DNA of 60,421 nucleotides, filler included. It is 5 parts of 5 records of this genome, joined end to end, with 100 filler letters (N's around TTAATTAATTAA, not from the genome) between each part and the next. Parts side by side here need not be neighbours in the genome. Positions count along the whole stretch, not along the records: positions 6,934 to 15,046 come from DRR723986_29885; 4 more parts are not named here. The stretch is one strand, 5' to 3'. The notes below the pieces were generated by a model. That model saw only the letters and a list, made by a program, of their open reading frames with translations. It was not told the DNA's origin and searched no databases. Each line of letters begins with the position of its first letter. Position 1 is the first letter of the stretch. This document shows positions 1 to 60,421 of the stretch, piece by piece. The position numbers and the translations under genes are program-made.

Positions 1-234
1 AATTTCCAGCGGGCGTTCTTCATGCCGGAGACCTTCGACAACAACTCCATTGAGCAATGGAAGGCCGAAGGAGAAGTGGAGATCACGGAACGGGCGCTTG
101 GCATCGCCCGCAAGCTTCTGTCCGAGTATCAGGAGCCTGCTCTCGAGACCGCCAAAAACGAGGCCCTTCTCGATTACATCGCGCGGCGCGAGCGTGAAAT
201 CCCGGCGGCAGATGCGCTGAACCAGGACTATTGA
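1..234 (+). CDS. Trimethylamine methyltransferase (MttB) family protein, C-terminal fragment
   Basis: Frame open from base 1 ([20 protein letters not shown]...[12 protein letters not shown]); resembles the C-terminus of alphaproteobacterial MttB-family proteins; 5' end lies outside the window. Confidence 0.75.
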
Positions 235-296
235 ACCGCGGTACCGGCCAAAAACCGGGCTGCCCGTGCTTTCTCTTCTGCCCTGCGAGGCGGTTC

Positions 297-1400
297 ATGA
301 AAATCAAGTCTGTCGAGATCTTCCGCCATGACCTGCCGGTCAAGGGCGGCCCCTACAAGATGGCGAACGCCGAGGTCTGGTCTCTCCAGACCACCCTGGT
401 CAAGCTGATCGCGGACAACGGGCATATCGGCTGGGGGGAAACCTGCCCCGTCGGCCCGACTTACGCCGAAGCGCATTCCGGTGGAGCGCAGGCGGCGCTG
501 CAGCAGATCGCCCCTGCGCTGATTGGCCAGGATGTTCGCCCCCTGACGATCGGTCGCCTCATGAACGGCCAGCTCAACGGGCACAACTACGCAAAGGCGG
601 CAATCGACATTGCCGTTCATGACCTGCTCGGCAAACATCTGGGACTTAGGGTTGCCGATCTTCTCGGTGGTGTCGCCGCGGAACGCGTTCCCTCTTATTA
701 CGCAACCGGTGTCGGTGCTCCCGAAGAGATCGCCAGCATTGCCGCGGAGAAACGGGACGAAGGCTACCCGCGCCTGCAGATCAAGATGAGCGGTAAGGAC
801 GTCGAGCGCGATATCGAGACGATCCGCAGGGTCTGGGACAAGATCGCCGGATCCGGCATGCGTCTTGCGGTCGACGGCAACCGAGGCTGGACCACACGAG
901 ACGCGCTGCGCGTCAGTCGCGAATGCCCGGATATTCCGTTCATTCTGGAACAGCCCTGCAACCGGATCGAGGACCTGGAGAAGATCAGGCCGCAGATCCA
1001 CCACGGACTTTACATGGACGAGAACGGTGTCGACCTGGCAACGGTCATCCGTGCCGCCGGGCGCGGACTGGTCGATGGATTCGGCATGAAAGTGACCCGG
1101 ATCGGCGGACTGCAGCAGATGGCTGCGTTCCGGGATATCTGCGAAGCCGTCTCGCTGCCGCATACCTGCGACGATGCCTGGGGCGGCGACATCATCGCCG
1201 CAGCCTGTACCCATGTTGCTGCCACGGTGAAGCCGTCTCTGCTGGAAGGGGCCTGGCTTGCGGAGCCCATGATCGAGGGCAGTTATTCCATCGGCGAAGG
1301 CGTGCGCATCCGGGACGGTCACATTGGCTTGCCACAAGGCCCGGGCCTTGGTGTCGAACCGGATGAGACCCTGTTCGGCACGGCGATAGCTACTTTCTGA
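297..1400 (+). CDS. hpbD: Enolase-superfamily (MR/MLE) enzyme, 4-hydroxyproline betaine 2-epimerase-like
   Basis: ATG at 297 after GAGG; motifs [43 protein letters not shown] closely follow HpbD as I recall it. Confidence 0.8.
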
Positions 1401-1413
1401 ACTGGAGGCCGAT

Positions 1414-2145
1414 ATGCGCTTTAAAGGCAAACGCGCCCTCGTGACAGGCGCCGCCGGTGGGATCGGCAAAGTCATCTCCGACATGCTGCGGGCAGAAGGG
1501 GCACGCGTGGCCGCAGCCGACCGGAATTGCGATGCCGTTGATGCGGAAGTCCGGATTTCGGGAAACCTGCTCGACCCGGCTTATGCAGACGCACTGCCCC
1601 GCACCGCGGCCAAGGCACTTGGCGGCCTCGACATCATCATCAACAACGCCGGCGTCATTACCCGTGGTCCCGTGACCGAGACCACCGATCAGGACTGGGC
1701 GCTGTCGGTCGGGGTCAATGTCGAAGCTCCTTTCCGTATCTGCCGGGCGGGTATCCCGTTGCTGGCGGAGGCCGGAGGTGGGGCCATCGTCAACATCGCC
1801 TCTTGCTGGGGTGTTCACCCGGGCCCGAACCACGCTGTCTATTGCATGACCAAGGCGGCGATCGCTTCGCTGACCCAGTGCATGGGCCGGGACCATGCCC
1901 ACCAGGGCATCCAAATCAATGCTGTCTGCCCGAACGAGGTCGACACACCGATGCTGCGGACCGGGTTCGAAAAGCGCGGCTTTGACCCCGCAACGGCGAT
2001 TGCCGAACTGGGCAGGACCGTTCCGCTTGGCCGGGTGGCGCGGCCGGATGATATCGCGGACGTCGTTCTGTTTCTTGCCTCCGATGCCGCCCGCTACATG
2101 TGCGGTTCGCTGGTTGAGGTCAACGGCGGAAAACCGGTGTCATGA
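1414..2145 (+). CDS. SDR family oxidoreductase
   Basis: TGAAGGIG, NNAG, YCMTK (YxxxK); GGAGG SD upstream. Confidence 0.9.
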   Translation: MRFKGKRALVTGAAGGIGKVISDMLRAEGARVAAADRNCDAVDAEVRISGNLLDPAYADALPRTAAKALGGLDIIINNAGVITRGPVTETTDQDWALSVGVNVEAPFRICRAGIPLLAEAGGGAIVNIASCWGVHPGPNHAVYCMTKAAIASLTQCMGRDHAHQGIQINAVCPNEVDTPMLRTGFEKRGFDPATAIAELGRTVPLGRVARPDDIADVVLFLASDAARYMCGSLVEVNGGKPVS

Positions 2146-2876
2146 TGCGGTTCGAAGGAAAGACTGTCCTTGTCACGGGCGGGCGAAGCGGCATTGGTCG
2201 TGCCATTGCCCGGCGCTTGCAAAATGAAGGTGCCAAGGTCTTCACGGCCCAGCGCGGCGAGGATCCTGAGTTTGAGCATGTCCAGGCGGATTTTGCCGAC
2301 ATGGAAGCCCCTGCCCGCATTATCGAAGACGTGGTAACGAAAGGCGGCAGGCTGGATGTGCTCGTCAACAATGCCGGCCTGATGCAGGAAGCGGCGATCG
2401 AAGACATGTCGCTCGCCGACTGGCAGCACTCGTTGGCGGTCAATCTGACCGCGCCTTTCCTGATGATCAAACATGCCTTGCCGCATTTGCGCCAGACACG
2501 CGGAAGCATCGTCAATGTCGGCTCCATCGAAGGCATCGGCTGCAATCCGCTGCACGCTGCCTATTCCGCCTCCAAGGCCGGGCTTCACGGCCTGACGCGC
2601 GCCGTTGCGGTCGATCACGGCAAGGACGGCGTCCGCTGCAACGCGGTTGCGCCAGGCTGGATCGATACGGAACTCAATCTCGAATTCATCAAGGCGACCA
2701 AGGATCCAGATGCCTTCCGGCGCGATATTGGCAAGATCCATCCGGCTGGCCGAACGGGCAAGCCGGAGGAAGTTGCCGCCTTGGTCGCTTTCCTGGCAGC
2801 GGAGGAAAGCGGTTTTGTCACCGGTCAGGTCTACACGGTCGACGGTGGCAGAATGACCCGGTTGAGCTTGCCCTGA
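2142..2876 (+). CDS. SDR family oxidoreductase
   Basis: TGGRSGIG, NNAG, YSASK; ATGA overlap with the previous SDR (translational coupling). Confidence 0.9.
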   Translation: MMRFEGKTVLVTGGRSGIGRAIARRLQNEGAKVFTAQRGEDPEFEHVQADFADMEAPARIIEDVVTKGGRLDVLVNNAGLMQEAAIEDMSLADWQHSLAVNLTAPFLMIKHALPHLRQTRGSIVNVGSIEGIGCNPLHAAYSASKAGLHGLTRAVAVDHGKDGVRCNAVAPGWIDTELNLEFIKATKDPDAFRRDIGKIHPAGRTGKPEEVAALVAFLAAEESGFVTGQVYTVDGGRMTRLSLP

Positions 2877-2891
2877 AGGGCTTGGAGCGGT

Positions 2892-3737
2892 TCAAAATGC
2901 CTGCCGAATAGCGGACTTCATTGTCCTGACGAGATCCTGATTGGCGCTGGCTGCGACGCCGATGACAAGTTTCGACATGGGTGTCGAGGCAAACCCATGC
3001 TCGTTGCCAAGCACCTTGAGGTGGCCCGCGAGAGTAGACCGCCCCAGAAGCCCAATCGCAATACCCGCTTCCACGGCAGCCGTTACGCCCGCCACGCTCT
3101 GGCTTGAAAAGGCAATCCGGTAAGGCCTCCCTCTTGCCTCAAGCGACTTGAGGGCCGCCTCACGCCACCAGCAGGCGCGGTCGAAAAGGGCGACCGGAAC
3201 CGGCTCTTCGGCCAGAAGATCCCGGTAACGCGACATTACCCAGCAGGTCGGGTCCTCGAAAACCACCTCTTCGTTCCTGCCGATCGTTTCAACCTCGTAG
3301 ACGGCAAGATCCATCTTTCCCCTGGACAGCAGTTCCGGGAAATCGGTGCTGATCGTACAGGTTACCTCAAGCTCCACCTGCGGGTGCGATTGTGCGAAGG
3401 CAGACAGGATCTTCGCAAGCTTTGCCTGGCCATGATCGTCAGGAATGCCGAGGCGAAGCTTCCCGCGCAAACCGTCGGCGGTGATTTCCCTCAGGACGGC
3501 ATCCAGCCGTTCTTTCACATCCCTTGCGACCGGCATCAGGCGCTGCCCGGTCTCCGTCAGCGTCACACCGCGGCCGGTCCGCTCGAACAGATCCCGCCCG
3601 ATCACCTCTTCAAGGCGCATGATCTGAAGACTGGTTGCCGATTGTGACCGGCCGATCAGGCGGGCACCTTCCGTGACGCTGCCCGTCCCGGCGACCGCCA
3701 GAAAGGTTCGGAGGAGTTCACTGTCGAGATTATTCAT
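2892..3737 (-). CDS. LysR family transcriptional regulator
   Basis: N-terminal HTH (LLRTFLAVAGTGSVTEGARLIGRSQSATSLQIMRLE...LFER) plus substrate-binding domain; ATG at 3737 chosen as start. Confidence 0.92.
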   Translation of the reverse strand: MNNLDSELLRTFLAVAGTGSVTEGARLIGRSQSATSLQIMRLEEVIGRDLFERTGRGVTLTETGQRLMPVARDVKERLDAVLREITADGLRGKLRLGIPDDHGQAKLAKILSAFAQSHPQVELEVTCTISTDFPELLSRGKMDLAVYEVETIGRNEEVVFEDPTCWVMSRYRDLLAEEPVPVALFDRACWWREAALKSLEARGRPYRIAFSSQSVAGVTAAVEAGIAIGLLGRSTLAGHLKVLGNEHGFASTPMSKLVIGVAASANQDLVRTMKSAIRQAF

Positions 3738-3747
3738 CCAATTTTTC

Positions 3748-3769
3748 AATATCTGACATTAAAGATATT
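3748..3769. promoter_or_regulatory. Palindromic operator candidate between divergent LysR and permease genes
   Basis: AATATCT-N8-AGATATT perfect 7-bp inverted repeat in an AT-rich divergent intergenic region. Confidence 0.5.
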
Positions 3770-3827
3770 CGTTTCACCAATATTTAGATCACGCCTAGTC
3801 TGAACCCGTCAATCACTGGAGGCCTTC

Positions 3828-4850
3828 ATGGAAGGACAGACGGCAACAGCCACGTTTTCTGGATCCCGAAGAATTGCCGCCGGAGCCGGAGCTGGCCTCC
3901 TCGCCGGGCTTGTCTGGCTGTGGCCGCAGTTCTTCAAACAGGGGATTCTGTTCACCGGACAGGGTCTCCTTCAGGTTGCCCCGCTCGTCGTGCCGGGCAT
4001 AGCCCTCACGGCCTGGATCATGGCCAGCGGTGCCGACAGGATCATCGGCCGCGCGTTTGAAGGACGGCTCATGCGCGCGGTCCTCGTGGCGTCTGCCATG
4101 GGGGCGATTACGCCGGTCTGCGGGGTGACGATCCTGCCTCTGATGGCCGGGTTGCTGGCAGCCGGGGTTCCCCTTGCCCCGGTCATGGCGTTCTGGCTGT
4201 CCTCGCCGATTACCGATCCGGCCATGCTGGCGACTACGGCGGCGACCCTCGGTATTACCTTTGCAGTCGGCAAGACCGTAGCAGCCTTCGCTCTGGGTGT
4301 ATTTGGCGGATCCGTCACAGCGGCGCTCACGCGTGAGCGAAGCGGTGAAGCGGCACTGCGGTCTGGTGGGCTCGCCGCGAAATTGACGGCGCGGTGCTGT
4401 GACGGCGCGACATCGTTTGAACCGCGTGTCTGGCGCAACAGCAGCCGGCGCAAGGCCTTCGCGCGGCAGGCAGCGGCAACGACACGGCTGATCCTGATCT
4501 GCTTGATCCCGGCCTTCTTTGCCGAATATGCGCTGAATGCGGCTCTGACCCCGGGATCGCTGGCAGCCTATCTTGGCTCGAACACCTGGTGGGCCATACC
4601 CGCCGCCGTCTTCGTCGGCGCACCGGCCTATATCGACGGTTATGCGGCCTTGCCGCTGACCCGCGGTCTCATCGACAACGGCATGTCGCCCGGCGCGGCG
4701 ATGGCGTTTCTGGTCTCCGGAGGTGTTGTCAGCATCTGGGGAGCGCTTGCGATATTCCCCGTACTGAAACTGCGCCCGTTTCTGCTTTACCTGGCGCTTG
4801 CCGTTACCGGCTCACTGATCTCGGGCTATGTGTTCGAATGGGTCTACTGA
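3828..4850 (+). CDS. Permease, ArsP/DUF318-like family
   Basis: Multi-TM; GAITPVCGVTILP, AFWLSSP, GMSPGAAMAFL motifs; GGAGG SD. Confidence 0.75.
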   Translation: MEGQTATATFSGSRRIAAGAGAGLLAGLVWLWPQFFKQGILFTGQGLLQVAPLVVPGIALTAWIMASGADRIIGRAFEGRLMRAVLVASAMGAITPVCGVTILPLMAGLLAAGVPLAPVMAFWLSSPITDPAMLATTAATLGITFAVGKTVAAFALGVFGGSVTAALTRERSGEAALRSGGLAAKLTARCCDGATSFEPRVWRNSSRRKAFARQAAATTRLILICLIPAFFAEYALNAALTPGSLAAYLGSNTWWAIPAAVFVGAPAYIDGYAALPLTRGLIDNGMSPGAAMAFLVSGGVVSIWGALAIFPVLKLRPFLLYLALAVTGSLISGYVFEWVY

Positions 4851-4874
4851 CGCCCGGTCGGACTCTGGCCGGGT

Positions 4875-6215
4875 TCATTCCTCGGCCGCGCGCCATTCCT
4901 TCCAGCGTAGCACGGCATTGGCGCCTATTTCCCGGAATGGCTGTGGCGGCAGTTTTTTCGGCCGGGCTTCAGCACCGAAATGACAGGTGATGCTGCTGGT
5001 CTGTCCCAGCGCAAGATCAGCAGCGCCCATGCCGGTCAGGGTTCCGCGTGCGGTGCCGAGACCGTTTTGTACGCAACCGGAAAACACGTCCTGCTCCAGT
5101 TCTCGCATGACCGCGACACCATTCAGCGACAGGCAAAGGTGTCCTGCCCACTTGTATTCCATCTTCATCCCTGCCAACTGCGGAAACCGCCGGTCGAACT
5201 TGCGTTGCATGACACGGGCCGCACGTTCCACGCTTGCCGGTGTCAGCCGCATGTCGGGTTTCAAGACGGCGCGGGTTCTCGTAACGATCCTGTTTCCACC
5301 CTGACCGGTGTCGATCCGGCGCAAGGTCGTCCCCATCGGATCAGATGGCGTGATTCCCCAGCGGCTTTGGCCGCCAAGTTTCTTCAACGCCGCACCGTCC
5401 AGCTCGGGCGTCATGACGGCAAACAGAAACAGCTGCATCAGCCGGTCTCTTTCGAAACCGAAGCTCTCCAGATGACCATTGACCGTGAGGATGACTTTTG
5501 CCGTTGAAACGGATCCGGATCGCGTTTCCACCTTCCAGCTTTCGCCTTCCCTGGTGAAAGACAGGACCGGGCTTTGCTCGAAAACCTGCACGCCTTCCCG
5601 TCGAAGTCCGGTGGCAAGTCCGCGGATATATCCAGCAGGCTGCAGCATGACCGTACCGGGGGTATAAAGTCCGCCAACGTAGTGTCTGCTTCCGGTCAGG
5701 TCCGCCATCTGTTGGCGGTCGAGCAGCTCATATTTTTCACCGAGGCTCGTCAGATGGTCGGCATAACTGCGGTTATGATGATCGGCCTTGATGCTAGCCG
5801 CACCGTTGATCTTGCCTGCCGGATCAAAATAGTTCCTGTCGATCCCGTAGTCCTCGACCGCGCCACGCGCAAAGCCGATTGCCTCTCGATTGAGGGTGAT
5901 CAGAGACTTGTCGTCACCGTTACCGGCATAATCCTCCGATGTCAGCTCATGCGGCAGGTCGATCATGAATCCGGAATTGCGTCCGGCCGATCCTTCCGCA
6001 ACCCGGCAAGCGTCGAGCACGACAACCTTGAGATTTCGGTCTGACTGGAGCAGGCGCCGCGCCGCCGACAGACCGGCAAAACCGGCACCGATGATCGTGA
6101 CATCCGCGCTGATCTGTTCGCTCAGCAGCTGCGCAGGCTGTTGTCTCGGCAGGATGGTGTTCCAGGCCGCCGGGCCTTGCAGGTTCGGCAGAGTGTCGGC
6201 GGCCCGTTTCGTCAT
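4875..6215 (-). CDS. FAD-dependent oxidoreductase (DAO family, PuuB-like)
   Basis: IIGAGFAGLSAA dinucleotide-binding motif, GSAGRNSGF; overlaps the ALDH stop by 4 nt. Confidence 0.85.
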   Translation of the reverse strand: MTKRAADTLPNLQGPAAWNTILPRQQPAQLLSEQISADVTIIGAGFAGLSAARRLLQSDRNLKVVVLDACRVAEGSAGRNSGFMIDLPHELTSEDYAGNGDDKSLITLNREAIGFARGAVEDYGIDRNYFDPAGKINGAASIKADHHNRSYADHLTSLGEKYELLDRQQMADLTGSRHYVGGLYTPGTVMLQPAGYIRGLATGLRREGVQVFEQSPVLSFTREGESWKVETRSGSVSTAKVILTVNGHLESFGFERDRLMQLFLFAVMTPELDGAALKKLGGQSRWGITPSDPMGTTLRRIDTGQGGNRIVTRTRAVLKPDMRLTPASVERAARVMQRKFDRRFPQLAGMKMEYKWAGHLCLSLNGVAVMRELEQDVFSGCVQNGLGTARGTLTGMGAADLALGQTSSITCHFGAEARPKKLPPQPFREIGANAVLRWKEWRAAEE

Positions 6216-6833
6216 CCGACGGCCTCGTCCTCGTCGTCGGACAGATCCAGCCAGATGGTCTTCAGCTGGGTGTACTGGTCGTGTGCCGCCAAACTGTTGT
6301 CCCGCCCGCCGAAACCGGACTGTTTGAACCCTCCGAACGGCGTGGTGATGTCGCCTTCACCAAAGCAATTGACGGTCACGGTGCCGGCCCGGATCGCCCG
6401 GGCACCACGCAGCGCCTTTCTGGCGTTGCCCGTGAAGATCGAGGCGGCAAGGCCGTACTGTGTATCATTGGCCAGCGCGATAGCCTCATCGAAGCTTCTT
6501 ACGGTCAGAACGCTCAAGACCGGACCGAAAATTTCCTCCCGCGCAATGGTGGACACCGGATCGGTTTCCAGAACGGTCGGTTCGACGAAGGCGCCATCGC
6601 GGCTGCCGCCGCCCATCAACACCTTTGCACCCTTGTCCAGATAGGAACTGACCTTGGCGAAATGATCGTTGGAGACGAGCGCACCGACACGATGCTCCGG
6701 ATCAAGGGGATCTCCCATCGTCCATTCCCGCGCATGGGCCAGAATGCGCTCCAGCAGTGCTTCCTTGATGTCTTCTTCCACGATCAGGCGGGAACTTGCC
6801 GAACAGTTCTCGCCCATGTTCCAGAACGCGCCA
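6212..6833 (-). CDS. Aldehyde dehydrogenase (PuuC-like), 5'-truncated by contig end
   Basis: GAFWNMGENC (catalytic Cys), EEIFGP, PFGGFKQSGFG. Confidence 0.9.
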
Positions 6834-6933
6834 NNNNNNNNNNNNNNNNNNNNNNNNNNNNNNNNNNNNNNNNNNNNTTAATTAATTAANNNNNNNNNNN
6901 NNNNNNNNNNNNNNNNNNNNNNNNNNNNNNNNN
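6834..6933. other. Artificial contig spacer
   Basis: N44-TTAATTAATTAA-N44; stops in all six frames. Confidence 0.98.
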
Positions 6934-7699
6934 ATCCACGCCCGCAGCGTTCAGTCTTTGAGATCAGTCTCTAAGTCTTGGGGATACAAACCGCCCCCAC
7001 CGACAATTTGCAAGCTCCAATCAATTCAACACAATCCAAAAAAATTCACCGGCACTAACATGAGCAAATCATTGGACTTCCGCGCCTCCTGCGCAAGGCG
7101 TAACCTTCACCTAGGGAAAAGTGCGCCGCGTATTGTAGTGACAGAATTCTGACCAACCGTCGATGATTCAATTGACCGCGTCACCCGCCAGGCACAAATT
7201 CGGCGACAAGGTCAGGTAGATAGCGACACCTCAATCTTACTCAATACCGGTCACCAGTCTCAAGGCCGGCCTGGTGTTCTCCGCTATAGCTGCCAGTTCA
7301 GATCGCTGGTTTGACTGATCGCGGACGAAAACCCAGCGGACTACCATAGCTAACGCTCAGATACATTTTCCGAATAATTGCCGGCAATAATTGCCGGTTT
7401 GGAACTGGGACGCATCCCTAGAAGCAGTGGCTGAAGACATTGAGTGCGGAACAATCAGCGCAGATCTTTCGGATGAAAACATACGAATACCTGGGGCGGG
7501 CTGTGTGACCTGCGGCGGCCGGATCAGTGCAAAACAAAAAAATCAAACTAAGGCCACGCGCGCGTGAGACGCGCCTCCAAATCCTGAAACTGCTCCCAAA
7601 AGTGGGCCTGGAAGGGGCTGATTTAACATTTTCCAGGCGGGGCACAATCAATAAAACACACATCTAAACAATTACTTAATTTTCCGTTAAGTCTGCTGA

Positions 7700-8119
7700 T
7701 TAACTTTCACGAGCGGGACGTAGAATGTCGCGCATCAAATCGTCGCGTGTCGCCTCTTTAACAATGCGCAGAAGCGTCTCAAGATGATCATTCATACACT
7801 CAACATTGTACAGGAATGCGATAGTTTCCTGGCGTTCGGATTCATCGAGACGTTCATCCTCCAGAATGTCGCGACGCCGAAATGTTAAGTATTCACGAAA
7901 GCCAGATTGTGCCGCGTCAAAACGATAATGTTCAATTTCACGCAGGAATTCAGCCAGATAGTCGAGGCCGACCTGAATGGCGAGCGTAAATTCCTCGCGG
8001 TGTTCTTCCAGCGCAAGCATAAGCATTTGTGCATACTTAAACGGATGCTCGGACTTCAGATAAAGTTCACCACCCAGGCGCGCCATGCCGGGAAGTATCG
8101 GTGTATGTTCTGGTTGCAT
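7700..8119 (-). CDS. Hypothetical helical, acidic protein (139 aa)
   Basis: GGAG SD upstream of ATG; protein-like composition; family not recognised. Confidence 0.7.
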   Translation of the reverse strand: MQPEHTPILPGMARLGGELYLKSEHPFKYAQMLMLALEEHREEFTLAIQVGLDYLAEFLREIEHYRFDAAQSGFREYLTFRRRDILEDERLDESERQETIAFLYNVECMNDHLETLLRIVKEATRDDLMRDILRPARES

Positions 8120-8222
8120 TTTTTGTACTCCGCGCCGATATCATTTGTTAATTGTTTTACAATGCCTTAGTTAAGTAAAATTACATTTCTGCCTGGCTGT
8201 TCTACCGCCCGGGACGCCCGGT

Positions 8223-9857
8223 TTACGAGGCCTGAGCCGCCTGCCGACCGTCGCCTGTGGACCTGACTGCATTTAACTGCACAAACCAGGCTTCGCGGCC
8301 AATTGCCTCCAGCTCATTCATTACCAGGGACCACAAACGTTCATAGGGAATGACTTCAACACTATCGATGGCAGCGTCATATTGCGGCTGAATCGCGGCA
8401 AGTTTAGCAAGATGTTTAGCGGCGCGCCGACGAATCTCAACAGCATCAAAGTTGCAGTATAGAACCGTCAACATCAGGCGGACAAAGCAGTGGCTGCGTG
8501 CGTGTGAGCGATGCCGCAAATACGTTGAATTGTAGGTTTCGAGTACTGCTGCGCGATCCAATAAAACATCAAATTCGCGATAACGCAGGAGAAAAAGAAA
8601 ATGTGCGATTGTTATTGCAACGTTATAGCCGCGTTTATCCCGTGAAAATACGGGTAAGTCGTTAACAAAACCATAAATATTAAATTGTTTTGCCAGGAAA
8701 CTTTCGTGGTTCGCAAGTTCAACATTTCCTGCCAGGCAGGCAAAACGCAGATAGGCTTCAAAAATCCGCCATTTTTCGAGGCGTTGCGGATAAGCCGCAA
8801 GCTGACGCCGCTGCAGCGTAGCCTGACGATAAACCTGTGCGGCCGCCTGATATTCGCCCGCATGCATCTCCAATAAAAAATGCAATTCGAGCAGAGCAAA
8901 CCAATTGTAATCGCCCGCTGTTAACTCACCCAATCCGGCACGGACGTGGCGGCGGCCACGCGTGTATTTGCGCAAAAACAGGCAGCAGTACAATCGCGTC
9001 AGGTGCAGCTCGGTACGGCGTGCGCTGCTGTTGTGGCCGGCACTGACAAGATAGGCGTCAAACTCATCACAAACACGCAGTGTTCCAGCATAATCCTGCA
9101 CAATTTCGTGCTCCAGCAGGTGCAGACGGTGGTAGTACATTTGCAGGGTGGAGCTCTCGTGGCGGCGGCACAATTGTGCCAGGTGGATGCGATATTCACG
9201 TGCTTCACGCGCCAGGGCGGCATCCGCTGCTGTGGAGCGCGAAAGGCGCACGATGATGAGTTCGGCCATTTCACGCGCCGCAATCTCCTCGCCGTCAATC
9301 TGAATACATGTGTTGATTTCACGCGTCAGCGCCTCAAACTGGGCTTCCCGGCCATGCAGCGCGGCATGGCGGCGCAGGACCTTGCAGGCATTGATGCAGA
9401 TGCGCCAAAGCTCGTGGCGGCGTGCATCGCGGCGCAGCGTGCGCGCCATTGATTCGGCCGGTTGATGTGCACCGCAGCGCCGCAGAAACTGCATCGCCAC
9501 GTGGCGCTTCTCACAGCTGTAGACGGCTTTGCCGCGGTCCGACAGTGGAAAACGCGTCACGTCCAGGAACAACAGCATGTGCTGTGCCTGGCGCAGCACT
9601 TCACTTTTGAGCGTGATGTAGGGCCGCACCGTCGCCGCCGAATCATAGATTAACTCAGCGGCGCGGCGATCAAATTCCTGGGTTTCGGCGTCTGACTCAG
9701 CGCCTGCCGGCGCACCTTTAGATGCCGGATCGCCGGCCATGGCAGCAAAACGAAAGAGCTGCGCACACTTGGAACCGGCACTGAAGAACAGGTCCAGCCC
9801 CATCGCGCGATGGCGATATTCAGTTACCAGTTCAGCAATGTCGCGTAATAGCTGCAT
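8223..9857 (-). CDS. Large all-helical (TPR-like) hypothetical protein, paralog A (544 aa)
   Basis: AGGA SD; amphipathic helical repeats; collinear with 10142-11977; C-terminal FSRDKRGYN and EVIPYE motifs. Confidence 0.8.
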   Translation of the reverse strand: MQLLRDIAELVTEYRHRAMGLDLFFSAGSKCAQLFRFAAMAGDPASKGAPAGAESDAETQEFDRRAAELIYDSAATVRPYITLKSEVLRQAQHMLLFLDVTRFPLSDRGKAVYSCEKRHVAMQFLRRCGAHQPAESMARTLRRDARRHELWRICINACKVLRRHAALHGREAQFEALTREINTCIQIDGEEIAAREMAELIIVRLSRSTAADAALAREAREYRIHLAQLCRRHESSTLQMYYHRLHLLEHEIVQDYAGTLRVCDEFDAYLVSAGHNSSARRTELHLTRLYCCLFLRKYTRGRRHVRAGLGELTAGDYNWFALLELHFLLEMHAGEYQAAAQVYRQATLQRRQLAAYPQRLEKWRIFEAYLRFACLAGNVELANHESFLAKQFNIYGFVNDLPVFSRDKRGYNVAITIAHFLFLLRYREFDVLLDRAAVLETYNSTYLRHRSHARSHCFVRLMLTVLYCNFDAVEIRRRAAKHLAKLAAIQPQYDAAIDSVEVIPYERLWSLVMNELEAIGREAWFVQLNAVRSTGDGRQAAQAS

Positions 9858-9881
9858 GTGCAGTTTTATCCTGTTGCGGGC

Positions 9882-9935
9882 CGTGAGTGACCTTACCCAG
9901 CCCTGTTTTTTCGTATAAATTGCGAGTCACTCATG
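9882..9935. promoter_or_regulatory. Inverted repeat flanking a putative promoter in the divergent region
   Basis: CGTGAGTGAC-N34-GTCACTCATG (8-bp perfect core) enclosing TATAAATTG. Confidence 0.5.
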
Positions 9936-9986
9936 CTCGAAATTGGCATTAAACAAACTTGTCAATTTTATTTCCGGAGTGAATAC

Positions 9987-10196
9987 ATGGAAGTTATCCT
10001 TTCCATCCTGCTGTATTTAGGTGTCATCGTCAGCCCAGCCACGTACTACGACACTGAAATCGATGCGTTTGCCGATCAAAATGAGACGCAGATTACGGCC
10101 ATCCAGGCCGATGTGAACCTGACACAAACAATTGTGCAGGACTACCAGGACGAGGTCTCAATAATATTGATCATTGACTGGGAAACTGAGAAGTGA
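9987..10196 (+). CDS. Small, probably secreted acidic peptide (69 aa)
   Basis: GGAG SD 8 nt before ATG 9987; hydrophobic N-terminus MEVILSILLYLGVIVSPA then a D/E/Q/T-rich region. Confidence 0.7.
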   Translation: MEVILSILLYLGVIVSPATYYDTEIDAFADQNETQITAIQADVNLTQTIVQDYQDEVSIILIIDWETEK

Positions 10197-11977
10197 CGCC
10201 TGTCGGCGCCGCCCGGAGGCGCTAATTCCATATTGACGCCAGTTTTGGGCGGCATACTTTTTGCGCCGGCCGGATTCGCGGTTCTGCTCATAGGGCTATT
10301 AGTGGGGCTGATATTGGGACTAATAATATCGCTGACCGCGGACCGGGGCGTGTCATTTGGCCGCGGCCGCCGCAGGTAGTATTCGGCCGTTCTGTGCGGC
10401 TGGACAGGTTGGGGCGCTTCGGCCTGTAACATAGGCGGCCTTAGCGATTCAAAGCGCAGGAACTCCTGCTCGTCGCAGCCCGGGCTTGCGCTCAGCGCCG
10501 CAGCTACTTCACTTGCAGTTACAGCTCCGGAGGCCTCACAAAACAGCTGCAGAAGCGCGTGGCTGCGCGGAGCATCTGTGAATTGCGGCTGCCTTGTGAG
10601 CAGCGCGCTACAGTGCTGAGCAAGAATTTGTGCCGGCTGTGTGCTGCAGAGGCAGTCGAGCAGCAGATGCGCGGCTCTGATTTCCCACATTGCCGCCACC
10701 TGAATTTGGGGGCAGGGCCGCAGCGCCGTATTGGCCTGGAGACATGCCAGATTGTGCTTAATCAGGTTCCAGCGCGCCTGCATCAGTGGCGGCAGGCCGG
10801 ATAACTCAGAGTTTTTGTCGGCCGCATTCAGACAGTCCAGCGCTACCTGCAGATCACCCAGGCGCAGAGCCAAAATTGCCAGTTGCTGGCGCGCCACGGC
10901 GCGGTTGAGTTCTCCAGGGTCAAATTCAGAGCATAGTTTGTAGCCCAGCTCAATTCCGGCCGGATCAGCGCGATGCACCAGGCAGTGCAGACGCACCAGA
11001 TCCAGGCGCAGAAACTGCACGCGCCCTGTGATTTGCGGCTGTGTTTGCAGGTAGGCGCGATATTGGCTGCACTGCTCCAGCGCTTCCGCAGTATTGTTGA
11101 GCGCCATGGCGGCCTGGATACGCAGCTGGAAATATGCCGTTTCCAGGCTGCGGCCGGAGTGAATTCGCCGCAGATCGTTCAGGTTGGCCCAGTAGTGTGT
11201 GGCTGCATTCCCCAACGCCCGGCGGCGGCGACCCAGTATGTGCACATCCAGCGTGTGGCGCTGCAGCAATTCGGCCGCATAGGTTTCGGCATCGCGCAGG
11301 CCCCGCAAACGGCGCGTCTCCGCCGCATATTCTTCAAAGGCCTGGCCGTCACCACGGAGGGCCGCGTTCTGGCGCAGCAGCAGGCAACATTCCAACTGAA
11401 CGTAAATATCCTGCAGCACGCGCGCACGGCGCAGGAGTGCGAGCAGGAGCGGCATGGCACTCTCGCGTTTGCCGAGCATGACCAGGGTTTTGCAGGCCGC
11501 CAGTTGCATTGCACAGCGATGCAGCTTCCAGGCATGTGAGCCGCGCAGCTTGCGCGAGGGCCGCAGTAGTAGAAGCACGTCCGTCAACGCCTGCAGCACA
11601 CCTTGTTTGCGCGCATGGCGGCGGCGTTTGCGATTGCGTTCGTCAGCAGACTTTACGGCAGGCGACGCGGCGGCGGCATCTGACACTTCGGGCTCAGGAG
11701 ATTTTGACTCACAGGATCCTGACTTGGGGGGGTTGGGCTGGGAGCTGGGCGGCGCGTGCGCCGGCGCATCCAGGCAACGCGCCAAAAACTGATCCAACTC
11801 CGCTGTGGACATGGCGCCTGAAGTTCGACTGCGACCGGGAACACCAAGGGCGCCCGGCTCCAGTAACCCTTCGCATATTTCGCGTACCGGACGGCGGCTG
11901 CGCAGCAGGCGGCGTGGATCACACTCGCGGCTGCAGGCAGCAAGTATCGCCACGGCCATAGTCTTAAGCGAATGCAT
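10142..11977 (-). CDS. Large all-helical (TPR-like) hypothetical protein, diverged paralog B (611 aa)
   Basis: Aligns by eye with paralog A (LRQNAALRG/LRRHAALHG, YFQLRI/YYHRLHL, RSHALLQL/RSHCFVRL, EFLRFESL/EVIPYERL); Pro/Ser-rich insert and tail. Confidence 0.7.
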   Translation of the reverse strand: MHSLKTMAVAILAACSRECDPRRLLRSRRPVREICEGLLEPGALGVPGRSRTSGAMSTAELDQFLARCLDAPAHAPPSSQPNPPKSGSCESKSPEPEVSDAAAASPAVKSADERNRKRRRHARKQGVLQALTDVLLLLRPSRKLRGSHAWKLHRCAMQLAACKTLVMLGKRESAMPLLLALLRRARVLQDIYVQLECCLLLRQNAALRGDGQAFEEYAAETRRLRGLRDAETYAAELLQRHTLDVHILGRRRRALGNAATHYWANLNDLRRIHSGRSLETAYFQLRIQAAMALNNTAEALEQCSQYRAYLQTQPQITGRVQFLRLDLVRLHCLVHRADPAGIELGYKLCSEFDPGELNRAVARQQLAILALRLGDLQVALDCLNAADKNSELSGLPPLMQARWNLIKHNLACLQANTALRPCPQIQVAAMWEIRAAHLLLDCLCSTQPAQILAQHCSALLTRQPQFTDAPRSHALLQLFCEASGAVTASEVAAALSASPGCDEQEFLRFESLRPPMLQAEAPQPVQPHRTAEYYLRRPRPNDTPRSAVSDIISPNISPTNSPMSRTANPAGAKSMPPKTGVNMELAPPGGADRRHFSVSQSMINIIETSSW

Positions 11978-12236
11978 ACAGTCAACTCACACAAGTCACG
12001 TTTAATTGCCACTATTCGATCAAATACGCCCATATAAGTTAAGCAATTAATTAACCAGACGCTATATCTATTCACTGAGATTAGCACCGAATTTGGGCAA
12101 ATCGCCATCCCACGGCTGCATGATCCATCTAATAATTGTAGTTTTGCGGTAATACTACGCTTCCAGCGATGGCTCCGGCTATAACTCTGGCCGCGCTAAC
12201 TCTAAAGGTCTTCAGCAAGTAAATCCCAACCCGTTT

Positions 12237-12998
12237 ATGGCTCATCTCCTCTGTGTTGTCCCCTGCTACAATGAAGCTGAGCGCTTGCCGCGCCAGGAGT
12301 TCATTGACTTTAGCTGCGCAGGCCACCGCGTGGAATTTCTGATGGTCAATGATGGCAGCCGCGACGGCACCCTGGAAATGCTGCAGGCGATGCAGACTGA
12401 AGCCCCGGAGCATATCCGCGTGCTGGATGTACAGCCGAATGGCGGCAAAGCCGAAGCCGTGCGCCGCGGCATCCTCGCTGCCCTGCAGAACAAGCCGGAC
12501 TACGTAGCCTACTGGGATGCCGACCTGGCAACACCGCTCTGGGAGATACCGCGCTTCCTGGAAATCCTTGAGTCTAACGCCGCCGTACGCCTGGTGATGG
12601 GCTCGCGCGTTAAATTGCTCGGCCGCCGCGTGGACAGGAAACTGACGCGCCATATTCTGGGCCGCCTCTTTGCAACCGTGGTCTCACTCTCGCTGCGCCT
12701 GGCGGTGTACGACACGCAATGCGGCGCCAAAATGTTCCGCGTGCATGCGTCAACCCTCCCGCTCTTTGACCAGACTTTCCTGTCGCGCTGGGTGTTTGAC
12801 GTTGAGATTATTGCGCGAATGCTCGGTGAATTCAATCGTCACGGAATCGACCCGGAAGAGGCGCTCTATGAATTGCCGCTGCGCCAATGGGTTGACGTTG
12901 ACGGCTCCAAGTTAAATGCCGGCGACTTCCTGACTGCAGCACTTGACGTTCTGCGCATCCGCCGGCGCTACAAGACGGCTTTGCGCCCCAAGTCCTGA
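12237..12998 (+). CDS. Glycosyltransferase family 2 (polyprenol-phosphate glycosyltransferase-like)
   Basis: VVPCYNE, VNDGSRDGT, GKAEAV, DADLATP, DTQCGAKMFR, WVFDVE. Confidence 0.92.
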   Translation: MAHLLCVVPCYNEAERLPRQEFIDFSCAGHRVEFLMVNDGSRDGTLEMLQAMQTEAPEHIRVLDVQPNGGKAEAVRRGILAALQNKPDYVAYWDADLATPLWEIPRFLEILESNAAVRLVMGSRVKLLGRRVDRKLTRHILGRLFATVVSLSLRLAVYDTQCGAKMFRVHASTLPLFDQTFLSRWVFDVEIIARMLGEFNRHGIDPEEALYELPLRQWVDVDGSKLNAGDFLTAALDVLRIRRRYKTALRPKS

Positions 12999-13211
12999 GA
13001 CTGCAAGTCTCAAGTCTCTCCCCAAGACGCCAGAACGCAAAAAACACACAAAAAAAGAGTGAAAACCGCAGGCCTCCACTCTTGTAGTTATGAGTTTGTA
13101 TGTTTGAAATATTCAGTGCGGATAGATGCAGGCTTGCAGGCTAGCTGTACTAATGCGGTCGGTGGGCCCGTCTTGTGCGCCAATTGGCCCCAATTGACCC
13201 AATGTGGCCGG

Positions 13212-13619
13212 CTAGACCACTTTGGCAAAATGTGTAGAGTAAGAATCGCTGGCCAGTGATTCGGCCATCTCATAACGCGTCTTGTCCGCGTCGGATTTTA
13301 ACTGGTCAAACGTGGAATCCCTGGCAAACTTGGACTGAATGTGCTCAAACTCCATCTTGGAATGCAGCCAGTGGTCAAAATTTAGTAACATAGCCTCGAC
13401 GCAGTTAACGCCCTGGTATGCGCCACTCGTCTCACGCTGGATAAACTGATGCAGCTCGTCCGCGTACTTTACATCGAAATAGTAGGTCTTGTGCGACGTG
13501 CGATTTCCGTGGCCTTTCGCATAGTATCGCACCAGCACACCCATGTCATCGAACACGAACTCTAGGCCCATTGTGTCTCCGATGTCATTCGTGCGGGTGA
13601 AATCGTAGTATGTTGCCAT
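13212..13619 (-). CDS. Hypothetical protein (135 aa)
   Basis: GGGAGGG SD upstream of ATG; protein-like composition. Confidence 0.65.
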   Translation of the reverse strand: MATYYDFTRTNDIGDTMGLEFVFDDMGVLVRYYAKGHGNRTSHKTYYFDVKYADELHQFIQRETSGAYQGVNCVEAMLLNFDHWLHSKMEFEHIQSKFARDSTFDQLKSDADKTRYEMAESLASDSYSTHFAKVV

Positions 13620-13779
13620 ACGCTACCCTCCCGAGAATTAGAATGTTGGAATATGGATTGGAATCAGCCGCGTGGCTTTTGGCGCAAAAATCAAAGGTCA
13701 GCATGCAAAAACAGGCGCCGGCCCACAGCGGTATAGGCCTAGATAAAATAGCAGAAAAAGCGAGAATTAAAAGGACTCC

Positions 13780-14757
13780 ATGCCCACAATCGTATTCATG
13801 ATCGATGCCAACCCGCACTGGCGCATGCGCATCGCCGAACTGGAACGCGACTTTCCCGACTTCCGCGCCCTCATCCCCGAAAATGAAGATGAGCTGCTCA
13901 GCGCCCTAAAAACTGCCGACGCCGTGGTAGCCGGGCGTTTCCCCGTCGAACGCCTCGATCAGGCCCCCAAGCTCAAGGCCCTGTTTGTATCGTTTGCAGG
14001 CGTAAATCCCTTCCCACTTGCAGAAATTGCCAAACGCAATATTCTGATGGCCAACTCGCATGGCGCCGCACCGTTTGTAGCCGAACGCATCCTGGGCCTG
14101 ACACTTGCACTCCTGGGCCGCATCGCCGAAGCCGACCGCAAATTGCGCCGGGGCGACTGGCTGCGCGCCAAACCCGAACACTTCTGGCAGTCCCTCTCTG
14201 ATAAAACCGTCGTCATCATGGGCGTGGGCCACCTGGGCCAGTCCGCCGCGCGTCTACTCAGGCCGCTCACACAGAACATCCTTGGCTGGGGACGCCGCCC
14301 ACGCACACAAATCCCCGAACATTTTGACGAATACACCACCGACAAATCGCAGGCTCTTAAGGCCGCCGATGTATTGATTCTGACTGCACCACTTACCCCC
14401 GCAAGCGAAAATATCATCGACAAAACAGCGCTCGATCAACTGGGCCAGGCGTTTATTGTTAACGTTGGCCGCGCCAAACTCATCAATGAGGCCGCGCTCT
14501 ACAATGCCCTCAAACAGCAAACAATTGCGGGGCTGGCTACGGACGTGCATTACGTGTACAAACGCGGCGAGGACGGACCCAATTTCCCGTCCGAATTCCC
14601 ACTCCACGAGCTCGAAAATGTCGTTTTTACGGCACATTCAGCGGCACATGTAACGCAGGCGCGCCAGGCCAATATCGATGGTGCTTTTAGCAATATTCGC
14701 GAGTGGCTCAGCAGCGGAGCGGTTCTGAATCCGGTCGATCTCAGCGCCGGTTATTGA
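13780..14757 (+). CDS. D-isomer-specific 2-hydroxyacid dehydrogenase family protein
   Basis: GVGHLG Rossmann motif, NVGRA, LATDV, TAHSAA; AAGGA SD. Confidence 0.9.
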   Translation: MPTIVFMIDANPHWRMRIAELERDFPDFRALIPENEDELLSALKTADAVVAGRFPVERLDQAPKLKALFVSFAGVNPFPLAEIAKRNILMANSHGAAPFVAERILGLTLALLGRIAEADRKLRRGDWLRAKPEHFWQSLSDKTVVIMGVGHLGQSAARLLRPLTQNILGWGRRPRTQIPEHFDEYTTDKSQALKAADVLILTAPLTPASENIIDKTALDQLGQAFIVNVGRAKLINEAALYNALKQQTIAGLATDVHYVYKRGEDGPNFPSEFPLHELENVVFTAHSAAHVTQARQANIDGAFSNIREWLSSGAVLNPVDLSAGY

Positions 14758-15046
14758 GAGTGGATTTTGGGGCTGGATCTTCCCCCGCAGCTTCAGTACA
14801 CAACTCGGAAAATGGATACTGCTGACCAAGAGCGCTTGCGCCCCCCTGCGTTCCACTTGTGTGGCTGGCTGTTTCTTCTTGCTAGTTTTTGAGTGCATTT
14901 TCTGCAGTTTTTTTGTGCAAATTCTCTTTTGGCGCTGGGAATTGAGTCTGGAGTCAGCTCAGAATGGTGTGAATTTGGGTGCAGAATAGGCCGAAATCAT
15001 ATCAAATTCACACCCAAAAACCACCGGATCCAGCCCTAAGGGCTCG

Positions 15047-15146
15047 NNNNNNNNNNNNNNNNNNNNNNNNNNNNNNNNNNNNNNNNNNNNTTAATTAATT
15101 AANNNNNNNNNNNNNNNNNNNNNNNNNNNNNNNNNNNNNNNNNNNN
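15047..15146. other. Artificial contig spacer
   Basis: Same N/TTAATTAATTAA linker. Confidence 0.98.
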
Positions 15147-15171
15147 AGCCGCAACGCGCAAGCGTGCGGTT
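15147..15171. repeat. REP-like hairpin at contig start
   Basis: AGCCGCA-ACGC-GCAA-GCGT-GCGGTT stem-loop with GNRA loop; only one copy in the window. Confidence 0.4.
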
Positions 15172-15318
15172 CCCCCAGTTAAAACGCAACGTCATCCTCT
15201 CAAAGAGTCCGGGGTGAGTTGTTGCCGCTGGTGCGGAAGACGGCGAATGCGAATGTCGGTAGAATGCCCCTTTGTTTCGTTTTGGGGTGCTCACTGATCA
15301 GTAACAGGCGGAAAGAAC

Positions 15319-16530
15319 ATGAAGATACTCTGGCAATTTGCGGCACTGTGGGCGCTGCACTCCTGCGTTCTGTCGACTCCAGTCTTACGAGCGCAAGACG
15401 ATCCGGCGGTAGCTGTTTCGCAAGGTAATGTCAGCCTCCCCAAGGGCTATTGGAAAAAGCACGTACTCTTTTCCGGTAGCCAGTGCATGACCGCTGTGGC
15501 TGGTGAATTCACCGGGGACGATGTGCCAGATGTAATTTGCAACGCCGGCAACAAAACACGATTGATCGTAGGCCCGCTTTCAACCAATGAACCGCCACGC
15601 GAGATTGTGTTGGCCGACAGCAAGGAACATAATTTCATCCACAGTGCAATGATGGATGTCGACGCCGATGGTGATCTGGACTACATCGCCGCTCGCTACA
15701 ATCCGGGTTTGATTGTGTGGTTCGAGCAACCGGAATCGCCGCTTACAGAGCGTTGGCGACAGCACATAATATCAACACAGGTGCACGGAATTCACGGTCT
15801 TCTGGTCGGCGATGTGGATCAAGACGGTCGTCCTGACCTCCTAGCGACCAGTGCCCAGGACAAAGATCCCTTTCCTCAGTCGTTGGTATGGTTCCGCGTG
15901 CCGACTGATCCCATGCAGAAGCTTGAATGGGTCCCGCACTCACTGGCGCATAAAGATGCACCTGGACTGACCCACTATTTGGGACTAGGGGATGTCAACG
16001 GCGACGGGCGTCCCGACGTGTCCACCGGTGCCAAAGGCGGGCCAAACGACAAGTCTGGATTGGGAGAATGGTTCGCTGGGTGGGAAGCTCCCAAGGATCC
16101 AACCGGAATTTGGAAGAAACACATCCTGTCTGCTCGGCAACCAGGGGCCACCAACATTCATCCTGAGGACGTCAATGGTGATGGCTTAGTTGACTTTATC
16201 GCGGCGCGAGGTCACGGACGCGGCGTCGTCTGGTTTGAAGCTCCCGGGTGGGACGAACACGCGATCAACGCAAGGATTAAGGAGCCGCACTGCTTGGTTG
16301 TCTGTGACATGGACGGTGACGGTGATCTGGACGCCGCAACGTGCGCCTTTGGTGACGAAGTTGCCGCGTGGTTTGAGAACGATGGTGCTGGGAATTTCAA
16401 AACTCATATCATTGGCGATCAGCAGCAAGCCTACGACATCCGAGCAACGGACCTCGACGGCGACGGTGATCTCGACATACTGGTGGCTGGCCGAGCTAGT
16501 AAGAATGTAGTGTGGTACGAGCACCCGTAG
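15319..16530 (+). CDS. Secreted FG-GAP/VCBS-repeat beta-propeller protein
   Basis: Signal peptide and seven DxD/NxDG repeats (e.g. DVDADGDLD, DVDQDGRPD, DVNGDGRPD, DMDGDGDLD, DLDGDGDLD). Confidence 0.88.
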   Translation: MKILWQFAALWALHSCVLSTPVLRAQDDPAVAVSQGNVSLPKGYWKKHVLFSGSQCMTAVAGEFTGDDVPDVICNAGNKTRLIVGPLSTNEPPREIVLADSKEHNFIHSAMMDVDADGDLDYIAARYNPGLIVWFEQPESPLTERWRQHIISTQVHGIHGLLVGDVDQDGRPDLLATSAQDKDPFPQSLVWFRVPTDPMQKLEWVPHSLAHKDAPGLTHYLGLGDVNGDGRPDVSTGAKGGPNDKSGLGEWFAGWEAPKDPTGIWKKHILSARQPGATNIHPEDVNGDGLVDFIAARGHGRGVVWFEAPGWDEHAINARIKEPHCLVVCDMDGDGDLDAATCAFGDEVAAWFENDGAGNFKTHIIGDQQQAYDIRATDLDGDGDLDILVAGRASKNVVWYEHP

Positions 16531-16593
16531 GTCGGTCGAGCAAGACGCGGCGGACGGTTCTGGTCTGCCGCCCTGCCCGCCCACATCAATTCA

Positions 16594-17427
16594 ATGACAG
16601 ACACTCCTGCGAAGCTTGTTTCAAGCTCGGCAGGGCAACCTCCGGAGAGCACATTGCAGATCCTGCTAACCAATGACGATGGCATTCATGCACCTGGCAT
16701 CGCCGCCCTTCGCCAGCCACTAGCGGAGCTTGGTAAGGTCAACATGATCGCGCCGGCGACGGAGCAAAGCGGTGTGGGCCATTCCATTACGTTTCTTGAA
16801 CCGCTGGTCTGCAAGGAGATTTACCACGGCGACGAACTGCATGCGATCGCGGTGGAAGGAAGTCCGGCTGACTGCGTCAAGCTTGGGATTTCGGAGCTCT
16901 CCAAGGAGCCAATTGACCTAGTGGTCAGTGGGATTAATGGTGGATTGAACGCAGGAATAAACGTTCTTTACTCTGGCACGGTCGCAGCCGCCATCGAAGG
17001 GGCCTTCTTTCGTCGCAATAGTTTTGCGGTGTCCCTTGAGTACGATCCGCATGCTGATTTTGACGGCGCGGCTGAGCTGGCTTTGCCGCTCATAAAGCAG
17101 ATTCTTGATCAAAAGAGTGATTCGCCGCAGCTCTTCAATATCAATGTCCCGACCGCAGCAGTTGACGGATACCGCAATGGCGTGATGCCTCAGGTGCATA
17201 TCGTTCCTATGGGCGTCGAACGTTACGGCGAGCACTATATTCGTCGGCAAGATCCAAAGGGACGCGACTATTATTGGGCGACCAATGATCCACCGCCAAA
17301 GCGGACTCAGCACCCGACGGACCTGACCATGCTGTCCGATGGGCATGTCACGGTAACGCCACTCAAGTTTGATTTAACCTCACAGCAATTGCTCACCGAA
17401 ATGGCCGATTGGACGCTCGAGCTGTAG
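16594..17427 (+). CDS. surE: 5'/3'-nucleotidase SurE
   Basis: ILLTNDDGIHAPG, QSGVG, GSPADCV, SGINGGLN, YSGTVAAA. Confidence 0.95.
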   Translation: MTDTPAKLVSSSAGQPPESTLQILLTNDDGIHAPGIAALRQPLAELGKVNMIAPATEQSGVGHSITFLEPLVCKEIYHGDELHAIAVEGSPADCVKLGISELSKEPIDLVVSGINGGLNAGINVLYSGTVAAAIEGAFFRRNSFAVSLEYDPHADFDGAAELALPLIKQILDQKSDSPQLFNINVPTAAVDGYRNGVMPQVHIVPMGVERYGEHYIRRQDPKGRDYYWATNDPPPKRTQHPTDLTMLSDGHVTVTPLKFDLTSQQLLTEMADWTLEL

Positions 17428-17489
17428 GTGGCGAGGTTCCTCGATTGCTTCGTAGGAGTTGTTCCCGGCCTTCGCCTGTGCGAGCGAGT

Positions 17490-18536
17490 CTAGCCAAACC
17501 TAGGGTTGGGCGTCGAAATGGGTTGGTGTTGAGAAGCACAATGAAATGCGCCCAGACCCCAGATCAGATCGTGCGCGTCGATCGGGATGATGCGATGGTT
17601 TGGTAGTAACTTGGTGAACAAGTCGATCGCATGTTGGTCCGTTGCATCGTGTCGAAAAGTCGGCAAAATGACCGCTCCGTTGATGAACAGAAAATTGCAG
17701 TAACTTTCTGGCACACGGGTGTTATCGATATGGCGTGGCGGTGGAGTTGGTAGTTCGTGGACGTTTAGTCCGGTTCCATCGGGTCCAATGACGTCGCGCA
17801 GAATCCGAGCGTTTTCTTGTAGGCCGTAGGCATTCGCATCGCTGGATAGGCTGGAAACTGCGACCACAACGGTATTTTCATTGACGAAACGAGCGAGTTG
17901 GTCGATGTGGCCATCGGTGTCGTCTCCTTCCAAGCCACCGCCGTCGACCCAAACAACTTGCTGCACACAAAGCTGGTTCATCAGCTCTTCGGTGACCATG
18001 TCCCGTGTCCAGCCAGGATTGCGGGACGGTGACAATAGGCAATTGCTAGTTGTCAGTAAAAGTCCCGCACCGTTGCCTTCCAGCGCTCCGCCCTCGCAGT
18101 GGAGCGGCGAATTACTGAAGGCGCAACCAATTCCCGAGCAGATCGCATTCGCTGCCGCAGCATCCAAATCGTAGGGCTGGTATTTACCACCCCAGGCGTT
18201 GTATTGCCAATTGACGCCGATGAGCCCGCTATCCGAGCGGCGAATGACAAACGTTGGGCCGTAGTCACGTACCCAGCAGTCATTGTTTGGGATAACGTAT
18301 CTTTGAACCCCAGGCGAATACTGAATGCTCTTGGGAAGAGTATCCTGATCTGCGGCGCGGAGCAGCAGATTGACCGGTTGGGCGCGGCTCACTTCCAAAA
18401 CGAATCGTTCGAAGACCACAGGAATTTCTGAGAATCGGCCGGGCCAGGTGGCGTGATTATGAGGCCAAGCTATCCATGTAGCCTCTTGTCGCTCCCACTC
18501 CGCGGGCCAGCGATGCATGCTTAGCGAGTCAATCAT
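17490..18536 (-). CDS. Agmatine deiminase (PPAD) family protein
   Basis: PAEWE, WVRDYGP, EGGA, DTDGHID, GAFHC (catalytic Cys). Confidence 0.92.
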   Translation of the reverse strand: MIDSLSMHRWPAEWERQEATWIAWPHNHATWPGRFSEIPVVFERFVLEVSRAQPVNLLLRAADQDTLPKSIQYSPGVQRYVIPNNDCWVRDYGPTFVIRRSDSGLIGVNWQYNAWGGKYQPYDLDAAAANAICSGIGCAFSNSPLHCEGGALEGNGAGLLLTTSNCLLSPSRNPGWTRDMVTEELMNQLCVQQVVWVDGGGLEGDDTDGHIDQLARFVNENTVVVAVSSLSSDANAYGLQENARILRDVIGPDGTGLNVHELPTPPPRHIDNTRVPESYCNFLFINGAVILPTFRHDATDQHAIDLFTKLLPNHRIIPIDAHDLIWGLGAFHCASQHQPISTPNPRFG

Positions 18537-18679
18537 TTGTTTGTCGGGCGTAGGGGCGTGTTAAGGGCCCAATCATTATTGCAAAATCGATTCTCCTCAC
18601 AACCAGCGTCCCGTCAGAAAAGATGCCGACGCTGAGTACTCCGAGACTGTGTCCTTTGAGGCAAATAGACTGGTTGCCG

Positions 18680-19468
18680 CTAACGAACGTCACCAAGAAA
18701 CGGTCCTGCCAGAGCGGCGACACCCGCCAAAAGAGCGGTTTCAACTCTCAGGATCCTTGCTCCAAATGTACAGCAGTGCCAGCCGTTCTCGGCGAGGTGC
18801 TGAACTTCCGAATCGACAAAACCGCCTTCCGGGCCGATAGCAAGGCGGATTGTTTCAGGTTGCAGCGTGATGTTCGTTAGGGCTGCGGAATGTTGACCTT
18901 GGCGGCTTGCCAAGAAGAGGTCGCCAGCAACATCGGTCAGGGCAACTGAGTCGCCGTAGGGGTGTGCAACCAGATCAAGTTGCGTGTCGTCCCCGCCCAG
19001 CTTGGCCAGTTGATCTACTGTGACCGGTTCACCGATCTGCATCAAACGGTTGCGACCGCATTGCTTTGACGCTTCAATAACTTGCCGACGTAGTCGTTCT
19101 AGTGCGTTTGAGGTCGGCTGCGAAACGCTTCGACGAGCGGCCAGTGGTGTGAGGCTTGTAACGCCTAATTGCACCGCCGATTCGATGAGAGTCTTCTGCC
19201 GATCTCCCTTGGGGAGAGCAACAAACGCTTCGATGCCTACTGCGAGCTCGCGGTTGGTGTCAGTGCGGCGCAGGATTGCTGCCGTAACGCAGCGCTTGCT
19301 GACCGCATGCAGTGTTGCGGTGGCCTCCCCGCCCTTTCCATCAAAGAGCACAACGTCGTCGCCCTCCGACATTCGAAGGATTCCGGTGCAATGACGCGCT
19401 TCATCGGCTGGGAAGTCGACTTGGCCGTTCTCGGGCAAGCCGGGCACATAGAATCGCGGTACGGCCAT
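18680..19468 (-). CDS. rsmE: 16S rRNA m3U1498 methyltransferase RsmE
   Basis: Start MAVPRFY at 19468; EARH..ILR, EASKQCGR, IGPEGGF, RILRVETA. Confidence 0.93.
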   Translation of the reverse strand: MAVPRFYVPGLPENGQVDFPADEARHCTGILRMSEGDDVVLFDGKGGEATATLHAVSKRCVTAAILRRTDTNRELAVGIEAFVALPKGDRQKTLIESAVQLGVTSLTPLAARRSVSQPTSNALERLRRQVIEASKQCGRNRLMQIGEPVTVDQLAKLGGDDTQLDLVAHPYGDSVALTDVAGDLFLASRQGQHSAALTNITLQPETIRLAIGPEGGFVDSEVQHLAENGWHCCTFGARILRVETALLAGVAALAGPFLGDVR

Positions 19469-19490
19469 ACGATTACTCTCGTTAGCTGCC

Positions 19491-20454
19491 CTAAGCAGAC
19501 CTGTCCGGCTTGTTCTGGTCTTTTGCCGAGCCGTCTGTGTTCTCGGATTCCGAGTTGGTGGATTCCGTGCTGCTGTCGCTTGATTCACTTGCGGCTGCGT
19601 CAGGCTCGGGCGATGGTGTCTTTGGGATCTCCGGCAGGGTTGCTTCAGCGGGGCTTTCCAGGCTATCGACGTGATCCAGTTCGGTATTGTCGACACTCTT
19701 GCGGAGGATTAGGTAGATGCTTGAGGCGGCGGACCAAAAATAGCTGTACGAGAATGCCGCAATTAATGCGGCTGCCAGCCAAGCGCCTGCGTCGAGGTAC
19801 TCGCTCTGCATAATCCCCGAAGTAGACATGTAGCTGCGACTGAGTAGCCACCAGCCTCCCGTCGTTGTCCAGTAAACGAGCACTTGTCCGACGATGCCGA
19901 TGGCGAGCAGGATTATCGCGCAAAGTACGGTTACTACAGGGCGTTGAAACAGGTAGGCGTTGCTGCGACTAAATCCCTCGAATGCATCGGCTTCTTTCTC
20001 GATGCTAATTGCCGCAACAGAAAGTGGGAAACCAACAATGGCACTGACTAGGGATTTGCCAAAGGCAAACAGCAGTGGAAAACACAGGATGAGCAAGACG
20101 CCGGAAATAGTCTGCGCGATACCACCCAATTGTCCGATCAAGCCGGCAATAACAACGGGGATAACCAGAAAACCGATGGCCACCAAGTGCATCCCCACGG
20201 CCCACAAGTAGCTGGTGCATCGTGATGCAACAATTCGCACCGATTCACCCCAAGCGGCCATGGTCCGCTGGCCAAGTTCAACTGCTGCACGTCGAGCTAA
20301 GATTCCGCCAGACAGCGATGCGACGAGCGCAAAACCGAGGATCGCAAATGTGAAGTAGGCGATTTCTTGCAAACCGAAGACACTTACTTCCGCAAGCGGC
20401 TGCACGGTCATTTCGACAGTTTTGAAATATTGAAACGGTAGTGGCTGGCTCAGG
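19491..20454 (-). CDS. Multi-pass membrane hypothetical protein, 5'-truncated
   Basis: Frame stays open to the contig end; about 5-6 TM segments, DAFEGFSRS motif, acidic tail. Confidence 0.75.
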
Positions 20455-20554
20455 NNNNNNNNNNNNNNNNNNNNNNNNNNNNNNNNNNNNNNNNNNNNTT
20501 AATTAATTAANNNNNNNNNNNNNNNNNNNNNNNNNNNNNNNNNNNNNNNNNNNN
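20455..20554. other. Artificial contig spacer
   Basis: Same linker. Confidence 0.98.
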
Positions 20555-20660
20555 GATTGCCGAACCGAGTGCGTTGGCGTTCCGTAGTGATGACAGCCCC
20601 GGATACTGGACAAACCACTGGGAGTTTTTTGCGTAGGACAAGAGTCGGACGTAAGCTTTA
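20555..20660. ncRNA. Probable structured ncRNA fragment, unidentified, truncated by contig end
   Basis: About 53% GC (56/106) in an AT-rich contig, sharp drop to AT after AAGCTTT, nested short helices; not a tRNA or rRNA. Confidence 0.45.
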
Positions 20661-20683
20661 CTTACTATTTTAACACTCGTTTT

Positions 20684-21223
20684 CTACTCTGGTAAATTTC
20701 TCTCTAAAAAATCAAGAAATTCCTGTTTGGTAGAACTGCCAATTAGAGAGTCGGTAGTTTTTCCGTCTGTATTGATTATGTAATAAGCCGGTTGTGTAAT
20801 TGAACCAAATTCGATTAGTTGATATTCCAGATTTGACATTCCAACGTTCATTACGGTGTCATTTAATACTTCTGAAAAGTATTGACTTTCAATATTGATT
20901 GCGGTTTTGTCGTCAACAATTAAATCTGCAAACTCAAAACTTTCATTTATAATAGACGCAGACTCATAATCCCAACAATCTTGTCTTTGGTAGATACTGT
21001 TGACGGACGCATAACCTCTGAAATATGCAATAATGTTTTTGAAGCTTTCCTCTTGTTTTTTTTGAGCCTGTGCAATTGTTTGACCACTTAGCAGTTGGTT
21101 TTCAGTTTCTTTATAGACTGAATCTTGATTAGTGATGAATTCGGTATCCTTTTCTTGTATCTCAGTTTCAGATCCGCATGATTGAAGAATAGAGAATGAA
21201 AGTACAAACAACCAGTATCTCAT
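20684..21223 (-). CDS. Lipoprotein with thioredoxin-like (DsbD C-terminal-like) fold, CxxC replaced by SxxS
   Basis: Lipobox LQSC; YFRGYASVNS, LIVDDK, TQPAYYIINTDGK parallel the Bacteroidota DsbD thioredoxin domain. Confidence 0.65.
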   Translation of the reverse strand: MRYWLFVLSFSILQSCGSETEIQEKDTEFITNQDSVYKETENQLLSGQTIAQAQKKQEESFKNIIAYFRGYASVNSIYQRQDCWDYESASIINESFEFADLIVDDKTAINIESQYFSEVLNDTVMNVGMSNLEYQLIEFGSITQPAYYIINTDGKTTDSLIGSSTKQEFLDFLERNLPE

Positions 21224-21384
21224 TTAATGAATGTTAACTTAACAATAAAACCCACAGGTCTTATCCCTTATCTATCCATACCTACAGGATGGACAACAAA
21301 CCAAGATAGAAAAAATGCTAGACCTTTTCAATGTAATTTCTGAAGAAAGCATATTTTTAGCCGAGAACCGCTAAGCAAGTTAAA

Positions 21385-21639
21385 ATGGAATCAGAAGATA
21401 TTACTAGAGAGGAGTATTTGGAGATTATTGAAAATCAAATCAATGACAAAGACCCCATTGAAACCAAAAAGACCTTTGAACGCTTAGTGGCTGAAGGTTT
21501 TAGTGAAGAGGAGGCCAAGAATTTATTGGCAGATTGCATAGCCGTTGAAATCGTAGATGTCATCCAAAATGGTAAAAACTTTAATAAACTGCGATACGTG
21601 CTCAACTTGGCCAATTTACCCAAAGCACCACAGGGCTAA
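21385..21639 (+). CDS. Small conserved hypothetical protein (possibly DUF1841-like)
   Basis: IIENQI..KDP.ET..TFERL...G.S..EAK pattern. Confidence 0.7.
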   Translation: MESEDITREEYLEIIENQINDKDPIETKKTFERLVAEGFSEEEAKNLLADCIAVEIVDVIQNGKNFNKLRYVLNLANLPKAPQG

Positions 21640-21640
21640 T

Positions 21641-21675
21641 AAAAAAGCCCTTCCGAATAAACGAAAGGGCTTCTC
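21641..21675 (-). terminator. Intrinsic terminator of pnp (possibly bidirectional)
   Basis: AAGCCCTT...AAGGGCTT stem with A6 tract on the left, between convergent genes. Confidence 0.8.
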
Positions 21676-21691
21676 AATTATAGTTTAAGAA

Positions 21692-23848
21692 TTAAGCTTC
21701 TTTTGGAGCTTCTTCTTTTTTCTCTGGTTTTGGAAGTAATACTTTTCTAGAAAGTTTCCATTTCTTAGTTTTTGGATCTTGTCCAATAACTTTGAATTTC
21801 AACACATCTCCTTCTTTACATACTTCTTCAACTTTCTCCACTCTTCTGTGCTCAAGCTCAGAAATGTGAATCAATCCGTCAGTTCCTGGTAAAATCTCTA
21901 CGAAGCATCCGTAAGCCTGAACAGACTTTACTTTTCCTTCATAAATTTCACCTTCTTCAACTGTTGGAGGGAAAGCAATCAATTTAATTTTATCAACTGC
22001 GGCTTTCATATCGTCAGCGTTTGCAGATAAAATTTGAACTCTACCTTCACCTGTTTCAATCTCTTCAATCGTGATTGTGGTGTTGGTTTCTTTCTGTAAT
22101 TCTTGAATGATTTTACCACCAGGTCCGATAATTGCACCAATGCAATCGTTAGGAACAGTGATTCCTTCAATTCTAGGAGCAGACGGCTTCATATCAGCAG
22201 CAGGCTCAGCAATTGTTTTCAAGATTTCATTCAAGATATGATTTCTTCCTTCTTTCGCTTGGTTAAGCGCTTCAGTCAATACTTCAAAAGATAATCCGTC
22301 AACTTTGATATCCATCTGACAAGCAGTGATTCCGTTTGTTGTACCGGTTACTTTAAAGTCCATGTCACCTAAGTGATCTTCATCTCCTAAGATATCAGAC
22401 AATACGCAGTATTTTCCCTCAGCATCAGTAATCAATCCCATTGCGATTCCTGAAACAGGACGCTTGATTTTGATTCCACCATCCATCAAAGCCATGGTTC
22501 CAGCACAAACTGTTGCCATTGAAGATGAACCGTTTGATTCTAAGATCTCAGATACTAATCTAATAGTATATGGGCTTTCATCTACTGATGGAAGCATTCC
22601 TTTCAATGCTCTTAATGCTAAGTTTCCGTGTCCAATCTCTCTTCTTGAAACGCCTCTAATAGGTCTAGCTTCACCAGTTGAGAATGGAGGGAAGTTGTAG
22701 TGCAACATGAATCTTTCGTAACGCTTATCTGTTGCGCTATCAATCATTTGCTCATCCATTTTACCACCTAAAGTTAGGGTAGTTAATGATTGTGTTTCAC
22801 CTCTTGTAAATACTGCCGAACCGTGAGTTCCTGGTAAATAGTCAACTTCTGACCAGATTGGTCTGATTTCGTCCATTTTTCTACCATCTAATCTGATTCT
22901 TTCATCTAGCATTACTCTTCTTACAGCTTCTTTCTTCGCTTTGTTGAAGTAAACTTGGATGAATGGAGATTCAGCTTCTAAAGTTGCTTCATCTAATCCG
23001 TCAACGTATTCTTGGTAAATGTCTCTAAATAATTGAGCTCTCTTTTCTTTATCAGCTAAACCTTGTCTAGCAACACCTTTACACTTTTCAAAAACAGCAT
23101 TCCAGATTTTATCTTTGATTGCGTCATCATGTGTTTCGTGGCAATATTCTCTTTTAGTTTGAGCAGCAGGAACTCCTGAAGCTAAATCTAATTGGAATGC
23201 ACATTGTTTTCTAATTGCATCATGTGCAACCTTGATGATATCTACTAAGTCAGCCTCAGAGATTTCAGCCATTTCACCTTCAACCATTACAATGTTATCA
23301 GCCGTACCTGCGATCATACAATCAACATCAGCAACTGCTAACTCTTCTAAAGTTGGGTTTACAACGTATTTCCCATCAACTCTTGATACTCTTACTTCAG
23401 ACATTGGTCCACCGAAAGGGATATCAGAAACTGCGATTGCAGCAGATGCTGCGAATCCTGCCAATGAATCTGGCATGTTAACACCGTCATGAGACAATAA
23501 TTGCATCATTAACTGTGTGTCTGCGTGATAATCACTTGGGAAAAGCGGTCTTAATGCTCTATCCACCAAACGCATCACTAATATTTCGTCATCAGACGGT
23601 CTTGCTTCACGCTTTAAATATCCACCAGGGATTTTTCCTGCAGCATAGAATTTCTCTCTATAATCTACAGTTAAAGGTAAGAAGTCAACTCCGTCTTTTG
23701 CTTCTTTTGATGATACTACAGTAGCAAGAATCACTGTTCCGCCACATTTTACTACAACTGATCCGTCAGCTTGTTTTGCTAACTTCCCTGTTTCAACGGT
23801 GATTTCTCTTCCGTTTCCAACATCAATTGATTTTTCTATTACATTCAT
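21692..23848 (-). CDS. pnp: Polyribonucleotide nucleotidyltransferase (PNPase)
   Basis: [35 protein letters not shown] and S1 domains. Confidence 0.99.
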
Positions 23849-23931
23849 ATATGTGTATTTGTGATTTGGGGGCTTCTTTTATCCCAAATCGATTTAATTT
23901 ATACTTATTCAATTATATACCTAGGGTATAT

Positions 23932-23972
23932 AAACAGAAAGGACAATTGAAAAACGAATTTCAATTGTCCCC
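23932..23972 (-). terminator. rpsO terminator
   Basis: GGACAATTGAAA-6nt-TTTCAATTGTCC 12-bp stem followed by TTTCTGTTT on the minus strand. Confidence 0.75.
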
Positions 23973-24008
23973 TCTTAATACATTCTTCCCAGTTTAACCG
24001 GGAAAGGA

Positions 24009-24278
24009 TTATCTTCTTAATCCTAATTCTTTTACGATTGCTCTATAGCGCTCGATATCTTTTGCTTTTAAATAGTCTAATAAACTTCTTCTTTTACCAA
24101 CTAGTAATTGAAGAGATCTTTGCGTATTAAAGTCTTTTCTGTTTTTCTTTAAGTGCTCAGTTAAGTGAGCAATTCTGTATGAAAACATTGCGATTTGTCC
24201 TTCTGCAGAACCGGTGTCTTTCTCGCTTTTACCGTGTTTTTTGAAGATTTCTTCTTTCTTCTTTGAATCTAAATACAT
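24009..24278 (-). CDS. rpsO: 30S ribosomal protein S15
   Basis: DTGSAEGQIA...HLTEHLK...LVGKRRSLLDYL...LGLRR; rpsO-pnp synteny. Confidence 0.99.
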   Translation of the reverse strand: MYLDSKKKEEIFKKHGKSEKDTGSAEGQIAMFSYRIAHLTEHLKKNRKDFNTQRSLQLLVGKRRSLLDYLKAKDIERYRAIVKELGLRR

Positions 24279-24326
24279 TCCAATATTATTTCAATGATTA
24301 TTATGTACGTCTCTTAATAGACGGTG

Positions 24327-24334
24327 CAAAGATA
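24327..24334 (-). promoter_or_regulatory. Bacteroidota -7 promoter element (TATCTTTG) for rpsO
   Basis: Exact TAnnTTTG about 50 nt upstream of ATG. Confidence 0.7.
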
Positions 24335-24346
24335 CACTTTTTAAAT

Positions 24347-24381
24347 AATTATGAATTATGAATTCGAAATTATTCATGATT
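24347..24381. repeat. Short heptamer run (AATTATG-like) that folds into a hairpin
   Basis: aattatg aattatg aattcga aattatt catgatt; 24347-56 pairs with 24372-81. Confidence 0.55.
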
Positions 24382-24436
24382 TGGTAAGTTTTTGGCTTTT
24401 GTTTGAGAGTAGGGTGGCTGAATGATGTGCAAGACC

Positions 24437-24576
24437 AATCTATAATCTATACTCTATATTCTATGTTCTAGAATCTAAAATCTATACTCTTTAATCTATG
24501 CTCTATACTCTAGAATCTAGATTCTAAAATCTATACTCTAGAATCTATACTCTAGAATCTAGATTCTAAAACCTAA
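24437..24576. repeat. Degenerate 7-bp tandem array, 20 units (consensus A[A/C/T]TCTA[T/G/A])
   Basis: aatctat aatctat actctat attctat gttctag ... attctaa aacctaa; the last unit overlaps the accD stop. Confidence 0.92.
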
Positions 24577-25418
24577 TTCTTAAACATCTCCAACAACTTA
24601 CCTAGCTTGCTTTTTAAGTCTTTACGCTCAACAATTAAGTCTAAGAAACCGTGCTCTAAAACAAATTCAGAACGTTGGAATCCTTCAGGTAAGTCTCTAC
24701 CGATTGTTTCTTTAACAACTCTAGGACCTGCGAAAGCAATCAAAGCATCTGGCTCAGCAATATTCAAATCTCCTAACATGGCAAATGATGCTGTAACACC
24801 ACCTGTTGTAGGATCAGTTAAAAATGAGATGTAAGGTAATTTCGCTTCTGACAATTGATTCAATTTGGCAGATGTTTTTGCCATCTGCATTAATGAAAGA
24901 CCAGCTTCCATCATTCTTGCTCCACCTGATTTTGAAATCATTAAAAAGGGACAATTCAATTCAATGGCTTTATCAATTGCTCTTGCAATTTTTTCACCAA
25001 CAACAGATCCCATTGATCCACCAATGAAGTTGAAATCCATAGCGGCAATAACAATTGGCTCACCATTCATTTTACCATGAGCAACACGAATAGCATCTTT
25101 ATTTCCCGTTTTTTCTTGAACCGCTTTGACACGATCAACGTATTTTTTGGTATCCTCAAATTTTAATGGATCACCAGATTCAATACCTCTTGCAAACTCA
25201 GAACCTTTTTTGCTGTCGAATAAAATTTCGAAATAATCTTTTGCACCGATACGTTCGTGATGGTCACAAACGCCACACACAAACAAGTTTTCTTTGTGAT
25301 CTTCTGATGCAACAACTGTTTTACACTTCGGACACTTATACCATAATCCTTCTGGTGTCTCTTTCTTATCAGCAGTGGAAGTTGAAATCCCCTGTTTTTC
25401 TCTCTTAAACCAACCCAT
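24573..25418 (-). CDS. accD: Acetyl-CoA carboxylase carboxyltransferase beta subunit
   Basis: CPKC...CGVC zinc finger, [31 protein letters not shown]. Confidence 0.98.
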
Positions 25419-25445
25419 GTGTTTCTAGTATTTTGTTCGCTTTAA

Positions 25446-26510
25446 TTAAGCAATTGTAATCGAATCATCAAGATAAACATCTTGAACCGCATTAATCAAT
25501 TTTACTCCATCCGCAAATGGCTTTTGGAAGGCTTTTCTTCCTAAGATTAATCCGTGACCTGCTGCTCTCTTGTTAATTACAGCAGTTTTAATTCCAACTT
25601 CAAAATCAGTAGAAGCACTTCCAGTAGAAGCACCTCCTGAATTAATCAATCCGTTTCTTCCCATGTAGCAGTTGGCCACCATGTAACGGCATAAATCAAT
25701 TGGATTATCAGTTGTTAAATCTGAATAAACTTTATCGTGTGTTTTACCAAAATTGATTGCTGGATATCCACCATTTAATTCAGGTAATTTTTGTTTAATA
25801 ATATCTGCTTGAATAGTTACACCAATATGTGTTGCTTGAGAAGAAATATCTGTAGCCGTGTGGTAATCAACACCGTCTTTTTTGAATGCAGAATTTCTCA
25901 GGTAACACCATAAAATAGTAGCCATACCTAATTCGTGCGCTCTTTCAAATGCTTCAGCAATTTCTACAATTTGTCTTTCTGATCCTTCAGAACCAAAATA
26001 AATTGTTGCGCCAACAGCAGTAGCTCCTAAATTCCAAGCTTCATCAACCGATCCAAAAGGAATTTGGTTGAAGGTGTTAGGATAAGATAAGAACTCATTG
26101 TGGTTTAACTTTACAATGAACGGAATTTTGTGTGCATACTTTCTAGAACATGCAGCTAATACACCGAAAGTTGAGGCTACACCGTTACACCCAGCTTCAA
26201 CAGCAAGTTTCACAATGTTTTCAGGATCCATATACATAGGATTTGGCGCAAATGATGCACCTGCTGAATGCTCAATTCCTTGGTCAACTGGTAAAATAGA
26301 AACATAACCTGTTCCTGCCAGTCTACCGTGGTTATAAAGTGCTTCTAAACTCTTTAATACTTGAGGTGAGCGATTTGATTGTAAAAAACTTCTATCCACG
26401 AAGTCGCCACCTGGCAACATCAACATGTCTTTAGAAATGGTTTTACATTCGTGATTCAAAAGGGCTTCTCCTTCGGCTCCGAGTAATTCAACAACTTTAT
26501 TAGCTGACAT
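25446..26510 (-). CDS. fbaB: Class I fructose-bisphosphate aldolase (DhnA/FbaB)
   Basis: [49 protein letters not shown] box at 26535-42. Confidence 0.95.
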
Positions 26511-26578
26511 AATAATAGATTAAATTTAGGTGGGCAAAATTAATAAAACTTTCGGTTGTTCCTGAAATTTTGAGACAA

Positions 26579-27283
26579 TTAATTGGCAGTTTGCAAGGCC
26601 AATTTTTTTTCATTGATAATTTTGAGCGCCAGTTCTAGTTGATCTTCTTCGCTCAATTCAGAATTGTCAATCTCTATGGCGTCTTCAGCTTTAGAGAGCG
26701 GGGCTATTTCTCTGTTCATGTCTAAATAATCCCTACGTGCAATGCTTTTTTTAACATCTTCTAAACTGATAGATTCACCTTTATCGATCAATTCTAAATA
26801 ACGTCTTTGTGCTCGAATATCATTATCTGCAGTCATGAACAACTTCACTTCAGCATGCGGAAAAACAACGGTTCCGATATCTCTTCCATCCATGATTACA
26901 CCACCCATTTGCCCAAGGTCTTGTTGGATTTTTACCAATTTAGTTCGCACTTCTCCAATGGCGCTAATGGCACTCACTTGCTTTGAAATAGCTAAGGTCC
27001 GGATGTCTTTTTCAATGTTTTCTCCGTTGAGATAAGTTTCAGATTTTTTTTGATCTCGGTTATACTCAAAACGTATCTCAATGTCATTCAATTCGTTAAG
27101 TACTTGTTCTTTGATGAAATGACCGTCTTTTAAAATGCCGGTATTGATCAAATGCAGTGTTACGGCTCGATACATTGCTCCACTGTCTACATAGATGTAA
27201 TTCAGTTTATTAGCCAATTCTTTAGCCAATGTGCTTTTACCACATGATGAAAAACCGTCTATTGCAATCGTAATTTCTGACAC
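26579..27283 (-). CDS. cmk: Cytidylate kinase
   Basis: IAIDGFSSCGKST, DSGAMYRA, MDGRDIGTVVFP; GTG start. Confidence 0.97.
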   Translation of the reverse strand: MSEITIAIDGFSSCGKSTLAKELANKLNYIYVDSGAMYRAVTLHLINTGILKDGHFIKEQVLNELNDIEIRFEYNRDQKKSETYLNGENIEKDIRTLAISKQVSAISAIGEVRTKLVKIQQDLGQMGGVIMDGRDIGTVVFPHAEVKLFMTADNDIRAQRRYLELIDKGESISLEDVKKSIARRDYLDMNREIAPLSKAEDAIEIDNSELSEEDQLELALKIINEKKLALQTAN

Positions 27284-27321
27284 TTAACAAAGATATGAAA
27301 TGTGATTCACGATTAAAAGGA

Positions 27322-28545
27322 TTATTCCAAATTCAAATAGTCGAAATCGAAAAGGTAGGTCGTTCCGTTTTCAAAGCTTCGAGTGAACTTGCCATCTAGC
27401 TGTTCACATAAATCGTCAATGAGCTCTAATCCAAAAGAGGTAGCTTTTTGTGGGCCTCTCCATTCCCCGTTATCGTGATATTCAAATACTACATGATTGG
27501 GTTCGGGAAGCCTAATGTCAATTCTAATTTCTCCTGAATCTTGATTAACAAAAGCGTGCTTAAGGCTATTGGCAACCAATTCGTTACAGAGTAAAGCAAA
27601 GGATACCAGTGATTTAGGTTGAATGTATTCAATTTCACATCTAATAGAAATGTGAATCGGTTTTTCAATGGTGTAAGTAGCAATAAGCTCTTCAGTTAAT
27701 GAATTCAAATAGGCATCCAAATCAATTTTAGAAAGATCATTAGATTGATACATTTTTTCGTGAATCAATGCCATAGCCAATACTCGTTGAATGGCATCAT
27801 TAAAATAAGCGATTGATTTTTCATCATCAATTTCGCGGCTTTGTAATCTCAATAAAGAGGTAATGACCTGAAGATTGTTTTTAACTCGGTGATGAATTTC
27901 TTTTAGCATCACGGTTTTCTCCTCATTTTTACCTTGCACCAACTGGTATTGATCTTTTAATTCAGCTTGTGCTACGCGTGATCTTTTTTCAGCCGTTTTA
28001 GTGGTTTGCTGAATTTTATGCATCAGAAATGAAAGATAAAATGTAATAACGGCCAAGTTGATGCAGACGGCCATCAATCCAAAATTATCTCGTGTCACTA
28101 TTCTTTCAACCTGCACGGCTTGTGGCACAACTACTAATGCGGTTCCAACACCAATCAAATTCAAGAGCAGCGTGACGAATCCGAATTTTGAACCCAACAA
28201 ATAAAAAGCTGACAATGAAATACTAACAATCCAAAGCGTAGTGACAAACTTTTGAGAGCTAATGATGACAAATAAATCGTATTGATTGACAAGTGTTCCT
28301 CCTATCACTCCAACAACAGCAGCAGCCACAAATGACCTGGTAAAATAAGTTACCATTAAACAGATACCGATTACGCCAAGTGCAGCAATGGTTACGAAAA
28401 AGTTCTGGTCATCTCTAAAAAAGTGAAATACAGAGAGAAACATGAAAACTCCAGCCAAAAACATAAACAACCACCAGGTGAAGTTAAATCGCTCCTGATC
28501 ATACAGATCAGTATATTTCGAAGCCGGTGGGCTGAATAGTTTCAT
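27322..28545 (-). CDS. Membrane sensor histidine kinase (HisKA_2 type)
   Basis: About 6 [16 protein letters not shown]-box, [13 protein letters not shown]-box, DNG, FGL. Confidence 0.92.
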
Positions 28546-28599
28546 TAATGAGGAAGTAGTTTTTTGACTATTTTCGCACTAAATTATAAAAAAGCTTAG

Positions 28600-29388
28600 A
28601 TGTTTCAGGATAAAATTGTTTGGATTACTGGCGCTTCCTCTGGAATAGGTGCTGAAGCTGCTCGACAATTCAATAAACAAGGGGCAACAGTAATTTTATC
28701 CGCGCGAAACGAGGCCAAGTTGCAATCAGTGCAACAAACATTGAGTCAGCCATCTAGGTCGCTAGTTTTAACGTTAGACCTGGAGAAATCTGAAGAGTTT
28801 GAATCCAAAGTTCAACAGGTTTTAGAAAAACATCAAAAAATAGATATTCTGTTAAACAATGGGGGATTGAGCCAAAGAGGTGAGGCTGGAGATACCAGTT
28901 TAGATGTTGATCGAAGAATAATGGAAATTAATTATTTTGGAACAGTTGCCTTAACTAAAGCCGTTTTGCCCACTATGCAAAAACAGCAATCAGGTCATAT
29001 TATTGTGATTTCGAGTATCGCTGGGAAGTTTGGATTTTTCTTGAGGTCAGCCTATGCTGCTTCTAAGCATGCCTTGCAGGGATTCTTTGAGAGTTTGCTG
29101 TTAGAGGAGGAAAAAAATGGCATTAAGGTGACCATTGCTTATCCTGGAAAAATAAATACAGAAATTTCTAAATCGGCTTTAAACGCTAGTGGTTCAGAAC
29201 ATGGCGTGATGGATCACAATCAAGAAACAGGCATGTCTGCTGAAGATTGCGTGAAGAAGATTATTAAGGCTGTTCAAAAAAACAAGAAGTCGGTATTGAT
29301 TGGGAATAAAGAAATTTACGCGGTGTACATCAAACGTTATTTTCCGAGACTGTTTTGGAAAATCATCAAGAAACAAAAGGCAGTTTGA
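28600..29388 (+). CDS. SDR family oxidoreductase
   Basis: WITGASSGIG, NNGG, YAASK. Confidence 0.92.
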   Translation: MFQDKIVWITGASSGIGAEAARQFNKQGATVILSARNEAKLQSVQQTLSQPSRSLVLTLDLEKSEEFESKVQQVLEKHQKIDILLNNGGLSQRGEAGDTSLDVDRRIMEINYFGTVALTKAVLPTMQKQQSGHIIVISSIAGKFGFFLRSAYAASKHALQGFFESLLLEEEKNGIKVTIAYPGKINTEISKSALNASGSEHGVMDHNQETGMSAEDCVKKIIKAVQKNKKSVLIGNKEIYAVYIKRYFPRLFWKIIKKQKAV

Positions 29389-31157
29389 TGGAACCAAAAG
29401 CATTTTATCAAAAAACAATTCAAGCGCATTCGGTTGAATTGAACAGGCTAAAAAAGGCGGCTCTATCATTATCTATGTTGCGCCTTGTAGTGTTTTTAGT
29501 GATGATTGCCATTACTTATTTCTTTTTTGGTAATACCATAATAGTGTCAACCACTTTGGTGGTTGGAATTGCCTCTTTTCTGTTTTTAGTATCTCGCTAC
29601 ACCGATATTAAAAATAAACGTGATTATTTTAAATTACTGGTTGAAATCAACAGGAGGGAATTGGATGTAATAGAAGGGAATTTGAATGATTTGGATAGCG
29701 GTGAAGAGTTCGTATTTGAAGGACATCATTATAATCAAGACATTGATTTGTTTGGTCAAGGGTCATTATTCCTATTGCTCAATCGAACTGGAACAAGGAA
29801 CGGACGTATTAAATTGGCGAATTGGTTGAATTCTAATGATATTTCGGCCATTGAAAGCAAACAACAAGCTATTGCTGAAATTGCAGACATGGCCGAATGG
29901 CGACAGCATTTTGAGGCCACAGCTAGAATCATAGAAAACGAAGTTGATTCTGATGTTATATTAAAGTGGATTAAATCTTATAAAGCTCAGATTCCAAAAG
30001 CTTTTCATAGAGTGCCACTTATCTTTTCGATACTATCTTTTGCTTTAATTGGATGCTGGGGCGCTGGATGGATACCGGGAATTTATTTGGGAGCTTGGTT
30101 CTTTGTTGGATTAGGAGTCACAGGTTTGTATTTAAAAAAGATCACCAATCTGTATAAAGATTGCGGTAAAACGCAAGAGACATTTTCGCAGTATTCTAAG
30201 TTGATTTTGGCCATTGAAAATTTGGAAGTTAAATCAACCTCATTAAATCAAGCTAAAGATCAACTCAAAACTAAGGGGGAAAAAGCCTCTCAGATTTTGC
30301 AAGTACTTTCAAGTGAAATCAGCAGCTTAGATCAACGAAATAATGTGTTTTTTGGGCTGATTGCCAATGGTTTCTTCCTGTGGGATTTACGCTACTCATT
30401 CCGTATAGAGAATTGGATGCGAACCTTTGAATCATCTCTCGATCAATGGTTTGACGCCGTAACATATTTTGATGCTTCAAATTCATTGGGTAATTTCAAG
30501 TTCAATCATCCAGACTATGTATTTCCGGTTGTTACAGAAAACTCAAAAGAGATGATGACTGCGGTGGGCTTGGGGCATCCACTTTTACAATCTGAAAAGA
30601 GAATTGACAACGATTTGAAAATGAATATTGAGGACTTTTTCATTATCACGGGTGCCAACATGGCCGGAAAAAGTACTTTTTTAAGAACAGTAGCGCTCAA
30701 TTTGGTGATGGCCAATTGTGGATTACCCGTTTGCGCAAAATCGTTTAGTTATTATCCGATAAAATTGATTTCCAGTATGCGAACAACCGATTCGCTGCAG
30801 AATGATGAATCGTACTTTTTCTCAGAATTAAAAAGGCTGAAGTTTATTGTAGATGAAATTCAAACTGATCAGTTTTTTATCATCCTTGATGAAATATTAA
30901 AAGGCACAAATAGTAAGGATAAGGCGGAGGGTTCTCAGAAATTTGTTGAGCGCTTAGTTGCCTCTAATTCTACCGGATTAATTGCCACACATGATTTGAG
31001 TTTGTGCAAGCTTTCTGAAACATTGCCTCAGGTAGAGAATCATTATTTTGATGCCGAAATTGTAAATGATGAATTGTATTTTGATTACACATTCAAAGAT
31101 GGTGTATGTCAAAATATGAATGCCAGTTTCTTGTTGAAGAAGATGGAGATTGTTTAA
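29388..31157 (+). CDS. Membrane-anchored MutS-related ATPase (MutS domain V)
   Basis: ATG overlaps the SDR stop (TGATG); TM pairs; TGANMAGKST, ESYFFSEL, LDEILKGTNS, ATHD. Confidence 0.9.
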   Translation: MEPKAFYQKTIQAHSVELNRLKKAALSLSMLRLVVFLVMIAITYFFFGNTIIVSTTLVVGIASFLFLVSRYTDIKNKRDYFKLLVEINRRELDVIEGNLNDLDSGEEFVFEGHHYNQDIDLFGQGSLFLLLNRTGTRNGRIKLANWLNSNDISAIESKQQAIAEIADMAEWRQHFEATARIIENEVDSDVILKWIKSYKAQIPKAFHRVPLIFSILSFALIGCWGAGWIPGIYLGAWFFVGLGVTGLYLKKITNLYKDCGKTQETFSQYSKLILAIENLEVKSTSLNQAKDQLKTKGEKASQILQVLSSEISSLDQRNNVFFGLIANGFFLWDLRYSFRIENWMRTFESSLDQWFDAVTYFDASNSLGNFKFNHPDYVFPVVTENSKEMMTAVGLGHPLLQSEKRIDNDLKMNIEDFFIITGANMAGKSTFLRTVALNLVMANCGLPVCAKSFSYYPIKLISSMRTTDSLQNDESYFFSELKRLKFIVDEIQTDQFFIILDEILKGTNSKDKAEGSQKFVERLVASNSTGLIATHDLSLCKLSETLPQVENHYFDAEIVNDELYFDYTFKDGVCQNMNASFLLKKMEIV

Positions 31158-32920
31158 TCTAGCCTTGCTTTATAGATCCAAGATTCGGGCCTTATAACTT
31201 TCCAGTTATACTTTTTAGGATTGTTTAAGACTATTTCAACCACATATTCTTCTGGATCAACTTTAAAAAACAACGATTTTTCGAATTTCTGAGGCTTCGT
31301 AAAATCATTTCTGAATTGATTTAATATTATTTCTTCGTTATAGACTTCTTCAAAGACATTGTTGAAGAAGATTACATTAATTGATGCAAAATCAACTTTT
31401 TCTGAGCAACTCAATTCTGTTGATATTGAAGTCAGTATTGCTTTGCGTTCTTCTAAATAAAGATAAAAAGATCCTATTGTCAGCAGCGAATCACTGGAAG
31501 AAACCGTGCGTAATTTTTTATGGTCTAAAACGTTCCAAGTTGTTTTATGCTTGGTTTCGAGTAGTGCAACTTTCGTAGCGTTATGAGAGTATAGGGTGTC
31601 ATATTTACCATTGTTTGGGACTTTATCAACAGGATTGGCAATGATTAAATCTGCAATTGGATTTGGGTAATCTATCCATTGTACATTGTTGAGACGACTG
31701 GGTTCACGATAGTTAAAATAATGAACCACCTCCCCAAAGTAGAAAGGGGCACTGATGGTCAAGAGTTCGTCAGCATTGTTTTGTTGCTCAAGTAAAACCT
31801 CATAAAGATCTTTGTTCATTGTTGAATCTTTCCAACCTGAAGGATAAGAAAAGTTAATATTGATGAGGTGATGAATCAGGATGATTGATGCTGGAATGGC
31901 TGCCAAGTATTTTGTCCAATTAGTAGCCTGATCAAACAAAACAAAAACGAATAATAAAAACAGCAATAACAAGTGCAATGCCGCTCTGTTATGCGGATAG
32001 TTGACTCCAAAAAGTAAATGCAAAGTTATGGTTCCAACAACAGTTCCAATAAATAAGGTGGCGATTACGACTAAAGTTGAATGCAAACGAATCTTTTTAA
32101 AATTCAGAATGAAAGCCACTAAACAGGTTAACAAGATGATGCCTACCAGCCATATTCCTTTATCACCGAGAAATCTGTAGGATAAATTGACGAAGATGTC
32201 ATGATAAAAGCTAGTACTTCCACCGAGCCAAAGAGCTCCTGCAGCTTTGAGATAGAATCCGTAAATAATGGCTAATCCGATTGGGAGTAAACCGAGGAAA
32301 AATGCGTTTAAATAAAACCAAATTGTCAAAGATGCTTTATTCCTGATTTGATAGGTTCTATAACACAGCATCAGTACAATAAGCATTACACTGATTGACA
32401 TGGAAAGATTAGACCATAAGGTAAGCGAACTAAACACGAATGATATTAAGATTGCTCGGGAATCAGTTGCTTTGAAGGCTTTGAAAAGATAGAGTAGGGC
32501 GCTTAGTAAAAAAGCCATGGACATGCCGTATCCTCTTGCTAAGGTGAAAAAGGTCAACACGAAAAAGCCGCTTGACAGCGCAATAACAAAACAGGTGCTG
32601 ACTATTTGGTGCTTGAAGAATTCTCGAAGACCCATTAAAGCCTTGAAGAATAGCAGAAAACTCAGTAATTCAAACCAACGCATCCAAATCACATTTGCTC
32701 CAAACAAATAGTACGAAATCCAATTGAAAAAGGTAGAGATGAGATGATTGTTGGCATCAGGATACGAAGTAAAAGGCATGAAGTCGCCGGTATCAATATA
32801 CACGTGGAAATTTAAAATTTCATCTGGGAAAGGAGGGACCCAAAGTGCTCGAAATATCAAAAAGATAAAAACGCAAACTCCGTATGCATAAAGCGTATAT
32901 GTTAAGCGGTTTTCAGTCAT
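31154..32920 (-). CDS. Multi-pass membrane protein, GT-C (ArnT/PMT-like) glycosyltransferase candidate
   Basis: About 11 TM; DE after TM1, DANNH, ARGYG motifs. Confidence 0.6.
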   Translation of the reverse strand: MTENRLTYTLYAYGVCVFIFLIFRALWVPPFPDEILNFHVYIDTGDFMPFTSYPDANNHLISTFFNWISYYLFGANVIWMRWFELLSFLLFFKALMGLREFFKHQIVSTCFVIALSSGFFVLTFFTLARGYGMSMAFLLSALLYLFKAFKATDSRAILISFVFSSLTLWSNLSMSISVMLIVLMLCYRTYQIRNKASLTIWFYLNAFFLGLLPIGLAIIYGFYLKAAGALWLGGSTSFYHDIFVNLSYRFLGDKGIWLVGIILLTCLVAFILNFKKIRLHSTLVVIATLFIGTVVGTITLHLLFGVNYPHNRAALHLLLLFLLFVFVLFDQATNWTKYLAAIPASIILIHHLININFSYPSGWKDSTMNKDLYEVLLEQQNNADELLTISAPFYFGEVVHYFNYREPSRLNNVQWIDYPNPIADLIIANPVDKVPNNGKYDTLYSHNATKVALLETKHKTTWNVLDHKKLRTVSSSDSLLTIGSFYLYLEERKAILTSISTELSCSEKVDFASINVIFFNNVFEEVYNEEIILNQFRNDFTKPQKFEKSLFFKVDPEEYVVEIVLNNPKKYNWKVIRPESWIYKARLD

Positions 32921-32976
32921 CTTCTATTTCAAATCTAGCTAATTATTAGCATTCATATAATAGGATGTCACCAAAC

Positions 32977-33005
32977 AAAAAAGGATGAGTTCAACTCATC
33001 CTTTT
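32977..33005. terminator. Intrinsic terminator (symmetric)
   Basis: AAAAGGATGAGTT-C-AACTCATCCTTTT perfect inverted repeat. Confidence 0.85.
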
Positions 33006-33025
33006 ACTTAATTCTATTTTATAAT

Positions 33026-33535
33026 TTACATGGCTTCAAGCACCTTTGCAGAAATCTCTAAATAAGTTTCTTTTGGATTGGTGTTTGCCACTACAGTAAT
33101 TTTCTTAGTCACTGGTTGCCCAACTTGCCCAGATTTCGGTCTAAAAATAACATCCAATTCACCAATTTCACCTGGTAAGATTGGCTCTTCAGGTTTGTTT
33201 GGTACCGTACAACCACATGAAGCAGTTGCTTTTTCAATCACCAATGGCTTATCTCCAGTGTTTTTGAATTTAAACGTGTATTTATTATCACTTGGGTAAA
33301 AGACATTACCGAAATCGTGTTTCATTTCAAAATACTCGATTGTGGTTTCTTCTCCCGAAACATCTTCTGAGGATGAATTCGGATTAGTAATAACCGCTCC
33401 TGATTCGGGATTAACGGTTCCAACAACTGAGCTTTCACCTTCAGTATTTACTTCAATGTCTGATCCTTCTTCTTCTGCTCCTGAACAGCTCATTAACAAA
33501 GCCGCCGAAAATAAATATACAAGTCCTTTTTTCAT
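33026..33535 (-). CDS. DUF1573 domain lipoprotein
   Basis: Lipobox LMSC; HDFG...FKFKNTG.KPLVI...ASCGCTVP. Confidence 0.9.
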   Translation of the reverse strand: MKKGLVYLFSAALLMSCSGAEEEGSDIEVNTEGESSVVGTVNPESGAVITNPNSSSEDVSGEETTIEYFEMKHDFGNVFYPSDNKYTFKFKNTGDKPLVIEKATASCGCTVPNKPEEPILPGEIGELDVIFRPKSGQVGQPVTKKITVVANTNPKETYLEISAKVLEAM

Positions 33536-33556
33536 TGATTTAATTTTTATTCAAAA

Positions 33557-35179
33557 TTAATAATCTAATCCCATATCATTGATGGCCTTACTCTCAATTA
33601 ATTCTAAACCTTTGATGAAAATTTCGTTCTCTTCTGCATTGTAAATCTCGTAAAACTTAGCAAAATCCCACATGTTCGAAGCAATTCTTGCTTTTAATAA
33701 CGTGTTGATTAGTTTTTTAGAAACCTGATAATCTTCTTCTGAATATTCAATTTCTTCAGCTTTTACCGCTTCCCAAAATTCTGGCAATACTTTTTCTTCC
33801 ACATTGAAGCCATTTTTATAATCTTCAAATTCAGGATAGTCTTTCTTTAATTCATCTCTATGCGCATCAACGTAGTTGAACGTGAATGTATTAAACAATC
33901 CTTTTCTGCTGATTTCTCTGTACATCTCAGATAATTCCATGGTGTCTAATGGCACGAATACATCTGGCATGATTCCACCGCCGCCGTAAACTGTTCTTCC
34001 TAATCCTAATGTTTTAAACTGTAATGAATCTGGAAGTTTGATAGAGTCTCTATGCATGAACTCTCCATTTTCGTATCTGTTTAAGTAATCATCACGGTAA
34101 GCATCAACACCATCATCATATGGCTTCTGTATAAATCTACCTGATGGCGTATAATATCTTGCAATTGTCACTCTCATAATTGATCCGTCTGATAAATTGT
34201 ACGGACGTTGAACCAGTCCTTTACCAAACGTTCTTCTTCCAACAATTAATCCTCTGTCCCAATCTTGTAGGGCTCCAGAAACTATCTCAGATGCAGAAGC
34301 AGAATTTTCATCCACTAATACAACCAGTTTTCCTTTCTCAAAATTCCCTTTTTTAGACTCGTTATAATATTGTCCGTAGCTGTTTTTATCGTTGGCCAAT
34401 TCATCTCTTCTTGATTGCGATCTTCCTTCAGAATAAACAATTAGTTTATCCTTATCCAAGAATTCATCTGCCATGTATTTAGCCACATGCAACAATCCTC
34501 CACCATTTCCTTGTAAATCAAGAATCAAGTTTTTCATTCCTTGTTTTTCAAGATCATTAATGGCTTTAGTTAATTCTTCAGGTGTTGTACGCGCAAAGCT
34601 CGTTACCTTAATGTAGCCAGTTTTATCCGTTGCCATATAAGCGGCAGCAACACTGAATAAAGGAATCTTATCCCTTAAAACATTAAATTTCATCAATTCA
34701 GGATCTTTTTTTCTTTTGATTCCTAAAACAACCTTACTTCCTTTGTCTCCAAGTAAACGTTCACGTACTCCAGAGTTTTGTAAACCAACTCCCGCAACTA
34801 CTTCTCCATCTATTTCAATGATTTTATCTCCAGCTTGAACGCCCACTTTTTCGCATGGCCCACCTTCAATGGTATTGACAACAATTAAAGTGTCGTCCAT
34901 AATTTGGAAACGGATTCCAACACCAACAAAGCTGCCGTCAATTCGTTCGTTTGATCGTTGAACTTCCTTTTTAGGAATTAAATAGGTGTGCGGATCTAGT
35001 TCTTTTAACATGGCCACAATCGCTGCGTCAGTGATTGCCGCTCCATCAAATTCATCAACATAATGTGCATCAATGTATCCGAACACCTCTTCGAATTTTC
35101 CTGTGGTTTCATCTTCTTTGTGTTGGCTATAGGCAAAGCTCGAGCTAATGCATAAAACCGCTAATATTACTTTCTTCAT
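33557..35179 (-). CDS. S41 family C-terminal processing peptidase (CtpA/Prc-like)
   Basis: LDPHT, PDZ domain, DLQGNGGG, SASASEI, TFGKGLVQ. Confidence 0.95.
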   Translation of the reverse strand: MKKVILAVLCISSSFAYSQHKEDETTGKFEEVFGYIDAHYVDEFDGAAITDAAIVAMLKELDPHTYLIPKKEVQRSNERIDGSFVGVGIRFQIMDDTLIVVNTIEGGPCEKVGVQAGDKIIEIDGEVVAGVGLQNSGVRERLLGDKGSKVVLGIKRKKDPELMKFNVLRDKIPLFSVAAAYMATDKTGYIKVTSFARTTPEELTKAINDLEKQGMKNLILDLQGNGGGLLHVAKYMADEFLDKDKLIVYSEGRSQSRRDELANDKNSYGQYYNESKKGNFEKGKLVVLVDENSASASEIVSGALQDWDRGLIVGRRTFGKGLVQRPYNLSDGSIMRVTIARYYTPSGRFIQKPYDDGVDAYRDDYLNRYENGEFMHRDSIKLPDSLQFKTLGLGRTVYGGGGIMPDVFVPLDTMELSEMYREISRKGLFNTFTFNYVDAHRDELKKDYPEFEDYKNGFNVEEKVLPEFWEAVKAEEIEYSEEDYQVSKKLINTLLKARIASNMWDFAKFYEIYNAEENEIFIKGLELIESKAINDMGLDY

Positions 35180-35235
35180 TTGTTACTTTTAATCTGTTGT
35201 TGAATTATCTGATTAGAAACCAATCTAAATCGACT

Positions 35236-36009
35236 ATGACGTCCCCTACGAAACTACTTATAAATTTAGGATTAATTTCTTATTTTTTGTTAAACGGCTT
35301 CAATAATTATGCCTCTTTTATTGATGATCAACTTCAGTATTCAAGAGTAAAACGAGCTTATCAAGAAAAGAAACCGATTATCACTGAAAAATTATCATCT
35401 ATGGATTTATCCACGGATAATGTTGAGGTCATGATCAAGGCCTATAAATATGAACAGAAAGTAAAATTATATGTTCGTTCTAAGTCAAAAGCAAAGTCAG
35501 AATCGCAATGGGAAATCTATAAGACCTTTCCTTTCTGTTCATTTTCTGGTGATTTAGGTCCAAAAAGAGAACAGGGAGATTTTCAAATACCTGAAGGCTA
35601 TTATCACATCATGCATTTTAATCCTTACAGTAATTTTTTATTGTCATTAGGGGTTTCGTATCCGAATAAAGCAGATAAAATCAAAAGTTCGGCAAGAGAT
35701 AAAGGAGGGGCTATTTACATGCATGGATCATGTGTCACAATCGGCTGCATCCCCATTGAAGATGAACCCATCAAAGAGGTATATGTTTTATCTATGTTTG
35801 GGAGGAATAACGGACAACTGAAAGTGCCGTTGCATATATTTCCTTTCGAATATTCTGAGGCAAAGATGAAATCAGCTAAGCAAAACTATCCTCAACATGC
35901 CGATTTTTGGGATAATATTTACAGCATTGAAAAAGAATTTGACAAAACTAAAATAGCTCCTAAAGTAGGCATTGACTCAAATGGGGATTACTATAAAATT
36001 GCTGGATAA
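35236..36009 (+). CDS. L,D-transpeptidase family (YafK/DpaA-like) protein
   Basis: GPKREQGDFQIPEGYY, SYPNKAD, IYMHGSCVTIGC (catalytic His/Cys); start uncertain. Confidence 0.88.
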   Translation: MTSPTKLLINLGLISYFLLNGFNNYASFIDDQLQYSRVKRAYQEKKPIITEKLSSMDLSTDNVEVMIKAYKYEQKVKLYVRSKSKAKSESQWEIYKTFPFCSFSGDLGPKREQGDFQIPEGYYHIMHFNPYSNFLLSLGVSYPNKADKIKSSARDKGGAIYMHGSCVTIGCIPIEDEPIKEVYVLSMFGRNNGQLKVPLHIFPFEYSEAKMKSAKQNYPQHADFWDNIYSIEKEFDKTKIAPKVGIDSNGDYYKIAG

Positions 36010-36095
36010 TCGACAACCAATTACGAATAATAAGTAATGCGTTGAAGTCGCTTTTTTTTGATGATAAAATCACACTTTTTATGTAGTATTGATTC

Positions 36096-37121
36096 ATCAA
36101 GTATTTCGCAACAATAGGATATTTAGCATTGATTCTTTTAACGAATGGATGTACGCAACCAGATTCAATTGAGTCTGATAGTGATAAAGCCATTGTACGC
36201 TCTTTTTATCATTGGAGACAGGACTTTCAGATTAATTCAGAACAACAATCTTTTCTAGAAAAGCTGGAGGTAGAGGAGCTGTATGTGCATTATTTTGATG
36301 TAGCATGGAGAGGAGAAGAAGCGGTTCCAATTGCAGAAGTATCTGAAATCTCAGGTATTGAAATTCAGATTAATCCTGTGGTTTACATTACCACGCAGGT
36401 ATTGGAACTTTCCGACTCAAGTCAAATTGAGCAATTGGCATCTCGTATAGCTGATAAAATCAAGACTATTCATGGCGAAAACGAATTAAAAGAAATTCAA
36501 ATTGATTGCGATTGGACCCCAAGCATTAAAGACAAGTATTTCTATTTGTTGACTGAATTGAAAAACAAGTTTTCTTCAATAGAATTGAGCGCAACCATTC
36601 GTTTGTATCAATATAAGTATCCTGAATTGGCCGGTGTTCCGCCAGTAGATAAAGGTTTGCTAATGTATTATAATATGGGTGAAATTACATCCTATCGTGA
36701 ACCCAATTCCATCTTGAATAATAACGAAGGTAAACGCTATTTAGGCTTCAATACCTATCCTTTGGATATTGATATTGCCCTACCTAATTTTTCATGGGTA
36801 TTGCTTTTCCAAACAGGAAATTTTCAAAAAATTTGTGCTGAACTGAACGAAGAGGATTTGGCCAATAAATCATTATTCAAGTCAATTGGTACCAATCGAT
36901 ATGCTTGTAAAAAAGATACTGTAATTGGAAATACCTATTTTAGATTTGGAGATGAATTACGATTAGAAAAATGTAACGAAGATCAATTGATTGAAGCCGC
37001 AAATTTGCTTAGAGATGAAATCAATCAAGATCAAACTCGCATAATTATTTACGATTTACAAACCGATACACCGAAAGACTATGAAAAATTGGATGCTGTC
37101 TATACTGTTTTTGAGCAGTAG
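36096..37121 (+). CDS. Lipoprotein with GH18-like/DUF3142-like TIM-barrel features
   Basis: Lipobox LTNGC; LYVHYFDV, IQIDCDW, SATIRL, LMYYNMG, DIALP; start ATC 36096 or TTG 36129. Confidence 0.65.
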   Translation: MKYFATIGYLALILLTNGCTQPDSIESDSDKAIVRSFYHWRQDFQINSEQQSFLEKLEVEELYVHYFDVAWRGEEAVPIAEVSEISGIEIQINPVVYITTQVLELSDSSQIEQLASRIADKIKTIHGENELKEIQIDCDWTPSIKDKYFYLLTELKNKFSSIELSATIRLYQYKYPELAGVPPVDKGLLMYYNMGEITSYREPNSILNNNEGKRYLGFNTYPLDIDIALPNFSWVLLFQTGNFQKICAELNEEDLANKSLFKSIGTNRYACKKDTVIGNTYFRFGDELRLEKCNEDQLIEAANLLRDEINQDQTRIIIYDLQTDTPKDYEKLDAVYTVFEQ

Positions 37122-39339
37122 TATTTACTCATTAGCATGTTCATATTGGCCGCACGGAGAAGACATTCGATTCTCTTTGTTTTCTTCTAACTTGACCAAG
37201 ATTTCTGATACTGAGCCTTTGTTCTATAGTACGCGTTATCTCAATGAATACAGTGAAGAGGCTTTCTATGGTCCTTCAGAAAATATTGAAGAATGGTATG
37301 CTTATTTCGGTGAAAAAGTGCCAAAAGATCAAATTGACGAACTGATATATGGTTTCAAAACTAAAAGTTCAATCGAGGCAATCAATGATAACCAGTTGAT
37401 GATCCATTTTAATTCAGGGTATCACAAAGAGGCGGCAGAATACATTTTCTTCGCTCGATCAGTGGAGGAGGCTTTATATGTTGATCCATGGGAAAAAAAA
37501 GAAATGGATGAACTAGTCCTAAGGCAATTAATTGATTTAGCTGAGTCGCATAGAGCTGAAACGTCTGATGAATACTTGAAAATTCGGTATACCTATCAAC
37601 TAATCGTCATGAATTATTACTTGAATGATTATGTGAAGATGGAACGTTACAATACGATTTTACAACGTATGCCTAGAAATAGCGTGTTAAAGGCATGGGC
37701 AGATTTTTTCGTTGCAATTTCTAATTCTAATGAAGCTCAACGATTATATGAGTTGAGTTTGGTTTTTGATAAAAGTAAATCTAAAAGCGAATACATCTAT
37801 AAAGTTTTTCCAAGAGATGAATCAAAACTAGCAGGTGCCTTGAGTTTATGTCAGAATGATCATGAGAAATCAGTGCTTTTGAGCATTACTGCTTTTAAAA
37901 ATCCAGGAAGGGCAATAGATCAGTTAGAAGAAATTGCAAAACTTGATCCTAAATCAGAATTACTTGAGTTGTTACTCATTCGAGAAATTAATAAAATGGA
38001 AGACTGGTATTTTACTGATCGCTATACGACTTTCGGAACAGGTATTTCTACTTCATGTTGGGAGTGTGATGCTTTTCAATTTATTCAAGACAAGAATTTC
38101 CAATCGGATAAAAAGTACCTTAAAAAAGTAGTTGAGTTTGCGGCTAAAATGGTTGAAAATAGGCTGGTTGAGAACAGAGGCTTATGGTTTAGTTCTCTCG
38201 CTTATATGCAGTACATGCTGGAGGATAAAAAGGAAACTGAAAGATACATCAACCTGGCAAACTCACATGCCGATAATCCTGAAATTAAGGCACAAGTTGC
38301 TGTGATATCAACACTAAATCTGGTGAAGAATAATAGCAATTGGGACAAAGGCTTTCAGAATAAGTTGATGAAGGCCATGATTGAGTTAGAATCCATGAAA
38401 GAAAGTATCTACAATTATGATCGATTCCATACACAGTTTATGCTAGCCGTTTCAAGAAAATATCTCGAAGAAGATAAAGTGGTTTTAGCGGCTTTGTTTG
38501 AGTCAAAAGTGGGTAACGAAATCTATGAACCCTATTCAAGTTGGGGAAATCATGCTTATCAAGCATTCGATTTATTGAATGAAAATGCGGATTCTGAAGA
38601 CTTAGATGAATTGTTTGATCTGTGGAATAAATCCTCAAAAACCCAATTAGAAGAATATCTTTTTGCAGATATGGAGCCCTTGAAGTGGAGACTAACTGAC
38701 CTGAGAGGTACTCAATATTTAAGAGAAGATAATTTAGAAAAAGCCTTGGAGATTTATGAAACCATTCCAGATTCTGTATGGGTGGTCTCTAATTGGGAAC
38801 TTCATTACTATTATAATGAGGAATTAGATGATAATCCGTTTGAAAGTAATTTGTTTGGTCGTGATTATTCAAATGATCGAGAGAATGCCTACACCAAACC
38901 TGAATTCGTTAGGGAAATCATTCGATTGAAAAAAGAATTAGATGGAAACGGAAAAAACAAAGCAAGAACAGCACTGTTGTTAGGCAATGCTTATTATAAC
39001 ATGACCTACCATGGTAACAGCTATTATTATACCGAGTATGCGTGGAGTTCATGGGAGGAGGATGATTTTAAAAGAGATCAATCTTGGTATTATTCATCCA
39101 GCAGAGCGTTGAAATATTACAAATTAGCTGAAGAATTGGCCCCTAACGATACTTATGCAGCATTCTGCCACTGTTTGCAATTAAAATGTAAAAGAGATGG
39201 CTATTATAAGTTAGAATATTGGAAGGATAAAGCAGAACAAGATTGGACGAATTTCATGGTTAAATATCCAGATCATGCGCACAAATTGAAGAATTGTGAT
39301 GAGTTTTACATGTATGAAAATTCTTGGCAGCAGGGATAA
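37081..39339 (+). CDS. Large secreted helical (TPR-like) hypothetical protein
   Basis: Signal/lipobox SLAC; helical repeats (LLIREINKME, LLLGNAYYN, ALKYYKLAEE); overlaps the upstream gene. Confidence 0.8.
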   Translation: MKNWMLSILFLSSSIYSLACSYWPHGEDIRFSLFSSNLTKISDTEPLFYSTRYLNEYSEEAFYGPSENIEEWYAYFGEKVPKDQIDELIYGFKTKSSIEAINDNQLMIHFNSGYHKEAAEYIFFARSVEEALYVDPWEKKEMDELVLRQLIDLAESHRAETSDEYLKIRYTYQLIVMNYYLNDYVKMERYNTILQRMPRNSVLKAWADFFVAISNSNEAQRLYELSLVFDKSKSKSEYIYKVFPRDESKLAGALSLCQNDHEKSVLLSITAFKNPGRAIDQLEEIAKLDPKSELLELLLIREINKMEDWYFTDRYTTFGTGISTSCWECDAFQFIQDKNFQSDKKYLKKVVEFAAKMVENRLVENRGLWFSSLAYMQYMLEDKKETERYINLANSHADNPEIKAQVAVISTLNLVKNNSNWDKGFQNKLMKAMIELESMKESIYNYDRFHTQFMLAVSRKYLEEDKVVLAALFESKVGNEIYEPYSSWGNHAYQAFDLLNENADSEDLDELFDLWNKSSKTQLEEYLFADMEPLKWRLTDLRGTQYLREDNLEKALEIYETIPDSVWVVSNWELHYYYNEELDDNPFESNLFGRDYSNDRENAYTKPEFVREIIRLKKELDGNGKNKARTALLLGNAYYNMTYHGNSYYYTEYAWSSWEEDDFKRDQSWYYSSSRALKYYKLAEELAPNDTYAAFCHCLQLKCKRDGYYKLEYWKDKAEQDWTNFMVKYPDHAHKLKNCDEFYMYENSWQQG

Positions 39340-39379
39340 TTCAATTTTGATTTGATTAACTTTGATGAAAATTGAATTT

Positions 39380-40222
39380 ATGTCAAAGCCAAACTGGAAA
39401 ACTGCTATTGAATTTGAAGATATTACTTACAAAAAATCGGATGATGGCGTAGCCAGAATCGCTTTTAATCGTCCAGATGTTAGAAATGCCTTCAGACCAA
39501 AAACAACAAGTGAATTATTGGTGGCTTTTGCTGATGCCAATGAGGATACCAATATAGGAGTTGTGTTATTATCGGCCGAAGGTCCGTCTTCAAAAGATGG
39601 TGTATATTCATTCTGTTCTGGTGGCGATCAGAAAGCAAGGGGTAAGGAAGGATATGTGGGTCAAGACGGCTATCATAGATTGAATATTTTAGAAGTACAA
39701 CGTCAAATTAGATTCATGCCAAAGGCAGTGATATGCGTGGTGCCAGGTTGGGCAGTAGGTGGAGGACATTCATTACACGTTGTTTGTGATATGACTTTAG
39801 CCTCAAAGGAGCACGCAATTTTTAAACAAACAGATGCTGATGTGACCAGCTTTGATGGCGGTTACGGCTCGGCCTATTTGGCAAAAATGGTTGGCCAAAA
39901 GAAAGCAAGAGAAATCTTCTTTTTAGGAAGGAATTATTCTGCGCAAGAGGCTTTTGAAATGGGGATGGTGAACGCCGTTATTCCTCATGATGAATTAGAA
40001 GATACAGCTTACGAATGGGCTTTAGAAGTGCTTGCTAAATCACCTATCTCTATTAAAATGCTGAAGTTCGCTATGAATTTAACGGATGACGGTATGGTGG
40101 GGCAGCAAGTATTTGCCGGTGAAGCAACCCGTTTAGCTTACATGACTGATGAGGCAAAAGAGGGGAGAGACGCTTTCCTTGAAAAACGTAAACCCAACTT
40201 CGATAAAAAGTGGATTCCCTGA
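39380..40222 (+). CDS. menB: 1,4-dihydroxy-2-naphthoyl-CoA synthase
   Basis: FCSGGDQ, LNILEVQR, GGGHSL, SFDGGYG; TAACTTTG box at 39357-64 supports ATG 39380. Confidence 0.97.
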   Translation: MSKPNWKTAIEFEDITYKKSDDGVARIAFNRPDVRNAFRPKTTSELLVAFADANEDTNIGVVLLSAEGPSSKDGVYSFCSGGDQKARGKEGYVGQDGYHRLNILEVQRQIRFMPKAVICVVPGWAVGGGHSLHVVCDMTLASKEHAIFKQTDADVTSFDGGYGSAYLAKMVGQKKAREIFFLGRNYSAQEAFEMGMVNAVIPHDELEDTAYEWALEVLAKSPISIKMLKFAMNLTDDGMVGQQVFAGEATRLAYMTDEAKEGRDAFLEKRKPNFDKKWIP

Positions 40223-40268
40223 ATCTTTGGACTAAGCGTTAAATTCGAAACAAACTATAAGAGGTAGA

Positions 40269-40313
40269 TCGAGTGATCCGTCTAGGCTGAGCCAAGACGG
40301 GATTGTCTCGAGA
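40269..40313. repeat. REP-like long hairpin between convergent genes
   Basis: TCGAG-TGATCC-GTCT-AGGCTGAGCCA-AGAC-GGGATT-GT-CTCGA nested stem; GC-rich in AT-rich context. Confidence 0.55.
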
Positions 40314-42149
40314 TCACCCGTCAATCGTAATAATCTCCAACTCTCTAGTGTTACGCATCAATCGCACCCAAACAATGCGACCGTCTGAAAGGTGCACAAA
40401 CTCATTTCCATCTCGGTTTATGCCACTATCCGGCATTTTACAGGCTTCTCTTTCTTCTGAAACGTAGTGACTGTTTAAATCGGCTGCTTTGGTTTCACGC
40501 ATAATTCGCTCGTCTAAATACACATATTTCTCCTCAATGCTATTTACCAGACCTGTGTTACTGTATTTGATTTCATTGTAAATCACGAGCATTCGTCCAT
40601 TCACAATTCCAATTTTAGGATTGGCCTCTTCAACAAACTTGGTTTTCGTTAATTGAGTAACCTTAACATTTTCACCTTCCAAGTCGCATTTAACTATAAA
40701 TATGTCATTCATTCCTCTGTTAGCTGATCGCGGATTAGGGTCGTGATTCGTTTTAGCGTTTTCTTCCGTCTCTAAAGCGATATAAAGCATGTCGTTCCAA
40801 ACAATTGGGTCAGAAATATGACTGTCTGCTGTGTAATTATCTCCAAGAATTCCATTGAACGGAACCAATATTTCATGCCAGAATGAGCTGGAATCAGTTG
40901 AATCTTTGTGGATGGTCAAATTGACTTTTGACAAGGAAAGACCTCTTGGGTCGTTGTCACCAATACTGTATAAATAAACATTGTCTTTATGTCTCACCGA
41001 TTTTTGGCCAAAGCAGTGGCTAACATGCCATAGGTCTTTCTTACCTTTTTTCAAAAAGCCGGTTTGTACTGAAAAGGTCTTATAAGCGCCCTGTTGAACC
41101 ACATTGGCCATTCCAACACGTTTTTCAGAGGTGGTGTAAACAATTCCAATTGAATCTGCTATTTCTAGACACACATTATCTCGCGAGTAAAAGTCGAAGG
41201 TCTGGTTACCTGGTGCTTTTGTATTGTCTTTTTTAAATACAGATTGCGTAAAAATTAATTCGCCATTGGCTTTATGTTTCGTGAGATACATACTCGGGTA
41301 GATGTCATACCTCAATAAATTATAGTCATCAGAGGAAAGCGCAAAAAAACCATCTTTTATTGGTTCAATTTTATGAATCAAACGGTCATAATGAAATTTT
41401 GATTTGATTTTAAACGTATTATCTACAATGAAAACCTCTGAGCCATCAGCATGTGCGAATGCAATAATAATATTGTCATTTTCATCTACAGCAACAACCG
41501 GGTTATCAAAATCATTGGATAATCCAAATGGTAATTTGACCTTGTAATGGTTGATGTGTTTGGCAATTTCTCCTTCATTTACTACTGCTTTTCTATCAAA
41601 AAGAGTTGCTCTTTCAAGCCCGGCAGATTCTAAAATAGAAACTAGGGTATCTTGAGCGGCAAGGAAATCTTTTGCTGGAAATGCTGATTTAACTGAAGCC
41701 ATAAACTGCGTAGTTTCGTCAATTTTATAAATCAAAGTCAGTTTTCTTAAACCATCATCATACTCTATTCTGAACTTCTGCATTTTCATATCCAATAGCT
41801 TATTGTTCAGATTTTCAAATGATTCTATTTTGAAATTTTTGAATTCTTTTTTACGAGCTGTTTTAGGTTTGTAAGATGATTCTAACCATTCCCAAATATC
41901 CGCCTTACAAGTTTCTCTGAATTCGTAAAGTGCTTTTCCGTATTTAAACGAGTAGTAATAAATATAAGCTGTGCTATCTGCTCGCAAACGTGTAAAAGAA
42001 TAGGTGCTAACGCCATCAGTCATTATTGACGTTTTATTTCCAGCTGCCGCCTTTTCAGGTACCTCAAGTGTGACAGTCGAAAGTTTTATCCGTTCTGCAT
42101 GAGAAGAAAAACTGCAGGCTAATAATAAAAAAACAAGTATGCGATTCAT
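40314..42149 (-). CDS. Secreted hypothetical protein (611 aa), beta-rich C-terminal half
   Basis: Signal peptide ending SHA; long clean ORF. Confidence 0.8.
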   Translation of the reverse strand: MNRILVFLLLACSFSSHAERIKLSTVTLEVPEKAAAGNKTSIMTDGVSTYSFTRLRADSTAYIYYYSFKYGKALYEFRETCKADIWEWLESSYKPKTARKKEFKNFKIESFENLNNKLLDMKMQKFRIEYDDGLRKLTLIYKIDETTQFMASVKSAFPAKDFLAAQDTLVSILESAGLERATLFDRKAVVNEGEIAKHINHYKVKLPFGLSNDFDNPVVAVDENDNIIIAFAHADGSEVFIVDNTFKIKSKFHYDRLIHKIEPIKDGFFALSSDDYNLLRYDIYPSMYLTKHKANGELIFTQSVFKKDNTKAPGNQTFDFYSRDNVCLEIADSIGIVYTTSEKRVGMANVVQQGAYKTFSVQTGFLKKGKKDLWHVSHCFGQKSVRHKDNVYLYSIGDNDPRGLSLSKVNLTIHKDSTDSSSFWHEILVPFNGILGDNYTADSHISDPIVWNDMLYIALETEENAKTNHDPNPRSANRGMNDIFIVKCDLEGENVKVTQLTKTKFVEEANPKIGIVNGRMLVIYNEIKYSNTGLVNSIEEKYVYLDERIMRETKAADLNSHYVSEEREACKMPDSGINRDGNEFVHLSDGRIVWVRLMRNTRELEIITIDG

Positions 42150-42297
42150 TGAAATGAAAGGTTTGAGGTTAAATATAACATTTCATCAAGGATGTAGAGG
42201 AAAGGGACAAAAGAAAAGGATTAATTTTTATTAACAGGTCTTCCAATTACACAGGAATCTTTTTCATGATTAATGAGTTTGTACGTTTCGAATCAAT

Positions 42298-42305
42298 TAT
42301 ATTTG
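42298..42305 (+). promoter_or_regulatory. Bacteroidota -7 element (TATATTTG) for the tRNA
   Basis: TAnnTTTG 18 nt before the tRNA, TTTG at 42278-81. Confidence 0.7.
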
Positions 42306-42322
42306 CCAAGCAATTAATAATT

Positions 42323-42405
42323 GCCCAGGTGCTGAAACTGGTAGACAGGCCATCTTGAGGGGGTGGTGTCCTATGGGCGTGCGGGTTCGAATCCCGCTCT
42401 GGGCA
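42323..42405 (+). tRNA. tRNA-Leu(GAG)
   Basis: GCCCAGG/TCTGGGC acceptor, TGGTAGAC D-loop, CCATC-TTGAGGG-GGTGG anticodon arm, long variable arm, GGTTCGAATCC; CCA not encoded. Confidence 0.97.
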
Positions 42406-42411
42406 CAAAAG

Positions 42412-42446
42412 AAATCCGATTGGTCGTGAGACCTTCCGGATTTTTT
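42412..42446 (+). terminator. Terminator after tRNA-Leu
   Basis: AAATCCG..GGTC-GTGA-GACC..CGGATTTTTT. Confidence 0.75.
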
Positions 42447-42477
42447 ACTTTATAACTAGCATGAGCTAGCTCATGCT

Positions 42478-42577
42478 NNNNNNNNNNNNNNNNNNNNNNN
42501 NNNNNNNNNNNNNNNNNNNNNTTAATTAATTAANNNNNNNNNNNNNNNNNNNNNNNNNNNNNNNNNNNNNNNNNNNN
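42478..42577. other. Artificial contig spacer
   Basis: Same linker. Confidence 0.98.
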
Positions 42578-44468
42578 CACCATCTAAACTGAATTGATAA
42601 GGAGCAGTTCCTCCACCAACACCAATAGTTACTGAACCATTAATACCACCTGCACACGCTACTGGAGATTGAGAATCTACTACAGGAACTGGTCCAGCCG
42701 CAGCCGGAATGTTTACATTCACCGTTTCAGTACATCCATTTGCATCTGTCACTGTAACCGTGTAAGGTCCTGCCGCTAATCCGTTAAATGTAGGTGAACC
42801 TTGCAAAGCACCACCTACGTCATATTGGTAAGGACCTGTTCCACCACCGGCAGAAACTGTAACCGATCCATCAGGATTACCACATGTAGCTGGAGAATTT
42901 GAAACTTCTATTAAGGTCACATCCGTTGGTTCTGTAATATTAATATTACTCAAAGCAGCCTGACAACCATTGTTATCTTGAACAATTACATTATAAGTTC
43001 CAGCACAAAGGCCCGTAAATGTTGAAGTTGCGCCAAATGCACCACCATTTAAATTATATTGATAACCTGGGGTTCCTCCTCCTGGAGGGTTAACAGCAAT
43101 TTGCCCATCACAAACGCCAAAACAAGAAGCGTTTGTTGGAGTTTGAGATGCCGTTAATAAAGGCGGTTCACCAACCGCTACATTAACAGATGATTGACAT
43201 CCGTTGAAATCTGTAATTGTAACCGAATAATTTCCTGCCGCTAAATTATTTGCAGTTTGAGTCGTTTGATTACCTGCAGCAGCATTCCACTGATACGAGT
43301 ACGGTGCAACACCGTTTGCTGGATTGGCTGTAGCCGACCCAGTTGCATCTCCGTTACAAAGTGCATCTATAGAAGTAGCCGACACAGTACAGCAAGCAGG
43401 CCCCGGTGTTATAGTAAAGTTTTGTGTTGCAGAACACGCACCAACATCATTAACAGTAACTGTGTAGTTACCTGGTGCTAAATTTGTGAAGTTTCCAGTA
43501 CCATTCGTAGAAGGCGTTGGACCAGCCAATGTAAAAGTAAATGGAGCGACACCACCAGTAATTGAAATATTCGCAGTTCCTGCATCATCACCTAAACAAG
43601 GTTCAATTCCCGTTACAATATTTGTAATATCCATTGAAGCAACGTTTACCGTTACGTTATCACAAACAGAATTAATCCCGTTTGTATAACAACAAGTAAA
43701 GGTTGTTGTAGTTGTTACGTTTGTTGAAACATTTGGTGCATCTGGAAAACCAGGAATGTGAGACCAATCATAATAATACGGTGCACAAGGATTCGCGTAA
43801 ACATAAAAATTATCTATCCCCCAGTGGTCGTATGCAGTTCCAGATGACCCGTATTGGTGCAATTGAAATTGCGTATTTGCAGTTTGACATCCCGCAGGGA
43901 TAGTAAAGCAGTAATTAGCCCAGGTCGTAAAAGCACTCGGACCATTTGTTCCACCACCTCCGGTAGTTTGTGTAACTTGAATATTACCTCCCGGCTCAAA
44001 GTATACGAAATCAGTCCAAGTTGCACCTCCATTCGTTGAGCATTGCAGAGCAACTCCCTCACTTAATAAATCTGGCCCTTCACATGGAGCAGCTCCACCT
44101 TGGGTTTCCATTCTAAAATCAAAACAAACTGTTCCTCCGCACGAAACATCAACTGGAGCAGTTGTCATCTCTCTAGGAGCAGCAGTACCATTACCCATCC
44201 ATAAAAAAGTGGTACCGTCTGGTGACGGTTGACCACAAGGGTTATTAAACTGTGCAGCAGCAGAAGCGGCCCACCCTGGAGCAACCGCTCCTGTATTAAA
44301 GTCATCTCCAAAAACTGGAGTTGTTGAGTTTCCTAAGGCTGTTAAATCAACATTACCACCTCCACAAGGCAAATTAAGAGGATTTCCTCCTACAGTAATT
44401 GTTTGGGCGTTAACATGTGACAGACCGAAAACGCATAATGTCGTAATAAATAAACTAAACTTTTTCAT
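42578..44468 (-). CDS. SprB-repeat adhesin-like protein with N-terminal Reelin-repeat-like domain, 3'-truncated
   Basis: Signal peptide; repeated C.G...G.....GG..PY.Y....Y.VTV.D.NGC units; runs off the contig end. Confidence 0.88.
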
Positions 44469-44480
44469 GATCGGGTTTTT

Positions 44481-44900
44481 TTATCTTGTAATTTGAACAT
44501 TGTCAAGTTCAAATCGACTTAACTTTCTGTTATTGGTTAATGAAATCCATTCTTTCATAATATAGAATGGCCCTCTCGGGGTATCGCAATCTCCTTGAAC
44601 AGAAGAATTAGACGGAACAGTAAAAGTGAAATGATTTTCAGGACTCTTAGGCTGAGTAGTAACTAACTTACCATTATACCAAATCATTAAATCCCAATCT
44701 ACAGTAATTTCCTGCGATTGAGTATTAACAACTTTAATAATAACTGCGCGTTGGTCAGGCAATTTATTATCTAAGCAATCTTCTAATTTCGTATAAATCT
44801 CAACTCCATCTATTGTTTTATATAACTCCCAATCATTAGACTGTGCTAAGGATACAGATGAAATAGCAATGGATAAAAAAAGTACCAAAAATCGTTTCAT
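44481..44900 (-). CDS. Secreted hypothetical protein (139 aa)
   Basis: Signal peptide ending SLA-Q; co-oriented within the T9SS cassette. Confidence 0.8.
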   Translation of the reverse strand: MKRFLVLFLSIAISSVSLAQSNDWELYKTIDGVEIYTKLEDCLDNKLPDQRAVIIKVVNTQSQEITVDWDLMIWYNGKLVTTQPKSPENHFTFTVPSNSSVQGDCDTPRGPFYIMKEWISLTNNRKLSRFELDNVQITR

Positions 44901-45019
44901 ATTCTTATAGGTTTAATCATTAGACGTTATGCTTGTCTAAGGGTTGTCATTTTGTTGAATTATTTTTTTAGTTGATTTCAGACTGGGCTATTTTTCTGGC
45001 AACAAGTTGGATAGGTTTA

Positions 45020-46402
45020 TTATTGCCTGTTATAATATAATATCAATGTCTCCTCGTCTGGCAGTTGATTCGCTTTATAAGAAGCATATGCCAAACCTTC
45101 CCCTTTTTTAGTTGAATAATAAAGCATAACATAATACAAATCATTACGCTTATTCTTAATAATTCTAGCACTTGGAAATTTAGATTTGATTTTCCTAACC
45201 AAAGCATCTGCGTTTTTCTTCTCGGCAAAAGCTCCCCCAATAACGTAATAGCCATTGGGCGTGTCATTATTATTCAATTCAATGAAATGATCTCCTGAGT
45301 TCGATTTTACATCTTCATTATTTTCTACTTTTTCAATCATTTCGTCCTTTGGCCATTTTGCCAATGAATCTTCAAGAATCTGATTGGTACTTTCTAAATC
45401 AGCGATATCCTCCTCTTTTACGTCAATGACTTTTTTAAGACTATCTAATTGTCTTTGATTGTCTGCCATTAAACTATCTAGCATTCCATCATCTTTCACT
45501 TCTTCGATTCTTGGAGGAACCGTATACCTTAGCATAATCTCCGCGTTAGGGGCGTTATTAAAGGTTGCAATTGAACCAATTTGAAAATCATATGCTAAGC
45601 CTATTTTTAAATTCTTAATGGCATTCACACCAACATTGATTCCAACAGCGTAATCACTTTTATACATCCCACCAATCCAAAAGTATTTTTCCATTTCAAA
45701 GTAAACACCTCCATTATATTGAATCGGGGCATTAATTGTAAAATTAACTAAGGCTTCAGGTCTCAACACTATTCCTTTCTCATCATTAAGCCTCCATTCG
45801 TACCCCAAATTCCCTAAAAATTGTCTTTCTAATTTGAAATGGGAACCTGCATCATCACCATAACTCAATTTTGACCCGAGCACTTGAGGTACTGCAACTC
45901 CAAATTTCAACCCAGAATAATAAAAATTAAGCCCAACATTTAAGTCAAACATTGTTCGCCTGGCTTTTCCTGTATTTGTTAAAATTGGATCGGTTACATC
46001 TGAAACAATGGCATTTGAAAAATCCAAACGATTATCAACCACCCCTAAACCTGCACCAGCGGCCAAATAAGCTTTCTCCCCTAATCTTACTCTGTAAGAG
46101 TAGAGTAAATGTGCTTTCAATTTACTCGTAATCCCTACAAAATCGTTGTACAGATTAATTCCTAAACCATGCTTATCTTTTAATAAAAAACCAACGGCTA
46201 AATTATTAGCATTAAATCCCTCACCATAATTCCCCCATTTTTGGTTTCGAATGAGTGAAATATCCACTCCTTTTTCAAATCCAACATAAGAAGGGTTATA
46301 AATTCGTGGAGATAAATGATATTGATTATACATAGGAATCTGCTGAGACCAGACGCTCCCTGCAAGAAACAATGAGATAAAAAGTATATTTAATTTAGTC
46401 AT
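45020..46402 (-). CDS. PorP/SprF family T9SS outer-membrane protein with coiled coil and C-terminal SPOR-like domain
   Basis: QQIPMYNQY...YNPSYVG, RNQKW, IGLAYD..., EIMLRY; GYYVIGGAFAEKKNA SPOR-like motif. Confidence 0.88.
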   Translation of the reverse strand: MTKLNILFISLFLAGSVWSQQIPMYNQYHLSPRIYNPSYVGFEKGVDISLIRNQKWGNYGEGFNANNLAVGFLLKDKHGLGINLYNDFVGITSKLKAHLLYSYRVRLGEKAYLAAGAGLGVVDNRLDFSNAIVSDVTDPILTNTGKARRTMFDLNVGLNFYYSGLKFGVAVPQVLGSKLSYGDDAGSHFKLERQFLGNLGYEWRLNDEKGIVLRPEALVNFTINAPIQYNGGVYFEMEKYFWIGGMYKSDYAVGINVGVNAIKNLKIGLAYDFQIGSIATFNNAPNAEIMLRYTVPPRIEEVKDDGMLDSLMADNQRQLDSLKKVIDVKEEDIADLESTNQILEDSLAKWPKDEMIEKVENNEDVKSNSGDHFIELNNNDTPNGYYVIGGAFAEKKNADALVRKIKSKFPSARIIKNKRNDLYYVMLYYSTKKGEGLAYASYKANQLPDEETLILYYNRQ

Positions 46403-48104
46403 TCCCAGTTAAAGTTAATGCTCCCTGAATTGGATCAGGAAATAAAGGGTCATTCAATCGAATGATATAGAAATACGTACCATCCGGCAATATGTTTCCA
46501 GAATATGAACCATCCCAGTCATTAATGTATGGAGAAGCTTCATAAACCACCTGACCATATATATTAAATACTGTAACCTCATTAGCAGTATAAGCATCTA
46601 TATTTTCAACAAACCATAAATCATTGAAACCATCACCATTAGGTGTGAACAAATTAGGAATGATCAAATCAGTTAAATCAGGCAGTACAGTAATGATAGC
46701 CGTAGTTGTATCAATACACCCATTAATATCTGTTACCTCAACATAATAAGTTGTATTGGTTATTGGACTCACTGTTGGGGTTTGAGAATTAACGTCATCA
46801 ATGTTTTCGTCAGGCCACCAAAAGAAAGAAGTTCCTCCAGTAGCATTCAACAGAATCGACTCCCCTTCTGTTATTGTGGTATCCGGGCCAGCTGTGATGT
46901 TTAACGGTAAAACATCTAAAACATGAGGAGCAGACCAATCAGAAGGGCAAGTGCCAAGTTGAACCTCTGCAGAAAAATAAATTGTTCCGGCATTTAAGTT
47001 AGAAAAGGCATAAGTTGAATCTACCCCCCCTATTGTAGGCAACCATGTCACCCCACTATCTAAGGAATACCACCAAGTGAGAACCGTTCCATTAAAACCA
47101 GTTACATAAAGAGAAGAGTCGTTTAACTCATTACATACAACAGACGGTCCAACAACCGTACCTCCATAGGATCCAGGAATTAATGTTAAAGTTACAGCGT
47201 TTGAAGTATCTGCCGGACATACCCCGTTCTGCACAATGAATTGATATTGAATAGTATCAGATAAATTCAAATAAGGAATAGAATCAGCACCAACACTCTG
47301 AGCTATAAACGTATTTCCGTTATCCGAAGACTGCAACCAATCAACAGGGTTCCCAGTATAACCAGTTGACTGAATCCATCCTCCATTACCATTATCACAA
47401 ATATCAAAATCAGCTGGTAATGTACCTGCGTTGGACAACTGATCAATCGAAAGGGTATAAACCCAAGACGTATCTGATGGACAATAACCAAACAGTGAAC
47501 CAATCACCACTTCATATTGTGTTTGAGTATTCACATTTAAGTAAGGAAAAGTATCGGCGGTACTACTCGTATAAGACCAAGTTGCACCGTTATCCGTTGA
47601 CTCACCCCATTCTTGAATATTCCCAGTATAACCTGAAAGCTGAATATTTCCAGAATTCATCCCTATACAAACCACATCACCAGCTGGACCAGAAAGCGTA
47701 CCTGGAATTGGTGCACAATCGGATTCAACTATAAAATCTAAGGTATCATTTGCATTATTTGGATCGCCAGGAGCATAACAATAAACCCTTAAATTATGTT
47801 GTTGACAAGCTGAAAAATCGTCAGTAACAGGGAAGGTGTAAATATAAACAGCTGAAGGCCCTAAGGTTGCAATTGGCGCCACATAGGTTACCGGAGGGCC
47901 ACCATTTAACTCATAGGTCATATCCACATTACCGAAGTGGGTTCCAGGACCTGCATTAACTAATAACACAGTAATTGTTTCATTCCCCGACAAATTACAA
48001 CCACTCGTTGGCGCTTGTAACGTAGCGCTTATTGTGAGATTCTGTGACAAACCGGAAAAAATTCCGATACCCATCACAAAAATAAAAGACAATAATTTTA
48101 TCAT
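46395..48104 (-). CDS. T9SS type B CTD (gliding motility-associated C-terminal domain) protein
   Basis: IPNLFTPNGDGFNDLW...VFNIYGQVV...WDG...LPDGTYFY; three ~88-aa repeats with S.D.G.TW/F. Confidence 0.92.
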   Translation of the reverse strand: MIKLLSFIFVMGIGIFSGLSQNLTISATLQAPTSGCNLSGNETITVLLVNAGPGTHFGNVDMTYELNGGPPVTYVAPIATLGPSAVYIYTFPVTDDFSACQQHNLRVYCYAPGDPNNANDTLDFIVESDCAPIPGTLSGPAGDVVCIGMNSGNIQLSGYTGNIQEWGESTDNGATWSYTSSTADTFPYLNVNTQTQYEVVIGSLFGYCPSDTSWVYTLSIDQLSNAGTLPADFDICDNGNGGWIQSTGYTGNPVDWLQSSDNGNTFIAQSVGADSIPYLNLSDTIQYQFIVQNGVCPADTSNAVTLTLIPGSYGGTVVGPSVVCNELNDSSLYVTGFNGTVLTWWYSLDSGVTWLPTIGGVDSTYAFSNLNAGTIYFSAEVQLGTCPSDWSAPHVLDVLPLNITAGPDTTITEGESILLNATGGTSFFWWPDENIDDVNSQTPTVSPITNTTYYVEVTDINGCIDTTTAIITVLPDLTDLIIPNLFTPNGDGFNDLWFVENIDAYTANEVTVFNIYGQVVYEASPYINDWDGSYSGNILPDGTYFYIIRLNDPLFPDPIQGALTLTGND

Positions 48105-48369
48105 TTCATTGATTTTGAGAATCTCTCCAAATATAGCCTAATTTATAAGGATATCCAAGATTCATTTACTTGGATGAACTACAATCTTAAAATTGCCTCA
48201 TTAAGTATAAAAACCTAGCTTCACAAACAGCTGAAAAACAAATAGTTAACAAGTTGCAAAAGTTCAACAACGTGTTATATTTATAACGTTTTTAGTTCAC
48301 ATTCATTTATTTCAGATTCATTATTTGAAAGAAATTTAAGCTAAAAATTAAATTAACTTTGTATCCATC

Positions 48370-49506
48370 ATGAACATAGATTTGAACAAAAAGATTGGAA
48401 TTTTAGGCGGAGGCCAATTAGGCAGAATGATAATTCAAGAAGCTATTAATTACAATATCTCTCTTCATATTCTTGATAAAAAAGGAGCACCATGCGAGGG
48501 ATTAACTCCAAATTTTAAAGCAGGAGATATTACTAACTATGAAGATGTAATATCATTTGGTAAAAACCTTGACTACTTGAGCATAGAAATTGAGAATGTA
48601 AATACGAAAGCCCTTCATGAGCTTGAGAAAAAAGGGGTGAAAATTTTTCCTCAGCCGAGTATTATTGAACTCATTCAGGACAAAGGACTTCAAAAGGAGT
48701 TTTACAAAAAAAATGGAATCCCAACAGCAGATTTTGCTATTGTTGAAATAGGAGACAAAGGCGAGAACGCCCCTCTGGATTTTCCGTACATCCAAAAAAT
48801 GAGGACGGGTGGATATGACGGCAAAGGAGTTCAAATAATTAGATCTAAAGATGATTTAACCAAGGGCTTTTCTGGCTCTGTTTTGATAGAAGACTTGATT
48901 CCCTTTAAGAAAGAAATTTCGGTCATTGTTGCCAGAAATGAAAAGGGTGAAACAGCTGTTTACCCTACAGTTGAGCAAGAGTTTAATCCAGAGGCAAATT
49001 TGGTTGAGTTTTTATTTAGCCCTGCAGATGTCACTCCAATTATAGAAGAAAAAGCAAAGAAAATTGCATGTTCAATTATAGAGAAGCTAGATATGATTGG
49101 ATTGCTAGCGGTAGAATTATTTTTAACCGAAGAAGATGAATTACTAGTAAACGAAATTGCACCTAGACCTCATAATAGTGGACACCACACAATTGAATGT
49201 AATGTCACATCACAATTTGAACAACATTTGCGGTCAGTTTTAAATTTCCCACTTGGCGATACTAAAATTGTCACGCCCGGCGTTATGATAAATTTATTGG
49301 GAGAAAAAGACTCAGAAGGCATTGCGACCTATATAAACATGCAGGATGGCTTAAAGCTGTCTGGTGTTAATTTTCACCTATATGGAAAAACCACAACAAA
49401 GTCGTTTCGAAAAATGGGTCATATCACCGTAATTAATCAAGATTTAAATAAAGCGAAAGAAGTAGCTAGAAATCTGAAAAACACTATTAAAGTCATTGGA
49501 AAATAG
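48370..49506 (+). CDS. purK: 5-(carboxyamino)imidazole ribonucleotide synthase
   Basis: IGILGGGQLGRM, GYDGKG, NEIAPRPHNSGH, RKMGH; TAACTTTG box at 48354-61. Confidence 0.97.
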   Translation: MNIDLNKKIGILGGGQLGRMIIQEAINYNISLHILDKKGAPCEGLTPNFKAGDITNYEDVISFGKNLDYLSIEIENVNTKALHELEKKGVKIFPQPSIIELIQDKGLQKEFYKKNGIPTADFAIVEIGDKGENAPLDFPYIQKMRTGGYDGKGVQIIRSKDDLTKGFSGSVLIEDLIPFKKEISVIVARNEKGETAVYPTVEQEFNPEANLVEFLFSPADVTPIIEEKAKKIACSIIEKLDMIGLLAVELFLTEEDELLVNEIAPRPHNSGHHTIECNVTSQFEQHLRSVLNFPLGDTKIVTPGVMINLLGEKDSEGIATYINMQDGLKLSGVNFHLYGKTTTKSFRKMGHITVINQDLNKAKEVARNLKNTIKVIGK

Positions 49507-50464
49507 ACGACATTTGAACCACATTGAATCACTTAGAGCCCTCGCAGCCCTGAGTGTTTCTGTCTATCATTTCTCAGCTTACTATTCGTGGTCCGATTCA
49601 ACCAGCACTAATTTCGCATATGGCGCACAAGGTGTTGAGATATTCTATATTATTTCTGGGTTTATTATCCCCTATTCTCTCTATCATTCTGGATATAAAA
49701 TCAAACATTACTTCACCTATTTAGCTAAACGATTTGTTCGATTGCTCCCGCCATATTTTGCAACCATTGTTTTGATTCAGCTTATCGGGATTGCTTTGTG
49801 CGCATTCTTATGGGGGTGTTCGCACGACATTAATGTGAAACAAATCATAATTAATGCACTTTTTTTAGCGGATTTATTTGATAATTACGATTGGATTAAT
49901 CCCATTTTCGCCACGCTTGAAGTTGAAGTTCATTTTTATTTATTTATCGGGCTAATTTTCCCAGTTTTATTGAAGTCAAAACTACTTCCTTCAATAATTT
50001 GTATTACTCTTCTCACTTTAGGAATTCTCACCAAAAACCATGATACTTTTTTAGTCAATTCACCCTACTTCATTTGTGGAATGGCAGCATTCTTCATACT
50101 TGAAAACAAACCAAAGCTCGAATGGTTACTTCCTTTAGTATTTGCCTTCGCATCACTAATTATTTGGTATATGTGGCAAGATGTAATAGCAGCAATGATT
50201 GGAGTTGCACTGATTCTATTTCTACCGTCAACATTTAAATTTTTGAATTTTACAGGCAAGCTGTCTTACTCATACTACTTGGTTCACGGCCTATCAGGAG
50301 GATGGTTTTTATATTTTTGTAATCAAGCCGAAATTGGTACTTCTTATCCATTATTAATGATGATTTGCGCAATATTAATTAGCTGGATCGTAGCCTTTTT
50401 AATGTATTTTTCGATTGAAAAAATATCAATCCGATTTTCAAAAAAATTAAAGTATCAGAAATAA
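49496..50464 (+). CDS. Acyltransferase family 3 (OafA-like)
   Basis: [43 protein letters not shown]; multi-TM. Confidence 0.9.
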
Positions 50465-50490
50465 ACGATAAATTTGAAAAAAATCTAGAA

Positions 50491-50970
50491 ATGGCAGATA
50501 TAGGAATTATAATGGGAAGCAAATCGGATCTCCCTATCATGCAAGAAGCAGCCGACATACTTGACGAGTTGCAAATTAGCTACGAGATCACTGTAGTATC
50601 TGCGCATAGAACGCCAGAAAGAATGTTCGACTACGCTCAAAACGCACAATCTAGAGGAATTAAAGCCATAATTGCAGGCGCAGGAGGCGCGGCACATTTA
50701 CCTGGAATGACTGCTTCCCTTACTGCACTTCCAGTAATTGGAGTACCTATAAAATCTAGCAACTCCATTGACGGCTGGGATTCTATTTTATCAATTTTAC
50801 AAATGCCCGGAGGAATACCTGTTGCCACTGTGGCATTGAACGGAGCGAAAAACGCCGGAATTCTTGCAGCCAGTATTATTGGAGCGCAAAATCAAGAAGT
50901 TTATCAACGACTTTGTGAGTACAAAGAAGCTTTAAAAATTAAAGTTCTTAAAACTGCAGAAGAACTTTAG
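50491..50970 (+). CDS. purE: N5-CAIR mutase
   Basis: [36 protein letters not shown]; own TAAATTTG box at 50469-76. Confidence 0.98.
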
Positions 50971-51042
50971 AATAGTAATTCACAATTATTAAGTTGCAAC
51001 ATTTAATGTTTAAACTTATATTTGGCATTTAATTTTATTTTT

Positions 51043-51402
51043 ATGTCAAAAACAAGACTAATTTTCGGCTGGACAATTACTTCTCTGCTCTCAGCATTAT
51101 TACTATTCAGCGTTTTCGGAAAATTAACCAACCCTGAAATGCAGGCCAATATGGCGAATTGGGGACTAGCTAATTGGAGGATCATTATTGCTATAGGAGA
51201 ATTAATTGCAACTATTCTTTTCATTATTCCACGCACCAATATTTTGGGTGTATTATTACTCTGTTCTCATATGGGTGGAGCAATTATTATTCACATGACC
51301 CATGGCGAATCTTTCATATTACAAACAATTGTACTTTTGCTCATTTGGTTAGCAGCCTTTGTCAGAAATCCAAAATTGGTTGACTTTTTAAAGTCTTCCT
51401 AA
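51043..51402 (+). CDS. DoxX-like membrane protein
   Basis: 4 TM, GEL...IPRT..LG.LL...MGGAI..H; TATATTTG box at 51017-24 supports ATG 51043. Confidence 0.8.
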   Translation: MSKTRLIFGWTITSLLSALLLFSVFGKLTNPEMQANMANWGLANWRIIIAIGELIATILFIIPRTNILGVLLLCSHMGGAIIIHMTHGESFILQTIVLLLIWLAAFVRNPKLVDFLKSS

Positions 51403-51467
51403 TTTAGATTCATTCAACATAAATTCTCATTTTTTTGAATTATTTTTAACATTCATATGCAGCAAAT

Positions 51468-51929
51468 ATGAAAATTGAAGACGAGATTAAATCCAAGTTT
51501 AAGGACGACTACCATAAGTTAATTGTCAATATTCATTTGACGAGTAGTAGAATAATGGAGCAAATACAATGCGAACTAAAGGCACATGGACTGACCTCAA
51601 CTCAATACAATGTGCTACGGATTCTAAGAGGGCAAGGAAATAAAAGTGTATCAATCGGACTTATAAAAGATAGAATGATTGAACGAAATTCTGACGTAAG
51701 TCGAATTATTGATCGATTAGTGAAGAAGCAGTTGATTCTTCGCAAGGAAAACTGTGATGACCGAAGACAAAAAGATGTAGGAATTTCAAAAAAAGGATTA
51801 GAAGTCTTATCTAAAATAGACGATATGGACTATAAAGTTCAAGATACCTTGGGACATCTATCAGCAAAAGAAGTTAAAACACTCAATGATCTTCTAGACA
51901 AAGCTAGAAATACACAAGAATCCAATTAG
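51468..51929 (+). CDS. MarR family transcriptional regulator
   Basis: GLTSTQYNVLRILRG, DVSRIIDRLVKK, DDRR, ISKKG. Confidence 0.92.
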   Translation: MKIEDEIKSKFKDDYHKLIVNIHLTSSRIMEQIQCELKAHGLTSTQYNVLRILRGQGNKSVSIGLIKDRMIERNSDVSRIIDRLVKKQLILRKENCDDRRQKDVGISKKGLEVLSKIDDMDYKVQDTLGHLSAKEVKTLNDLLDKARNTQESN

Positions 51930-51961
51930 AATAATTCTTATCTTTCTGGAAAACCCTTATC

Positions 51962-52252
51962 ATGTCTAAAACAAATCTTGGTTTACTCAGAATAATTGGA
52001 TTGCTTGAAGGTATTTCTTACATATTACTATTGGGAATTGCCATGCCGCTGAAATACGCCGCAAACATGCCTGAATACATCTACCCAACTGGACTAGCTC
52101 ATGGACTGCTTTTCACACTTTATGTCCTTTTTGTGTTAATCGTAGCCTGGCAACTAAAATGGAAAATTGGTGTGATTTTCTGGGCAATGATAGCTTCATT
52201 GCTGCCCTTCGGAACCTTCGTAGCAGATAAAAAAATATTTGCTAATCAATAA
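51962..52252 (+). CDS. DUF3817 domain membrane protein
   Basis: LEGISYILLLGIAMPLKY, GLAHG.LF, ASLLPFGTF. Confidence 0.85.
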   Translation: MSKTNLGLLRIIGLLEGISYILLLGIAMPLKYAANMPEYIYPTGLAHGLLFTLYVLFVLIVAWQLKWKIGVIFWAMIASLLPFGTFVADKKIFANQ

Positions 52253-52661
52253 AATATTGAATGGCCAAGTCATAAGATTTTAATCCAAAACCAAAAATAC
52301 AACCAGCACAGACGGGTGAAATCAAAGAGTCATGTCGAAAAACTTCACGTTTTGACACATTAGAAATATGCACCTCTACTACATCCTCATTTTGAGCACT
52401 AATTGCATCTCTAATTGCAACTGAAGTATGTGTATATCCGCCTGCGTTTAAAACAAATCCGCTATAATCTTGCATTTGTAATTGATTGATCAATTCACCT
52501 TCAATATTAGATTGAAAATATTCAAGTTGAATCTGGGGATACTTCTCTTTCAGCTTCACAAAATAATTTTCAAAACTTTCATTTCCGTAAGTTGAAGGCT
52601 CCCTTTTTCCGAGTAAATTTAAATTCGGACCATTAATTATTAAAATTCGCTTTGCACTCAT
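52242..52661 (-). CDS. aroQ: Type II 3-dehydroquinate dehydratase
   Basis: NGPNLNLLGKREP.YG, QSN.EGELI, THTSVAIRDA, EVHISN; ATG 52661 with TAACTTTG box at 52688-95. Confidence 0.96.
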   Translation of the reverse strand: MSAKRILIINGPNLNLLGKREPSTYGNESFENYFVKLKEKYPQIQLEYFQSNIEGELINQLQMQDYSGFVLNAGGYTHTSVAIRDAISAQNEDVVEVHISNVSKREVFRHDSLISPVCAGCIFGFGLKSYDLAIQYFID

Positions 52662-53563
52662 CTTGGGATAAATATAGGAAGGATTATCAAAGTTATTTGA
52701 AAATTGAAAAATCATTATCAGCAAATAGTATTGAAGCATACTTGCGTGATTTTGATAAACTGACCCAATATTTGGAAATGCTAAATTCTAACAAAAAGCC
52801 TACAGAAATTGACCTGACGGATTTACAGAATTTTATTGGTTGGATAAATGAGTTGGGAATATCAGCACGATCGCAGGCAAGAATTATCTCAGGTATTCGA
52901 AATTTTTTCTACTTTTTAGTGTTGGAGGATGAAATTTTGCAAGACCCATCAGAACTAATTGAACTACCGAAAATAGGTAAGAAATTACCCGAAGTTTTAT
53001 CGATAGAAGAAATTGATCATCTCAAATCAGCTATAGACATGTCTAAGCAAGAAGGTCACCGAAATCGTGCCATCATAGAAACCTTATACAGTTGTGGATT
53101 AAGAGTTTCTGAATTGGTCAATTTAAAAATCACCAACATTTACGTTGACGAAGGATTTATAAGGGTAATTGGGAAAGGAAATAAGGAAAGATTGGTCCCC
53201 ATTAGTCCTTCAGTTGAAAAAGAAATTGAAATTTACCAGAATTTGGTAAGGGTGCATCAAGAAATAAAACCCGGGCATGAAGACTTTCTATTTCTAAACA
53301 GAAGAGGCGCGCAATTAACAAGGGTAATGATTTTCACTATTATTAAAAACCTTGCTGAAGAAATTGGTCTAACCAAAGTTATTAGTCCACACACTTTTCG
53401 ACATTCGTTTGCAACGCACATGGTTGAAGGCGGGGCAAATCTGAGGGCAATTCAAGAAATGCTAGGACACGAATCCATTAGCACAACCGAAATCTATACA
53501 CATCTAAGTAATGATATGCTCAAAGAAGCAATAATTTCGTTCCACCCCCGCAATAAGTCTTAA
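52652..53563 (+). CDS. xerD: Site-specific tyrosine recombinase XerD
   Basis: YLKIEKSLS.NSIEAY, GLRVSEL, GKGNKERLVP, HTFRHSFATH, LGH, TTEIY. Confidence 0.9.
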   Translation: MHSSWDKYRKDYQSYLKIEKSLSANSIEAYLRDFDKLTQYLEMLNSNKKPTEIDLTDLQNFIGWINELGISARSQARIISGIRNFFYFLVLEDEILQDPSELIELPKIGKKLPEVLSIEEIDHLKSAIDMSKQEGHRNRAIIETLYSCGLRVSELVNLKITNIYVDEGFIRVIGKGNKERLVPISPSVEKEIEIYQNLVRVHQEIKPGHEDFLFLNRRGAQLTRVMIFTIIKNLAEEIGLTKVISPHTFRHSFATHMVEGGANLRAIQEMLGHESISTTEIYTHLSNDMLKEAIISFHPRNKS

Positions 53564-53572
53564 ATTTGAACC

Positions 53573-54568
53573 GTGAATCACGAAACCTACATGCAACGTT
53601 GTTTTGATTTGGCCTTACTAGGGCTCGGTAATACGGCTCCTAATCCTCTAGTTGGCTCTGTAATTGTACATCAAGACAAAATTATAGGTGAAGGATATCA
53701 TGAAAAATATGGTGAAGCGCATGCCGAAGTGAACGCAATTAAATCAGTTAAAGATAAAAGCCTGCTGACTGAATCAACGATTTATGTGAATCTTGAACCC
53801 TGTGCACATTTTGGAAAAACACCTCCCTGTTCAGACCTCATTATTAAACATAACATTCCAAAAATTGTGATTGGATGTATAGATACTTTTGACGAAGTTG
53901 CTGGAAAAGGAGTAGAAAAATTAGAAGCAAAGGGCTGCAAAGTAGAAGTTGGGGTTCTCGAAGACCAAGCGAAAGAACTCAATAAGCGATTTTTTACTTT
54001 TCACAATAAAAAAAGACCCTATGTTATTTTAAAATGGGCACAAAGTTCTGATGGATTTATTGACATTGATCGAAGCAATGGAAAAAAGGGAATTGCTTGG
54101 ATTTCTGCACCTGAAACCAAGCAAGTGGTTCATAAATGGAGACATGAAGAAGCAGGAATCTTAGTTGGTAAGAACACAGTTTTAACAGACAACCCTTCAC
54201 TGACGGTTAGGGAAATTGAGGGCAACTCCCCCATTCGATTTGTTCTTGATACGAATAACTCAATAGATCTTGAACAATATCAGATTGGAAATCAACCGCC
54301 GGAAACATTTAAATTAACCGGTTCGGACACATCAACTGCTGAAAATATATTAAATTTCTTATATAACAAATCCATTCAATCCGTAATTATTGAAGGTGGA
54401 GCATCAACACTGAACACTTTTATTGAATGTGGTTTATGGGATGAAGCTCGAGTTATTACTGGATCAAAAATATTTCAAACAGGAATTAAAGCTCCACTGC
54501 TAAGAGTAAATACTACCAAAACCCAAAAATCGCAAACAGATACCATTATCTACTATTACAATGATTGA
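53573..54568 (+). CDS. ribD: Riboflavin biosynthesis deaminase/reductase RibD
   Basis: PNPLVG, HAE, LEPCAH.GKTPPC, KWAQS.DG, IEGG; GTG start. Confidence 0.96.
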   Translation: MNHETYMQRCFDLALLGLGNTAPNPLVGSVIVHQDKIIGEGYHEKYGEAHAEVNAIKSVKDKSLLTESTIYVNLEPCAHFGKTPPCSDLIIKHNIPKIVIGCIDTFDEVAGKGVEKLEAKGCKVEVGVLEDQAKELNKRFFTFHNKKRPYVILKWAQSSDGFIDIDRSNGKKGIAWISAPETKQVVHKWRHEEAGILVGKNTVLTDNPSLTVREIEGNSPIRFVLDTNNSIDLEQYQIGNQPPETFKLTGSDTSTAENILNFLYNKSIQSVIIEGGASTLNTFIECGLWDEARVITGSKIFQTGIKAPLLRVNTTKTQKSQTDTIIYYYND

Positions 54569-55424
54569 TTTATTACTGGGCATACTCTTTTTTAACGTCA
54601 TATTGATATTGTTCAAATTATTTGAGCGATTTAATGTCGATAATTTACAAGCCATCATCATCAATTATTTAGTTGCAGGAGGTCTCGGTTTTTTAACTTC
54701 TGGGATTGAAAACCCTCTCAACCATGTATTGACCGCATCATGGCTTCCTTTTGCAATATTAATTGGGGTTTTATTCATTGTGGTATTTAACCTACTCGCA
54801 ACAGGTGCTCAAAAAGTAGGTATTGCAATTTCAACTGTCGCTAATAAAATGTCAGTTGTGATACCTGTAATATTTGCCTTCATTGTTTTTGGTGATACCG
54901 TTTCAATCTTGAAAATCACAGGAATAATGTTGGCCATACTAGGCGTGTACTTCACCTCAACCTCAGGAAAAAAACTCAATTTTGATAAAAAATATCTATG
55001 GCTAATCATTGTCATTTTTGCTGGACAGGGATTAGCAGATTGTATATTCAATTTTGCTCAACAATTTTATGTAGAAGGGCATGAAGCACAAATCTTTATC
55101 TCGTCAATGTTCTTCGCAGCCTTTCTAATGGGAATTCTCATGGTTATTCCCAAATTCACAGGCAAGAAAAGCAAATTTCAACTAAAAAATATATGGTGGG
55201 GAATCGGCCTAGGAATTCCTAACTTCCTTACGGTTTTTTATTTTTTCCGATCATTAGAAAGCGGAATAATGGAAAGTTCTCAAATCTACCCGATTTTAAA
55301 CATGGGGGTAATTGTACTTTCAGCTTTGTCTGGCTACATCATCTTCAAAGAAAAATTAAGCAGCAGAAACTGGTTTGGTATCCTGATTTCGTTAATGGCT
55401 ATTGCAGCAATAACTTTTGGATAA
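54561..55424 (+). CDS. EamA/DMT family transporter
   Basis: About 10 TM with two-fold internal repeat, FKEKLS motif. Confidence 0.85.
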   Translation: MIDLLLGILFFNVILILFKLFERFNVDNLQAIIINYLVAGGLGFLTSGIENPLNHVLTASWLPFAILIGVLFIVVFNLLATGAQKVGIAISTVANKMSVVIPVIFAFIVFGDTVSILKITGIMLAILGVYFTSTSGKKLNFDKKYLWLIIVIFAGQGLADCIFNFAQQFYVEGHEAQIFISSMFFAAFLMGILMVIPKFTGKKSKFQLKNIWWGIGLGIPNFLTVFYFFRSLESGIMESSQIYPILNMGVIVLSALSGYIIFKEKLSSRNWFGILISLMAIAAITFG

Positions 55425-55494
55425 ATGGTTTTATAACTGTATGACCTGCAGTTTTTTAGTGAAACGATTGTTTACCTTTCCAAAAAATTAAATC

Positions 55495-56292
55495 ATGAAA
55501 AAAACCGCTTTAGCAATCCCTTTTATCTTATTAATGTTCGCATGTGCAGAATCAACTTCAAACGGAGATAAAGAAATCACCATTGAAAAGGATTCCATAA
55601 TAATCATTGAGGATGATTTAACATATGATAAAATCACCTTTGAGGCTCCAGATGGGGTTATCATTCACGCTAATGAATATAAGATTGATGATGAATCTCC
55701 AATAATAGTCTTATGTCATCAAGCTAGATTTAACAAATTTGAATATGACGGAATTGCAGAGAAGCTTAATGAGAATGGTTTTAATTGCATTGCGATAGAC
55801 CAACGTTCTGGAGGACCAATTGCTTCTCAACAAAATGAAACCAATCTTTCTGCAAAAGAATTAGGTAAAGGTGTAGATTACTTAGATGCCATTCAGGATA
55901 TCACTGCGGCTGTAAATTATAGTGCTGACAAGTATAACCAGAAAGTAATTTTATGGGGTAGTTCTTATTCATCTACCCTAACATTATGGGAAGGTATGTC
56001 CAACGAAAATGTAAAAGCCACCGTGTCATTTAGTCCGGGTGATTACTTTCCAGAAATCGGAAGTTTGACCGACTCTATCGTGAACTATTCTAAACCATTT
56101 TTCATTACTTGTTCTAAAGCCGAAACTCCTGAAACTGAAGTGATTTTATCTAAAGTCAACTTTGGTGAAAATCAAGTACATTTTAAACCAGAAGGAAATG
56201 GTCATCACGGTTCAAGGGCTTTATGGTTAAATCAAGATGGTGGAGAAGAATATTGGAAAGCAGTATTGGACTTTTTAAATTCTATAAATTAA
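55495..56292 (+). CDS. Alpha/beta hydrolase lipoprotein
   Basis: Lipobox MFAC; LCHQA, IDQRSGG, WGSSYS nucleophile elbow, HHGS. Confidence 0.85.
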   Translation: MKKTALAIPFILLMFACAESTSNGDKEITIEKDSIIIIEDDLTYDKITFEAPDGVIIHANEYKIDDESPIIVLCHQARFNKFEYDGIAEKLNENGFNCIAIDQRSGGPIASQQNETNLSAKELGKGVDYLDAIQDITAAVNYSADKYNQKVILWGSSYSSTLTLWEGMSNENVKATVSFSPGDYFPEIGSLTDSIVNYSKPFFITCSKAETPETEVILSKVNFGENQVHFKPEGNGHHGSRALWLNQDGGEEYWKAVLDFLNSIN

Positions 56293-56355
56293 GCAACCAA
56301 ACAAAGTCATCAAGCGTCTTTTTAATAGACAAATCCTTTTGTTAAATACAATTCT

Positions 56356-56751
56356 ATGAAATTCAACAAAATAGCGATACTCTTGAGCACTCTAGTGCTG
56401 TTGTTTGTATCTACTCTTTCTTTTGCTGACCCAATTATTATCCTAAGTGATACTCCAGAAGATTATACTCAAACGGAAACGGGTTATGTAGTTAATTTTA
56501 AGTTAGACGCTTCCAGCGCTGAATTAGCAGAAATTGAAACTAAAGTGGCTAATATTTCAGATAGAGTAACTATGACAGTAAACTTAATTAGTGAAGGTCA
56601 TTACGACATTGTTTATACCGTGAATCATCAAAACCAAGCGGAATACGTTCACAAAATGATGCTGGTTAGTGGATTTAACAAAGTAAATTATCAAGGAACC
56701 GAGTATGGCCTAACAAAAGTAATAGATGTGCTAAAAAGCCATCAAAATTAA
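56356..56751 (+). CDS. Secreted hypothetical protein (131 aa)
   Basis: Signal peptide ending SFA. Confidence 0.75.
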   Translation: MKFNKIAILLSTLVLLFVSTLSFADPIIILSDTPEDYTQTETGYVVNFKLDASSAELAEIETKVANISDRVTMTVNLISEGHYDIVYTVNHQNQAEYVHKMMLVSGFNKVNYQGTEYGLTKVIDVLKSHQN

Positions 56752-56768
56752 ATTTTCGAACTATTATT

Positions 56769-56803
56769 AAGAGCCGCTATTGATTTCGATAGCGGCTTTT
56801 TTT
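56769..56803 (+). terminator. Intrinsic terminator between convergent genes
   Basis: AGCCGCTAT...ATAGCGGCT followed by a T-tract. Confidence 0.85.
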
Positions 56804-57422
56804 ATCTATTCATCTCCCCGTTGATATCATAAGATTCAAAAGTAACTTTTCTGTTATATCGAATTACTTCTTCTGTAAGATGGATAGGACTCTCATCTTC
56901 ACTTATGACGCTGCCCGATACAGTTTTATGTTCAATTAATACTAACTGAGAAATTAACGAGTCATAGGCAAAAGTTGTTTGAAGAGATGTTCGAAACCAA
57001 CATCCACTTAAATGGCTTATCTGGAATTCGCAGTTCTCAATAGAAACACCTCTAAAAGGATCTCCGATACATCCTCCGCTATCATAACAATACAAAGCAT
57101 TATCATTTCGCGAAAATTCAATCAGCTGCTCCCATGCTCCTCTTAAATAAACTATTACTGGTCTCAACGCCAATTCTGATGAATATTCATCTTCATCAAC
57201 TAATCGATAGGCTGCCAGACAATCTTTATCTCCATCACCATCCAAGTCGCCAAAATCAAAATCAAGTAACTGAAATCCCTCTGGCAACAAATCTATCAAC
57301 TCAGCTTTTGTACAGAACTTCTGAGCTGTTGTCACATTTGATCTCATCCTGAATCCAAATACAAACGGATCGTCCTGAGAACAAGAGAACAAAAAACAAC
57401 AGGAGAAAATTAAATATTTCAC
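56802..57422 (-). CDS. Hypothetical lipoprotein with a DxDxDG motif
   Basis: Lipobox LFSC; GDLDGDGDKD; GG.IGDPF; GTG start. Confidence 0.7.
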   Translation of the reverse strand: MKYLIFSCCFLFSCSQDDPFVFGFRMRSNVTTAQKFCTKAELIDLLPEGFQLLDFDFGDLDGDGDKDCLAAYRLVDEDEYSSELALRPVIVYLRGAWEQLIEFSRNDNALYCYDSGGCIGDPFRGVSIENCEFQISHLSGCWFRTSLQTTFAYDSLISQLVLIEHKTVSGSVISEDESPIHLTEEVIRYNRKVTFESYDINGEMNR

Positions 57423-57513
57423 CCTTCAAATTAAGGATGCTTGAAGTTGAATGAAAACAAACGCTAATCTTTCATTCACTCTTTTATTATTCGATTGCAG
57501 GCCCCTATTAAGT

Positions 57514-57546
57514 AAAAAGCCATCCGAATTGAATCGAATGGCTCTT
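57514..57546 (-). terminator. Intrinsic terminator
   Basis: AGCCAT.CGA...TCG.ATGGCT stem with A5 tract on the left, just after the adhesin stop. Confidence 0.65.
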
Positions 57547-57549
57547 GAA

Positions 57550-60421
57550 TTATTTAAGCACCGTTACATGGCCCCTATGGCTGTGTCTTTCATCTGATAT
57601 TTTATCTCCGAAATCAACTTGCCAAATATACGTGCCGTCTTTCACAAGGCCTCCATCACCGTAATGTCCATCCCATCCAGCATCTTTATTGTAAGATTCA
57701 AATACAATTTCTCCCCATCTGTTAAAGACAATCATATGGAAATCATAAATATCGATTCCGGAAGTAAAGACTGGAGAGAACGTTTCGTTGAATAGGTCAC
57801 CGTCTGGGGTAAAGATATTCGGAACATAGAAAATAATCTCTTCATAGATCGTGATATCTTCACAAACAGTTGCTGAACACCCAGCATCAGAAGTAACAGT
57901 TTGACAAACGGTTACGTCCGTTTCTTGCTCAATTCCTGTAAAGGTATGTGTAGGGTTTTGTTCAGTTGAAGTTCCTTGACCTCCAAGTGTATATGAATAT
58001 GACGATCCCCCTTGAGAAATATCAAAGATTGTAACAGTAGGATCAACCAATGAAGGCTGAGCTGGTTGCCAGTAGAAACCAGGAATCGGATCTTCTTCTA
58101 CACAGATTACTGAAGATACTGTTGAAGAACCGTAACAACCCTCATCAGAAGTAACCTCTAAAGTTACATCATAGCACCCAGGTGCTACAAAGGTTCCTGT
58201 TGCACCTGTGCAACCGATAAACGTATCCCCGTTACTAAATGTCCATACACAGTTGTTTGTTGTAAAGTTTCCTGGTGTTGTATTCACTAACCCTGTTGTT
58301 AAAGGAGAACATCCGTTTGGATTGTCCACCGTAAAAGTTGGAACTGGGTTTGGTAACACATTGATCACAACTTCCATGGTATCGAAAGCATCACAATCAT
58401 CAACACCTACAACGTAAACTGTTTCTGAACCAGCTGGGGTATAAGTAAATGGATTTGATCCATAATCAAGGGTATCATTATTAGCATTCAACCAATGGAA
58501 ATAATAAGGACCGTTATTCCACCCGAACTGACCTGCAGCCGACATTGTTACGTCATCTCCAATACAAATGTTTGCCGTGTCAGGAGTTACAGTGGTTAAT
58601 TCAAACTGGTTGAATGGAATTCCAACAGCTCCTACCTCGGCGTTTGATGTACAACCATTAAAGTCAGTCACAACACATGTATAATTCGTAGGCGTAGTAA
58701 TATTCTGAACTGGGTAAAACTGTGTTGTATCCGTAGCTTCCCAAATGTAATAATAAGGCCCTACTCCACCTGTTGCATTTGCCGCTAAGGTTCCGAATCC
58801 ATCATAACAAATGTCAATTGGTGCTATCGGATCTAGTACTAAAGGAGTTGGCTCGAAAATATCAATTGTCGTTGCTTGCTGACAACCATTCGCATTCTCC
58901 ACGATTATATCATATGTTGTTCCGGCGACTGTTCCACAAACACCAGCAAAGGTATTTGCAGGCTGAAACGAAGCACCGTTATCAATACTGAATTGAACCG
59001 CCTGAGCCGAGTTGATTAAAATTGAACCATCACATACTCCATTACAATTAGCATCTACTCCAGACACTGAAGAAATTACCAACATAGGTGGTTGCGTAAT
59101 ATTGAAAACTGTTTGCACTAAACATCCATTTACATCAGTAACATCTACAGAATAACCTCCTGCAGCTAGATTAGTAACATTGTCATTTGGAGCTACTGGT
59201 GTTCCACCTGTCCATGCATATGTATATGGGGCAGTTCCACCAATAACGTCTACATCAGCCGTACCATCTGTTCCATCAAAACAATTTACATCAGTTTGAG
59301 ATTGAGCATCTATTAACAGTGGTGAAGGCTCTGTCAATACAATTGGAGTTGTGAACTGACAACCATTAGCATCCATTGAAATCACATCTATTGGACCTGC
59401 AGGTAAGAAGTTGGCAACATCTGATAATCCAAAAGTCGCTCCACCATCAAAACTGTATTGGTATACTGGGGTTCCTCCTGAAGCATCTACGTCAATCATT
59501 CCAGAATTATCACCATTACAATTTAAATTTTGCTGAGCAGCAATAATATGATCGTGAACCGTTGGCTCCACCACAGCAACGTTTTGTGTCGCAGTACATC
59601 CATTTGCATCCGTCACGGTTACCGTATAATTATTCGCACATTGGTTTTGGAACAATCCAGTAGCTTGCCCTGGTCCTCCTATGTCATAGGTCAATAGTCC
59701 GGTTCCACCATTGGCCTGAACATCAATTTCTCCATTACAGTTCCCATTACAATCTATATCTGTTGTATTTATTGCAATTATTGTAGGAGAGTTCTCACTC
59801 AATACCGTATGATTTTCAGCATACTGGCATCCATTTAAATCTTCAACAACTACATCATAATTTCCTGGAGCTAATCCGGCAAATAATGATGGACCTTGGA
59901 ATGTTGTCCCATTATCAACTGAATATTGATAGCCAGGTGTTCCGTTATTTCCTGTAACGGTAATATCACCATTTGGAAGTCCACAAGTAGCTGGATTTAT
60001 TACAACATTCATTCCCACAGGAGTAGGCTCTGTAATTACAATGTTATTGGTAACTGTACATCCGTTTGCGTCTTCAACATACAAAGTGTGGTTACCTGCA
60101 CATAAGTTTTGTAGAACATTTGATGATTGTAGAATCACACCATTATCACTTGAATATTGATAGGGTGCAGTTCCACCATTAGCTGTAACATCAATTTCTC
60201 CATCACATGTGGCATTGCAAGAAACATGAGATAATACATTTGCCTCTGTAAGGACTGCCGGTTCCGTAATTAAATGATCAAAAGTTGTGTCACATCCATT
60301 TACATCTGTCATTGTAATGGTATAGTTATTAGCAGCAAGGTTTGTAAAAATTCCAGTTGCATTACCTGTCCCCGATAAATCGTATGTATAAGGTCCAGTT
60401 GCACCACCAGCGACAACTTGA
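57550..60421 (-). CDS. Large SprB-repeat/PKD protein with T9SS type B CTD, 5'-truncated by window end
   Basis: Frame open to 60421; SprB repeats, PKD-like domains, YVPNIFTPDGD.FNE...FNRWGE...WDG...GTY.W. Confidence 0.93.
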   Translation of the reverse strand, partial: QVVAGGATGPYTYDLSGTGNATGIFTNLAANNYTITMTDVNGCDTTFDHLITEPAVLTEANVLSHVSCNATCDGEIDVTANGGTAPYQYSSDNGVILQSSNVLQNLCAGNHTLYVEDANGCTVTNNIVITEPTPVGMNVVINPATCGLPNGDITVTGNNGTPGYQYSVDNGTTFQGPSLFAGLAPGNYDVVVEDLNGCQYAENHTVLSENSPTIIAINTTDIDCNGNCNGEIDVQANGGTGLLTYDIGGPGQATGLFQNQCANNYTVTVTDANGCTATQNVAVVEPTVHDHIIAAQQNLNCNGDNSGMIDVDASGGTPVYQYSFDGGATFGLSDVANFLPAGPIDVISMDANGCQFTTPIVLTEPSPLLIDAQSQTDVNCFDGTDGTADVDVIGGTAPYTYAWTGGTPVAPNDNVTNLAAGGYSVDVTDVNGCLVQTVFNITQPPMLVISSVSGVDANCNGVCDGSILINSAQAVQFSIDNGASFQPANTFAGVCGTVAGTTYDIIVENANGCQQATTIDIFEPTPLVLDPIAPIDICYDGFGTLAANATGGVGPYYYIWEATDTTQFYPVQNITTPTNYTCVVTDFNGCTSNAEVGAVGIPFNQFELTTVTPDTANICIGDDVTMSAAGQFGWNNGPYYFHWLNANNDTLDYGSNPFTYTPAGSETVYVVGVDDCDAFDTMEVVINVLPNPVPTFTVDNPNGCSPLTTGLVNTTPGNFTTNNCVWTFSNGDTFIGCTGATGTFVAPGCYDVTLEVTSDEGCYGSSTVSSVICVEEDPIPGFYWQPAQPSLVDPTVTIFDISQGGSSYSYTLGGQGTSTEQNPTHTFTGIEQETDVTVCQTVTSDAGCSATVCEDITIYEEIIFYVPNIFTPDGDLFNETFSPVFTSGIDIYDFHMIVFNRWGEIVFESYNKDAGWDGHYGDGGLVKDGTYIWQVDFGDKISDERHSHRGHVTVLK

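Follow-up and report, generated by a model that had tools for sequence, protein, structure and literature searches.

A candidate propeptide-receptor gene pair from a lineage near Kapaibacterium and its relatives in the Bacteroidota

It was found that a 69-aa ORF and the divergent 544-aa ORF beside it (paralog A) belong to a gene pairing that recurs in the Bacteroidota, and on balance the two are probably, though far from certainly, a cognate propeptide-receptor pair of a widespread family in this phylum. The best reading is that the pair would work like the RRNPP systems, to which it has no detectable homology. The sequences show that the two genes keep their adjacency and orientation, that the small ORF is under coding constraint, that leaders interchange in front of a core whose position is conserved, that cores are hypervariable and can be tandemly repeated, that paralogs have multiplied, and that one clade links the pair to an Opp-like operon.

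The locus near Kapaibacterium

The window (the whole stretch of DNA analysed, 60,421 nucleotides) is made up of multiple contigs with N/TTAATTAATTAA linkers between them. The contig carrying the pair lies at positions 6934-15046 (8.1 kb) and belongs to a chimeric bin. Its host lineage was placed in the Bacteroidota near Kapaibacterium, as fits the initial annotation, which had seen a lineage other than a Firmicute and whose three main ORFs were all recovered. The features are as follows.

7700..8119, minus strand: ORF of 139 aa, 103 bp downstream of A and on the same strand
8223..9857, minus strand: paralog A, ORF of 544 aa, putative peptide receptor
9858..9986, no strand: divergent intergenic region between A and the candidate propeptide gene, 129 bp
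9976..9979, plus strand: Shine-Dalgarno-like GGAG, 7 nt 5′ of the propeptide ATG
9987..10196, plus strand: candidate propeptide gene, ORF of 69 aa plus stop
9987..10037, plus strand: leader, residues 1-17, MEVILSILLYLGVIVSP, from hydropathy and conserved across the 69-aa class (A8/A9)
10038..10160, plus strand: acidic pro-region, residues 18-58, conserved within the Kapaibacterium-like class (A8/A9)
10161..10193, plus strand: C-terminal core, residues 59-69, IILIIDWETEK, a hydrophobic run plus acidic tail, putative mature signal
10208..10262, plus strand: weak candidate terminator 3′ of the propeptide stop, a GC-rich hairpin followed by UUUUU
10142..11977, minus strand: paralog B, ORF of 611 aa

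The elements first reported for the 69-aa ORF, namely a Shine-Dalgarno sequence, a hydrophobic leader, an acidic region, an IIDWETEK end, and a 129-bp divergent spacer, are all present. Far from being a chance ORF, the small one is coding and conserved. It has 69-aa orthologs in three related loci (L001, which is the nearest relative, L002, and L003), and this length is kept even where the ortholog's A is only 40% identical. The differences from L001 at codon positions 1/2/3 are 11/6/34, with 23 synonymous and 16 non-synonymous codon changes, and a profile of its class matched 30 protein clusters in a collection of 5.8 billion proteins. An alternative 87-aa start at 9933 was rejected; the homologs all start at the ME/MQ of the 69-aa form.

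The predicted protein has a mean Kyte-Doolittle hydropathy of 2.48 over residues 1-15 and contains 13 D/E and one K/R. The leader is a signal-peptide-like hydrophobic stretch with a conserved S-P-[G/A] at its end; it has no basic n-region such as Sec signals typically have, which counts against an exported propeptide. Within the class, mean pairwise identity is 0.40 in residues 1-57 and 0.22 in the C-terminal core. The window and L001/L002 share an unchanged ILIIDWETEK, so the core shows no diversification in the lineage of the window itself; L003 has the near-identical ILIIDFETEY.

The 129-bp spacer presumably holds the promoters of both genes. Positions 9881-10196 are 73.7% identical to L001/L002 (blastn), the spacer being conserved in part (alignment A4), and a scan confined to sigma-70 consensus sites found none in it. 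In a related genome with many paralogous propeptide genes (G002), these mostly have GGAG/AGGA-like motifs 7-10 nt ahead of the ATG. The hairpin at 10208-10262 has a z of -1.89, with equally good folds in 10 of 200 shuffles, and a consensus terminator scan made no call there. The 139-aa ORF also lies directly 3′ of A in L001/L002 (65% identity) and L003 (40%), and a distant homolog comes after the paralog in L007/L009. Its codon-position differences are 35/21/80, its Pfam and NCBIfam matches are at chance level and far under cut-off, and it is a possible accessory or target gene.

The protein family of paralogs A and B

Paralog A is a full member of a family of soluble, basic, helical-repeat-like proteins of ~500 aa. 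It retains 35 of 37 family-conserved positions, which include no catalytic-looking His/Cys/Ser set, and has no TM-grade hydrophobic stretch (maximum KD19, 1.36). Its identity is 72-73% to the L001/L002 orthologs and 40% to that of L003, with differences of 113/90/268 at codon positions 1/2/3 against L001. The family comprises 4024 cluster representatives, with a median length of ~508 aa (491-570 aa in the best 150 representatives, bar one tandem fusion) and a median net charge of +19. Three genomes gave 17, 10, and 14 matches, the copy number reaching up to 17 in one genome. The family is essentially chromosomal, with one locus in IMG/VR, one in plasmid records, and none in the GenBank phage collection. 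The initial annotation had recognised no characterised family, and A indeed belongs to none in Pfam, NCBIfam, PADLOC, or PHROGs.

A and B had been described as TPR-like, and the N-terminus of A as possibly HTH-like. A TPR fold is weakly hinted at by sequence comparison. In a Pfam scan of 74 members at E ≤ 1, TPR_8 matched 12, TPR_14 nine, and TPR_2 four, always under the Pfam cut-off and around residues 273-331; A and B of the window had no Pfam match at E ≤ 1. The sole TPR match of a PDB profile search was a designed TPR (E = 0.04), and internal repeats gave a weak signal (hhalign E = 0.0055). The HTH-like module was not detected: no Pfam HTH family exceeded its cut-off in the 74 members, GMT-wHTH was the sole HTH among the 25 most-matched families (one member, E = 0.014, below cut-off), and the N-terminal domain profile (91 columns) matched no DNA-binding protein in the PDB at E ≤ 10. 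Because no HTH or other output domain was found, the output step of the proposed mechanism is a guess. The PDB profile search at E ≤ 10 also returned no RRNPP structure, and the family profile had an hhalign probability of 0.5% against phi3T AimR, the one RRNPP receptor covered by profile-profile comparison.

The claimed paralogy of A and B was confirmed by BLASTP (E = 7e-8, 23% identity over 377 aa), by the match of B to an HMM of A's relatives (E = 3.1e-27), and by the presence of all four quoted motif pairs in the translations. The B clade (window, L001, and L003) is sister to the A clade with a support of 99. The B proteins of the window and L001 are 52% identical, the A proteins 73%. Of the 37 conserved positions, the window B keeps 14 and has lost 23, and it lacks the D-K-x-G-x-N block and Y442. 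No ORF with the leader or C-terminal motif was found upstream of B. B is convergent with the candidate propeptide gene, their 3′ ends overlapping by 55 bp; the two do not overlap in L003. On the best reading, B is a degenerate, fast-evolving paralog that has no peptide to itself and is either in decay or a further partner with different wiring. The bracketing of a small gene by two paralogs is real in the window but confined to a small clade (window, L001, L002, and L003).

Pairing and diversity across the family

Pairing was analysed in 77 upstream regions of family genes, drawn from 80 genome loci plus the window, with two regular expressions, one for the leader motif and one for a hydrophobic-acidic C-terminal motif. 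The C-terminal motif was found in 39/77 divergent ORFs versus one co-directional ORF and 1-5 in 20 shuffles, and the leader motif in 31/77 versus none and 0-4 in shuffles. A divergent small ORF with either motif adjoins 56 of the 77 genes. Seven of the 21 misses are accounted for by B-type genes, second copies in tandem, and in one case a wrongly called start, and by eye at least five more have variant peptides. Both expressions were composed after the first data set had been seen, and the out-of-sample test is the metagenome repeat alone. There, with the same expressions and 60 of 77 loci usable, 31/60 divergent matches stood against 6 co-directional ones and 0-6 in 20 shuffles, a rate below that of the genome set; among 19 of the 29 misses inspected, five loci have a tandem-repeat propeptide and one more has a hydrophobic-leader ORF. 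These results bear out the expectation that a divergent, exported-looking small ORF steadily adjoins A-type genes. A recognisable peptide is missing beside some members (e.g., the plasmid copy and L034/L040), and a 68-aa non-hydrophobic small protein takes its place in one subclade (L024, L117, and L120). The other neighbours are variable housekeeping genes, and no modifying enzyme, exporter, processing protease, or immunity gene is conserved near the pair.

The candidate propeptides are 20-98 aa long at nearly all family loci (one candidate has 132 aa), and the same kind of core follows three types of leader: a hydrophobic one (M-x-LLxILLxLG..SP), a short basic one in 20-25-aa forms (e.g., ...IPVGVIVIIDNDEL), and a GG-type one (IKGG before IMAIDIDGL and RTGG before IVIEDETLG). 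The Hymenobacter-type propeptides have three to four tandem core repeats (e.g., IGGSGWEND x4), which are uniform inside one precursor and different between species. Fifteen pairs of propeptides with ≥80% identity in residues 1-57 average 0.90 in that stretch and 0.57 in the core; in one group the pro-region is 95-100% identical and the core 45-64%. A separate propeptide of 68-72 aa accompanies eight of the 16 ORFs examined in G002 and five of the 10 in G003, and the cores of these paralogous propeptides are all different. Receptor and core identity are correlated over 14 pairs (r = 0.44; 3 of 2000 permutations as high), with a partial r of 0.37 given the pro-region (8 of 2000), a value from which shared ancestry is not fully removed, but in the Chitinophagales clade no clear signal of column-wise covariation emerged between the receptor and the core position that varies.

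Twenty propeptides, including the GG-type ones of L037 and L063, matched no NCBIfam or Pfam family. Membership in the GG-leader natural-product precursors of Bacteroidota (NCBIfam GG_sam_targ_CFB type) was not supported, there being no model match and no conserved radical-SAM or C39-ABC neighbour. C39-peptidase ABC exporters occur away from the pair in 5/5 checked genomes with GG-type peptides, and the C39 family also matches in 7/14 control genomes.

In the Hymenobacter-type clade, a gene for an SBP_bac_5 protein follows the propeptide gene in 8/8 evaluable loci, and two BPD_transp_1 permeases come after it in L079; the propeptide gene stands at the head of an Opp-like importer operon. One clade has the peptide gene on a transcript of its own, which carries a covarying terminator hairpin. 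The ~33-nt 3′UTR of the peptide transcript is 100% invariant in 13 Chitinophagales loci and single-copy in 4/4 genomes checked, which suggests an RNA-level function. The intergenic region of this clade has three conserved TTTGTGACA sites.

Proposed mechanism, known peptide systems and rival readings

In the mechanism that I infer, the N-terminal leader would export the propeptide, and cleavage would free a C-terminal segment of ~8-12 residues, here around IILIIDWETEK. The peptide would be re-imported, in Hymenobacter probably via the Opp-like ABC importer encoded behind the propeptide gene, and bound by the basic, helical-repeat (TPR-like) body of cytoplasmic A. A would then alter the expression or activity of targets, probably including the divergent propeptide gene, while B would be a duplicate of A, stripped of the best-conserved motif block and lacking its own peptide. 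The acidic cores and the basic, soluble receptor family count for the pairing; outer-membrane passage, required in a diderm cell, has no route in the model and counts against it. Of the peptide-sensing module first suggested, the conserved pairing and the coding small ORF hold, but no HTH was detected.

The five-criterion RRNPP signature, in the excerpt of PMC10075063, includes a propeptide of 10-100 aa secreted by a Sec signal or a PptAB-type basic-hydrophobic leader, a receptor of 250-500 aa with TPRs, and direct neighbourhood of the two genes. The 69-aa propeptide falls in this range, A and B (544 and 611 aa) are just over the receptor range, and the genes are direct neighbours across the 129-bp divergent spacer, a pairing that is family-wide. 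No homology to a known RRNPP subfamily emerged from the comparison with AimR or from the PDB and Pfam/NCBIfam searches. An N-terminal HTH DNA-binding domain, present in all RRNPP subfamilies except Rap, was not detected here.

In the Rgg/SHP and PrgX/PrgQ pairs of streptococci and enterococci, which belong to the RRNPP family, the gene for a cytoplasmic helical-repeat receptor likewise adjoins, often in divergent orientation, a very short gene for a propeptide with the active peptide at its C-terminus, and an Opp system re-imports the peptides. The 20-25-aa propeptides of the family, with basic and then hydrophobic residues, resemble SHP and PrgQ, which exit through PptAB instead of Sec (excerpt of PMC10075063), and the A/B pair recalls Rgg2/Rgg3, two paralogous receptors that share neighbouring peptides (excerpt of PMC3509411). 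However, there is no detectable sequence relationship to Rgg/PrgX, the XRE-type HTH is missing, the A family is longer (~500-545 aa) and its host a diderm, and the cores are acidic instead of purely hydrophobic, a long acidic pro-region being conserved in many members. As with Rap/Phr of Bacillus, one genome can encode numerous paralogous pairs with a separate peptide for each, and the propeptide would have its export leader at the N-terminus and the mature peptide at the C-terminus; Rap has no HTH and acts on other proteins. Unlike the divergent genes here, phr and rap share an operon in which phr comes second and overlaps rap, and no similarity to Rap emerged in Pfam and PDB searches. The AimR/AimP arbitrium system of SPbeta-like phages shares the logic of a receptor plus an adjacent propeptide, but differs in sequence and in that the A family is essentially chromosomal. 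Tandemly duplicated pheromone propeptides, with several mature-peptide copies per precursor, are described for RRNPPA systems (excerpt of PMC11343458). The Hymenobacter-type repeats are similar, but in another phylum, receptor family, and core chemistry. The TPR carboxylate clamp of the co-chaperones Hop/CHIP binds the acidic EEVD C-termini of Hsp70/Hsp90, and helical-repeat recognition of a free acidic C-terminus would fit the conserved placing of the core at the extreme C-terminus; Hop/CHIP, however, form a eukaryotic system.

Could the small protein act within or at the membrane of its producer, with no diffusible signal? A tethered or cytosolic partner whose acidic tail binds A as an anti-factor or adaptor would make a cell-autonomous switch. 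I regard this as possible but unlikely. Having no basic n-region, the leader might anchor the protein in the membrane, some forms span just 20-25 aa, the 68-aa protein of one subclade is non-hydrophobic, and no exporter or processing protease is conserved beside the pair. However, a GG-type leader just before the core is a sign of cleavage and export, the tandem cores fit a processed, released peptide, the Opp-like operon follows in all evaluable Hymenobacter-type loci, and near-identical pro-regions with hypervariable cores resemble pherotype diversification. It seems improbable that the small gene is a regulated target or effector of A instead of its ligand, encoding either a small peptide, secreted or in the membrane, that is active in its own right or a dual-function RNA, with A as the dedicated regulator. 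Divergent regulator-target pairs are common, and the invariant 3′UTR and the three intergenic sites in Chitinophagales would suit this, but no DNA-binding domain was detected in A, the correlation of core with receptor goes beyond the pro-region, acidic cores suit a basic protein, and the many paralogous pairs with different cores would be left unexplained.

RiPP and bacteriocin precursors also typically have conserved leaders, variable cores, and GG-type leaders, and the C39 exporters, whose family also matches in half of the controls, would count in the same sense. A would then be a maturation, immunity, or scaffold protein, which is quite improbable given that the conserved surroundings include no modifying enzyme, exporter, or immunity gene, A has no catalytic-looking residue set, and the cores are short, acidic, without conserved Cys/Ser/Thr patterns and unmatched by precursor models. 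Finally, the members without a recognisable small ORF could mean that a conserved small gene merely adjoins A-family genes for historical reasons. This is very hard to credit, as the pairing persists in clades whose other neighbours differ entirely, occurs at up to eight paralogous loci in one genome, and is strictly divergent.

To my knowledge, peptide-based cell-to-cell signalling has not been described in the Bacteroidota. The back-to-back layout of a family gene and a tiny gene for an exported-looking peptide, whose acidic tail varies, is typical of such signalling.

Source and gene content of the locus

The window joins five contigs with N/TTAATTAATTAA linkers at 6834-6933, 15047-15146, 20455-20554, and 42478-42577. 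Its G+C content is 0.52-0.63 upstream of 20.5 kb and 0.34-0.41 beyond. Over 22000-40000, the stretch tested, the low-GC part agrees at 97-99% identity with the closest genome compared, G001, and the 8.1-kb contig 6934-15046, which carries the locus described here, has no match in that genome. This argues that the bin is chimeric, a mix of at least two organisms, and that the locus comes from a different, higher-GC one. Two MAG contigs, L001 and L002, are syntenic with it (about 72% identity at the nucleotide level). The common gene order is 2-hydroxyacid dehydrogenase, 135-aa ORF, GT2 glycosyltransferase, B, small ORF, A, and 139-aa ORF, in which the following features are of interest.

7700-8119, minus strand: acidic 139-aa ORF of no known family, directly downstream of A
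8223-9857, minus strand: A, 544 aa, putative receptor
9987-10196, plus strand: small ORF, 69 aa, putative propeptide gene with the C-terminal core IILIIDWETEK
10142-11977, minus strand: B, 611 aa, paralog of A
13212-13619, minus strand: 135-aa ORF without a family match

The 135-aa ORF is 87% identical in L001 and 65% identical in L003, a third locus with orthologs of the pair, and is conserved more strongly than its neighbors. The 139-aa ORF is found at the same place in L001, L002, and L003, and another family paralog (L007/L009) is followed by a distant homolog; the ORF may be part of the module in the window's lineage. An Rfam search of the contig gave no match, and a scan of 9700-10400 for the sigma-70 promoter and terminator consensus found none, other promoter types lying outside that consensus.

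The initial annotation had described A and B as paralogs on either side of a small ORF with a hydrophobic leader, and as an observation this stands. All three ORFs are present in the translations, A and B match each other (BLASTP E=7e-8; an HMM built on A's relatives matches B at E=3.1e-27), and the 129-bp spacer between A and the small ORF was found together with a Shine-Dalgarno-like sequence, GGAG, 7 nt before the ATG of the small ORF. The orthologs of the small ORF in L001, L002, and L003 are 69 aa each. Compared with L001, it has 11, 6, and 34 differences at codon positions 1, 2, and 3; 23 of the codon changes are synonymous and 16 are non-synonymous. The blastn match stops exactly at its stop codon, the 3′ part of B being mostly not alignable. 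A profile of the propeptide class matched 30 clusters in a collection of 5.8 billion proteins; the few named clusters are called 'hypothetical protein', bar one odd JGI name. On these comparative grounds, the small ORF is a gene. The last 55 bp of B overlap its end, but the overlap is lacking in L003 and is thus incidental.

It was revealed that the B-type genes of the window, L001, and L003 form a clade that is sister to that of the A-type genes from these loci (FastTree support 99). B evolves faster than A (52% versus 73% amino-acid identity between the window and L001), with an excess of third-position differences still present (181/160/271). Of 37 family positions conserved at 85% or more, the B-type proteins keep 14-22 and A keeps 35; E361, A368, D407-K-x-G-x-N412, and Y442 are missing from all three B-type proteins. 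The upstream motif scan found no propeptide belonging to the B-type genes. Thus, B is a lineage-specific, degenerate duplicate, and two paralogs on either side of a peptide gene are not a general feature of the system.

Pairing with a divergent putative propeptide gene

Is the small ORF a constant partner of the A family? Upstream of the family genes, divergent small ORFs were found with a leader (M-x-LLxILLxLG..SP) and/or a C-terminal hydrophobic run followed by acidic residues. Two regular expressions, one for the leader and one for the C-terminal motif, were written after seeing the genome data. The C-terminal motif occurs in divergent orientation in 39 of 77 upstream regions and co-directionally in one (1-5 in 20 shuffles), the leader motif in 31 and none (0-4 in shuffles), and either motif on the divergent strand in 56. 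Seven of the 21 misses are accounted for by B-type genes, by the second member of tandem pairs, and by one gene with a mis-called start, and variant peptides could be seen by eye among the others (...IVIIDPRQEF, ...EVIDPSEGK, IKGG|IMAIDIDGL, and ...LILDEDNWSY). Since the expressions were post hoc, they were then run without alteration on 77 independent metagenome loci, 60 of them usable. Divergent matches were found in 31 of the 60 versus 6 co-directional ones (0-6 in 20 shuffles). Nineteen of the 29 misses were inspected, and five have a tandem-repeat propeptide missed by the leader expression and one has an ORF with a hydrophobic leader. The initial annotation had looked to homologs for a consistently adjacent divergent small ORF, and both sets bear this out.

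The remaining neighbors are clade-dependent housekeeping genes (tig-clpP-clpX, DUF1501/DUF1800, recQ, gldD, mutY, and others), with no conserved modifying enzyme or exporter among them. A functional link to the clpX, clpP, and tig genes flanking the pair of one clade was rejected as clade-specific synteny. Response-regulator neighbors (24 of 80 loci) were also rejected as a sign of a Rap-like output; by a rough estimate their frequency is about that of chance, apart from the synteny of one clade. In a Flavobacteriaceae-like subclade (L024, some 272 bp before the start of the receptor gene, L117, and L120), the leader-bearing propeptide is replaced by a conserved, divergently encoded protein of 68 aa that is not hydrophobic (M..D.KINLN.KEDVLMLF.EIK...P..DELEILSAVA...).

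Cores of one kind were found behind three kinds of leader, namely hydrophobic ones as in the window, very short ones, and GG-type ones. The very short propeptides of Chitinophagales are 20-25 aa in length, for example ...SKIPVGVIVIIDNDEL or MERMLYSLLFALGFRNIVIIDMDEL. In the GG type, the core directly follows GG (IKGG|IMAIDIDGL, RTGG|IVIEDETLG, EGG|VVVLEDLDEL, and IKGG with two copies of IVDDLDTM). Hymenobacter-type precursors carry three or four tandem core copies such as IGGSGWEND, which are uniform within a precursor and different across species (WEND, WDHD, WGHD, WDND, and WGGGD).

In the Kapaibacterium-like class, to which the window's propeptide belongs, the leader and an acidic pro-region of about 40 residues are conserved and the last 10-12 residues are variable (alignments A8 and A9). 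Pairs of these propeptides have a mean identity of 0.40 over residues 1-57, and the core averages 0.22. Over the 15 pairs with 80% identity or more in residues 1-57, the means are 0.90 there and 0.57 in the core, and in four propeptides with 95-100% identity through residue 57 the cores share just 45-64%. In G002, the closest genome to the window's contig, 8 of 16 family ORFs examined have a propeptide of their own, 68-72 aa long and with a different core, and in G003 this holds for 5 of 10. Receptor and core identity are correlated over 14 pairs (r=0.44, 3 of 2000 permutations as high), and the partial correlation given the pro-region is r=0.37 (8 of 2000 as high). The control for shared descent is only partial, and the orthologous trio of the window, L001, and L003 contributes to this signal. 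Column-wise covariation of receptor and core in the Chitinophagales clade gave no clear column.

The family of A

Searches of Pfam, NCBIfam, PADLOC, and PHROGs assigned A to no family, and neither B nor the propeptide has a PADLOC or PHROGs match. A word-seeded search gave only 5 relatives and a pattern scan of GTDB genomes gave 100, of which 80 were kept. Nearly all of the latter are from Bacteroidota (Chitinophagales, Saprospiraceae, Kapaibacterium MAGs, and Hymenobacter isolates), in agreement with the earlier impression of a lineage outside the Firmicutes. The family HMM found 4024 matches at E<=1e-3 and 2134 at E<=1e-30 among 1.84 billion representatives, and the best 150 of the 4024 are nearly all 491-570 aa. 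In an even sample of the phylum, 16 of 301 genomes carry the family. Three genomes have 17, 10, and 14 family matches, and Hymenobacter setariae has one. Single-protein patterns found no close relatives of the window's A among JGI metagenome contigs, and tblastn found no family member in the GenBank phage collection. Judged by its sequences, the module is a cassette of two genes, conserved across a large family that lacks annotation.

Several members have unusual settings. P0110, a representative of 1032 aa, is a head-to-tail fusion of two family units, and L067 and L068 carry tandem family gene pairs. L107 (NZ_CP053909.1 62156-63688, labeled 'hypothetical protein' in RefSeq), the only plasmid-borne copy found, sits beside a tyrosine recombinase and a transposase on a non-mobilizable Hymenobacter plasmid of 141 kb, and has upstream a 205-aa hydrophobic ORF instead of a recognizable propeptide. 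The sole match in the viral collection, L106, is at the end of a 44-kb IMG/VR contig of putative viral origin; the family gene (2872-4374, plus strand) has a divergent 44-aa ORF (2549-2683, minus strand) with a hydrophobic leader and a GG-containing tail, …NGGTGAWSEKL.

A and B have no TM-grade hydrophobic stretch, and the family proteins are basic (median net charge, +19). The signals that hint at a TPR fold in A are weak: TPR_8, TPR_14, and TPR_2 match 12, 9, and 4 of 74 members around residues 273-331, all below threshold; a designed TPR is the sole sequence match in a PDB profile search (E=0.04); and the internal similarity between 100-residue segments is faint (hhalign, E=0.0055 at best). 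The N-terminal helix-turn-helix (HTH) suggested in the initial annotation was found neither in the Pfam scan of members nor in the PDB profile search of the N-terminal domain. The N-terminal motif D.EAA..LY........Y..LKSR was considered as a sigma-70 region-4/LuxR-like HTH and rejected, as its spacing misfits the consensus of such an HTH and searches gave no support. The family profile did not align with phi3T AimR (probability 0.5%). A search for longer or fused family forms, itself weak evidence, found none. A may act as a transcription factor through a novel DNA-binding domain or, in the manner of Rap, modulate other proteins.

Transport, transcription, and likeness to RRNPP systems

In Hymenobacter setariae, I found the propeptide gene at the head of an apparent operon (L079:5195-9279, minus strand); it is followed after 62 bp, on that strand, by a gene for SBP_bac_5 and by genes for two BPD_transp_1 permeases, the make-up of an Opp/Dpp-type peptide importer. 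An SBP_bac_5 gene lies behind the propeptide in 8 of 8 evaluable Hymenobacter-type loci (L079, L074, L077, L080, and L157-L160); four genes are full-length, and four are metagenome fragments cut at the locus end and below the cut-off (E 2e-5 to 2e-3). ABC exporters with a C39 peptidase number 2-4 in each of the five genomes with GG-type propeptides that were checked, and also occur in 7 of 14 control genomes.

In 13 Chitinophagales loci (L004, L005, L006, L010-L014, L016, L018, L023, L026, and L028; e.g., L011:9359-9386), a peptide ORF of 20-29 codons is followed by a 100% invariant 3′UTR of about 33 nt and then by a hairpin with a U-tract. The invariant stretch is single-copy in 4 of 4 genomes checked and absent from IMG/VR. 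The terminator hairpin covaries, with 84% of cells paired versus 69% in shuffles (0 of 500 as high) and six pairs changed on both sides. With this terminator, the tiny gene is an independent transcription unit in that clade. No coding part is as strongly conserved as the 3′UTR, which may therefore serve as a binding site or a dual-function RNA. Rfam found only tRNAs in three Chitinophagales loci. In Chitinophagales loci, the intergenic region between peptide and receptor genes, about 390 bp (e.g., L011:9467-9856), carries TTTGTGACA three times in the same orientation, at positions of about -300, -215, and -95 relative to the receptor start, and TGTGAC occurs in 27 of 62 intergenic regions versus 2.6 expected. 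On the strand opposite to these copies, a TAnnTTTG box, the -7 promoter consensus of Bacteroidota, is located some 45 nt upstream of the peptide ATG. Visual inspection of 10 intergenic regions of the Kapaibacterium-like class revealed no shared operator.

Peptide quorum sensing with cytoplasmic receptors is regarded as belonging to Firmicutes and the mobile elements they carry. The survey with RRNPP_detector covered Firmicutes genomes only (PMC10075063), and N-acyl-cyclolysines are the only signal mentioned for Bacteroidota in the available text of a 2026 review (PMC13419125). The literature searched (full text outside subscription journals and supplements) describes no peptide-receptor system in Bacteroidota.

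Among known systems, Rgg/SHP and PrgX/PrgQ are the closest in logic, having short divergent propeptide genes, while Rap/Phr resembles the A family in its many paralogous pairs and the lack of an HTH. The small propeptide and its adjacency to the receptor gene agree with the five-criterion RRNPP signature of PMC10075063, whereas the receptor length is just outside its range of 250-500 aa. For the other two criteria, a secretion signal and TPRs, the sequences offer a hydrophobic leader that lacks a basic n-region and the sub-threshold TPR matches given above. RRNPP homology and an HTH were sought in the A family and not found. On this comparison, the A family is not filed here as an RRNPP member, but in my judgment the A/propeptide system most likely works like one.

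Several features of the cassette, independent of one another, are hallmarks of a peptide ligand that is processed and specific; its function is inferred. The peptide-sensing reading of the initial annotation is partly supported and considerably broadened; the pairing holds family-wide, no HTH was found, and the bracketing is not general. I consider it somewhat probable that A and the small ORF are a propeptide-receptor pair. It is also conceivable, and here I lean slightly against, that this is the first peptide communication family of Bacteroidota, with a receptor fold unrelated or very distant to RRNPP, dozens of specificities, up to about 17 paralogs per genome, interchangeable export leaders, pherotype-like diversification of cores, and a dedicated Opp-like re-import operon in Hymenobacter. 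If so, intracellular peptide sensing would have arisen independently in a diderm phylum, and about 4000 sequence clusters of 'hypothetical protein' would gain a function. Environmental Bacteroidota (Chitinophagales, Saprospiraceae, Kapaibacteriaceae, and Hymenobacter) would gain private-channel signaling, and the export and re-import of a peptide signal by diderm cells would be directly testable in cultured Hymenobacter.
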